Positions 1-64,000 of a stretch of 64,000 nt of DNA are shown one piece after another. Below the pieces are notes generated by a model. It did no database searches, was not told the DNA's origin, and saw nothing but the letters and a program-made list of their open reading frames with translations. Position 1 is the stretch's first letter; each line of letters begins with the position of its first letter. The position numbers and the translations under genes were made by a program. Source of the DNA: Octopus vulgaris (taxonomy: Eukaryota); contig OX597821.1 in NCBI GenBank assembly GCA_951406725.2, positions 42,532,001 to 42,596,000 on the forward strand, given 5' to 3'.

Positions 1-76
1 TTCCGATCGGTCCTCAATGCACTGCTGACTTTCCAATGATCCCAGGCCAAACATATAAACTATGATTCTATGAGAA

Positions 77-255
77 TACTAGCGTAGCTAGGCGGGGGCG
101 TAGGGGCGGTGCGCCCCAGGCGGCACTTTTAAAGGATCACTACTTTTGGGTCTGTTGTAGGCAGTATGTGTTTTTTTTTTGTTTTTTTTTGTGGGGTCCG
201 GGAGCGGTAAACGAAAGGGCTGCCCCGGGCGGCTCACACTCTAGTTACGCTAGTG
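77..255. mobile_element. Short non-autonomous hAT-type MITE
   Basis: Terminal inverted repeats ACTAGCGTAGCTAG (78-91) and CTAGTTACGCTAGT (241-254), one mismatch. Flanked by an 8-bp near-duplication TATGAGAA/TATGAGAG; 8-bp TSDs are typical of hAT. Confidence 0.7.
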
Positions 256-1244
256 TATGAGAGATAAGCTCTGGGAAAGGGCAAAACTTCCAAATTAGTC
301 TTTCAGTACCTGACCTGTGTGTCTTCCTCCATTATCACTGCTGAGCAAAAACCGGCCGCCTACAGTTGCAGAGGTTCGATAATTGATCTGAAATAACGGA
401 TATTAAAACAAAATTCCGTGCAAAATTGCCCAATGAGAGATCACATCAGAATGCCCTTCTTACGAACCAGCTTACAACTATAGCAAAATCCAGTGCATTG
501 AGAAAGCCACTGAATCTGCCTCGCATGGTGTAATTGCTATTATTTATCCGAAGAAATCACCAATCTACAGGCATTTGTCAATAGCTCGGCCAAGGACTTT
601 CAGCAGAAAAAATACGAAGACTGAAATACTGCAACTGGAGAAATGACACATCGAAGTAATTCATTTTGATAAAACAATATTATCATCTTGAAGTTTCTGA
701 TCTGCCATAGGATCCACCACAGTCATTCGACCTGATATGAATAGCAGCACATACTAGATAATGTAGTCCTAGATATTCTATCCCTGAAAAAAAAAGTGGT
801 GAGAGGAATGCAACTTGAACTACTTTCTTCATAAATTCGATAAATTAGGATTTTCAAAGAAACAATTTCGGATTTAAAATTGTTGTTTTTATTGTCTTTC
901 ATTTTTTTAACGGATTGGTTAGCGTGTCTCTGGCTCTGGTATAATTACAAGTTCTTGGTTCCAATGAGTTGTGTGTAAACAGAAATACAAGAAAACGAGT
1001 TGCAATTAACTGCAACGCTTTATTCAACCGCTGAATGAATTTGTACAGTAACTGGTTGGTTGCATTATGATCATAACTGAAGAAAATATACATATTTGCT
1101 CCTCAAATCAGTTGAAACTTGATGTATGCTTGGAAGACGGGAACAGAAATACGTGACATCACTTCTTGCAGTCTCTCATTCTCTCTCCTTGTAAGTGCAT
1201 GGTAACAGGAACCCAAGTAGCGCGTCAAAGCTACCTGTAAAACA

Positions 1245-1311
1245 ACTCACCTCTCTCTCTCCGAAGATACCGATTTCACTGGTGAAAATGGGGAAGATTC
1301 TCTTATTTATA
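1245..1311 (-). promoter_or_regulatory. Candidate TATA-box promoter and short non-coding first exon of a minus-strand gene
   Basis: Minus strand reads TATAAATA (1311-1304), Inr-like CCAGT with its A at 1280 (31 nt downstream), then GAG|GTGAGT splice donor at 1251/1250. CCAAT and TGACGT-like motifs lie at 1364-1570. Confidence 0.5.
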
Positions 1312-1964
1312 GCTGCTTTAAGGCTCCAGAGAGCAAAACTATTTTGCCGCGCTTAGTTGGTTTGTGACGTGATTCGATTGAACAACTAACATATCCAATC
1401 TCAATAGCGGACTCGGTCATTGTATTACATCATCACATGACCAATTGTAAAAAATCTGCGCATTAGCCATTTTCTGAATATTTAAACCTAGGTAGGCGAT
1501 CTATGAACATACATTTGCTACGCATTTATATACCGCTCTCCTATCCACCCCTGTCTCTCACGACGTCATAACATTAAAACTTTCCAGTAACACATCTAAA
1601 ATATGTCTATTTTGAAACTCAATCCAAACTCCCAAATGTTTAATTGCTGTTACATGGCAGCAGACGTAATATTATTTATTATGAACACGATAATGATGAC
1701 GGTGGTGTTTGTATTAGTGGTGGTGGCGGCAGCGGTAGTAACAGTGGTTGTAATTGTAATGGATTTAATATTAATGGAAATAGTGGGCTTAGTAATAGTA
1801 GCAATGGTATTTAATGTATTTGGTGATGTTGAGAGCAGTGGTGGGCAGTAGCGGTGGTGGTGGTGGTGATGGCGGCAGCGGTGGTAGTAGTAATGATGGT
1901 GTATCGTTTTCTTTTCTTTTTATTGCTCTAGTCTCAAGATGCAATACCCATGGACTTCACAAGG

Positions 1965-2200
1965 CTTTCCAAGACCAGTGAGATCGTCCTTAACCAGTGA
2001 GCTTTTGTGGGGTCCCGTGGCGTCCCGTAAGGCCCTCCGAAACCAATGAGGTTTTGTGAAACCCATCAAGACCAGTGGGATCCCATGAAGCACTCTGAAG
2101 TTAGTGAGGTCCGGTAAGACACTACAAAATCAGTGAGATCTAGTGAAACCCTTCAAGACCAGTGAGATCTCGTGAGGACTTCTAAGGCAGTGAGATCAAC
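1965..2200 (+). repeat. Degenerate ~30-bp minisatellite (ACCAGTGAGATC core)
   Basis: CAGTGAG-like core recurs at about 2041, 2071, 2101, 2131, 2161 and 2188. Confidence 0.6.
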
Positions 2201-2829
2201 ATGATTATTGTTCTTGATGTTCCTGTTGAACAGATACAAATGCCAATGGCTACAAGGAAATATATGGAGAGCTGGGATGGGAGTCAGAAGGACGACATAC
2301 TACGAATAGAGAACTGGACATAGAAGTTAGTACAAGGTTTGGCAATAAGAAAGACAAATAATTGACAAGTCGCTAAATAGAAGTGGATTGAGATCAATCA
2401 GTTCTAAGGAGCAAAGACAACTGTATTCATGGTGTAAAAGGCAGAGACAGAACACGACACGTGTGTGGACCAGAAATTGAGGTATGTTGGAAATGACTTC
2501 TTCGCAGTCTGTTGAGTGATATTTGTTAATAGGCCAGTCATGATAGCATTGATGGCAATCACTTTGTAGTGGAAGATGAGCTGTGGTTGCTATGACGACA
2601 ATTACGGGTTACACATAAATAAAGAAATGAAGTAAATAAAGAAGTAAACAAATGAGGAGGTATTGACAAATAAAGAAGAATAAACAAATAAAGGAAACGA
2701 AGACGTATATAAATAAAGAAGTAACTGTGTATAAATATCTATCTATCAAACTACGACCAATTTGTAGTAGTAGAAATATTTATGATACAGTTAGCATGGT
2801 AACAACACTGGAAAATGGAGTCAGGACTG

Positions 2830-3755
2830 CCTTATATACAAATGAATACGATAAATGCTCATGTGGAGAAAAATCAAAATGTCCTTTGATGAATCTCTGT
2901 ATGAGTACAAATCTTGTGTATAAATGTACCGTACACACAAAAGGAGGGCCTATATTTACATTGGGCAGACAGCTGATTCATTTATGAATCGTTATCGTAA
3001 CCATGTTGCCAGTTTTAAGACAATCAATGAGAGACATTCAACATCTTTGGCAGATTTTGTATGGCGACCGAAAGGGGATAAAACAAAGTACAACATTAAT
3101 TGGCCTATAGTAAGGTATGTGAAACCATACAATATAATTTCCAGGAGATACCGTCTCTGCTCTGAAGAATCCCTGTCTATTCTGTGGACTAACGAGAATG
3201 AATTTTGAGTAACCGTTAACTTAATTTTCTTTAAGTTATGGATGACTTAAGTTTACTTTTCACCTCCCTATAATTATAAACACCAAGTAGATAACTAACT
3301 CGCTTTGTGATCATGAGTGCACCAAACCCCACGTGTGTGTATGCTCACATTTTTGCGGATGCTTGTACGAGCGAGTGTCCTCGTGCAATGCAGCTTGTCC
3401 AAGGGCGTTTCTACATCCATATCTCTTAACGGTTATTTTTAATACTTTTCTCGCTGGATTGCGTGTTCGTTTCTCTTCTTGCCATCTGTAATTTTACTTT
3501 TGATTTTCTTATATAAATGAAGATATTTCCTCTGTCTGGTTGTTTTTCTCTCTACAAAACGGAATGTTACATTGCAGAACAGTCATTTTAACGAGTTGTA
3601 TTTATTTATCACACGACGAGATAAATCTGCACCACCGGATGCTCCTGAACCAGTTGTTGAGTGTCCACCCAAGAGGAATCTATGCTAGATGTGTTGAAAC
3701 AATTGTCGTGATTAATAATAAATTCTCGTGTATTCCATCTTCTGTCTTTCATTTG

Positions 3756-3757
<2 letters not shown>
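2830..3757 (+). mobile_element. Penelope-like element 3' relic (frameshifted GIY-YIG endonuclease plus 3' tail)
   Basis: Overlapping ORFs give CSCGEKSKCPLMNLC..LVYKC and YIYIGQT..F..RY.NH..SF...TSLADFVW..YNINW.IV...PY....LC.EE, collinear with the 411-aa ORF at 16319-17554. Ends in a hammerhead-like relic and (TA)n. Confidence 0.85.
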
Positions 3758-4340
<583 letters not shown>

Positions 4341-4531
4341 ACCGAGTTTGCAAACGACCGAGAGTTCTCACAGACAGCATTTTCGAAAAATGAAAGGTCA
4401 ATGATACACTGAAATATACGTGCGCGCGTATGTGTTGGGGTTACGTGTGAGTATGTGTGCATGTGAGTATGTGTATGTACGTGAAGACAGAGGAATGGAA
4501 TGAGGAACAGAGTAAATAAAAAGGAACAGGG

Positions 4532-4572
<41 letters not shown>

Positions 4573-4635
4573 ACACACATATATATGTACATACGTAGTA
4601 CACACACACGCGCGCGCACACAAACACACACACAT

Positions 4636-5476
4636 GCGATGGGTAAATTTTTCGCTATTTTATCTTTGTAATTTCGCGCATGCGCTATGTTTTTGATTTC
4701 GTCGACTACACAATATGGTAGGGTCAGTTGGGCACTGTCTGTGAGAAAAACAGCACCATAACGCAATTCACTCAGCCAGAAATTTGGAAACGACAGGTTG
4801 TACTGCTTGGCATTTGCACCGGAAGCTCCAGTGCGAGCATTTCAGAGTGTTTGGGTGTCAATCAGAGGACATGTACCGAAAGAGATAACAATCAAACATC
4901 CATTCAATAGCATGGTGTTTGGAGTGATCACTAGTCATGGCGACGTTATGCCTCCATTCATCTTCTCAGGCGACCTCAGACTCAACACGGAGGCCTTTAT
5001 CAAGTGCCTGGAGGAGGTAGTGCTGTCCTGGGTCAAGAGGATGGCTGCTGGAAGACCCCTGTCTGGCAACAGGACTCTGCACCATGCCACACAAGCATGT
5101 ATGGCTCTCAGACAATTTCTGAAACTACATCGCCCCTAACATCTAGCCACCTAACTTTCCAGACTGCAACCCCCTTGGTTATGTGTGGGGGCAGTTGAGC
5201 AAAAGACCATCAAAACTCCTTTTAACACCAAAGATGAACTGAAGGCAAGGATTATGGCAGCATTCACCAACTTGAAAAAGGAGATCATCCAGAAGAGTTG
5301 CAGTCGTCTGGAGGAGGCTGTGGTTGAAGCCAATGGCGATTTTATTGAAAAAATTTACTCTTTAGAATTTCAAGATATTTTTATGTAATTTTGGTAAATA
5401 TAGCTGTTAAAATGAGATATCAGTGTTATTTTCATTTTTGCGTAATTTAGACGACATTTTATTCACTTCACTGTTA
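4636..5476 (+). mobile_element. Internally deleted Tc1/mariner (DD37D, maT-like) transposon
   Basis: Fragments MVFGVITSHG..PPFIF..LRLNTEAFIKCLE, WQQDSAPCH and GAVEQKT..NTKDELKARI. Same family as 27329-28580. Confidence 0.85.
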
Positions 5477-5959
5477 ACAAAAGTCGGGATGCTTTTGTTC
5501 AGTTATTCCATAAATGATGTTCAGTTATTCCATAAATGAAAAAGGCATTAAATACTACAAAACGTACACGTAGGACAGACACAAGAACCCTAATTCTCCC
5601 ACAGTTATTGACCAAAAATACTAATACCCAGTTTCGCGCGTTTAACAATAAGACTGGGAAATTCGCATATCAGTGACACCTGCAAGAAGTTCACCCGTGC
5701 AAGACTAGAGATGAAGTTGCCTGTTGCAACTACTTTCATACGAGTCCTCCATACCAACTACTTTCATACGAGTCCTCATACGAGTCCTCCTATAGAAATC
5801 AGCGAGAAAACAAGCCTTATCTTTTTTGTTCAAAGAGGAAGGAGAAACAATCTTTAAGATTAATTCAGAAGACAGATGTACTTTTCCTAGACGTGACAGC
5901 ATTTGTTCAACGTAAACCCGCATTTCTGAAATTCTGGGGCACTACACAATCGCGTGCAG

Positions 5960-6765
5960 AACAGTTTCCCTGTCCTGTTCGCATCTTGAGTATTTGGGTG
6001 AACAAGAAGTACCATGCCTTTCGAGTTTATTGCGAACTGGTAAGGCTCCTCGGTAACATTGCCAAGTCAGAGATCTTTGGAAGTTATCCAAAGGTCCTGG
6101 CCCGAATGTCCTTCGGCATATTGACTATCACCGAAGCCCAGGGTATTCCCCAGGTCGTTATCACACTTGACCTCTAGCAACCCTCTATAGAATGACGAGG
6201 TTGAGCCCCTACCGCTGGCGTTACCCGTGTAGGAGAGAAGCGAGAATGTCTTAAGGCACTCCGCTTGCCAAGCTCCCAACTTTGGTCTACGCTTGATCCA
6301 CAGTTCTAGTTTACTAAAACTAGTAAACCTAGGAAGTAACGATCTGACGAACGGATACCACACCTGTTTACGATCCAGGTAGAGCCACAGATGCCTAAGC
6401 CTCAGCGCATGTCTGCGCATCAACAGCCAAGGCATCCCTAGCCCACCCTTTAGCGGGTGTTGGTTGCAGACAAGTGCTTTACAAGAGGACCGCTACCCAT
6501 CCGCATGAAGCGAAAGAGCAGACGTTCCAACTTACTTAGCCACGAATTGGGAGAACGTACAACGGCAAGGCGGCAGGTAATCAGGGATAGCCACCGCTCA
6601 GACCAGGTCTGAGTTAGGTGGGCCAACCTGCTCGTCACCTCGCTCCAGTTCTTCTCTATCTGGATGTCTGGACCGAACCAACCTCCTATCATTTTAACCG
6701 GACCCTCCGTCCAACGCCCGATGACGTTATTGGGTGATATCGACTTGCCTCTCCAGATGGTCGGG
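5960..6765 (-). mobile_element. Tx1/L1-like LINE ORF2, post-RT C-terminal part (pseudogenised)
   Basis: WRGKS..GRWTEGPVKMIGGWFGP..EKNWSEV..TWSERWLSL..LERLLFRF..GGLGMPWL is the region that follows the YxDD motif in L1/Tx1 ORF2. Confidence 0.8.
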
Positions 6766-6867
6766 TTAGACTTGTGAGTAAAAAAAGCACCTCTGAAGTG
6801 ATCTCCGTGATTAACCGCGTCAGGATGACGATAGGTAATGCTTTTGATATCATTTCCCTTTTTATAT

Positions 6868-8597
6868 AAATTTGGTCGAAAACTTGCTAGAAAGTTCCGA
6901 TGATTTTCTAACTTCCGGGAAATTTGATCGAAAACTTCCTGGGAAATTCCGGGGATTATTTAACGCCCGTAAAAATTTGGTCGAAAACTTCCTGGGAATT
7001 TCCGAGGTATTTATAACTTTCGGGATATTAGACCGAAAACTTCCTGGAAAGTTCCGAGGATTTTCTAACTTCCGGGAAATTTGGTCGAAAACTTCCTGGA
7101 AAGTTCCGAGGATTTTTTAACTTTCGGGATATTAGACCGAAAACTTCATGGAATGTTCCCAGGATTTCCTAACTTCCGAGAAATTTGGTCGAAAACTTCC
7201 AGAGAAGTTCCGAGAATTTTCTAAATTCCGGGATATTTGGTCGAAAACTTCATGGGAAATTCCGATGATTTTTTAACTTCCGAGATATTTGGTCGAAAAC
7301 TTCCTGGAGTGTTCCGAGGATTTTCTAACTTCCGGTAAATTTGGTCGAAAGCTTCCTGGGAAGTTCCGATGATTTTTTAACTTTCGGGATATTAGACCGA
7401 AAACTTCATGGAATGTTCCGAGGATTTTCTAACTTTCGGGAAATTTGGTCGAAAACTTCCTGGGAAGTTCGGAGGATTTTCTAACTTCCGAGAAATTTGG
7501 TCGAAAACTTCCTGGGAAGTTCCGAGAATGTTCTAAATTCCGGGATATTTGGTCGAAAACTTCCTCGGAAATTCCGATGATTTTTTAACTTCCGAGATAT
7601 TTGGTCGAAAATTTCATGGGAAGTTCCGATGATTTTTTAACTTCCGAGATATTTGGTCGAAAATTTCCTGGAATGTTCCGAGGATTTTCTAACTTTCGGG
7701 AAATTTGGTCGAAAACTTCCTGGGAAGTCCCGATGATTTTTAACTTCCGAGAAATTTGGTCGAAAACTTCCTGGGAAGTTCCGATGATTTTTTAACTTCC
7801 GAGATATTTGGTCGAAAACTTCCTGGAATGTCCCGAGGATTTTCTAACTTTCGGGAAATTTGGTCGAAAACTTCCTGGTAAGTTCCGAGAATTTTCTAAA
7901 TTCCGGGATATTTGGTCGAAAACTTCCTGGGAAATTCCGATGATTTTTTAACTTCCGAGGTATTTGGTCGAAAACTTCCTGGAATGTTCCGAGGGTTTTC
8001 TAACATTCGGGAAAATTGGTCGAAAATTTCCTGGAATGTTCCGAGGATTTTCTGACTTCCGGGGAAATTGGTCGAAAACTTCCTGGGATGTTCCGATGAT
8101 TTTTTTAACTTCCGAGAAATTTGGTCGAAAACTTCCTGGGGAGTTCCGAGGGTTTTCTAACTTCCGGAAATTTGGTCGAAAACTTCCTGGGAAGTTCCCA
8201 GAATTTTCTAACTTCCGGGATATTTGGTCGAAAACTTCCTGGGAAGTTCCGATGATTTTTTTTAACTTCCTAGATATTTGGTCGAAAACTTCCTGGAATG
8301 TTCCGACGGTTTTCTAACTTTCGGGAAATTTGGTCGAAAACTTCCTGGAAAGTTCCTAGGATTTTCTAACTTTCGGAAAATTTGGTCGAAAACTTCCTGG
8401 GAAGTTCGGAGGATTTTCTAACTTCCGAGAAATTTGGTTGAAAACATCCTGGGAAGTTCCGAGAATTTTCTAAATTCCGGGATATTTGGTCGAAAACTTC
8501 CTGGGAAATTCCGATGACTTTTTAACTTTCGAGATATTTGGTCGAAAACTTCCTGGAATGTTCCGAGGGTTTTCTACCTTTCGGGAAATTTGGTCGA
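6868..8597 (+). repeat. 52-bp tandem satellite, about 33 monomers
   Basis: Consensus approximately TTGGTCGAAAACTTCCTGGGAAGTTCCGAGGATTTTCTAACTTCCGGGAAAT. TTGGTC recurs at 7081 and 7185 (2 x 52). Confidence 0.95.
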
Positions 8598-9319
8598 CAC
8601 CAGTGCGACCCAAGCACTGCAACTACTAATGGAAGTGTGTGGACAGTAAGAGGAACTATGTTAGAAAATGAACTTCATTTGGTCACATTCCATTGAGAGT
8701 GTCTTGCTCAGATTATGAACATTTCAGCCGACCCTCATAATAATAAAAATTATTATACCTGCATTTGTTTTAATGTTAACATTGGAAAAATCCACATTTT
8801 TCATTAAAAAAATTAGGACCTGGGTTTGCACCCCCTTAGCAAATTTTGTTACTGAGTCACTGGTATGGTGTGGGACGTTGTCTCACAGTTGCTGACAGTA
8901 AACTTCATTTCTCCTTCTGACCAAGGTTCTAGCTGGTCAGCCAGACTTCGTAGTCACCGAAGTGTTAGTCATCACGAGTCATCACAAGCCGCCTCGCTCC
9001 GTTGTCGCTAAGTGACTACCAGGTTGAGTCGTCACCGACTAATTTTTGCTTGAGGTGTTCTTGCTTTTATAACTATCCAGAAGGATATATATATCATTGA
9101 GAACAATAGATGTAGTTGGTGGTCTTGTTATCTCTATTCTTGTTTTTGGTGAAGCAGAAGAGGTTAGAAAGAATCAAGTGGTGAAGACATTATTTCGGCC
9201 TAGCTAAAGGCATCTAGAAAATGTAAAACTACTGTCAGAGAAAAACCATTGTTCCACGATGAGAAAAGTTCTGTTGCAGTGTTAATTTAAATTTGGCTTT
9301 GGTGGATCGAATCCACTTC

Positions 9320-10505
9320 ATGTTTGCATGATCCACTACAGTGATGTCGTCCGTATACGCCGTAGCCGACCTTCCACAACCCAGATCACACAGGATGTTC
9401 CTCATACCCTCCAACTTCTGCAGTAAAGGTTCCAGGGACAACACATACAGAAGTGGGGAGAGGGGACATCCTTGACGTACCGGGAGATTGATGATGAACG
9501 GTTTCTTATCGGAACCGTTCATCCGAACGATCGAATCGATGTTGCTATATAAAGAAATTACCCACCCGCGGAAGGCTGGGCAAAATCCGACCGACACCCT
9601 GTCAAAAGCTTTAGATTGGTCTAAATGGACCAAAGCCCACCCTTGTCAGGAATCCTATTAACCTTCTCTAAGTTATAGCGTATAAGGTGGAGATTGTCCT
9701 GTAAGGATCTGCCGGGGACGGCACATGTTTGTGCCTCCCCAACGAGTCCATCCACGACACGCGCCAATCTTTTTGCTAATACCTTGGTCAAAATCCTCAA
9801 CTCTGCGTTAAGCAGAGTGATGAGCTATAATATACCTTGTTTGGGTCCTTTCTAAGCAGCGTCACCATCCCCGGCTCAAAGATCTGAGAATAAACCTATT
9901 CTGCTGCCAGTTGGCGAAGACGCATGCCACTAGGTGCCCAAACAAGTCTGGCATACTATAATATAGCTCGTAGCGAAGACCATCTAGCCCCGACGACTTG
10001 TCGCCGCCGTAGTCCGACAAAGCCTTCTCCACCTCCGCAGCTGTGGTCGGCCCTTCACAGCATTCCGCTTCCCGACCCGAGAGGCGCGGCAAACTGGCTA
10101 GGAAATCCATGAGGTCCCTCTTACAATCCGGCCCACCACCCTTCCCGAATAGCTGGGCGAAATGCTCTTGAATGCTCGTTTACGAAGTTCTCTTGTTGAT
10201 TCGTCATAGACCTTATTGCCACGTTGGGTCTCTATCACACGGGCCCATCCAGCGGCTTTGATTCCCTCTCGACCCATTGCACGTTGCTTTGCCCTGACTA
10301 CGCATCCTTCGTGTTTAGCCTCGAGGTGTTGGTTAAGAGCCAATCTCGCAGCTAAAATCGGGACGCAGAGCCAGATTCCAATGTCTCATCTAGAGCCTTA
10401 ACTAAAGCCCTTTCTACTCTATTTTTCTTAGCCACTAACTCTTTACTATATCTAATGGACTCAAACTTTATGATTCTTTTGAGGGTATACCACTATTTGT
10501 TATTA
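9320..10505 (-). mobile_element. Tx1/L1-like LINE reverse transcriptase relic
   Basis: KSSGLDG, LDQSKAFDRV, VRQGCPLSPLLYVLSLEPL and YTDDITV motifs across frameshifted ORFs. Confidence 0.9.
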
Positions 10506-12859
10506 AAGCAACGAGGTAAATTGTGCAACATCAGTAGCTTAACATTCAGATATATACAAAAGACAGGTAAACAAAAATAAGATATCAAGAATGAACACTT
10601 CTAAAAATGGGTTTGGAGCATCAGACGGACACTGAATTTCTAGTGTGTGTGTGTGTGAACGCACGCACGCACACGCACACACACACACACATACACACAA
10701 ACACGCACACATTTATGATCAAAACCTTCGTAAAACGGCAGGCAAAATGCATCACACCGGACCATAAACTTAAACTAATTATATATCACAAAACATCTTT
10801 AGCGGTTTATTATGCTACCTTAAGCTTTCTCTTAGGTTATATTATTTTAGTTGGCTTTTTTTTTAATAAGGGGGAATATAATGATTAAAACGTCACTTAT
10901 AACTTAAGTGTAATCATTATACACAAATCCGAACTACAGTATTTAACGCCATAGAGAAATATATTCATGAAACGCTATGAATATTAACGACATGTATGTA
11001 GAATATTTTCTTCGTGTTCATTTAACCGCTATAAGAAAATATAATTTAAGGATTAAGAAATGCATATTTATTTATACTCAGTTGAAAAACAGACGTGAAG
11101 AGAAACATTTTCTTAATTAGTTTTATTATATAAATATAACATTTTATATTATTTACATTAGAAAGGAAAGACAATTTTGTCGTGTAGAAGAACGACTACA
11201 TATTCTAACCTCTTCTGCTTCACCAAAAACTAGAATAGAGATAACAAGAGCACCAACTAAATCTATTGTTCTCAATGATATATCTATCCTTCTGGATAGT
11301 TATAAAAGCAAGAACACCCCATGCAAAAATCAGTCGGTGACGACTTAACTAATTCGTAATTCTAACTAATATATTAATCAACAAATCAAAATAGACTTGT
11401 GATTATCTTTAGGCATGGCATGAAAATTACCTATGTCTCAAAGAAGTGAGTGTCGTGGAGTTTAGTTACATCCAACAAAACACTAAAGTTTTTCCCCAAT
11501 TCCAGGGTTTTTATAACTGCTCAACTTGACTTAAAAGAATCGAATCCCAATTCGCGCCATATTTCAAAATGGCTAAAATGGCTATTGCTACACATCAAAA
11601 ACAAAAATCTGTTTATCAATAAAAATACCGCGTGCATGTGAGACCGAGAACAAACTGCAAATGTGTGTGATCTATAAATTCGATTGTTACATTGAACGCC
11701 GTAAACTTCGGGACTCTAAGCTGTTACACTGGACATATTAATGCAACACTCTCTAAGTTCACGATGCATTTACAAGTAGCTATTACAAAATCATTAAATC
11801 ACATACCACAAAACAAAGTTAGAATACACTAGAGGAGAAAGCTTACATAATCTATGAATTTCCTCACAGAAATAGAATCCATACTTATATCGCAATGTAA
11901 TGCCAAAAATACACACAAAAAAAATTAACATGTGGCAACCGACATAAAAACTTAATGGTCAAAGACTTGACCACACCAAACAAATCAAGTGAGCGCTAAC
12001 GTTTAAAGTACTTTTAGTGAGAAAATCCTCATGAATTCAACTTGTGCATAAGTAGCAACACAGAAGCAAAGGAACTTTGTTGCTCCAAACTGTAGAAAAT
12101 GTAGTAAGAAAATACGGAAATCTAAATAAAAACAGATAAAACTTGAATACAGCCGTGTACATAATGTGACATAAAATAAAAACTGTTCTACCTGTACGTG
12201 AATTTAAAAATATTTTCCCCTGGTCATCTCTTTAAAAACTTATACTGTTGTAGCATAATAAAAAGAGTTTGCTTCGGTTTGCTTAAAAAAACGTTATTCT
12301 GACGTAACTTAATAAAAGAAGTAAATGTGTTGCAATATGTTACTCGAATAAACTCTCTTTTTTTAATAAATGTAAATAAATGCCTTTAAGGTCGATTTTT
12401 ATATTTTCCATTGAAATATTTCCCAATACCAGAGAAAAACATATTTACGCATTTTATAATACTGCTTATGTAGGGGAAAATAAGAAGAAAATTATCTCTA
12501 AAGCGTTTATTCATTGTTTTACAATGGGATTTGAGAGAGTTATAATGTTTCCTGTTTTTCTTTATTACTATGACAAAATAACAAAGACAAGCGACACATG
12601 ATAAGCAAATTTACTTATGAAATTATAATAAAAGTGTATTGTAAGGATATGATATCAAAGACATAAGTGAAAACAAATGGTTTATCTATCAAATACTTCA
12701 TTCTTTTAAATTTTCTCATTATAACATATGAGCAAAACGCGCCCCGTCCAATGGATGGTGTTGAGTAGTCAAACATTTAAACCAAATTTTCTCAAAACAA
12801 CTCGTCCGACCGTCCCATAGGTCTCCCCTTTGAGAAACACTGATTTAACCTAAATTTGA

Positions 12860-13120
12860 GACACCAGCAAAAGAAGAAATAAAGATAGACTTTTTTTCTA
12901 TTCAAAAGAAAAACGATTTTATTCACTTCATCGATCACATTCTCACCTGGAATCGATTTTTGTAATTTTTTCAAGACTTATACACGCCCTGATACCGTCG
13001 GTATCTACACATCAAATTTGAGCGCAATCGGATGGAGGATGCCCGAGATCCTAGAAGACACACACACACACACACACACGCACACACACACACACAGAAC
13101 GGATTTTATATAATAGATTT
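12860..13120 (-). mobile_element. Helitron/DINE-like non-autonomous element 5' fragment
   Basis: Minus strand starts ATCTATTATATAAAA followed by a (TG)n block, similar to the 5' end of the Helitron at 56119. Confidence 0.45.
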
Positions 13121-13519
13121 TCCATGTTTTGTTTCAATACAAAGCATAAACGCACCAAGCAATTAACAAGTTGAATTTTGAGTTTTATACATTTGCTTAT
13201 ATCCCCTGCTTTCTCTTTTTCACTTTATTATACCGATAAATAAAATTCAACCTTTCAATTAGGTGATTTTCATTAAAAGAAAATAAGAAAACTATTTAAT
13301 AATGAGAGACTTAATAAATAAACTATTTCTGTTTTCACTTATGTTTTCGAAATCCTATTGCTGAAATACACTTCTATCATATTTATTTTATAAATAAATA
13401 TGCTCACCATATCTTACTTGCCTTTGCTATTCTGAAATAATAAAAGTAAACATTTTATAATAAACACACTCTTAAAACCGCAAAAAAATGTATTTATGAC
13501 CGTTTTCCAAATCATTTTC

Positions 13520-13748
13520 CTCTAAAATACGGCAGAAATTGTATTCACCTCAATAGACGTCATTGATTGGTTGAAATTGCCGAAATGCAAGAAATTAAAC
13601 TACAAATAGCTTACAAACTACAGAATTTTCTCAAGAAAGCCAAGCGAAAAAGATGTTTTATGTAACACACTACTAGTATACGAAGTTTTAAAATGTTCAG
13701 TTACAAAGAAATTATTTTTAAAATCTGCCGGTCAAAGCGAAAAGATCC
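13520..13748. mobile_element. Partial copy (one end) of the GGATC-terminated MITE family
   Basis: Matches 38085-38304 and ends ...GCGAAAAGATCC. Confidence 0.75.
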
Positions 13749-14199
13749 TATGTATGTATGTATGTATGTATGTATGTATGTATGTATGTATGTATGTATG
13801 TATGTATGTATGTATGTATGTGTGTGTGTGTGTGTGTGTGTGCGTGTGTGTGTGTGTATGTATGTATGTGTCTGTGTGTGTATGTATGTATGTCCTTGAT
13901 AAGCTGATGAGGAACTTCTATGTAAGTTATAATTGAAATTTCACACGTTTATTTGTTGAGGTTAAATATTAAATACGAAGCTCCCATACATTTGCCTTTC
14001 AGCTTTAAACGTTGAACATTTAAATGTTTTCAACAGCAAATTTTCATGAGAAAATAAAGTTTATTCACATGTAAATAACATGTAAACAACTCTACCTTCG
14101 GTTGATCACCGAGTGTATTAGATCAGAAATCAGGTTTTCAGATTTTGTTTTATATTATATTCAAGTGTGTGTGTGTTTGTGCGTGCGTGATAAAGAGAA

Positions 14200-14259
<60 letters not shown>

Positions 14260-14543
14260 AGTTCGTAACCAAGAATCGAAACCTTGGTCTTCATGCTTCT
14301 CTCCATTGTTCTCGGAATCTGCACTTTATTAGTGTCACCTGTCAAAGTCACCACCATGTTAAGTGTGACAGAGTTCAATCTAAATAGCTCAGCCAATTTC
14401 TATTTTTATTGACCCAGTTCAACATTAGAACAGCTGTATATTCGAGAGAAAAAAAAACTCCAATTCTTACTGAGATTTTCAGACAGTTCCTTCTGAAACT
14501 TCCAGACAGTTCTGCAATTATTACCTTCCTCCTTCCACAGAAA

Positions 14544-14631
<88 letters not shown>

Positions 14632-14656
14632 GTCTGTCTGTCTACCTACATATCTG

Positions 14657-14723
<67 letters not shown>

Positions 14724-14762
14724 CTCCTGTCAGAGTATATAAATGTGCGCTTATGCAGTTTG

Positions 14763-14802
<40 letters not shown>

Positions 14803-14830
14803 GAGAAAGAAGCAACAAGAATGGATTAGT

Positions 14831-14921
14831 TTTTAGTACAATTGTTTCATACAAAGACAGGCTTTATTAAAAGTTGCAAAAATTGCAGCAGATAAAAGTG
14901 TCCCGTACTCATCAGCTAAAA
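14831..14921 (-). ncRNA. Minimal type I hammerhead ribozyme (PLE-associated)
   Basis: Minus strand: TTTTAG-CTGATGA-GTACGGGACA...TGTCTTTGTAT-GAAA-CAATTG-TA-CTAAAA. Perfect 6-bp stem I, intact core, stem II with G.U pairs, palindromic stem III and a GUA cleavage triplet. Confidence 0.8.
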
Positions 14922-16318
14922 TACATATGAGTTCTCCAAACATCTTAGTGGGTGAGGCTATACTCATGAAGTATTGGAGATAATTTCATTAAAAGCAGAT
15001 TTAGGTTGTAAACAGATTTCCGAAGTTCCTTAATGATGATGCACAGTCTTATCACAGGTTTTTAAAAAAGCTTATTAGCTTCACAGAGAAGGTGAATTAA
15101 TCCGTAGTGTAGATGTAAATTTCCAGAGATATGAGGAGGAATTTCATACTCACAGACGATGAATTTATCCATGGTTAATCCACAATGAGGTGGGTATCAT
15201 TTCATGCTATATGATAAGGTATTTGCCACATTACTGTTCTCTTCACAAGACTGCTATGTTATGACTTCTAAAGGCTGAAGGAATTTTTGTGGAGCAAAGA
15301 AAAGAAAAGAAAGGAAAGAGAAGAAAAGAGACAAGGAAAAGGAAAAAAGAAAAGGAAAAAGAAAAAAGAAAAAGGAAAAAACAAAAAACAAAAAAGAAAA
15401 AAGGAAAAGAAAAAAGAAAAAAGGGGAGAAGAAAAGAAAAAAGAAAAAAGAAAGAAGAAAAAGAAAAAGAAAAAAGGGGAAAGAAAAAAGGGAAAGAAGG
15501 GAGAAAAGAAAAAACGCCCACATAGAGTATACTGTGACAACTTAGAGGGAAAGGGGTTCTAAAGTGACCTACTACACAGAAGAATTTGTAGACGGCCTGG
15601 CTGGCTTGAATTTGCAAGAATCCAGGAACTATAAGGAGAATATTATTTTTGACCAGTAAAACAGCTATTTATTGCCAACCTGACGTAGTTGAAAGCAGAT
15701 ATGAATCTAAAGAGAATCTAAAGAGAATCTAAAGAGATAACAAGGTCAGGGGTAGAGGGGTCAAAGGCTATCATCAAAAGGAAATACATTAAGAGAAAAA
15801 ATCTAAGTGCAATCCTAACAAGAGGTCATTTAAATTTATTTATTTATTTATTCCTGTTACTGTCTTAAATTGTTGCCGTTACTATCTATACATTGACAGA
15901 CTACAGGTCAAAATTTAGAAGATTAGTTTACAAGGTGTGATGGAATTGTCTATTATTTTGAAATTTCTCATGCTACTTTTCAAGGGAGTAGCCTTACTTA
16001 TTTAATTTTGTAATAGAATTATGAAGCCTAAGTAACTTATTTTATTAAAGTTGTGTTACCTAAATTAGATTAAATTCAAAATTCAAAATTCAAAATTAAG
16101 ATTTAAAATTAAATAAAACTTCATTTAAGCAACGTACAAGTACTATTTATTTCCTTGTGCTCAAAATCAGGTGCAGTTATAAAGAAAAAGATAACTATAG
16201 TGTGAGAACTCGCAGTTATCTACTTAAAAATTAAAGTAATGCTATACTAGTAAAAACCAAGCTATATCTATCTATCTATCTATCTATCTATCTTGTTACG
16301 ATTATTCTATACAGTTAT

Positions 16319-17554
16319 TCATTTAAAATATTTTAGAGTCTTCAATTTAGCGTGGACACAAACTTGACCTACTTCAATATGGTTATTTAACAAACCTCTA
16401 TTTTTTCTATACCTTAGAATTTCATAGGTCTCCATGGAGCAGAGTTGGCAACCAACCCTGTTATTTTTATACGGCATTGCTCTCCTAACTATTTCCCAAT
16501 TAAGGTTATAATTCCTGTTATTATTTTTGAGTTCCCAGATCTTACTTGAAAGTGTGGTGGTACCAGCTTTATGACGTAATTTAAAAGATGAGACGTGATT
16601 TCTAACTCTGTCTCTAAAATTTATCGTACAACCAATGTAAAAAAATTTGTTATTCTCAGTAGATATGGTACATTTATAGATTACGTTATTTTCCCCGCAT
16701 AGACCAGGTGCCGGGCATTTTGACTTAATTCTACACTTACACGCAGGAGGAACAACTTCAGATGTTGGATTATTCATGGGTAGATGTCTTATGTTCCTGT
16801 TATTTTGATTATCATGAGTATAATTATCTTTATTATTATTATTATTTTTATAGTTGGTGCTGCTATCTAAAGCATTGTTATTATTTATTGATCCTTCTGC
16901 TCCATCTTTTAGGTCTAAAGTCCTACCATGATTATTTACATTATTGGTAATGTTACTATTATTGCTAGTATTTTTATCTGACTGTATATTGTTGTTATAG
17001 ATATCACTGATATTTTCATTCTCTGTATTTTCTCTATTAGCCTTACTTCTATTATTAACATTATTACTTCTATTAATATCGATATTATTATTACTCCTAT
17101 TAATGTTAATATTATTATTAGTCATTCTGTGGTTACTGATTCCATCCATGTTTTGATAGTTACTATTGTTGCGTTTATTGTTGGTAGTATTATTATAATT
17201 GTTATTGGTATTCATGTTGGTATTATTATTTTTATTTTTATCTTTCCTGGCTAGCTTAATGTTGTTATTATTAATCTTAGCTATTAAAGTGGACATATTT
17301 GGGAGGGTTGAATAAGAAATCCTAACTGTTTTCTTAGAAATAATTCTATGATATCTATGAGAGATTGGGAAATTTTTTTCTAGAATTACTTTGAATTTGC
17401 TCTGTATATCCGATTGAATCGCACAGTTGAAAGGAATATTCAGCCATATTATATCTTTCTTATTAAATTTCCTTGAATTAGAATCAGGGTTCGTAGAATT
17501 ATTACTATTCATCTCATCAAAGTCATTATACTTATTACCATTATTTGTGTGCAT
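16319..17554 (-). CDS. PLE ORF C-terminal half: linker, CxC zinc motif and GIY-YIG endonuclease with a long Asn-rich insert
   Basis: IIWLNIPFN, RISYSTLPNM, CKCRIKSKCPAPGLC, VIY...FYIGCT..FRDRVRNHVSSF, TTLSSKIWELK, YNLNWEIV, CQLCSMET. Open for 411 codons. Confidence 0.85.
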   Translation of the reverse strand: MHTNNGNKYNDFDEMNSNNSTNPDSNSRKFNKKDIIWLNIPFNCAIQSDIQSKFKVILEKNFPISHRYHRIISKKTVRISYSTLPNMSTLIAKINNNNIKLARKDKNKNNNTNMNTNNNYNNTTNNKRNNSNYQNMDGISNHRMTNNNININRSNNNIDINRSNNVNNRSKANRENTENENISDIYNNNIQSDKNTSNNSNITNNVNNHGRTLDLKDGAEGSINNNNALDSSTNYKNNNNNKDNYTHDNQNNRNIRHLPMNNPTSEVVPPACKCRIKSKCPAPGLCGENNVIYKCTISTENNKFFYIGCTINFRDRVRNHVSSFKLRHKAGTTTLSSKIWELKNNNRNYNLNWEIVRRAMPYKNNRVGCQLCSMETYEILRYRKNRGLLNNHIEVGQVCVHAKLKTLKYFK

Positions 17555-19137
17555 CTTTGATTTATCTAATTCGATTTTATCCGAGTTACCTATGCTTTGG
17601 TCTTTTCTTCTATTTGAATTGTTGGCTTGTACGCTAGATTTGCGGTTACCGTGAATCTACTTCTACTTCTATTTCGGGCCTGGTCTATATTGCTGCTTAC
17701 GTGATTACTGATAACTTCTTTATTAGGAATATGTAAGTTCCCCTTATCAATGAATGTAATCTTTTGGCTGTATCCTGCCTTAGTTAACGCCGCATTATAA
17801 TGCTCAGAATGAGAGTTAAATAAGGATATATTTAACTCTCATTCTGAGCATTCTAATGCAGCGTTAACTAAGGCAGGATACAACCAAAAGATTACATTCA
17901 TTGATAAGGGGAACTTACATATTCCTAATAAAGAAGTTATCAGTAATCACGTAAGCAGCAATATAGACCAGGCCCGAAATAGAAGTAGAAGTAGATTCAC
18001 GGTAACCGCAAATCTAGCGTACAAGCCCAATAATTCAAATAGAAGAAAAGACCAAAGCATAGGTAACTCGGATAAAATCAAATTAGATAAATCAAAGATG
18101 CACACAAATAATGGTAATAAGTACAATGACTTTGATGAGATGAATAGTAATAATTCTACGAACCCTGATTCTAATTCAAGGAAATTTAATAAGAAAGATA
18201 TAATATGGCTGAATATTCCTTTCAACTGTGCGATTCAATCGGATATACAGAGTAAATTCAAAGTAATTCTAGAAAAAAATGTCCCAATCTCTCATAGATA
18301 TCATAGAATTATTTCTTAACGTACCCAAATAGGACTTAACCGAACATTGCTGATTCAAAAACATCTATATTTATACTTTAAAGTTGGTTTTCATACCCAA
18401 CCCAGTTCTGCAGAATCAGTGTCGCGACGGGAGCACATGGGTTGGGAGTTTGATCGGGAGAGGCGATCAGGTTGCATATGCCGACCCTTTTGAAAACACC
18501 ACTCCCATCATGTAACCCCATTTTGCCTATGGGTTGAGAACCCTTCCAGCAAGGAAAATAGAACGCTTAAAAGGGCCCCCGATCCTCTGTGTGAGAAGCG
18601 GTTATGTTCAGATCACAACTAAGTATATATATATATGGGCAACACACACACACATACACACACACAAACATATGCGTTCATACACCTATTGCATACATGT
18701 TTTTGCACGCCTTTGCCCCTGCCACTGTCCTACCACCACCTCCTACTCGAGTAATACCATCAATTGAAGCAAATTTGGCACCCGGACGTAAGTTTTGTCA
18801 CAGGAATAGAGAATACCTTCTCCCATAGAGATGTGAGAGTCATATCTCTCCTTTCGAAAACATGAACAGTTTCGAAACATTGTTTACAAAATAATAGCTG
18901 ATCGTTTGCGAAGGAGCGTGTCTACAGTCAACACGTAGGTCTTTTGCTCTGGTAACCTCTGCTCTCTCCCATGTTCACGCACGACTAGCCATATATATAT
19001 CGCTATGAGTAGAGCAACAGATTCGGCTAATTTGGAAATTAGTTGTGAAAAAACGGAGAATATCTTTTATATTGTGTATATAAATATACGGGCAAAACAC
19101 ACACACATTGCATACACGTGTTTTGTACGCATACATG

Positions 19138-19212
<75 letters not shown>

Positions 19213-19312
19213 GTGTGTGACTGAAGCCATTCATACATACAAACATAACAACACCTGTCTGTCTGGTTTTGCCTATCAATCACTCAGTAAAAAGACGAAA
19301 TTTTGAAAATCT

Positions 19313-19352
<40 letters not shown>

Positions 19353-19679
19353 TCCCTCCTTCTCTTTATACCGTCGCTAGTTTGGTTTGTAAACAATGGT
19401 GGATTTCTCCGCCGTGAAAATTGCTAGAAGTTATGGCTCAAAATTATTTACCGCTATTCGCGGGTACCTCGGGGGAAAATAATTTGACGAAAATACAGCT
19501 AGGATCGTGACGAATGTCCTCCTAAAATTTGAGCGACATGCGTGCTTATTTGTAGATGTGCATAAACTACATTCACGCACACTCACACACACACGCACAC
19601 ATCCTGCCTTATATATATATACAGATATGCATAAGTTAAGAGTTCCACTAAATAATCTATTTAAAAAATATGTCAAGTG

Positions 19680-21035
19680 AAACTGGGCTGGAGATTGTCA
19701 GAAAGTGTTTGACGAAATTAAAACAATAGTACCATCTGATTTGTCGTTAGCACACTTCGATTTTGCAGTGGGGATTGTTGTAGCTTCAGATGCCTCTCAG
19801 TAATGCTACATAAATATAAAGATGGTAACATGAAAGCAGTGGTTCATGCCTCACGTTCTCTGATATCAGCAGGAAAAAATTACAGCCAAATCGGAAAAGA
19901 GGCTCTAGCGATTGTTTTTCCCGTAAAAAAATTTCATAAATTTTTACACGGTAGAAGTTTTCGACTACAGACTGATCATCGTCCGTTATTAACTATATAT
20001 GGGCTGAAGAAATGAATCCCTACCCATACTGCTAATGGGTTGCAATGCTGTGGTACGGTATTATTAAACTATGATTTCAAGAAGGAGAATATAACATTTA
20101 AGAAATTAGGACACGCTGATTGTTTATCAAGACCGATTTTAAAAAATACTGAACCATTTGAAGACACTGTGATTGCTGTGTTGCGAGCGGAAAATGAAAT
20201 TAAAATATCTTGTGTAACGTCGTATGTGAACTGACAGTCACATAACAGGACAAAATTAAAATCGGAAAACGACAAATTCATTAAAAAATTGCAAGAAATC
20301 CTGAAGACTAAAAGAGATAAAAATTTGCGCAATACAAATGCGAACCCATTCTCAATGTGTGACGGTGTGTTGATGTACGCACAAAGAGTCGTAGTGCCAG
20401 CCACACTACAAAAGCGATTGCTGAAGGAATTTCACATTGATCACCCAAGGTTTTCGAGAATGAAATCGTTAATGAGACCTTATGCATATTGGCCAACAAT
20501 GGACCATGACATTGAAGAACTAGTGAAAGCATGCCGAGGGTGTGCTCTAGCTGCAAAAGCACCAACCACTAAATGGCAATCGTGGCCCAAAAACAGATAT
20601 GCCATGGCCCAGACTGCATGTTGATTACGCAGGTCCACTTAAGGGTTCATATTACCTTGTTGTAGTGAACAGTTTTTCAAAGTGGCCTGAAGTGCATAAG
20701 TGTAAAAAGACAGTAAGTCTTTTACACGAATTTTTCGCCAGATATGGTATTCCTGATACCATTGAGTCTGATAATGGGACTCAATTTACTTCAGACGAGT
20801 TCAGGAAATTTTGTAAAATATTCGTTATCGAACATGTCACCACCCCGCCGTATCATTCTAGGTCAAACGGACAAGCGGAGTGTTTTGTTGACACTTTCAA
20901 GAGGGTCATAAAAAAGGCAAACAATGAAGATATGAATGACCTTGCACTTCAACAATTTCTAAGCGTGTACCGAGTAACACCTAATGCAAACACTCCGTCT
21001 GGAATGTCAAACGCAGAATTGTTGTTTGCTAGAAA
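19680..21035 (+). mobile_element. Ty3/Gypsy pol relic (RNase H and integrase), pseudogenised
   Basis: ASDAS, NYSQIGKEALAIVF, LQTDHRPLL, HADCLSR, zinc-binding region (H.DHP..CRGC), HVDYAGP, SDNGTQF and SNGQAE, with stops and frameshifts. Confidence 0.9.
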
Positions 21036-21346
21036 TCGTGCAATACTTCTATGGGGATTTCATTGCTCGTGACTGTTTTTTTTTTTGTGAATCTTTTTTA
21101 AAGATGGTTAATATGTCATTTATGTTCGACATTTTCCCTTTTACCAGGAATAACATTCTTCCAATTTGTTTAATAATTACACCGTTCTCCTAGCTTTCTT
21201 TTACTATAACTAAAGGTTTTAAAAAAAAAAACTTTGTTACCTAACTTGAAGAATTTTAGAGTATTTTTTTGTTCACCTTTTTTCTATTTTCACCCGGTAT
21301 CAATTTAGCAAAAACGGATCATTGAATCCTTAGTCAAAGCAGGTAA

Positions 21347-21849
21347 TATAGTGTTGCTAAAAGTGAGTTCGACATTTCAGCGATACCAGATACATTAAAA
21401 AAGAATTCCTTGAACCTCGTGGTTGGTTAGGAAGCTGGTGGCACCTTGGTGTTTGGTGTGCCTTTGGAGGGACAAACAGAAATATGGCCATATGTCGGCA
21501 CTCGCGTGCACAAATATATAGCTACGTTGCGGGGGGGGGGAGAAACTTCTAGGTTATATGGATGGTTGAACTAAATGATCCTTTTGTAACTACCTGCCCT
21601 CGCCCCTTAAACGTGAGCGTGCGCGTGCACCCCACACTCATTCATGTACGAACATTTCTCTCTTTCTTTCTCTCCCACACACCACCAAACCTCCGTTCCA
21701 CGCCAATTTCCCCCAGCAATGCTGTTGCGACTGCACTAGCACACATCAGTGTATGCACGCACACATAAATACCAAAAGCTTGCGTGCGTGCGTGTCTGTG
21801 TGTGTGTGCGTGCGTGTGCGTGTCTGTGTGTGTGTGCGTGCGTGTGCGT

Positions 21850-21890
<41 letters not shown>

Positions 21891-22251
21891 TACATATGTG
21901 TCCTTCCAGACAAACACGCACACATTCATTCGTTCACATATAAATACATGAATGTGCATAGTCACGTTCACCAATCATCTATTGCACGCACCCAAAAATA
22001 TGTATCCTACGTATGTTCGCGCATGGATGAGTATAAGGTAGGTGCTAACGCACAAGTTTTCGTATACGTGCGCGCGCAGCTGATCTACACAGCTGACACA
22101 GCTATATATTCGCGCACGCGAGCACCCACAAGTAGCCATGTTTCAGTCACACCCTTCAAAGGTCAACCAGACACCAAGGTGCCACAGAACTCCCTTTTCT
22201 AATGAAACTCGTGTTGCTGAAACGCTGAACTCACTTCTATAAACACCATGT
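21347..22251. mobile_element. Old fold-back MITE with internal (GT)n/(GCGT)n microsatellite
   Basis: AAGTGAGTTC...GTGGCACCTTGGTGT (left) mirrored by ACACCAAGGTGCCAC...GAACTCACTT (right). Confidence 0.6.
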
Positions 22252-22679
22252 GACCAGCTTTGACCAATAACAACCTAGTTTCCAGTAGCAATCTTGGACT
22301 TCCTGTACTTTTCCATTCGGTTTTCTAAGACCGAATGAGCTAGATTTCCATAAAAAAGCTTGCGTAAATTTATGTCTCATGAAGCAGTTTAAAATAATAA
22401 TATACTTATAAATACAAATTCAGCTAGACAAATTTACATCAGTTATTAATTTTCTTAGAGTTAGCTTCAAAATATTTGTCAGGTTTTTATTACAAAAAAT
22501 CTAAAATATTTCTCTATGAATAAATGGTAAAAATAAATTATAGAAGAACCCAGCAGAAAAGTAAAAATTCCTATAGAAAGTAAGGAAAAGTATAGAAGCT
22601 GAAAAATTCTACACAAAAAAGCAGTAATTATAAAAACCATTTTTACTACCTGGATTTAATTTTTGCACTGAGGCATGAA

Positions 22680-24170
22680 AAACTCCGTCCTTAATCACTT
22701 AATTACATTATTTGCAATGAATATTTGGCGAGTGAAAGTACGAAGTCTGCTAATTTAGGAACATTTTAAAACTGGATGTGTTTCCTATTCAGCAAATGTT
22801 TGTCGTTTTCTAAAAGATTAATATCATCTCGTTAGTTCGAAGAAAATTCTACTTTTGAGTGCCATACAAAACCTCATGCTGAATTACAAAAGCTAAGAAA
22901 TCATACATGATTGACGAAGAACTGTGTTACTAGATTCCCAGAAATTATTCATAGAAAGACTTTATGTGAACGAAACGGAAACAATTCCAATGGCAAATGA
23001 TACAGCATGCAAAAGAATTCCCGAAATTATCAATAGCCAATTTCAGCAACATAATTGAAGAACTTGAAGGATGTAATAAATTTGTGATTAAGATGGAATC
23101 GGCCAACATTTACAAACGCCATTCAACTATAGGTACATGTAGTATGAAATAGTGATTCCTCGTACACGCTGTTTTCGTATAAAAACAGCATTATCGAAGA
23201 GGTTTGCATCGAAGTGGATTATTTTCTTAAGGATGTAGATCTGAAATGGAATAAATGCATTTTTAGATGTTTCGGCGCAGAATCAATGACAGGAAGAAAC
23301 GTAAAATTGCACGATAAAGTTAAACCCGGAACTAATGCACTTATTAATTATATCCACTCCTTGCATAATTCATGGCAAAAACATTAGTGATTTTTAAAAT
23401 TCTTCAAATCTAAGTGCAGCAATACAAAATGCAGTTAAAACGATTACTTTCATTAATAGCTACGCTTTGAAAAGCTATGTTTAAAAACCTCTGCAATTAA
23501 ATGGAATTCTAGTCTAACAAAGTTTCCCTGCAAACAGTCGTGCGATGGCTGCCAAACGGATGAGCTTTGATATAGCTAAGAGACTTAACAAACGTACTAA
23601 TGTTGTTTTCATCCGAAAAGAACTAAAATTTCAGAATTCTCTCATGATAGGAACTGACTTTGCAAATTATATTATTTGTTAGACATATTTGAGAATCTTA
23701 AAGTTAACATTTCTTTTGTAAGAGAAAATATGTTTTTACTTTGAAAGACAAAACGTAAGCGTTCAGACAAAAAAGAAAGGAATGCAGTATTGAATGATAA
23801 ATTTGGAATGTTTCCATGCATTGATGTAAAAAAAAAAAGTTTGATTTTGATTCGATTAAGCAGATAAAATAGTTTCTATCAACTATAGACAATTGTAAAT
23901 CAGATTGTGTGTGTCCAAATCCCATTCAATGTAGTAATGGAGCAAATTAACATCTTGAAGGTTCAAGAAAAATTCCCAGAATCATCATACCACTGTAGCA
24001 TAAATTTTTAAAAATTAACTTTAATGTTTTTTGACTGAATGTGAAATCAGAATTCCAAATAGTATCTGAATGACCAATGGCGATTCTTCTACCATTTCCT
24101 TCCACGTACTTATGTGAATCAACATTTTCAGTTTTGAGTGTAATAAATTCAAAACACACCATTGAAGACA
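22680..24170 (+). mobile_element. Highly degenerate hAT (Buster/Charlie-like) transposase
   Basis: N-terminal IICNEYLASES.K.ANL (BED-finger-like) and C-terminal ILLPFPSTYLCESTFSVL..INSK dimerisation motif. Confidence 0.75.
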
Positions 24171-24340
24171 TTTACATATTTGTTATTATTAGTATTTTCA
24201 ACAGCACGAGAAAGACAATCGCTACACATATCGAGGACACATTCTCGTTCTCTCTACCCCACCCCCATTCACACATAAATAGCATATTCGGACAGATAGA
24301 CGATACAAAGACGGACACACAGACACACACACACACACAC

Positions 24341-24393
<53 letters not shown>

Positions 24394-24866
24394 AATTGAG
24401 ATAGGGGTTGTAAATGCAACCCTCTATGGGATAACGTATATCCAATATACTGCTAGTGAAGTACCCAACAAAGTTAATACATAAATGTTAATGATTGCGA
24501 TGCAATCAATTCATTTACTGTATTATATGGGCAAAGGTAAAATGATTTACCACAAATTACTAATACAAGATAAGAAAATGGAGAAATACATCTAAATCAA
24601 ATATCAATTACCAGATAATACTCAATCACATACTTTATTAAACCACCACATAAGAGACAGTAATATTCTTTTTTATATATATTCTAATTATTATACAACA
24701 TTACTCTTTTATGTACACTTTTTTATGTACATTCCTTTATGTACACTTATTTGTTCTGCTTTTTATATTTAACCCTACAGTCTCTTATGTGGTGAATAAA
24801 GTATGTGATTGAGTATTATCTGGTAATTGATATTTGATTTAGATGTATTTCTCCATTTTCTTATCT

Positions 24867-24909
<43 letters not shown>

Positions 24910-24914
24910 TAAAG

Positions 24915-25893
24915 TTTATATGATGGTTTGCTGAAAAAAGAAGCTGAAACTTCTAATGAAAAACCCTTTTTGGCTAGTAAAGGCTGGTTTGAAAGGTTTA
25001 AGAAGGGCATGAATTTGCACAACATAAAAATGACTAGCGAAACTGCAAGCGCTGATACAGATCTTGCTTGTAATTATCCTGAGTATTTGGGTAAAAAATG
25101 ATCGCTGAAGGGTGCTACACATCAAATCAAGTATACAATGTTGATGAAACTGCTCTTTTCAGGAATCACATGCTTGCTAAAACTTTTATTTCACGAGAAG
25201 AGAAATCAATACCAGTATTTAAAGCTTCCGAAAATCGTCTGACACTTCTTTTGGGAGGAAATGTTGCTGGTGGTTTGAAATTAAAGCCCCTACACGTGTA
25301 CCATTCCGAAAATTTGAGAGCTTTCAAGGGTTACTCAGTTTAACCTGCCTCTGATTGTACAGGCATAGATGACTAAGAGCCTTTTCAAAGAATGGTTTAC
25401 GAACGCTTTTTTGTCCCGCCGTAGAAAAGATAGAGTACCAGACATATTTCCAACAAAGCATTACTATTTTTAAACAACGCACTGGGCCATCCAGCGTGCT
25501 TAGATGACCTTTTTGGCAATGTGAGAGTAGAATATATCCCCAAGATACAACTTCTTTACTCTAGCCAATGGACCAAGGTATGATAGCTAACTTCTAATCA
25601 TATTATATAAGAAGATATAATATTTATTAATTCTCTTATTCCTCTTGAATTGTTTTTGTTTTCATGTATCTATATTGCATCATGTATATTTAGAACTAGT
25701 TATTTTCGTGTATAAAGGTGATCGTGTTACTTGTTCTTTGTTTTCTTGTTCTTTTCTCTGTTTTTGCCGTGGGAAGGTAATCTCACGTGATAATAATAAA
25801 ATGAATAGGAAAATTAACTTCGCATTACGGAATTCTGCATTACGGTCATATTTTCAGGAACGCATTGTGTCCGTAAAACGAGGGATCCCTGTA
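24915..25893 (+). mobile_element. Tigger/pogo transposase relic
   Basis: ASKGWFERF, QVYNVDETALF, RLTLLLGGN.AG.LKLKP and PMDQG motifs. Ends ...GAGGGATCCCTG-TA like a Tc1/pogo terminus. Confidence 0.85.
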
Positions 25894-26503
25894 TTTCGAT
25901 CTGTCAACGTGTAATCCACTGAGGTAGTGTACCGACCTAACTTTCTGTTCAACTTCCTAATTCTACTTGGTTTCTCAACCTCTTACTCCATTTCTCTTAT
26001 TTAGCTGGCCCTTTCTCTTCCAGATTAACCCTTCAACTTTCTCTCTCTCTCACACAAAGAACAAGAGCGAAGGAACCTTACATTCTACGCTCTTCATAGA
26101 AAATAAACTTTCTCATTGTTCTTACGTATCTATTAACTGATTTTTACTTACTCAGACCATCACCAGTTTTCACAAAATTCAAGAAGCCATTTCGAAATTA
26201 ATACTGTTAATAAGGAATAAGCTATATTAAAAGTTCTTTTAAAACTTAAAAATTAAAAGAGCAAAGGTGTCTTTATAAAATTCAATTTAGTTAAAATTTC
26301 AGTGATACCAAAAATGCTCCATTATTAAACACTTGAATTCTTTATATATTTTCATTATTTTTTTAAACAGTTCCCTTCAAATATAAGTGCATAAGTATAT
26401 GCGTATATATGTATATATATAAATATATTTAGATGCATAAACATATATAAGTATATAAGTATATATATATATATGTATATATAAGTATATATATAAGTAT
26501 ATA

Positions 26504-26551
<48 letters not shown>

Positions 26552-26762
26552 CACACGTGTGTATAAGTACCTATTCACATTGTGTGTGTGTGTGTGTGTA
26601 TCAGCAAAAAAAAAACAAGAGCTGTTAAAGTGGCAAAGGCAAAAGAAGCGTCAATATTTTTGTACGGTTACAGCTGTTTCATAACTTACTCCACGTTATA
26701 TCCTTAACTTTGATGCGTAGGTTAGGTTAATGATGTGACGCTGCACACACACACACACACAC

Positions 26763-26803
<41 letters not shown>

Positions 26804-27028
26804 ATGCATTCATTGTACATATACGTATACACACAACATTAAACAATACATATGCGTAGTCTTATAAAGAAGCTCAAGAGAGAAAATCAATATGTAGGCC
26901 GCATACCGTGAATTCTCCTCTGATGCACAAACAAAATAATTTCCTTTTATACGAGATTTATAGTGGACAAAGCTTGGAAACGAAATTTGTAAACAAATTT
27001 GTAGTCAACGATACGGCGGTTTTTTTAT

Positions 27029-27190
27029 AGGTGCAGGCAAAGTTGTGTATTAAGAAGTTTGTTTCTCAACCTCATGGTTCTCGGTTCAGTCCCACTGCGT
27101 GGTACCTTGGACAAGTGTCTACTGTTATAGCCCCGAGCCGACCAAAGTTTTGCAAGTGGATTTGGTAGACGGAAACTGAAAGAAGCCTAT
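27029..27190 (+). mobile_element. SINE family B 5' part
   Basis: GGTTCAGTCCCACTGCGTGG.ACCTTGG.CAAGTGTC...GGATTTGGTAGACGGAAACTGAAAGAAGCC, shared with the copies at 50595, 57175 and 57581. Confidence 0.75.
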
Positions 27191-27223
27191 GTGTGTCGCA
27201 TACACACACATACACACACGCAC

Positions 27224-27254
<31 letters not shown>

Positions 27255-27328
27255 TGTATGTATGTATGTATGTATGTATGTATGTATGTATGTATGTATG
27301 TATGTATGTATGTATGTATGTATGTATA

Positions 27329-28580
27329 CAGGGTGCGATGGGTAAATTGTCGCCATTTTATATTTTTAATTTTAGGTAGACACATTGCTTTTGATTTTGT
27401 CAACTACACAGTATAGTAGGGTCAATTGGGCACCGCCGTGAGAAAAACAACACCATGACGCAATTCACTCTGCCAGAAATTTGAAAACGATACGCTGTGC
27501 TGGCTGGCATTCGCGGCGGAAGCTCCAATACGAAAATTTCAGAGTGTTTGGGTGTCAATCTGAGGACAGTGCAGACGATTCAGAAAGAGTTGAACCAGTC
27601 TCATGGTGATTACGGAGGTAGAGCAGCTCGGAAAACTCACTCTGGTCGTTCTGATAAGAAAAGAACTCCTGAATTTGTTGATGAGATTGACAACGATCCC
27701 TCCAAGTCAATCAGATCCATCGCTAGGGACATAGGAGTGTCTGAGTTTCTTATTAGGCAGGCAGTGCATGAAGACATTCGGAATTCCTCATGCAAGATGT
27801 GAAAGGGCCAATTTTTATCCCAAGCTATCAAGGACAAGAGGAAACCGCGCTACGAAGCTTTTGAACAAGCTCAAGCACCCCCTGCAACCAAACATACTTT
27901 GGTTTTTCTCAGACGAGAAAAATTTCTGCCAGGATCAGATGATGAACACACAGAACAACCATTGGCTTGCCGAGTCCCCAAAACATGTCACGAGAGTGAA
28001 CAAAATCAAGCATCCAGTCAACATCATGGTGTTTGAAGTGATCACTAGTAATGGCGACGTTATGCCTCCGTTCATATTCCTACACGGCCTCAGACTCAAC
28101 ACGGAGGCCTATATCAAGTGCCTGGAGGAAGTAGTGCTGTCCTGAGTCAAAAGGGTGGCTGATGGAAGACTCTATGTCTGGTAACAGAACTCTGCACCAT
28201 GCCACACAAGCAGGGGAAACCAGTCGTGGGTGTCAGACAATGTCTGCGTCCACATCATTCATAACATTTGGCCACCTAACTTCCTAAACTGCAACCCCCT
28301 TGATTAAAATGTGTGGGGCGCAGTTGAGGGAGAGACCATAAAAACTTCTTGTAACACCAAAGATGAACTGAAGGCAAGGATTATGGCAGCATTCACCAAT
28401 TTAAACAAGGAAACCGTCCAGAAGAGTTGCAGGAGATTTCTAAGTCGTCTGGTGTCAATGGCGATTTTATTGAATAAATTTTTCTCTATATTTTTATGTA
28501 ATTTTGGTAAATATATTTGTTAAAATGAGATGTTAGTGTTATTTTCATTTTTTGCATGATTTGGACGACAATTCACTGCG
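27329..28580 (+). mobile_element. Near full-length Tc1/mariner DD37D (maT-like) transposon, pseudogenised
   Basis: Starts TA|CAGGGTGCGATGGGTAAATTGTCG. HTH region, then FFSDEKNF, then 37 residues counted between the second-D position (N here, D in the 4636 copy) and NPLD. Flanked by (TATG)n. Confidence 0.9.
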
Positions 28581-29853
28581 TATGTATGTATGTATGTATG
28601 TATGTATGTATGTATGTATGTATGTATGTATGTATGTATGTATGTATGAATGTATGTATGTATGTATGTATGTATGTATGTATGTATGTACGCATGTATG
28701 TATGTATGCATGCATGCATGCATAACGACACATCGATCAATCGATCGATGGATCAAACTAAACCCTTCGAAGTGCGTGCCCCAGCGTGACTCCAATCCAA
28801 TTACTGAAAAATTGAAGATAGATTTGTAAAAATTTTCTTTCAAAACAGATTCCTTTTTGAATGTTAAATGTTGACACATCCTAAAAGGTCAATTAGTCAA
28901 TGATAAAAAAAAAAACGAAAATAATTCGCAGCCCAAAGCAACCGTTGGAAACAAGTCAATCGACCATCGACAACATTCGTTGACATAGTCCCCGCCACAT
29001 ACGCACACACAAATAGTTAAAGACAGATTAATAAAAAAAAATAAGACTAGATAAGGAAGATATGACAAAGGCGTGGAATCACATAAATTTGACCATTATA
29101 TTATCGACAATTGTTTAAAATTTTGTCAGTCCTGTTAATATTCATCGCACACAAGATATCAAGGGCATGTATGTATGCATGCATGTATGCATGTATGCAT
29201 GTATGTATGTATGTATGTATGTATGTACGTACGAATGTATGTATGTATGCATGTATGCATGTATGTATGTATGTATGTATGTATGTATGTATTATGCATG
29301 TATGTATGAAAGAAGGTTTGAAAATGCCCCCAAAAAACTGAACCATGACAGACTAGCCCAGAAACAAAAAAATCCTTTTGATTCCAGATTGCTCTTCCTT
29401 CCCCCAACCAACCACCCACAGTATCCCTTAAAATAGCAAACATTCCTTAGCCACACACAAGACAGAAAATGTCAGACAGACAGGTCAGTAATTCTTCTCC
29501 AATTTTTTGTAAATTCTTAAATATATCTCCTGTTTATATACGTATATATACTACCAAACAAACATGATTTTTATTGAACTCATAATACTTATTATAGTCC
29601 CGTTCTGAATACTTTCTTGAATATTTTCTTGTAAACTGTTTTTAACATTTTCTTATTATCAAAGAATGTATATATGTATTTTGCGACAACCAGTACTTGA
29701 CACAACAAAATTTATACAAAGCTTTACATTTTACTTTTGACAATCTTTTTCTAAAAAAGTGAAAGCGGTCTAGTCAATAAACATCTTTATTGCATTTTCA
29801 AACCTTCTTTCATATATATTTTCACTCGTGCGGTACCTTACAACTTTACTTTG

Positions 29854-29908
<55 letters not shown>

Positions 29909-31710
29909 GTTAAAATGAAATAATTTTTATGATAAAAAAAATGCCTTAGTCATGGTGATGACTCAGGCATTTTTTTTATCATAAAAATTATTTGATTTTA
30001 ACCTTGTTCTCATGTTCTTTTAACCTTATTTTTTCTGGTTATATATGTAAGTACTTTGAAGTCATTTACCTTACAAAAAACTATACAGACATGCTAGACT
30101 TTTGTATGTGTTCAAATGGCTGGATGCACATGGTGTCAAATAAATTTCAATATCAGAGGGTAGGATAAGCTGTATGGAGTGCTTAGAAAACTCCGAAATG
30201 GTTGTCTTATACGACTGCTCTACTTAAAGATTAGCAGAATTTTATATCAAAGTAGGTTAAATCAGTACATAAAATATATATATTATTTATTTTGGAGCTA
30301 CATAAAATAGATCGAATTTACGGTTGAGTCAGAGAGCGACAGACAGCTAATAGACAAATGAAGAAACAAAGAGAGGTCATATGTTCATTATATCAGGCGT
30401 TGGACGCTATCAGCCTATGTGGACTAGATCCTACAAATATGAGGAGTTTGCAACATGAAGTACCTAACTCTTACTAGCATAGGGCTAGCATTAAAGCCGC
30501 TGACACTCGTATTTATTCACTCACTCCCACTCAATCTTTCTCTCGATATATTTCTTTTTTATCTACACACAACTAAGAAAATTTTCAAGTCTCTAATACA
30601 CTGCTATTTTTATATTTTTGGAGGCGAGAAAGGAGACCATCCTGTCACATGCCCTATTTCCTGCCCATAAACTTAAGGAAGAACTGCCTGATGCACGTGA
30701 TGTGAAAACATATAAGGTCATGGGTCATGTGACCCATGATATCAGGTGAAGTTTGAAACTTTCAGCCGTAAACCGTTATTCCTCTCAACCTACAGGTAAA
30801 CACAGTTGGACAAAGGAATCTGCACGAAACGTTTAGGCAGGAATTTATAATCATTGTTCCCCCCGACACATCCAATAGACTCAACACACTTCTAATGTAA
30901 AAAGGTTGTTTTATAAAGCAATTCAACAACAAAAGACAATATTGGGTATGATATAAATAACCAATTACATACTAAGCAAGTCTGTTCTGAAATACAAACG
31001 AGTAATTAAAAAAACCACTTACACTTTGCAGAAACAAATATTGTTGACAATTAGGTCAACAAAATTTATATTTGAATAGAGTGATTGTGTATATGTAAAA
31101 GGATACATTTATTTGGGCCAAGTTGTTCTTTACCAACTAGAAAATGGCCGCATTGTTTGTGTAAATCTGAGTGAACTTATACATTGTTATAAACTCACGT
31201 TCACTTTATTCTTCTCCTATATAATTCCTGTTATGTTTTTACAAGATGGTCTTTTGATAAAGCCGTGACGAATTTTTACATGAGGAAATATAAGAACGTG
31301 CAAATGAATGACAATTTTCTTTTCTCTTCCTTTAACTATACAGGACACGAACACGGATATGTTGGTATATGTAGTTTATGTACAGACAGGTAAATGTATA
31401 TTGCGACTTGTAAGATTAGCTACAGGTTGCTTTTGTAAACTATGAGCAGCCAGTCGCGTGTTCTTACAAAGCAAACGGAAATGTACATCCGGATTGTGAC
31501 GTCTAGCCTGTATATTAATGATAATATTAGCATATTTCCATGTCTGTAGGTATAATCAGGGTCGGTTGAAAGTTCGCAAGGAGCGTCACCTGATTTGAGG
31601 CACCACATTACATATCTGGAATCTTTCAAATAAAAGGGAAAATAAAAATAATAAATAAAATAAACACTTTATTCTTATATTTATTAAATTTTAATAAACA
31701 CTTTATTATA

Positions 31711-31902
31711 AACAATTGAAACGTGGAAGGTGTTTACAAGCCATTTAAAAACATACAACAACCGTTAAATTTAAATGTTGAAGTGAATCTAATGGTTTTT
31801 GTGTTTTTAAATGGCTTGTAAACACCTTCCACGCTGCAATTGTTTTTGCTTCAGTACACGATCTCAGATCAGGTCACTCGCTATGCAAATACATCTCCGT
31901 AA
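31711..31902. mobile_element. Fold-back repeat (PLE-type 3' end family), copy 1
   Basis: ~48-bp inverted arms followed by tail ...GATCTCAGATCA...ACATCTCCGTAA, same family as 40797-41154. Confidence 0.7.
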
Positions 31903-32139
31903 GTTTATTATAGCATTTACAGGTTTTACACTTTGCAGAAATTAAGATATATACCTGTAAAGGCATCGAAATTCAGTTAGACCGGGACCCTCCAGTAACT
32001 CTTGGGTCAGTCTTTGATGTATCCTTCTGAGATTCTAATCTAATAAAGAAGAGGGTGTTTGGCGAAAGATATTTGACATAGTCATCGTTGAAATATGGAC
32101 TTCATTCACAGGCCTGTTGGCATCATCTGATTTTACCTC

Positions 32140-32590
32140 TGTAGCGAGTCCTAGGATTCGAACCCTTTTCTCTAAATTATCAGATTAGTTTAATTTATGA
32201 ATCACAACCGAAGCTTTCAATTTTTACAAGTACACTCTATTTATTGATCAATCAGCTTACAGCAGATCACGCCACAAAACCAGAACATCATCTAAAATAT
32301 ATTTAAGATTCGCACGCGTTTTCTCTTGTGATAAGCAGAGCCTGCGAAGATCTAAGCACAAAGGTTCGCGATCACCACAAAGAACACACGACTCACTTCA
32401 AGCAAGCTAGAACAATCTCAAAAGTTGAGAGCAATCAGAGAGCTTACATCTTACTTCTCGCCACAGGCGAGAAAACCAGATTAGAGCCTCTACAAGGTTC
32501 GATGGACTCACGTCTCTTGCTTCCTCGCTCCAGGATAGCTAATGGCTGAGTAAATACCGTTAAAGATACGTTATGCAGCTTCTCGCCACA
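32140..32590 (-). mobile_element. Probable solo LTR
   Basis: Minus strand begins TGTGGCGAG and ends CTCGCTACA (TG..CA, 8/9 inverted match), with an internal AATAAA. No clear TSD. Confidence 0.5.
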
Positions 32591-32844
32591 AGCAAGCCAG
32601 AAATGTGAGTAGATTCAGATAAACTCACATTCAATTTTCCTTTAAGACCAGTTTGTTCCTGTCTTTCGTGTAAGGAATTGATGTCTGTAAAATCTAGACA
32701 CAAAGAAATCATATATCCTAAGTCTCTATACTAATGTGTATCAGAAAATTTATATATGTACATATATGTTTGTCATTTTATAATTAGTTATAAGGAAAAT
32801 AGCTAGTAATACCCGTAGGGATTCCATGGTAAGCACGAAATTTA

Positions 32845-32848
32845 TTAT

Positions 32849-32907
<59 letters not shown>

Positions 32908-33126
32908 CATACATACATACATACATACATACATACATACATACATACATACATACATACATACGTATACGTCTTTCTTCTTTCTCTAACTCCTCTTCCT
33001 CCTTCCCTCTCTCTCACTGTCACTTCACCTCTCAATCATTCCACCTCTCTGACTAACTAAAGCGTAACATATGAACGAACAAACAAGCAGTTCCTCAGTT
33101 ACTGTACATATATACATACACTATAC

Positions 33127-33180
<54 letters not shown>

Positions 33181-33290
33181 ACACATATATATATACATAT
33201 ATATATACATATACATATATACATATATATATACATATACATATATATATATAAACATATATATATATGTGTGTGTGTATATATATATAT

Positions 33291-33345
<55 letters not shown>

Positions 33346-33428
33346 TAGATATAGATACGTATGTATGTATATATATGTTTATATATGTTTATATATGTAT
33401 ATATATATACATACATATATATATACAT

Positions 33429-33521
<93 letters not shown>

Positions 33522-33771
33522 AACGCGGAGTAGATGAAACAGAGCCGACTGAAGAAGGGGAATTTTCCTTGTTTTGTATTGTCCTGTACTCTATTTTTTC
33601 GTTGTTTAAGAAAAATGTCCATTTCCTTGGTTTTGTGTTTATGTTTTCGTTTCTTATTGTGTTCGACGTTTTTTGGGTCTCCTGTACTCATATATGCATG
33701 TATATATACATGTAGAGGTAGGTACGTACATATATGTATGTATATATGCATATGTTTTATTTATTAATTTG

Positions 33772-33826
<55 letters not shown>

Positions 33827-33935
33827 CTTGCTTGCTTAGCCAGCGGGGTGGCGTCATTTGAAGGCTAATACAATGCGAAGCGCATTGTGACCAGCGATGT
33901 GTAGCAACATCTGATAGCCTGGTCGGTCACGTGAT

Positions 33936-33989
<54 letters not shown>

Positions 33990-34015
33990 GTATGTATGTA
34001 TGTATGTATGTATGT
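32845..34015. repeat. Compound microsatellite field with short retroelement 3' ends inserted in (TA)n
   Basis: (GATA)n, (CATA)n, (TA)n and (CA)n. Unique inserts at ~33521-33773 and ~33824-33942, the latter ending in CACGTGAT x2. Confidence 0.8.
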
Positions 34016-34139
34016 TTATAATTCATGTTCAGTTACTTGAAGGAAAGAAAATGAGAGTTGGAAGTTAATAATTATTTATTATTTAAAAAAATTGGTAATC
34101 TTTACTTCTTACAGTCGTTTGTATTAGTGCCCGATAGGT

Positions 34140-34370
34140 AAATATATTCCCAATATAATACGTGGGATGCACTTGGAATTCTCTCAAACAGCATTTTCCA
34201 ATCATTTGTCCTCATTCAGATTCCCGGAAAGGAGATACGTGACATCGCTGGCCAGCCATGCCTGGCAATTAAGAGACGACGGAATACCATACTCGATCGC
34301 ATGGAAAATACTCGAGATCCCAGCCCCCTACATCCACGGAGATTTTCGGGTTATGCTTGCATTTTAGAAG
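34140..34370 (+). mobile_element. Third PLE GIY-YIG relic
   Basis: FSNHLSSFRF..RRYVTSLASHAWQLRD.GIPYSIAWKILE..APY, collinear with the ORF at 16319-17554. Confidence 0.7.
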
Positions 34371-35020
34371 ATTCCTGCTGGCGTTCTGGAATCCGCAAGG
34401 TGACGCCACAGCCGGAAACCAATACCCAAGGCCAAAGGAAGTTCGGGGGACTTTTTGCGCACTAAATCCCCATATTATCCTAATTTACATTTGAAAGGTA
34501 TTTGTAAAAAGTTTAATAAGAAAATACCACCCATCTTTGCTGAAATTTATGAAGAAGCGATATCGGAGCGTGTGAATTATCTGAAACCTCTCTCCGCATC
34601 CACCAACCCCTCCGAGAAAGGCGAGCTCAATACATATTGTAGAAATTTATGAAATTGAAGCTAAAAGTTAGTCATGCGTTTGAAAACTACTGTGCATGAA
34701 ACGCAAGTCACCAGACACGCTTTCAGCTTTGGTTTCAATAGAAAATTACATACATACATACATACTCTTACACACACACACACACACACACATCGTCAAC
34801 CATTCAAGATGATTATCTGTCTAACTGATTGTTAACATGAATTACTCCTAATTGTGTAACCAATTTAGGTGATTCATGGTCGGCATGTTTTTGTATGAAT
34901 TTTTTCCGGAGGCTATTGTTAATCGTAAACTATCTTTTGTTTACAAGTCTTTTATTGATACAACATTACAGAAAATATGTATCTAAGTTGTGGAGTCAAT
35001 TTATTGAAATCGATTAATAT

Positions 35021-36586
35021 TGCTTTCAAATCTTGGCACAGTGTTCAACTGGTACTTATTTTATTGGCTCCCAAAGGATGAGAGACAAAATCACCCTCGG
35101 CGGTATTTGAACTCAACGTAAAAACAGACGAAATGCCGTTAAGTATTTTATCCGGCGTGCAAACGATTCTGCTGACTCGCCACCTCATCAAAATTCATTA
35201 ATATTAATGGTTTGGTTTCGAGTTGTATTTTTCCTTCTTCCTCATTCTTAAAAAAAAAAATTAAATCCCCTCGTTTTATGAAGCCATCTTTCATTCATTA
35301 AGATATCAATAGTGTACTTTCGAAGGCGGCGAGCTGGCAGAAACGTTAGCACGCCGGGCGAAATGCTTAGCTGTATTTCGCCTGCCGTTACGTTCTGAGT
35401 TCAAATTCTGCCGAGGTCGACTTTGTCTTTCATCCTTTCGGGGTCGATAAATTAAGTACCAGTTACGCAGTGGGGTCGATGTAATCGACTTAATCCGTTT
35501 GTCCGTCCTTGTTTGTCCTCTCTGTGTTTAGCCCCTTGTAGGTAGTAAAATAATAGGTATTTCGTCTGCCGTTACGTTCTGAGTTCAAATTCCGCCGAGG
35601 TTGACTTTGCCTTTCATCTTTTCGGGGTCGATTAAATAAGTACCAGTTACGCAGTGAGGTCGATGTAATCAACTTAATCCGTTTGTCTGTCCTTGTTTGT
35701 CCTCTCTGTGTTTAGCCCCTTGTGGGTAGTAAAGAAATAGGTATTTCGTCTGTCTTTACGTTCTGAGTTCAAATTCTACCGAGGTCGACTTTGCCTTTCA
35801 TCTTTTCGGGGGTCAATAAATTAAGTACCAGTTGTGTACTGAGGTCGATCTAATCGACTGCCCCCCCTCCCCCAAAATTTCGGGCCTTGTGCCTAGAGTA
35901 GAAAAGAATAGTATACTTTCGAGAAATATTCTGAGTTAAGAAGTTCAATTCGAGACCAAGAGGTTCATGGGTACGATCCCATTGCTCAACACCTTGGTGT
36001 CTTCTACTCTCGCCTTGACCTGATCAAAACTTTGTGAGAGGAATTTGGTAGATTCATATATATATACACCTGCGCTTATGTGGAATCGACAGATTCGGAC
36101 GTCAAAGCGCACAGCTGCTTGCACATATAATTATTATATAATATACAATATTGGTTTCAAATTTTGGCTCAAGGTCAGCAATTTAGAGGGAGAGAGTAAG
36201 ACCGTTACATCGACCTCAGTATTCAAGTGGTACTTTTTTTATCGACCCCAAAATGATGAAAGAAAAGGTCGACCTCGGTAGAATTTGAACTCAGAATGTA
36301 CAGACGGACGAAATATCGCTAAGTATTTTGCCCGGTGCGATAACAATTCTGCCAGCTTGCCATCTTAATCGTAATAGTTTAAAATTTTGGCACAAGGCCA
36401 GCAAGTTCGGGTAAGTAGGTAAATCGATTACATCGACCTCAATACTAACTGGTACTTACTTTATTGATCCTGAAAGGGATGAAAGGCAAAGTCGACCGTG
36501 GCAGAATTTGAACTCAGAATGTAAAGACGGACGAAACGTTGCTAAGCATTTTGCCCGGCGCGGTAACGATTCTGCCACCTCGCCGT
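35021..36586. mobile_element. Cluster of tRNA-derived SINE family A (one minus copy, a plus-strand tandem trimer, two minus copies)
   Basis: Head GGCGGCGAGCTGGCAGAA..., B-box-like GAGTTCAAATTC, and core GTCGACTTTGCCTTTCATCCTTTCGGGGTCGATAAA.TAAGTACCAG. Confidence 0.85.
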
Positions 36587-37889
36587 CTTTGACCCCATAA
36601 ATATTAAATATTAATATTAATATGACAAAAAGATAATAGCGGAATAGATTAGGAGTGGGGATAGGGGTTGGTGTATGGTGCACGTTTATTAAGCTTGAAT
36701 GTGTATATGTGTGCGTGTGTATGCAAGCGTATGTGTATATGTTTGGCGTGTTATTGGGAATGACCGATTGGTGTACTTTGTGGGATTAAAATGTCTGTAA
36801 GTCCTATAGGTTCTATGAATACAAGGAGTAATCCGATCCGTGATTCCATTCAACAGAATGTTTTTTGGGGGAAAAAAGATTTCCAAACTTCCTTGAAGGC
36901 ACAAGTTGCGTGGCTTTCCGTTTCCAGAATAGGATTTACCTCTGGTGAGGATGTTCTATGGATGTCGTAAGGTAAAGACTTGTTTATTAAATCATAAATA
37001 TCGTTAGCTATAGATGTTTGGTTAGACCTGTTGGGATGTTTAAAGGAACAATTGTAAGAAAACTAATAGCTAACAGAAATTAACAGACCTTGACTTCAAT
37101 GTTGTTAATTTCAACCGTTATATAATACAGCGACCACTCATTATCTTCTAAGGAACATTGATGGAACGTGACACGGTTGGTAATGAAAAATTTTTTTTTA
37201 ATTATAAAAACTGCACTAATGGAATTTGATGTATTAAGGGGAGCTTTGCAGGGCTGGTTTATTGTATTTATGAAGAAGATAAAGTCGAAAATCCAGGGGG
37301 AAATTGAAAAACCGAACAAAGATTGGATAAATAAGGATTAAAATTTTGAAACGGAAACATTGGAGGAAATATTTTGAGCGACCTAAATTCCCTATCTTCA
37401 TGTTTTGGAGTGGTATAAGTTGATTTTTTTTTTTGTACTATAAAAGCAAAGTAAGAGCTAGCTAGTTGTGATATGGGTATGACACTTGTGAAGATGGATT
37501 AAGGCCAATCATTTAATCCCTGGTTGCTTTGCTTACCCTTTGTGAAAAGTAGGATTACAGGTTGATTAGCTGTGAACTATACGCAGTCCTTTTGAACTAC
37601 GTATACAGTAAGAGTTCGTTAGTAACGGTAAAGAAAATAAAACATTGTGATAAGGCTGAAAATTAAGAAATCTTAGAAACCACATTGTCCTGCATGCATT
37701 AAAATAAAAACAAGATAGATACGGCTGGGATACTCTCCTCTTTTAGAACTTATATAGGGCTAAACAGCAAAAATAACAGCAGCAACAACAACAACAACAC
37801 CAGCAACAACAACAGCCATATAACATAAGACTTGTATATTTAGCTTTGCTCTACAATAACTTTGGATTTAAACTGAGATAACATCCAGG

Positions 37890-38304
37890 GGATCTTTTCG
37901 GTTTGAACGGCAGTTTTTTCTAGCGGTGTCATATGAAATTGTCACCCATAATTATGACCCTAGTATCGATCTATTGCATTTCAATCTGTTTTAGGGTTAG
38001 GGTTAGGGGTGGGGGGAAGGGTATCTTTTTTTCTTCACAAATGTAAATAAACCCAATCTGTTTCTTAAACGAGGGACATTCATACGGCACAGAATGTTTT
38101 TTACCTCAATGGACGTCGTCATTGATTGGTTGAAATTGCAGAAATTGAAGAAAAAAAACAAATATCTTACAAACTATAGAATTTTCTCAATAAAGCCAAG
38201 AGAAAAAGATGTTTTATAAACACATTCTACCAGTATACGAAGTTTAAAATTTTTTAGTTACCTAGATATTATGTTAAAACTTGCCGTTCAAACCGAAGAG
38301 ATCC
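37890..38304. mobile_element. MITE with GGATC TIRs, 8-bp TSD and internal TTAGGG repeats
   Basis: TIRs GGATCTTTTCGGTTTGAACGGCA / TGCCGTTCAAACCGAAGAGATCC; TSD CATCCAGG/CGTCCAGG; TTAGGG x3 near 37991-38008. Confidence 0.85.
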
Positions 38305-39498
38305 CGTCCAGGTATAGCAAACAGGATCGTAATTTTGGTGTTATTTGGCGTCATGTCAAAGTCCCAGACGTTCTTTTAATTAAAATACAATAAAGTATCT
38401 ATTCCTTCTCATTACGTTCTGGCAGATTTGAACATGAATAAGTTGATCGCTGTTGTTTTTCGTCATCGAAAAGCATCTCCTCCCTTTAGACGATGTGCGT
38501 TTATAACACGCACTATCCATTGATGTAAGAGACTTTGAGACGCCATACTGTTTCGATTTTATTGTGTCTTCTTAGTCAAAGCTACTATCGAATGAATTAA
38601 TCTAATACGATTACTGACTTTTGTTTATAGAAATCAGCAAACAAATTATTTGCTGATGTGTGCTGATGTCTTCCAAGCAGATAATAACTCATGCGATGAA
38701 TGCAGAACAGCGAGAATCTATGCACTAACAAATCTATTCGTTCTCAATACGTTCGGACAAATTCGAACAGGAATAAGCTGTTAGATTTGTTGATCCGGTG
38801 GTAGCTATAGAAAAACTATAAAATAGAAACGCCTTACATCAATGAATCGTATTTATTATGAACACATATCGTCTAAAGAGAGATTTTCTCCGATAACGAA
38901 ATACAACAGTGATCAGCATTTTCACGTTTGAATCTGCAAGAAAGTGTTAAAAATAAATAGACACCTTATTCCTTGGATTTTCGATGATTCATGTGTAACT
39001 TCTGAATTATTATACTTTTATAGATATCCAGAATTAATCACCCTGTGAATAAAATGCAGCATTTCCTTAAAACAACATTTAACACTTAAATTAATTCTGT
39101 TACTGGCAAATTGTGGTTCAAGGAAGGGCCTGCCTTAATTGAGATGTTTCATATACGCTCGTGCAACTTATAAAATAAATCTTAATTTTGGCAGGACCTT
39201 TTATAGAACCACCACTTGCCAGTAACAGAAACCTCAACCTTGTGTTTATAAGAAGGAGGCTGAATTTTGACATTTTTTGGAGATGGAGGCAGTGTTTTAC
39301 AACCTGTTATAGTGTACCGCATAGTTTTTTTCCTAATAATATATGTAATTATACAATATGTAATATGTATTCCAGTTAAAACTGACATGCATCATTTTTC
39401 TAGTTGAAGCTTGTTAATCTCCATCCAATCTCTACCAGATTCCATCCACTTAATACAAATAGCTTTTTTGTCAATTAACCTTTGTCACGCCTTGAAGT

Positions 39499-39960
39499 TG
39501 TAGTGATCCTATATAACGGTGCGCGCTCGCGCACCGTCCATTTCTGTTTCGCGCGTGCAGGGTTGGTGCTTTCACCACCGGAAGAAGGACCATTTACCTA
39601 CGTGGCAGTTTAGCCGCGAGGCAAGGGGAGCGTAGGACGTTGACCACCAGCGTCCAGTAGGCAGTGACTTGAGACACAGCTATCGAAGGAACAGGACGTG
39701 TATTCTCTCTCTGTCCGGATTTGATATAGCAGCAACCTTTACCAAAAGACTTTTAACCAGCATTTGTTGCAGACATCATCTTCTTCCTACGGACGCGATT
39801 TTTGACCAGTGTCGTTTGCATTTGAAGACTGTAAATTCTACAGCGATAAAGTTCAGCTCTGACACATCCATAAAAAAGGGATACCAGATACACCACTTAT
39901 TTGTTACTGTCATAAGAGAATAAAGTAGATATATATTTTTTACGTCTGCGTCTTGTTGTT
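39499..39960 (+). mobile_element. Possible LTR-like sequence
   Basis: Starts TGTAGTG, CpG-rich body and AATAAA near 39918. The 3' CA end and TSD were not identified. Confidence 0.3.
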
Positions 39961-40201
39961 TCTGACTGGTAGAATCTGGATTATTAAAAAAGCAACGGAT
40001 AGTGATTGCACCAACTGCACCCCAAAAGTGAAGAGAAGACGTTCACTGTCGTTTCAAAGTTGACTTTGTCTTTTGACATTCAGAGATCGATAAAACAAGT
40101 ACTATTCAATTACTCTTGTCAAGAGACTCCATCAATTTCTTGTCTTGTGAATATGCAAGAAATCGTTATACAAAAAAGTATACCCACCGAATAATTCTTC
40201 T

Positions 40202-40264
<63 letters not shown>

Positions 40265-40796
40265 ATACTGTATCTCAAAACAAATCTTTTCATGTCGAGA
40301 TATTATTACGTTCACACAAATACACACACAATCACACGTTTCTAAGTCTAATTAATTAGTTGATTCATTAATCGATTAACTGAATGTCTAAATAAATTAG
40401 TTTCTTCTGCAGTACTGTATTACTGTATTTCTTCAAGTAAAACCGCAGTTTCATCTGATCTTTTGTGTTCAGAATTTTTATTCAACTAAATAACCAGTCC
40501 TTAACATTGAACATCTACGCAACCCAACCTTAAATAGCCTTCATTGTTATGTAAAATCAAATTATTGTATGTAAAACTGACACCTCCGGGAAATAAACTG
40601 ATTCATTTTTTTCTTTTTCTATTTTTTTTTTTTTGTTATTCAAGTCACAATCCTTATCAATGGCCTCGAATGTCATTAAAAAAACTTAAGATCCTAAGTT
40701 TGTATTTCGTTCGCTATCATTATTTGTGTCATTGTGTATTTGATCTGTATGAGCTAGTTTATTCTGTTCCCGTTTTAGTACCACAGTAATAATATT

Positions 40797-41154
40797 ACAA
40801 TTGCAGCGTGGAAGGTGTTTATAAGCCATTTAAGAAACACACAAAAGCCGTTCGATTCACTTCAACATTTAAGTTTAATTTGTCAAAATATTTTCGTCGC
40901 TAAAATCCGCGACCTGTTCACTGACAAAAATCCGTGCTGCATCTCTGCCAGTTCTTGTAGACAGTACAAGTGGCTTGGAGGACCACCACCGTCTCCTCCA
41001 AGCCCAGCAGAATAGCGTCCACTAGCCAGGCTACAGAAATGCAAACCCTGTGTGTTTCTTAAATGGCTTATAAACACCTTCCACGCTGCAATTGTTTTCG
41101 TTTCAGCACACGATCTCAGATCAAATTACTCGCTATGCGAGTACATCTCCGTAA
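40797..41154. mobile_element. Fold-back repeat (PLE-type 3' end family), copy 2, with a hammerhead-like motif and captured LINE sequence
   Basis: ~47-bp inverted arms at 40797 and ~41049-41095; same tail as the 31711 copy. Confidence 0.75.
40879..40928 (-). ncRNA. Hammerhead-like motif with G3:C8 core variant
   Basis: Minus strand: TTTGTCA-GTGAACA-G-GTCGC-ggatttta-GCGAC-GAAA-ATAT-TT-TGACAAA. Perfect 7-bp stem I and 5-bp stem II. Confidence 0.55.
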
Positions 41155-41346
41155 TTCAAAAAAAAGTAATAATATTATTTCTTGCTTAAAATATATAAAC
41201 CTACAAATCTGTAGCAAGGCTTTCACCAAGTTTCGAATCATCACGCCCTAACTATATTTTCATAAACGGTAAGACCAGCTACGCATGAAAGAATTTGTTC
41301 AGATTCTTATACAACTCCAAATACTAAATCAGTATTTCACTCTCCT

Positions 41347-41560
41347 AAGGTGGCGAGCTGGCAAAATCGTTAGCACGCCGGGCAAAATGTTTAGTTGCAT
41401 TACGTCCGTCTTTACGTTCTGAGTTCAAATCCTGCCGAGGTCCACTTTGACTTTCATCTTTTCGGGCTCGATAAAATGCGTACCAGTTAAAAACTGGGTC
41501 GATGTAATCAACTTACCCCTCCCCTGAAATTGCTGGCCTTGTGTCAAAATTTAAAATCAA
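41347..41560 (+). mobile_element. SINE family A copy
   Basis: AAGGTGGCGAGCTGGCAAAATCGTTAGCACGCCGGGC...GAGTTCAAATCC. Confidence 0.85.
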
Positions 41561-41829
41561 TATTTCATCCTCCTTCCGGCATTATTTTGATAGACTGGAT
41601 TAGCACATCATCAGATAGAGATTTCTTTCTGAAGAAAGAGAAATTGTATTATAAATACACCAATGAACCTTTTAGGATGTACAAGTTTCCATAGAGAAAA
41701 AAACAAATGTTTCAGAGACAGTGGCGGCTCGTAGATAAAATTATTTGGGTGCTGCATCAGAAAATTTCTAGCTGTTGTTTTAATATTGTTCTCCTTATTT
41801 GAAGCGGGCAGCGGTGTTTGAAAAAAAAA

Positions 41830-42990
41830 AACATGATGAATTATGGGAATTTCAGATCCTTAGAGTTCACTTCTTCGGAAGAGGAATTGATAAAAACCCT
41901 GGACATTGCAGACATAAAGATGGATTTCGCAACGGTAGCCAGAAGTCACCAAAAACAAATTAATTTGGAAGAAATCGGCAAACATAAGGAGATATTAAGA
42001 AGGGACGGACACAATGTGAAGGTGTCTCCTCCCTAAAATGCAATACAAAGTGAGAAAGAAAAAATAATTATTTACAGAACATTTTCCGTAAAGAACAGAA
42101 AAATTGGGGTAATGACGGGCGCACAAATTGAAAGGGTGTTAAAGCCAATATGGAGAGAGATTGTTTACTTCAACAGAGGCGAAAATTTGGAACTGTAGAG
42201 GTGCGGTTCCGAGATGCAGCGACCCCTTTAAAAACGGAGGAGGTAGTAGTGCTTCTACCCATATACCTTGGAAGACATAACCCCAGAAATAGATGTAGCC
42301 TGGCTTGTGGACGCTATTCTGCTGGGCTTGGAGGAGAAGGTGGTGGTCCTCCAAGCCACTTGTACTGTCTACAAGAATTGGCAGAGGCAAGGTCTTGATA
42401 TGTTGATCCAGGCTGCCCCAGAAGACCTAGAAAAAATGATAAAGGCTATAACGATTGAAGGGTCACATTAGGGTAGACTGTCCTCCACCACCCGCAGAAA
42501 TGCAAACCAGGCCCGTGAGCGGAAAGGAAGCCGCACCTCCGTCTCTGGCAGTAACCAGTGGGGAAACAGAGTTAGGTGAAAATAAAGAGAAAGACGAATG
42601 GGAAAAGGTGGGAAAAAGGAGAAAGAAAAGGAGGAAAACATCCTGTGAGTGATGAGCCCCATCCCACATCCACCTGACTCCCACCCAAACCCACTCTGCA
42701 TCAACCTTCCCCTGCAGACACCAATCCTCTCCCCGTCCCATCCGACACGGAAAAAATGTGCACATGCACACAGGAACCCTAAATTTCCCAACCCCTGCTA
42801 TGTAAGAAAAGTAAAGAAATAAAGTACATCGTGTTTTACGAGGAAGCAAATACCAAACTTATGAATGAAATCTTTTGTTGAGACAAGACAATATATGTGA
42901 ACACATATCTTTGTGAGGAGGTGTCCAGGAATTTGGGTTGCATTATAGTCGACCCTCTATATGAGGAGCGACTAAAGGAATATGAAGAGA
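41830..42990 (+). mobile_element. LINE (Tx1/L1-like) ORF1/gag-like relic
   Basis: RKFGTVEVRF, a zinc-knuckle remnant KGHIRVDCP and a basic WEKVGKRRKKRR stretch, with frameshifts. Confidence 0.6.
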
Positions 42991-44299
42991 ACATTAACAC
43001 TTAAAGCGCAACGAGCCACGATCGTGGCCGTCAGGCACAGGTCGACAGGCCACGATCGGGGCCCAGATAGATGCATTTAATTTATGGGCGTTTATGGGGC
43101 TCTAATGTCACTTAAACGCTCCGGTACCCCTCCACACACACAACCACACACACACAGAATGACTTTACAGATGATGTAAAACTTGCCACTGTCATACACT
43201 AAGAAGATATTTTAACTAATTTTTATTTTTTATGTGTGCATGGTAGTCTCATTTTCATAAAATGTGCTCAGCAGTCCATGCTATGTGAGTACGAATTCCA
43301 GTGCTTTATAGGTTAAATACGTAGCAAAGAATGCCCACAATGGTGAGTCTATTGAAATTAAAAGAAAACTTTAATATAAACATTTTACAATGTTTAACAG
43401 TTTAAAATTTCTTTTTAATAAAAGAAAAAAGTATGTTTGGAAGGTTAAATGAAGGCGCCCGGACGTGGGGTCGAGTGTCATCATTTCATTACTCATTTTA
43501 TTTTATTTTCATACATCCTTCCATCCGTTTTTGTGTCCCCACTTTCATTGTACCGTCCTGTTTGTTTACGTATTGTCCCCTCTATATTTAACCCTCTGTG
43601 GGCAATAAAGATAAAGTTGCTTTAATATTGTGTAAAAGGAAATAAATATATAGAAAGAAAATTTATGCATAAAGTTGATCGGTTTACTTTTATCCACTGC
43701 CGGGTAGTGTTTAATTTGTTCACTGAACACCGCCGCGAATTCCCCCTTGTTTTTCAAAAATTCCCCCTAAATCATAAAATAGGTGAGGGGGAATGTGTCC
43801 TATTTTTCAAATCCTGGCAGCAGTACTGAATCTGGAAGCAGGATAATAATTCAATTCTAATTTTATCACATTCAAGAATATAAACACGTTTTTAAACACA
43901 ATACACATGGAGTCAAAAAGAAACACTACCTTCCACCAGAGCACCAGGGTCGGCACTGTCGCTCACGCAGTGCTCTTTCTCGCTCGGACATGTGAGCATG
44001 CGCACAACAGCCAAACACCGCATCGCTGGAACTGTGAAGGGCACAGTTCTATACAAGGATTTTTGTATTTTTTTCATAAACTAGATGATGGCTACTGACA
44101 TTAAACTTAAGGATTATATAATATACAAGTATAAAGAAAGAATTAAAGAAAAAAGGACTCATTATATTGAATGTTATCGATAATATCGAGTGCAAATAGG
44201 GGGTGCTGCAGTTCCACAGTGCCAATACACGAGCCGCCACTGTTCAGAGGGTAAATGAATATATTTTTTACTTGTTTAATCTAGAGGTAGGGGTATTGC

Positions 44300-46060
44300 C
44301 CATAACCTATGTAGCACCCCACCCCCAAGACAGATCTTGATGCTGTTAATGTTCCGTTTAAACTGTAGCAGTTCAACACCTGCAGAAAGACATGAGCAGG
44401 GAGATTCCAGAAGGCTGATGTTCTGCGACGAAAGGACTGGGTGTATTGGTTAGTGTGGGACCAATGGGATTGGATGCACCAGAAGTGATGAGGAGTAGAA
44501 TGACGACTGGATCGAGATTGCTTGAGTGGTGGAGGTACGAGATCAGCTATCTCGTAGGAACATAGGCCATTATAGTAGCAATAAAAGAGAGAGAGGAAAA
44601 TCAGCATGTTTGTGGGTTAGAGGCTGGCGTGTGTCCATTAGTAATTAAATTTCAATTAGTCAAGCAGCCCTTCCCTGGATGCAACCCAGGGATGGCTGTG
44701 TGCGTAGTAGCATTGTGCCAGATGTGGGAGCAGTGCTCTGTTATGGAATCACTTCATTTTCTCAAGACGTTCGCTTATAGAATCAATGTAGGTTTGTCAT
44801 TATGTCTTGATGATGCTGGGTGTTGAAATATTTGCTGACCCTGAAGAGAAGGGTCAATTTTGGGGATGCGGTCCAAGCTATGCTAAGATGTGCCTTTGCT
44901 TGGAGAAATCCTTAGTGATTGGGGGGTCTCTCATTTGGAGTGACTATGAAAGCTCTCACTGAGAGATGCTCACATTCGGTGGAAGTGTGAGGCAGTTATA
45001 TTTTTCTTGATATGAGTATTGCTTAAGATTTTTGCAGTTAAAAGATACAAGGATGGCATGGATCTACTGAAAGATTTTCTCAAAACTTCTACTTAAAGAA
45101 TCGATGTAGATTTGTGATTGTGTTCGGATGATACATGTTTAGAGTAAGTTAGGGAGGAATGAGGGGTTGTGTTGTCTGCATAAGAATGGGCGTTGTTAGA
45201 TGTAAGTAGGAAGAAAGTAGAGCCAAAACGAAAACCTGGGGAAGATGAGAATGAATTGAGACTGGAGCAGAAAGATTCTGTCAATTTATGCTTTGATAGT
45301 GCGATCAGAAAGAGTTGAGAGATGGATTGAGACCGAAGGCGAGAGGTTTTAGTGGGAGATATTTGAATGCCAGATACAGTTGAAGGCTTTGCTGATGTCT
45401 AGGGCAACATCGTTGTTTTCGCCGAACTTCTCTAAAGGAAGAGCCCACTGGTGAATGACATTAGAGAGTTGATCGCCAGTGGATCTGGCTCTGCTGAAGT
45501 CGTACTGGTGATCACTGAGAGGGATCGAGGCGTGAGAAGGTCAGCTTTAATGGCTGTCACTATTACTTTTAGAGATATTTGAGATGAGAGCAAAAAGGTC
45601 CCAGTTGACTGGGTCATAAGGGTTGGTTTTCTTTGATCTGAATCGTGCTTCCAAATGCCAGGGTATATTTCCGTAAAGAGCGAGATATTAATTAGTTTGG
45701 TAAGTATATGAGCAAGTTCTGCGATACAGCGCTCGAATGAACTAAAAGAGACAATGTCAGAGCCAGAGGCCTAGTTTATTTGAAGCAACCGGGAGTATTT
45801 CCACACTTGGCGTGTGTGTACAGGGTGAGGAGCCTGGTGGAGTGGAACGAGCAAGATTTGGAGCGGCTTAGTTTGGGTATTGTGAAGTTAGCTGAAGAGC
45901 AGGCGGCGAAGATGGAAGCTTTCTCCATATGGTTATTGCATTTAGAGCCATCATTGTTTAGAATAGGAGAAAAAGAGGACTCCGCAAAGTTGGAAAAGAT
46001 TCTTTTAGGATTGGTTGTAGTCTTGGAGGAAGGGATACCTTAAAGATCGTATAATGCACG
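44300..46060 (-). mobile_element. Degenerate CR1/Jockey-group LINE ORF2 (RT)
   Basis: Minus-strand VALDISKAFN.IW (~45360-45415), HSYADNTT (YADD relic) and C-terminal LFY.YYNG.CS.EIA..VPP..RTS.FWN.LP..VF. Confidence 0.75.
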
Positions 46061-46819
46061 GAGGCGTCCTTTACATACAATCTAGATGTCTCACAAATGT
46101 TGCAAATATTTGTTGGAAATGACATGGATCATGTTACTATTTATCAAGATGGAGACAGCATTGCAGTTAGAACTGTTTAAAATAAACATATCAAGGTAGA
46201 AACTGTCATAAAAATGTTGGAACTATCAAATGTTGGGACTCAAGAGAGCTAAGTATACCTTAGAGATTATTGAATTGTTGCTTGAAGGATGAAGATAAAA
46301 GAGGATATATCGCTAGATTATCATTTAGTAATGAGAATAATGGATGTAAAAAATCATCAATAAATCAAAAGCAATTAAAATATGTTTTCAGACATGTCAA
46401 TTTGTATGGGAGATATATTGATCCCTATCGAAACAGTATATCATAGCTTTCATCACTTCGCAAACGTGGTGTCCTATTTGCCCGACAACAAAAAGCATTT
46501 GAAAATATAAAACTGAATGAGCCAAGCCTAAACATCCAAAGACGGCAAAGCTTGGCTTATTCTCATGAATAGCGATCCATTATAATTAGGCTCAATTAGC
46601 ATGTAAAACACGCAATTCTGACGACATTAAATATAATAACATTACGAGGACGCTAGAGATATTTTTTCTCTTTTGTCAATTTGCTATCACGTTGTCATTT
46701 CTTTTATTCCAAGTAATTAATATCATTTTTGAGCAAAGAATATTTTTATTTGCATTATCTATATGCATTAATGGAAAAAATAAATATGAATTTTTGATCT
46801 TGTTGATTAATTAACCAGT

Positions 46820-47460
46820 GCCGTTTACATATATAATCGTATGAAAAGATAAAGAATAAAAATAGGAGCAGGAAATAATAAAGACAAAATAGAAAATAAT
46901 TGAAAAATAATCAAAAAACAAAACGAGAAAGATTGAATGAAAATGAATGACTTGAAGGTGAAAGAATCAATACAGCGATTGGAAAGAGAATGAACGAAAA
47001 ACAAGGAAGGATTCGAAAAAGAAAAGCAAAAACAAATGAAAACAAAAGATAAAAGAAAAAGAATATAAACACGAACAAGATTGAACGAAAATAAAAGAAA
47101 AAAATAATTGAGATGGAAAAGACAAAAGAGAAAAAAGGAAAAAAAAACAAAGAGAAACATTTTTTGAAAAATGTCAATGAATAACAAAAAAACGAACCGA
47201 AATGCACGAATGAAAAATTATAAAATTAATGAAATAACAGCAAAGATAGATGAGAGGAAGATGGAGAAAGCTAGAGAAGAGAGAAATAGAAAGAAAACAA
47301 TACAGATCGAATAGGAATGGAAAATAATTAGTTAAAGAAATCTAGTACAATAGGAAAGCTAAAGAATAAGGAAGGGTAGAAAGCTAGTAGAGAAAAAAAT
47401 TAGCAAATAAAAATATAGATAAAAAGATGAATTAAAAATTAAAATTAAAGTAAAATGTGA
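46820..47460 (+). repeat. A/purine-rich low-complexity tract
   Basis: Read directly from the sequence; it generates Phe/Leu-rich artefact ORFs on the minus strand. Confidence 0.8.
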
Positions 47461-47556
47461 TATAAATTTCTTTTAAATTCAAAAAGACTTGGTCATAGCA
47501 TATCCGTATTTCGTTTGTGAAGCCAGTGGTAGTTTTGTAGCAACCCCACTTCTGCC

Positions 47557-47658
47557 TATATATATCACGTGTCGCACCGAGTGCACATTGTTAGACCTAG
47601 TATCCGTTGCCGGTTCTCTTATTCAACCCGTTTGCAGACCTCGTTCTCTCAGGTAAAA
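47557..47658 (+). promoter_or_regulatory. Candidate TATA promoter and non-coding first exon of a plus-strand gene
   Basis: TATATATA at 47557, E-box CACGTG, Inr-like CATT with its A at 47587 (30 nt downstream), CpG-rich segment ending CAG|GTAAAA at 47652/47653, then T-rich intron-like sequence. Confidence 0.45.
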
Positions 47659-49799
47659 TTCACTTCTATTTTTATTATTCTCTAGTTGTCATTTTTTTCT
47701 TTATGTTATTCTATTTTAATTATATATATATATGTTTTATATATTGCTATTAAATTTCGCGTTTTTTTTTTTTAAAAAACTTTCCTATAAGCTAGCTTGT
47801 TTGTATTTAATAATTTTATGGAGGCGTCATTGAAAAGACATTTATAGTTATATAAACCCTACTCGCTCACGTCGTATTATACAATTTCTCTGTAGAATTC
47901 AAAATCCCTTTCATAAAGAGTGAGCATATTTGAAGGAAAAAGAATTTTTTTTCTAAGTATCAGTACTATCATTTTGTAAAGGCCGCTATTAATTGAATTC
48001 AGCTCAGCCAATTTTTTTTCTACAGGAAAGATAGAAGTATAATTTCTTTTTTTTTTTTTCTCCCCCTTTTCTTGTGCCGCTTCTCTTTATATTTATTGTA
48101 TACATAGAAACTCCTCACAACATGAAGTTTAATAATTTTATAGGAGGAAATAGCAAACTGTGACATGTCTTTTCAACGAGTATTAATGTAAATAATCATA
48201 CTCGAAATTTATTCTGAAAGAGCTTATCCCTTTTTATGAAGTCCCTCAGATAATTCTATACTGAAGGGCCATAAGTCTCGCTCTTCTCACATGTCCACTC
48301 CTTCCCTTAAAGCCTTTGTCTTGAATCTTTTTTATACGCGGCACCTCCCACTCCTACATTAATACGGAACAGTTTTTGTCCCTTAATCATGTGTTCTAGG
48401 GCTGGAGCTAGTTTTTCATAGCTTTTGGAGGAAAGGGCTGTATATAATTATGGCTAGCAAATTAATCCTTTACACTCTTCGTATGAATAATGAGAAGAGT
48501 GTGGGTGTTGCGACATTTGTGCCTTGCTCCGCATTTGTAAAATATTTATTGTATTCTCATTTCTTTCGGCTTTTAAAAAATTTTTATAAAACCGAACCAG
48601 ATATATAAAATTTAATCACTTATCAAAATAATGTCGAAATCGAACACAATTCAATTTCAGAGGACTTAATTTAAAACCGCGCACTAATTCGATAGCTCGG
48701 AAGTATCACTTTTCTAACGAGCAAGTACCTGTTTTCAAACCCGCCCCTTTGGGTTGCAATATCTTTTTAAAGAAAGGCATGAAGGTCATATAATTATCAG
48801 TCACCTATCCTACATCGAATTGTTCTTGCGGCTCTCAGATACTTAAAAGTAAAATATTTTAATTTGATCTCTGGCAACGATACTTGCCTGGATGGAAAGT
48901 TCTAGATCGCTAACTTCGGACAGCGTGTGAGTTGGGCCGCTCTCGTCCTTTTCTCTTATCTACTTTTCATTTTTTTTTTTCTTTTTAGACCATAAAGCTG
49001 GTCTTAAATTGAAAAGGAGCACGTGTCAAGTTTCTTTTTTCCTTTTTTTTTTTATATAAAAAAATGTTTTTTTATTAGTATACCTATTAATAAACCGTAT
49101 TCCGATTTCTTTTGAACATCAGATTTATTATCTGCAAAATAAATAAAAATCAATTGAAATAAAAAGAAAAAATTGATTTTTTTTTTTTCCATAAATGAGA
49201 TTTGGGTGGGAGCTTACAACTGCAGAACATTTTAATTTCGATTGCGTTAGAATTGTATGAAATGGTTGCATTTTAAGAGATAAGGATGAAAATGTAATTA
49301 CAAATAGAAACAAACCTTCTACAGTTCAAATGCAAACGAAATGTATTTAAATAACAAAAGAAGTGCAATTACAGTTGCTGTAAATTTCTTATCAGTTTTG
49401 GGGTAATTTTAAAACTAAGATAAATACTAGATGATAGACGGATAAGAGCTGAGCATGAATATTTATATATCTAATTTTATAAAAACGTAATTTTGTAAAT
49501 GCTGGGATATACCGTGCGCAGTTTTTTCTCCTTACATTGGACTTGTCAACACTGACCTGCTCATCTTACGAGACGACCTTCATAATTAATCCTGGAATTG
49601 AGTGCAACTCCAGTTTGACTATTTTAAAAGTGATCTACTGTTGCAATTGAGTTGTAATTTTGTGCGTATTTAAGATGGGAATAAGAATTCGGCCGCAATT
49701 TTTAATAGATCGAAGTGGGCTCAGTTTTATAGTGAGGTAGAACAGAAGTTAGTCAATATTTTTTTATTAGAGTAAAATTGGGCATACCTAGGAAAGTGG

Positions 49800-51272
49800 G
49801 TCCAATATAAAGACCTTCACCCGAGAGCAAAAAAAATAATAAACTAACCTGTGTGGAAAACGAATAAGAAAAAAATGCGCGTTGACGACCCTGGGTGGGG
49901 AGGGGGCTTTCGGAATATTCACAAGATTCGATTTTTCCGTCATAACTTCCGGTAAAATGGATATTTTTTTACCGGAATCCCACGTTTTTGGTTATTGAGG
50001 ATCCGATTCCGGAAAAAAGTTTTCAAAGAACGCATTTTCAAAAATTTCAATTACCCACCTCCCATTTTTTTTTTTTTTTTTTTTTTTTTTGCGAAATGCG
50101 TAGAAAAATAAGATTACGATTATGAAAAAAAATTTGTTTTAATCCGTATACTCCGAAATGTGGCCCTTTTAGTTTTCATATTCGTTTTCTACACATTTTT
50201 TGTTTACACCCATTAGCCTTTTTTTCATTTTAGTGACCGGGCCCTGCTGTTATCCTTTTACTAGAACGCATACAAAAACAGACAAAACAACCGTTCACTT
50301 TTCACATTTAGACAGCGGGATGGCTGGGAGATTTTGGGCCGGAGTTTTTCATAAAAAAATTTGTATTATTTTATTCCATATTTTCTCCCACGTAGATTGA
50401 TGGGGGGGGGGATTTTAAGCTTAAAAAAAAACTTTAATTTCACATGAATTACTTTGTCATATTACTGCGGGAAATTACTCAAAGAAATTTTTGTAGAAAG
50501 GTGAGTAGATTACATTGTGACCGCAGTTTTGTGAGATTTGGCTGTTATTTCTAGCATGTGGATAGCCTGCTTGAAGGCCTGAGGGTATATATATTTTGTC
50601 ATTTGACTGCAGCTATGCTGGAGTACCGCCTGTAGTCGAACAAATCAACCCCAGGACTTATTCTTTGTAAGCCTAGTACTTATTCTATCGGTCTCTTTTG
50701 CCGAACCACTGAGTTACGGAGATGAAATCACACCAACATCGATTGTCAAGCGATGGTAGGGGGACAAAAACCGACACACAAACATAAAAATATATACGAC
50801 AGGCTTCTTTCAGTTTCCGTCTACCAAATCCATTCACAAGGCTTTGGTCTGATCTAGTACTAGGCTATATTAGACACTTGCCCAAGGTGCCACGCAGTGG
50901 GACTGAACTGTGTGGTTGGTAAGCACGCTACTTACCACACACTCACTCCTGCGCCTATATTTTTTTATTTTTTGAAAAATTGATATTTTACAAACCAATT
51001 TTTTTCCCGAATCGTAATCTTATTATTCTACGTATTTCGCAAAAAAAAAAAAAAAAAACACTGGGATGGGGAATTGAAATTTTATTTAGAAAAATTTTTT
51101 CGGAATCGGATCCTCCATAACCAAAAACCTGGGATTCCGTAAAAAAAATCGGATCGTGTGAATTTTCCGAAAGTCTCCTCCCCACCCCCAGGGACGTCAG
51201 TGCACGTTTTCATATTCGTTTTCCACACTAGACTGGGTTTTTTTTGTTCCCAGGTGAAGGTCTATATTGACC
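49800..51272. mobile_element. Two oppositely oriented copies of a DNA-transposon-derived repeat with a SINE B between them
   Basis: GTGTGGAAAACGAATA...GGGTGGGGAGG...TTTCGGAA at ~49850-49920 is mirrored at ~51150-51230. A related copy lies at 59120-59896. Confidence 0.65.
50595..50955 (-). mobile_element. SINE family B copy
   Basis: Reverse complement of the GGCGCAGGAGTG..GTGTGGTAAG..CAGTCCCACTGCGTGGCACCTTGGGCAAGTGTC head plus tail. Confidence 0.85.
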
Positions 51273-52797
51273 AGTAAGTGTGCTCCCCCCGACTTTGTTT
51301 TCTCATAACTTCCAGAAGAATGGATATTTTTAATGCAATTTTCTTTCTCAAATGTGCTTCAGATGATGCAGATTTTAGAATGTTGCGGAAAAATTTTTTC
51401 TCCGTGTTAGGAGTTTCTAAAAATTCACAAGCCGGCTTTGTTTCCTCATATCCTTCAGCAAAATGGATATTTTGTGAAATTTTCTACAAATATTTGTCAG
51501 ATGGTGTAGATTAGTTAGATCGGAATTTAATATGGGGTGCAGTTATACATATTGACACGCATCACAATTATATTTTTGTAATTTCAAGTTACATTTTGTG
51601 ATGTGTTAATGTGCGAGCCTGCTGTTTTTTTCCCTTCTTCTCACATCAAACTCCGAAAAAAAATAACCATATTTCTGGAAGTTATAAGGAAAAGTCAGCA
51701 CACCTGTGAACGTAAACAGCTTTCATTTCAGTTAACTTTCTGTATTGAAGACAATAGTAATTTTGAATTATTTTAAGTCACTATTCGACCATCGGCTTTT
51801 TCAACAAATCTAATTTCAGTACTATAGAATAGCGAATGTAGCAATCAATCGTAGAGCTTTGTTCACGAATAGCAACCTTAATCTTTTCAAATGTTGAATA
51901 ACTACCATGCTCATGTATCTTTGAACCACCATTACTCAAAATCATTCAGTTAACTTTTGAAAAAGTCTTGATATTCAATTCTTCCTTAGTAGAGAACCAA
52001 AGGTATTCAATACCCGCGTGGGCTTTAAATATTTACTGGGATTGACCAAATTCTCACTGTGCTTCCCTGTAAAGAAGTGTGGAATGGTCAGTTCTGTGTT
52101 GTGGATTTCTCAAATGAAAATTGCTCGGTTTTTGGTCTACGAGCACTTATAATATTGAGCAGTGTCTGCTCTTCTGCCTTGGCATTTGCCCAAGGAAATG
52201 TTTTTTTTTTTTTTGCTGTCTTATCTTGACTGACAGTCTCCATTGGTCTCTTGCACACTTTGTGGAAATATCTACAATGATTCCACCGATAACTATTTGA
52301 TACCAATAGCATCATTCATTTTCATGGACGTGCACCAATCTGTAACTGATGTGGTTTTGTCCCGTTCGCATTAAACGACTTCAATTTTTTTTTTAAGTCA
52401 TCCTTTCGGCAAAATTTTGCACTATGCTACCCTAGCAATTCTATGAATGATTGGTTCTTAAAACACTTGGCTGCTGTTAATTTGTGAACGTCATCATTCG
52501 ACACGTGACAATTGTTTTTTTTTTTTTTTTTTCTCTCAGGAAACTCGCTTCAAAAACCACTTAATGTTAAAAATCTAAAATCTACAAAAATAATGAAAAA
52601 CTTTTACATACCGATTTTTAAAAAATTTCTGTACTAAAAATAACAGCCAATTCTTTTTCAATGAATACTGATAAATATCTTGAAGGAAGAGAACTAAGCA
52701 AGGAAAAAATGTATTGAATTATAAAAGGAAAAGAAACCATTTTAGTTTACATAGACGTTTATCAATAAATTAAAACACTGACTTGAAAAGGGATCTG

Positions 52798-53355
52798 GGA
52801 TCTTTTCCTTTTGAACGGCACATGTCAACACAATTTCTAGTTAACTAAACACTTTAAAACTTCGTATACTGGTAGAATGTGTAAAAATAAAACATTTTTT
52901 CTCTTGGCTTTCTTGAGAAAATTGTAATTCGTTTGTTTAATGTAGTTTAATTTTTCGAATTTTAACCAATGAATCGTCTCTAGTGAGCTAAAATCATTTG
53001 CTGCGTCTAAAACTGAGACAACATCCTGTCACTAACCCTAACCCTAACCCTAAATTTTTTTTTTCTTGTTAAATTAATTTGTTACGCGTGTAAATTGTTA
53101 TCCTTAAATTAATTTAACAATTAAGAAAAGAAAAATTAGGGTTAGGGTTTAGTGACAGGATGTTTGTTTTAGACGCAGCAAATGATAGGTTAAAATTCGA
53201 AAAATTAAACTACGTTAAACAAACGAATTACAATTTTCTCAAAGCCAAGAGAAAAAAATGTTTTATTTTGACACATTCTACCAGTATACGAAGTTTTAAA
53301 GTGTTTAGTTAGCTAGAAATCGTGTTGTCATGTGCCGTTCAAAAGGAAAAGATCC
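52798..53355. mobile_element. Fully palindromic fold-back MITE with telomere-type repeats
   Basis: Perfect 8-bp TSD GGGATCTG (52790-52797 and 53356-53363), GGATC...GATCC ends, ~270-bp mirrored arms carrying (CCCTAA)3 and (TTAGGG)2. Confidence 0.9.
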
Positions 53356-56118
53356 GGGATCTGTTATATTTTTCGTTTTAGAATTTTCAGTTGACTAATC
53401 GACCCCAGAATTTTTTAGATTTTCAATCAGCGCATGAAGTTAGGCCTAGACGGTCTCACGAACATGCTAGAAATAACGGCCAAATCTCTTTTTATAACTC
53501 GGTTCTATTTTTTGGTTATTCTCTAATCGTTTTACTGGTTTCATTCACTGGACTGCAGCCTTGAATTTTCAGTCGAATGTATCGATCCCAGAATCTTTAA
53601 ATTTTCAATTAGCACACAGGTCTCTCCACATGCCTTTTTGTGTTACGCAAACAAAAACGGAAATCGCAATTGTAAAAAATTATTTTCCAAAATTCCAATT
53701 AAACAAAATAGTCAATCGAAAAACAGTGTCAAAGTAGCTGTCCCTCACAATGCTATGTTCCCTGTGCTTCAATTATTTTTCCTCGTTTTTAGAATTTTAA
53801 AGATTGAAAATAAATCAACCGTAACATCAATAATAGAATAATTGAACAGACTCTTTACTACTCAATGTACATATTGTCTGAATTCTAACAAAAGGGAAAA
53901 CATTTACTTCTAGAAATGTGTAGAAACAAAAACGATAAGTACGTTTGAATGACTAGCATTCGGCGCCATAATTCTGTTAGACCTTCATCGGCCGGAGAAA
54001 ATTCAAAAGGTCAACTTATTCTCATTATCTGTAAGTGCTGAGAAAAGAAAAACAAACTTTAAATTTTAAAATGCTGATTTTTTTTTTTTTTTTTTTTTTT
54101 TTTCCCGACCAAAAGTTCAAGCTGGTGCCCCAGCATGGCCGCAGTCCAATGACATAGATTTTTACAAAATAAAATGGATTATAAAAATATTTCAAGATAT
54201 TTGGCTTTTATTTCTAGCATGTGGAGATACCTTCATGTGATGGTTGAGTTCTGGGGTCGTTACATTCGACTAAAAACTCAAGGTGGTACCCCAGCATGGC
54301 CGCAGTTTAATGACTGAAACAAAAGGTTAAAAAATCGAAAAATAATCGGAAAATATAACTGGGTCTTTTGGAAATGTCTGAAATTCACTGAAAACGCTTT
54401 ACATTTCGAGCATCTCCAAATGGTATCAAGGTATATTGAACCCGCCCCATGATACACAATTTGTCATTGTTTCGCATGCGTTTTTTATTTATTTATTTAT
54501 TGAATACATATTCAGCTTAGTATTTTGTTTGAGAAAATTGAAAGTTAATGCTTTCATTATCGCATTTTATTTGCCTCGGGTTAATTTTTCTCTAACGGAA
54601 AAAAAAATAGGACAAATCTTGATTCGTTGATTCTTTTGATATTCAAAACTTTGGCAAAGTGACTGCAGCACTGCGTCAAAAGAATATTCCACGGCCACCA
54701 ACTAATCTTTAAGGAAATTAATGTGGCATACTAAACTAAAAAATCACAATAAGGCGAACTTCGAGTATTAGAGCCCCACTTTGTCAAACTGCCATTTCGT
54801 TTGGAGATCGTCGATTTGGGACTAAACAGACAGATGTCTTTTGTACAAAATGTTTAAACTCGTTGGCGAATTTCTTTTGACTGAAATGTTCCAACGAATG
54901 GGATTGCCTTTTTATAAAGTAATTGGAAGCAGGCGATAACATTAGATTGGGGCTAAGAATAAATGGAACTTAATAAATTTTCCTAGGAGAAAAACGTAGT
55001 GAGATAGATAGGGAGACCTGTTTAAAGTTAACTTGCGAGATCTTAATAGCAGCAGTTTGGCAATTAAAGTAGACAACTCATATTGAAGATCACTCAAAAG
55101 CAGTGTTGTTTCTCTTCGTGTAAATGTAAAAACGCTGTGAGTGACTCCACTTTCACTTTGTCAATCAGCAGGTAGCGTCATTTTGTTCAGCGGCCGAGTT
55201 TTCTTTTCTTTCTTTCTCATTCAAGCTTTGTGAGCTCTCGTGGGAGGAGGATATGGTTGCGTCAGATCGTTTAAGAAATGAAATATGGATTTTTTACCAT
55301 TTTTCTCTTCTGTTAAAGAACTTTTGGCCTTTTAGCTTTTATTTGGTCTTTGACTAGTTAATCACTGACGACCATTAGTTATTGCAGTAATTGCTTTTCT
55401 CTCCCGAGTTTCTTGCTTCGACATGGATGGATTTAACCTGACATTTTTCTACTGCTGAGGAACAAAAGAGAAACTGAAATACTAAATTCACATTAATGGT
55501 TTAAAAACTAATGCAAATGACTCATTAAAAGAATTATATTTAGTGGATCGCAAACTCGGATTTGAATAGCCTGCAAAATATTTTCTTGGAATAAACGATA
55601 GGAAGAGTATTTGGAAACAAAATTCTTGTAAATAATAAAAATTTAACATTGTAATATTTTGTAAAAGGAAAATTTCTACATGCTTTTTTAAAATTTTATT
55701 AATACTAACTAAACGAATTGTGCCATTTCCAATTGAGGTGATTAAACACCATCTTGGTTTAGGCAAATTGCTGATCCAATACGAGTGGAGTTGTAGAAAT
55801 GCGTCCTTTGAAGTTCCATACCTCATAGGAAAGGGAAAGTGCAGTATTCATCCGGTCACCATTCTTTGCCTACAATAGAAATTACGATTCTGAATATTTT
55901 TTCCGGAGATCATTTTTTACATCTTTGCCCCCATTTTCCATACGTTTGCCACGAGATATGAGACTCCAGGCGACAACTGTTATGAATCTTAGTCCAAATG
56001 CATTTCACTCGAGACCTTCCCGCACTTCCTGTACGTTGTGGGAATGTTTAAACGTGGAATTTTCACATCCCTCTCCCCCAATTTTATTAAACTGCCTTAA
56101 ACAGTAATCCGAATGTAA

Positions 56119-56622
56119 TCTATATATATAAAACTGTAGTTGTGTGAGTGTCTGTCCCCTTCGATTTAGATTCCTAGCTACTCCCACATTTTGCGGTGCA
56201 GTTTAACCAAATTCGGGTATCTTATAGTCGTGATTCATATCGAGCCCGTCTGAGTATTAGCGCGCGTCTACGATGAGTCTACGATTTTAAAAATAATTGA
56301 ACATCATTTTTTATTCCATTTTAATGCATAATTTTTCGTGTGTCGATGGCGGCGGAGTTGGCGTCCATGGTCACACCTGCACGCTTTTCCCCCTTCTTCC
56401 CTCCCTCGTGAAGCTGTGGGGAAGGGAGTGTAAGGAAATCAACGTCGTAAAGCGTTGTCAAGGAGACCAGCGTTCTCTTAGAACGACTTCATGGCTTGAA
56501 GACACCAAAACAGAAATGGCTAAGAAAGCCCGAATTGGCATCTATAAGGGAAGTAACTCTCTAAAAATGCTTATATAGTTATTTCCCTTACAAACCCGAG
56601 CAACGCCGGGCGATACTGCTAG
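56119..56622 (+). mobile_element. Non-autonomous Helitron
   Basis: A|TC 5' end, subterminal hairpin CCCG-agcaacgc-CGGG and 3' CTAG|T; inserted between A and T with no TSD. Confidence 0.85.
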
Positions 56623-56702
56623 TGTTTTATAAATGTATTTTATATCAGATGGCTGAAAATGTCTTCTAACAGCTGTATGTTTTCAGGATAATCTTGTCTA
56701 TA

Positions 56703-57062
56703 TTTAGGCACAAGGTCTGAAATGTTTTGCGAGGAATATAGTCGATTACATCTACTCCAAAGGACGAAGGGCAAAGTTGACGTCGGCACAACTTGAACTT
56801 AACGTAAATCCGCAAGAACTACCGCTAAGCATTTTGTTCGGCACGCTAATGATTCTGCTAGCTCGCTGCCTTAAGTTGTCAATGTAATATTCAACAATGG
56901 TTTCAAATTTTGGCTCAAGGCTTGCAATTTTTAGAGGAAGGCGTATAGTCGATTACATCCACCTCCGTAATCGACTGTTATTTTATTGATCCCGAAAGGA
57001 TGGAAGACAAAGTGAACTCGGCATTTCTTCTGGCTCACTACATTCTGCCAGCTCGCCGCCTT
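56703..57062 (-). mobile_element. Two degenerate SINE family A copies
   Basis: Both end in ...CTGC.AGCTCGC.GCCTT, the reverse complement of the SINE A head. Confidence 0.75.
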
Positions 57063-57174
57063 GTTTCCACTTGTGAATGCACTAACACTAATTTACTCAA
57101 TGGAAGAAATATCTCTGGGTGCGTGGTAAATTTTTAAATGTCCGTAATTTTACTAAACATAATTAGCATATATT

Positions 57175-57885
57175 CTTTTACTTGTTTCAGTCATTTGACT
57201 GCGACCATGCTAGAGCACCGCCTTAATGGGTGTTAGTCGAAGAAATCGACCCCAGGACTTATTCTTTGTAAGTCTAGAACTTATTCTATCGGTCTCTTTT
57301 GACTAACCGCTAAGTTACGGGAGCATAAACGCCAGCATCGGATGCCAAGCGATGGACACACATACGACTAGCTTCCTCCAGTTACCGTCTACCATATCCA
57401 CTCAATGCTTTGGTCGGTCCGCGGCTATAAAAGACACTTGCCCAAGGTGCCACGCAGTGGGACTGAATGTAGTTGAGAAGCAAGCTACTTACCACACAGT
57501 ATAACTAACTTTGCAGTGCCTCTCGAATTCAATGACTTAAGAACCATTGCCTCGGTTTCTGATTTTTAAAAATAATGATCTGGTGTGGCTGTGTGGTAAG
57601 AAGCTTGCTTCCCAACCACATAGTTCCGGGTTCAGTCCCACTGCTTGAGACCTTGGGTAAGTGTTTTCTGTAGCCTCGGACCGACCAAAGCCTTATGAGA
57701 GGATTTGATACAGAAACCCGTCGTGTGTGTGTGTATCAACCATCGCTTGACACCAATCTTGGTGTGCTTACGTCCCTGTAACTTAGTGGTTCGGAAAAAA
57801 AGACCGACATGAGTACTAGGCTTACAAAGAATGTCTTGAGGTCGATTTCTTCGACTGATTGCAGTCAAATGATTGAAACGAGTAC
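57175..57885. mobile_element. Head-to-head pair of SINE family B copies
   Basis: Minus copy ~57175-57500 and plus copy ~57581-57885. Confidence 0.8.
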
Positions 57886-59119
57886 AAGTTAAATGGGGAT
57901 AATCCACGTTTAAATGAATTTTCGCATAATGTCGGTCTACTTATTTTTGCCTAATTGTCTGTCGGATTATGCGACTACTTTAGAAGTTGGCTCGTTATAA
58001 TGAAGAAAAGCAAATCTTTATGTAAACGTAGGATTGTTTGATTCACCACACTTGCTGGTACTTTCACCCATCAATGCTAAAATGTTCTTTTTGTGTCAGC
58101 GTTACAACCCATCAAAAGAAATTGTTCCCATTGATGAATGGGCTGTTCAAAATATTTTACGTCTGGTTGTGTGGGAAAAAAAACTTTAAGGTGAAGGTAT
58201 TTTATAAACTACGTCATTTTATAGTCCTTCTGTCGGTCTGTTGACCCACTTCTATCACTGCCGGATGTTCTTAAATATATTATCTGTAGAGTAGGCAGAC
58301 TGATGTTTGTATTAGATCGTCTCTAGTACTTTCTTCCTCGTAAAGTAATTCTTAGTAATAAAGAGTTGGGTTCAGTGTTGGACAGTTTGGGGCAAAAGGC
58401 TCCAGATATTTGATTGTTGTGAACCATTGTAAGCAATAAGACTTATCTTACGAAATTGTCTCGCCATTGAATATGAATTAATGAAATCTTTCTTGTTTTA
58501 TTTCTTCTATTACATTGTTTTTGTTTGGGTACTAATTAGCAGTAGTTATTACCGCTTCAATGAAGTAACCTCCAACATTCGCACGACTTGTTAGAAATAA
58601 CCTAATCTCCCTTAAATCCTACTTGTTTTCTTTTAAACTGGAACTACAATTAATTTTAAATTTTCTGTACAGAAAAGACGATAGTTGCGATTGGAGCACA
58701 TTTTTGGTGACGACGTACATATTTTATTAAATCTTTTTACTCCTCGCAAAGAAGAATGAATATATTTTAATTTGTAGACAGCTTGAAACAATCTCGACGT
58801 TGTCTTCTATTACAACTCCATTCACATTAGAGGAATTGAAATCGACCCCAGTAATTGGCTGGCCTTGTAATTTTTATAACTATCATAGTTATAATACACC
58901 TAGTTTGAGACCATGTTAAGTTTTAAATAAAACCTGTAGGACCTCTTACATAACTCCTTGGCCCTGCTCTATTAAACAGCAACCAATTTTTCCAACCTAT
59001 ATCTGATGATGGTGCGGCATATTCTGATCTGTAGCTTGTACCTAATACTTAGGTTGTTTACTCACTTACCTACCACACACTTAATGTTTATTGTAAGAAA
59101 CCTCGGTTAATATTTATTT

Positions 59120-59896
59120 TAACACCCGGCCACCAAAACAGTGTAATGGGTGTAAAAAAAAAAAATGTAATTAGCAAATATGAAGACAAATTTGCGCCAA
59201 CGAACCGGGGGTGATGGAGAGGACTTTCGGAAAATTCACAAGATCCGATTTTTTCCCCTCATAACGTTTAGGAAAATGGATATCTTTGAAATTTTATAGA
59301 AATACCTTTTCAAACAGCATAGATTTATACGATTATAAAGAAATTTCTGGGGAACATTTTTTCCGAGGTGGTGGGGAGAGCACTTTCGAAGAGAAAGAAA
59401 TATTTTTTTTTTTTTGCTTGGGTCCAATGGAAAACTTTGAAAAATTTTCAATTCATTTTTCATATGAGTAAAATGTTTTAAAAAAGATCCCATGTATTGT
59501 GAGAGAAACAAATTCATAAATACGATGTTGAATATGGTTTCCCTATGAAAAAAGTTAAGGTCGATTTAGCTGTTTTAGCACATCTTCACCATTGGGATCT
59601 TTAAAAAAAAAAAACTGAGTCGTTGGTCAGTCGGACACTGCCCGAGGGCCCGGAGCGCTGAAGAGCACGCACTCTACAGGTTAACTCTAAAACACATTCA
59701 AAGGGACCCGGTAAAGTTATGCCCGAGGGCTCTTAATACTCTGTCCGCCCCTGCTCAAACGCAAGATAAATGAAGCTTTTTTTTTTTTTTAAAAAAAAAA
59801 CTGAAGTCGGATTCGTTGCAGATTTTTTCATATTCGTTTAATACGCATTTTTTACATATTACTTTTTTTCTTTTTTTTTTTTGTAGCCGGGTGTTT
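59120..59896. mobile_element. MITE with AACACCCGGC / GCCGGGTGTT termini and a nested GC-rich insert
   Basis: Terminal inverted repeat in a T/A-rich (TTAA-like) context. The interior matches the 49800-51272 repeat family, and an unrelated GC-rich block lies at ~59620-59755. Confidence 0.55.
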
Positions 59897-62800
59897 AAGT
59901 AAACATTAACAGAAACTTCTGTTTAGTCTCACTACTTGGCACTAGTTTAAGCGAAAATGTTTAAAACTTTCTCTCAACTTGAAATTTTTTTTACTCTGCC
60001 TCTTTGAGGTTTTGATTTCTTTTGACATCAGCTACAAAATTTTGATTTTAAAAAAAATCACTGTTTATGTCGGTTTTGTACACAATATTTCACTTGAATT
60101 TTGTAATTTTCATATTTTAAATAGAACTATATCAATATTTTTATTTCAGAAATTTGAACTAATCCTTTCAACTGATAAAATACCAAATCTACATAAAGCT
60201 CTTACTAAAAATAAGCAATTAATGTCGATACTGTGTAGAAATCTTTTTTTAATTCCAATTTCACTGTCTTTTATCAATGTGGGTTTCAAACGTTTTTATT
60301 GATTTCAACTGCACAATTCAGTTACAAAACTGTTTTAATTCCCTGCCATACAGTCATCGTACACTGTTAGATAACATTTTAAACGTTTTTATTCTTCTGG
60401 GAATATAAAGATTGTCTAAATATTTGCAATGATACGTTCTACAGACAAATCTGTAAAAACATTTCAAATTAAGTTTAACCTGGTAACAGCCAAATTGTTT
60501 CTAGTGTCTTTTAAGTAGAAAGCTGAAGTGGTTTTGATTTACGTCATTTGTACCAAATATAAACTTGTTTATAATTGTGCCGTTCATGCTTTTTTATAAC
60601 TATCATAGTTATAATACACCTAGTTGTATGTACTAACAAGGACACTCACTACCCTTGGCTCTATTCCATCTCAGATTTTAAAAATCTTTTTAACTAAGCA
60701 ATTTGAAACTTCGAATGCTGGTAGAATTTCTCACGTAGAATACGGTTTACTCTGAACGTTTTTGACAATTTCGTATTTTAGAAGTTATTTCGTGTTCAAG
60801 TTGTAATATAACTAGCGCTACATAACCATGCAAACGATGTGCTATATATTTTAGATGTTCACATAAACACCTGACAGCTACAATGTTTTTCTCAGTAATA
60901 TTGGAGGCGTTATCTATTGTAGTTAGTTCGTGTATCTCCATATTAAATACAATAACTTGAAATAAACAGGAAAAAGGTTTTCTCGCAAGCATGAGAAACA
61001 ATTCAGACTAGTTTTGCTGTTACTAGAACTTCAAGAATAGCTTTCTCTACACTTAGTGATAACTGTAACAGCAAGTAAACAATAGCTTAACACATTTGAA
61101 CATTTTAATGACCTTAGTTACCATATGCTTTTGACAATAGTACGTCGTGAAGTTTATAAAATAGATACCCTTCTGTTTAGCATGGAGCTTACGCAACACT
61201 TTAGTCTCTGGGATCAGATGTTTCTTTCATCAGATTTTCACTTCCTTAGAAATGACCTGTTCCTTGTTCATGTCTTGCTGCCTCTCGGGTTCCTGATTCA
61301 TTGTCTTTGTCACTCATATTGTCCCTGGCCATTGCACTAACCACCATCACATCTTTCCTCCCTACCATATGACGTTGGAATTCCTTTTTCCATGTTTACC
61401 TTGCTGTTAATTTACATCTATTCAAGAACATTTTGTAATCCTCTCTCTATGCAGTTCCCCAACTTTGCCCAGTTTATAAAATAAAAGGACTACTGTAATT
61501 AGTGTTTTCTCATCTTCAAATTTACCACTAGGCTTCATTTACTTAAATGTTTTCATTTGTTAATCTCATTTATACTTTAATAAGGTATTAGTTGCATTTA
61601 TGCAGCTGGTGGTGTATTCTCCTATATAACTCTTAGTAGCTGCATCTATTTAGATGCAATTTGGTACCATATTAGATAATTTTAAAGTTTGGAATAGATT
61701 GTTTCTACACTCTTGAGAAAGGCCTCGTGTTACCAAATCATTCTATTTTAGCCTTGTACTTGAAAAAAACTTATCAGATGCTTTGTATTTGACAAGACTG
61801 GTTTAAAACTTGAGGATATTTGCTTAAAAAATTACCTAAACTTTGACAAAAACACATTCCAATATTGTACATTGACTTGTGTGACTGGTTTAGTGGCATT
61901 TTAAATTCAAGCACTAAATGTAATTAGATGGCTTATGTTTCAGCAGATTTTAATGTAAATATAGTAATTGCTAGTGTTTCATAAGAGATCAACTTCTTAA
62001 AGGTGGCTCCGTTCATACACTCAATTTATTGGTGTGACTCGGGGACCCTGTTTTTTTTTTTTTGTTTTTTACATTTTGTCAACTGAAAGCACTCGGGTAA
62101 ATAAGCCGGTGTAGTATGTTTATCTACATTAGTTCAAGATGGAACACATACACAAGACATTGAGTGATGTTCCACTGCAAACATTTCAATCTCATTTAGA
62201 TTTCATTTGTTGGAAGATTTTCAGATGAAATGAGCAAAGTTTCCTTATTACATTTTTAAATGATAGCCATGTTGTATACAAATAGTCACAGTATTGTTTC
62301 TAGTATGAAATTTTTTAAAAAATCAATAAGTTTAAATGTTTAACTTGCTCCTCTAATTGCAAATTTATTACAATTTTGAATGTAGATGACAAGCTAGTCT
62401 AGATTTAAGTTGCTGTACATCACATACAACACTGGCACCAATAAATCTAACAAGAGTTCAAGGATATTGTTTAAAACTCCAGTAAACAGATTTTCATGTG
62501 CACTGATGTATTTACCAATTGATAAATCATGTGCTTGGTGAACAATAAGAATTTAAATGACTTGCATATTAATTTTTAATGTATTGTGGCGGAAATAAAT
62601 ACAGAAGCAAATGACTTTATATCAACTTTAATCCTTCACTAATTAACAACCCAAGTATAAAATAGTTGTCCTTGGGACATGAGGGCTGGGCTAAATCACT
62701 GTAGAACATATTCTGATCTCTACTGATTCTGCCTTTTAGTTTTTATTTAACTTAGTTTTGACCGTTACTGGTCCAGGCCATGTCTAACTTAATAGCATCA

Positions 62801-64000
62801 ATGGAAGTTTTCATTTGCATCAGTTATGACCTTTGCAAAACCTGTTTTGAATTGAAATTTCCATTTGTACAAGCAACATCTTTGATCTTTCAGTAATATT
62901 TTTTTAACATAACTTATTTTTTGTGTTTTGACAGTTTCACTTTGTAGATTAGAGAGGCTTGCTTGTCACTGAAATTGAAAGTTAATTATATATAAGCATA
63001 GTATAATACTTTTTTATAGCCACTTAACCCTGTTGGATTAGAGAGGGTGGATGGTTTGTATTCATTCCTGTGTAACTGCATTTGCAAAGCCTAAACTATT
63101 TACAGCTTTGATCTAATTCTCAAGTCCACAGCTGTAACCAGTATTTCTTGTATTCCTGCAGGTATTGGCATTACTGGTCGAAAACCATGTACTTTTACAT
63201 CAGTCATTGCTTTTGATGTTCAACTTTCTCAACTTGGCATTCATCCTTTCTCATTAACATTGCTCCTCTTTATCAGGCCATACTCATTCACTTATTTTCC
63301 TCCTATAACTACGATTGATGAGCTATGTATTATAGTTTTAACTGGGGCTAGTTTTAAATTTACATTGTGTGAATTGTTTAAACAAGTTGTTCTATACTAG
63401 TTAAGACTTGATTTTGTGTTGCATCTCTATATTATCTTCCTTAATTATGCATTATTAAAACTTTGAACAGTTAATCTTTGACTTGAAATATATAAATGCA
63501 ATGACTTTTATACAATTAGTGCATTCTATAATGACTTGACAGCATTCACCTGGGGTGGGTTGAGCTGGCTTCATTCATCCTCAATGCTGCATCTCACAAA
63601 CGCCGACCAGGCCTGGCGATTTGAGGCTAACGACCGCGTGATCTCCAACCACTCCCTATTCCATGCATTCTATAACGTCTGTAGAATTAAATTTTATTTC
63701 TCTTGCCTGCTATCTTCTAGTTAAGCATTCAGTTTAATGAAGGGGGGGATATTTTGGTATTTTTATTGTGATAAAATAATTTTGCTGTGGCACCAGAATT
63801 GTGAATACAATAATTTGACTAATGTAGGCTGGCAAGTAAGGATGTATATTTGTTCCATAAAGTTTTGGAATTGATTTGATTCACTTAGAACACATTTGAG
63901 ATTTGTTACTGTAGACTTTCCAATCATATTGAAATTAAATTTGTTAATCCAATACAGACTGTTCGTCCTTCCCTCCCTCCATTGTATCAATATAAATTGA

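What the first reader, a model, noticed from the sequence alone, without database searches (positions are those of the whole stretch)
40797..42508. Fold-back retroelement end has captured an antisense patchwork of the neighbouring LINE ORF1
Seen: between the inverted arms of the fold-back element, 40943-41035 is the reverse complement of 42294-42386 (93 bp, 3 mismatches by eye). It is followed by CAGAAATGCAAACC (41034-41047), identical in direct orientation to 42495-42508, and preceded by GCTGCATCTC (40936-40945), the reverse complement of 42211-42220. The sister copy at 31711 has no such insert. Established: PLE insertions often have an inverted 5' segment, and both RT template jumping and polymerase-theta end joining copy nearby sequence using microhomology. 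Inference: during insertion the element sampled local DNA or RNA in several short jumps, placing a foreign-transposon segment between repeat arms next to a ribozyme motif. If this recurs genome-wide it could be a route to ribozyme-processed antisense RNA against other transposons; that functional idea is speculation.
Basis: partly seen in the sequence, partly recalled or inferred. Interest (0 to 1): 0.8.

Follow-up and report, generated by a model that had tools for sequence, protein, structure and literature searches.

The report
Penelope insertion sealed with neighbouring DNA
A truncated Penelope-like jumping gene in what is likely an octopus genome holds, exactly where its two mirror-image halves meet, two short pieces that match a decayed transposon gene about 1.2 kb away; this is likely a one-off scar from copying nearby DNA while the insertion was being closed, not an antisense defence device.

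Summary
Between head-to-head arms of a Penelope-like element (PLE) with a 12-13 bp target duplication lie a 93-bp inverted copy of 42294-42386 (90/93) and a 14-bp direct copy of 42495-42508, both from a decayed zinc-knuckle ORF1/gag-like gene 1.1-1.3 kb away. Three letters shared by insert and neighbour differ from most other family contigs in public assemblies, which favours the local copy as donor. The claimed third piece (10-mer) is chance-level and probably PLE sequence. The element shows PLE hallmarks: ORF start, one-sided tail, minimal hammerhead motif. Best reading: the two inward-growing cDNA ends were joined after short microhomology-guided template switches onto nearby duplex DNA. 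The defence idea fails here: the ribozyme strand carries the captured piece in SENSE orientation, and the insert is predicted to disrupt the ribozyme fold. Templated junction inserts are known for L1, R2 and break repair, and host DNA between PLE repeats is known in a rotifer; a donor over 1 kb away at a PLE fold-back centre was not found in my searches. Genome-wide recurrence could not be tested (no genome held).

The parts
40785..40796 (+). Left target-site duplication (12 bp; 13 with the ambiguous A at 40797)
   Evidence: identical to 41165-41176/7
40797..40944 (-). Left arm: inverted, 5'-truncated, tail-less PLE copy (ORF codons 1-11, leader, hammerhead). Inner end 40942-40946 is inferred
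   Evidence: rc matches right arm 47/47 and sister copy 89%; family depth about 1.2-3.5 million to bin 40884-40954 and joints from 40939/40942/40946
40879..40928 (-). Minimal type I hammerhead-like motif: 6-7 bp stem I, core G3-U4-G5-A6-A7-C8-A9 (G3-C8 swap), extra nucleotide before a 5-bp stem II, GAA, palindromic helix III region, U at the cleavage position. Activity untested
   Evidence: only hit of my descriptor in the window; 1 of 5,000 arm-size shuffles hit, 0.12 hits per shuffled 64 kb; fold z -3.4; no Rfam hit at gathering score
40936..40945 (+).
   Evidence: (table 5c)
40943..41035 (-). Captured piece 1: 93 bp, inverted copy of 42294-42386; antisense to the ORF1-like gene on +, sense on -; contains an 11-bp hairpin (40972-41004)
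   Evidence: 90/93; hairpin
41034..41047 (+). Captured piece 2: 14 bp, direct copy of 42495-42508; 2-nt overlap (CA) with piece 1; followed by one unexplained C at 41048
41049..41158 (+). Right arm: 5'-truncated sense PLE copy with ORF start (41063-41155, 31 codons) and a one-sided tail of about 60 nt (41096-41154/8) absent from the left arm
   Evidence: 90% to sister right arm over 104 columns; 28/31 aa to the N-terminus of Octopus sinensis XP_029654200.2; frame also open in the sister copy
41165..41176 (+). Right target-site duplication, preceded by an A-run 41158-41164
41346..41564 (+). Very high-copy SINE-like repeat lying between the element and the donor
   Evidence: related copies at 35039-36592 and 56750-57023; depth in millions with loose ends at 41346 and 41564; 'SINE' label is recalled, not from a call
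41803..43000 (+). Donor: decayed ORF1/gag-like zinc-knuckle gene (stop, frameshifts, deletion near 42460 removing most of the knuckle). End near 43000 is by eye
   Evidence: 45 of 47 hits align to this family (2 long unrelated proteins aside), named ones from Octopus; 2 of 15 scanned carry zf-CCHC; atlas lead to CCHC/RRM and ZCCHC3-like clusters
42294..42386 (+). Donor of piece 1
42284..42290 (+). Second copy of the first 7 nt of piece 2, 4 nt from the end of donor piece 1: possible U-turn and slip point
   Evidence: post hoc chance about 0.01-0.017
42495..42508 (+). Donor of piece 2
31712..31902 (+). Sister copy: same arm start, same tail, 9-bp target duplication, no insert

Best explanation
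This is a truncated head-to-head Penelope-like insertion whose central junction holds two pieces matching the neighbouring decayed gene, likely copied from that nearby double-stranded DNA by short microhomology-guided template switches while the insertion was being closed. Shown: arms, target duplication, ORF start, tail, hammerhead-like motif, the two pieces and their junctions (2-4 nt overlap, 2 nt overlap, 0 nt plus one extra base). Inferred from PLE biology: both target ends primed cDNA inward, one from the tail-less and one from the tail start site, and both stopped early. Inferred from the junctions: one free cDNA 3' end engaged the duplex 1.1-1.3 kb to the right, copied one strand, turned onto the other strand (a 7-nt repeat beside the turn point would ease the slip to 42495), and was then joined to the other cDNA. 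Which end did it, and whether the PLE reverse transcriptase or a host polymerase did the copying, is not resolved. The product is likely a functionless scar.
For: Insert sits exactly at the arm-arm junction inside an intact 12-13 bp target duplication. Both pieces map within 215 bp of one locus 1,117-1,331 bp away. Insert and neighbour share T at 42370, T at 42368 and T at 42328, whereas other family contigs laid at 42370 read C (X1 6 contigs, depth 387.6 of 533.4; X3 4, 106.7 of 132.2; X5 4, 20.7 of 27.3; X6 6, 275 of 330), similarly at 42368, and 2, 2 and 3 contigs in X1, X3, X6 read the other letter at 41001 (=42328). Contigs keeping the insert's letter at 41001 have about single-copy depth in X1 (59.5) and X3 (29.5), two studies; the left flank-arm junction is in contigs without differences in X1, X3, X6. 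PLE protein extends both strands and starts at two internal sites whose interval is the tail (PMC11167929, parts 1-2 of 4 read). Two-piece inverted inserts from one locus with 0-4 nt outer and 2-11 nt inner microhomology are documented at yeast breaks (PMC11724301, abstract and sections 19-20).
Against: Three mismatches separate insert and donor while the arms (47/47) and target duplication (12/12) are perfect; this is not significant (Fisher p 0.28) but needs later mutation, copying errors or another allele as template. At 42306 donor, insert and most family contigs show three different letters. The shared-letter test is incomplete: contigs that fit the insert better are not counted at 42368/42370, 296 rows were not shown, and T42328 perfects a hairpin so may recur. 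No listed contig spans the whole insert; junction contigs reach only 24-25 letters into the arm, under the tool's 31-letter rule; X5 and X6 show no contig with the insert's letter at 41001. 93 nt from over 1 kb away is atypical of polymerase-theta inserts (3-30 bp, template within about 50 bp; PMC7165422 passages) and of L1 templated inserts (within 15 bp; bioRxiv 2024.08.27.596794 passage).
Confidence: 0.6

Rival explanations
1. Post-insertion repair: the element first inserted as a plain, longer palindrome; a later break at the hairpin centre was repaired with a templated or captured fragment from the nearby locus.
For: Perfect 47-bp arms could be the remnant of a longer palindrome; the two-piece inverted topology matches break-repair inserts in yeast; X6 has the left junction contig but no contig with the insert's letter at 41001.
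Against: Asymmetric arms are normal for this family without any insert (sister copy); missing contigs in X5/X6 can come from graph simplification or low depth, and the tool states that contigs show presence, not absence.
Confidence: 0.2
2. RNA template jumps: each cDNA jumped from PLE RNA onto a + strand transcript of the neighbouring region (left cDNA at 42386, right cDNA at 42508) and the two were joined through the 2-nt overlap, a nested twin-priming geometry.
For: Each piece is adjacent to the arm that would make it from a + strand template alone; the extra base with no overlap at 41048 suits a reverse-transcriptase jump (inference); R2 and L1 make extra-template and multi-RNA junctions (PMC11371274 and PMC11702581 passages).
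Against: No transcript is shown; a crude exon scan gave one strong + strand candidate only (31344-31389); jumps would be to internal sites; the 7-nt repeat beside the turn point fits a strand switch on duplex DNA (post hoc p about 0.01-0.02).
Confidence: 0.12
3. The insert came from a distant, closely related copy or transcript of the same ORF1-like family, and the neighbour is a coincidence.
For: Three mismatches to the neighbour, two of them synonymous in the ORF1 frame; some family contigs were laid on the insert rather than on the donor.
Against: The family is low-copy in the laid assemblies (5-8 contigs at 42370, at most 18 showing the common letter at 42306), so landing 1.2 kb from a 97%-identical copy by chance is very unlikely; shared T42368/T42370; a second piece matches the same neighbour.
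Confidence: 0.05
4. Functional cassette producing ribozyme-processed antisense RNA against the LINE-like family.
For: A + strand transcript would carry 93 nt antisense to the ORF1-like gene inside a 47-bp hairpin, and could pair with the donor if co-transcribed.
Against: Hammerhead and antisense are on opposite strands; the insert is predicted to block stem I; only one hammerhead copy is present though minimal motifs need a partner and cleave poorly (PMC4209133 parts 1-2 of 4); a G3-C8 core only partly restores cleavage in the anole PLE; the local target is decayed.
Confidence: 0.02
5. Assembly artefact (chimeric read at a fold-back).
For: No listed contig spans the whole insert.
Against: Three differences from the donor; clean target duplication; single-copy-depth contigs with the insert's letter at 41001 in two studies; the X1 donor contig starts at 42339, right after a mismatch site.
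Confidence: 0.01

Closest known systems
Endonuclease-containing Penelope-like element insertions with an inverted 5'-truncated copy, one-sided tail and pLTR hammerhead (Arkhipova 2013 PMC3846280; Craig 2021 PMC8557442; Frangieh 2024 PMC11167929; Cervera and De la Pena 2014 PMC4209133)
   Same: Inverted truncated copy, tail at one end only, ORF N-terminus inside the repeat, short AT-rich target duplication, minimal hammerhead with extra nucleotide before stem II and palindromic helix III; tail-less end lies 117 nt from the start of stem II, against 111-118 nt for the anole element.
   Different: Tail about 60 nt rather than 30-40; G3-C8 core; no RT or GIY-YIG sequence left; foreign DNA at the centre.
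Host DNA captured between Penelope pLTRs in Adineta vaga (PMC3846280; part 1 of 5 and passages)
   Same: Unrelated sequence between PLE repeats, inside a target duplication; template jumps proposed.
   Different: There the captured DNA is kb-sized and read as mobilisation in trans between repeats; the passages I saw give no donor next to the insertion. Here about 105 bp in two pieces from 1.1-1.3 kb away, at the head-to-head junction.
Templated insertions in L1 insertions (bioRxiv 2024.08.27.596794; PMC11702581) and R2 snap-back / extra-template junctions (PMC11371274); passages read
   Same: Non-element sequence under 250 bp copied into a retrotransposon junction; inversion junctions closed by short microhomology.
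   Different: L1 templates typically lie within 15 bp of the site; here over 1 kb and two pieces of opposite orientation; different element class.
Break-repair templated insertions: polymerase-theta TINS (PMC7165422) and two-piece inverted insertions in yeast (PMC11724301)
   Same: Short microhomologies, direct plus inverted pieces, two fragments from one locus with a gap of about 100 bp.
   Different: TINS are 3-30 bp from within about 50 bp; the yeast events are at plain breaks in mutants, without a retroelement.

Membership tests
Penelope-like element (EN+) | Inverted 5'-truncated copy adjoining the sense copy | tested here: met
   same layout in the sister copy
Penelope-like element (EN+) | One-sided 3' tail | tested here: met
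   41096-41154/8 only on the right arm, in both copies; about 60 nt, longer than the published 30-40
Penelope-like element (EN+) | Minimal hammerhead motif in the repeat | tested here: met
   descriptor hit and fold; no Rfam hit at gathering score; cleavage not testable
Penelope-like element (EN+) | ORF N-terminus within repeat plus tail | tested here: met
   31 open codons in both copies; 28/31 to the start of XP_029654200.2
Penelope-like element (EN+) | Target-site duplication at AT-rich site | tested here: met
   12-13 bp here, 9 bp in the sister copy
Penelope-like element (EN+) | Telomerase-like RT and GIY-YIG endonuclease in the parent ORF; clade | tested here: inconclusive
   P0048 residues 1-222 found no longer relative among 563 candidates and no usable atlas hit; its Pfam hits are an appended methyltransferase only
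LINE ORF1 (L1/Tx1-like) for the donor | RRM-like region plus CCHC knuckle | tested here: inconclusive
   relatives carry zf-CCHC (2 of 15 in Pfam); atlas scores 0.89-0.92 to CCHC/RRM/ZCCHC3-like clusters; knuckle mostly deleted in the local copy
LINE ORF1 (L1/Tx1-like) for the donor | Downstream ORF2 with endonuclease and RT | tested here: inconclusive
   none of 8 open stretches from 41803-46040 had a Pfam hit; the one RT hit is at 9238-9645, 32 kb away; not all frames were scanned
Polymerase-theta templated insertion (TINS) | Template within about 50 bp of the break; tracts mostly 3-30 bp | tested here: not met
   93 nt from 1.1-1.3 kb
Ribozyme-processed antisense RNA cassette | Ribozyme and antisense segment on the same strand | tested here: not met
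Ribozyme-processed antisense RNA cassette | Expression and small-RNA production | not testable with these tools
   only DNA contigs were laid

The most novel reading that the evidence does not exclude
Penelope fold-back insertions are routinely closed through a long-lived, invasive cDNA end that samples duplex DNA 1-3 kb away, so a measurable share of this very high-copy octopus family (and of PLEs in other animals) carries shards of neighbouring DNA between its arms. The shards' strand, distance and microhomology would read out the still unknown joining step of PLE integration and mark PLEs as a source of small local inverted duplications set inside hairpins.
Probability: 0.35. Interest if true: 0.6.

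Novelty: new variant of a known kind. Interest (0 to 1): 0.36.

Why it matters
How the two cDNAs of a PLE insertion are joined is open (PMC11167929 leaves the later steps unvalidated). A junction insert with an identifiable donor records that step. This family's arms are at roughly ten-thousand-fold or higher contig depth over single-copy DNA (a rough figure, not a copy number), so one genome could supply many such records. As a single copy it is a scar with no shown function.

Tried and rejected
No whole genome is held, so the family-wide test was not run. The arm pattern found 0 loci in metagenome, prokaryote-genome and viral contigs. Rfam: 0 matches in the window. Word-index protein search with the donor piece: 0 of 27 candidates; with P0048 1-222: 0 of 563. 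No RNA holder listed for the stretch; this says nothing on expression. Laying contigs at 80% likeness was swamped by the SINE-like repeat and the arms: 842 joints, 3,212 loose ends and 296 difference rows were not shown, so an empty-site allele and other copies' centre sequences could not be seen; 4 of 24 listed runs were laid. Crude exon scan did not establish a host gene or its strand. Rejected: the 10-mer as a third jump; A-to-I editing of a sense RNA template as source of the mismatches (sense changes are T>A, A>C, T>C); classic short-range polymerase-theta TINS; using amino-acid D (WLVD) as a local marker (it occurs in 5 of 28 aligned relatives). Earlier-finding look-ups by place and by sequence returned nothing. 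Literature searches for a published PLE case with a local donor: (and 31, 36, 37, 38, 72 for related systems); none found, but only open-licence PMC and bioRxiv were searched and no supplements were read; supplements of PMC3846280 and of bioRxiv 2024.08.27.596794 may list donor distances that bear on novelty.

Full report
Observation. 40943-41035 is the reverse complement of 42294-42386 at 90 of 93 letters; 41034-41047 equals 42495-42508; 40936-40945 is the reverse complement of 42211-42220. The arms 40797-40843 and 41049-41095 are 47 of 47 complementary and the unit is flanked by a 12-13 bp direct repeat. The sister copy at 31712-31902 starts at the same family position, ends in the same tail, has a 9-bp direct repeat and no insert. 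The 14-mer is beyond chance (2 matches, 0 expected; 1 of 20,000 shuffled fillers). The 10-mer is not: it occurs a third time at 63586 and 711 of 2,485 random positions have such a match within 3 kb. Other family contigs follow the left arm to 40939, 40942 and 40946 before joining elsewhere (table 5c), so the 10-mer is probably the element's own leader.

The element. The right arm carries an open frame from 41063 (31 codons), also open in the sister copy, that is 28 of 31 identical to the N-terminus of Octopus sinensis XP_029654200.2, a gene model whose only Pfam hits are a C-terminal methyltransferase; I read it as a PLE ORF start fused to a host gene by the annotation (inference). The host is therefore likely an octopus. 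The left arm is an inverted copy that lacks the last 60 or so bases of the right arm, the one-sided tail described for PLEs (PMC8557442 passages; PMC3846280 part 1 and passages). On its minus strand lies a minimal type I hammerhead-like fold at 40879-40928 with a G3-C8 core, an extra nucleotide before stem II and a palindromic helix III region, the features listed for PLE minimal hammerheads (PMC4209133 parts 1-2). It was the only hit of my descriptor in 64 kb; 1 of 5,000 arm-size shuffles hit and 25 shuffled windows gave 3 hits in all. Rfam found nothing. The tail-less end is 117 nt from the start of stem II, close to the 111-118 nt initiation site of the anole element; this may be coincidence. 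RT and endonuclease could not be linked, so clade is open. Contig depth over the arms is 0.3-3.5 million against about 6-70 for unique flanks, i.e. a very high-copy family.

The donor. 41803 to about 43000 is a broken reading frame. A 73-residue piece found 47 proteins, of which 45 align to one family and two are long unrelated proteins; named members are Octopus records, 2 of 15 scanned carry a zinc knuckle, and one relative maps to CCHC/RRM and ZCCHC3-like clusters. ORF1 of a LINE is plausible; no ORF2 was seen beside it.

Is the neighbour the source? Four public assemblies were laid at 80% likeness (4 of 24 listed runs). At 42370, where donor and insert both have T, other contigs read C: 6 contigs and depth 387.6 of 533.4 in X1, 4 and 106.7 of 132.2 in X3, 4 and 20.7 of 27.3 in X5, 6 and 275 of 330 in X6; the remainder is about one single-copy contig (two in X1, one of them a gapped paralogue). 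42368 behaves alike (6, 4, 3, 5 contigs), and at 41001 (=42328) 2, 2 and 3 contigs of X1, X3, X6 differ from both. With a low-copy family, a second piece from the same neighbour and 1.1-1.3 kb distance, a local donor is the strong reading. Limits: contigs that fit the insert better are not counted at the donor, most rows were hidden, T42328 perfects a hairpin, and at 42306 family, donor and insert all differ. The three mismatches against perfect arms are not significant (p 0.28).

Is it real? Contigs with no differences cross the left flank into the arm in X1, X3 and X6, though only by 24-25 letters. Depth of about one copy keeps the insert's letter at 41001 in X1 (59.5) and X3 (29.5), which are different studies, and X3 differs from the window in the flanks. 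X1 may be the assembly's own source. X5 and X6 show no such contig, and X5's donor is one unbroken contig (42247-42496); this could be true absence, low depth or graph simplification.

Mechanism. Junction 1 (arm to piece 1) overlaps by 2-4 nt (inferred from the family joints), junction 2 by 2 nt, junction 3 by none with one extra base. The first 7 letters of piece 2 also occur at 42284-42290, 4 nt from the end of donor piece 1 (post hoc chance 0.010-0.017). That suggests a turn from one donor strand to the other and a slip along the 7-nt repeat, which needs duplex DNA. PLE protein nicks and extends both strands and starts at two internal sites, so two inward cDNA ends must be joined; I infer that one of them engaged the nearby duplex first. 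The same two-piece inverted topology with similar microhomology sizes is reported at yeast breaks. Classic polymerase-theta inserts are shorter and closer; L1 templated inserts (22 cases in that study) usually come from within 15 bp. Later repair of a palindrome break and twin jumps onto a + strand RNA remain possible.

Function. The hammerhead is on the minus strand, where the insert reads sense to the ORF1-like gene; the antisense strand has no hammerhead. In the minus-strand RNA the insert's end is predicted to pair with stem I: mean stem I pairing probability is 0.96 alone, 0.94 in the arm, 0.014 with the insert and 0.077 in the whole element. The right arm stops before its hammerhead, so no partner lies in cis. 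The defence idea is not supported at this locus. A + strand transcript would form a 47-bp hairpin with the antisense piece in its loop, but no expression data were laid.

Novelty. Junction inserts of local DNA are known for L1 and R2 (passages), and host DNA between Penelope repeats is known in Adineta vaga. I found no paper describing a PLE fold-back centre filled from a donor over 1 kb away (searches; open-licence PMC and bioRxiv only). Two unchecked notes of this scan describe the same layout in other genomes, with donors 1.3 and 3 kb away; I did not test them and count them as leads only. Other papers seen: PMC13282606 passages (PLEs and L1-Tx1 are present and recently active in O. vulgaris), bioRxiv 10.64898/2026.07.22.740005 (term search, nothing relevant). 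Verdict: real, most likely a one-off templated scar, of moderate interest as a probe of how PLE insertions are closed.

Noticed in passing
window 16319-18319: A different PLE-like remnant: 445-aa open frame on the minus strand with a long asparagine-rich stretch followed by a C-terminal GIY-YIG-like motif and Cys/His residues (motif recognised by eye, no Pfam hit), overlapped by a 490-bp near-perfect inverted repeat (17336-18316, 97.6%, 6-nt spacer). N-rich linkers were reported as peculiar to Adineta vaga Penelopes.
   Followed up: partly
P0048 / XP_029654200.2: An Octopus sinensis gene model that begins with this family's ORF start and ends in a methyltransferase domain: either an annotation fusion or an exonised PLE.
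   Followed up: partly
window 40813-40954: Family contig depth falls about 2.5-4-fold between bins 40813-40883 and 40884-40954 in all four runs, near the predicted hammerhead cleavage site (40885/40886); many copies may stop there, but 70-bp bins cannot resolve it.
   Followed up: no
window 9023-9169 and 11203-11349: 147-bp inverted repeat pair (94.6%) 2 kb apart, one arm beside an RT remnant (9238-9645, RVT_1 hit); another possible local inverted copy.
   Followed up: no
window 24563-24871, 29907-30004, 39095-39230, 52792-53361, 57235-57856: Several further fold-back elements of other families.
   Followed up: no
window 6854-8714: 52-bp tandem array, 29 overlapping hits, inside an L1/Tx1-like remnant on the minus strand (label by eye).
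   Followed up: no
window 31344-31389: 46-bp candidate + strand exon with strong splice signals, best score of a crude scan; unverified.
   Followed up: partly
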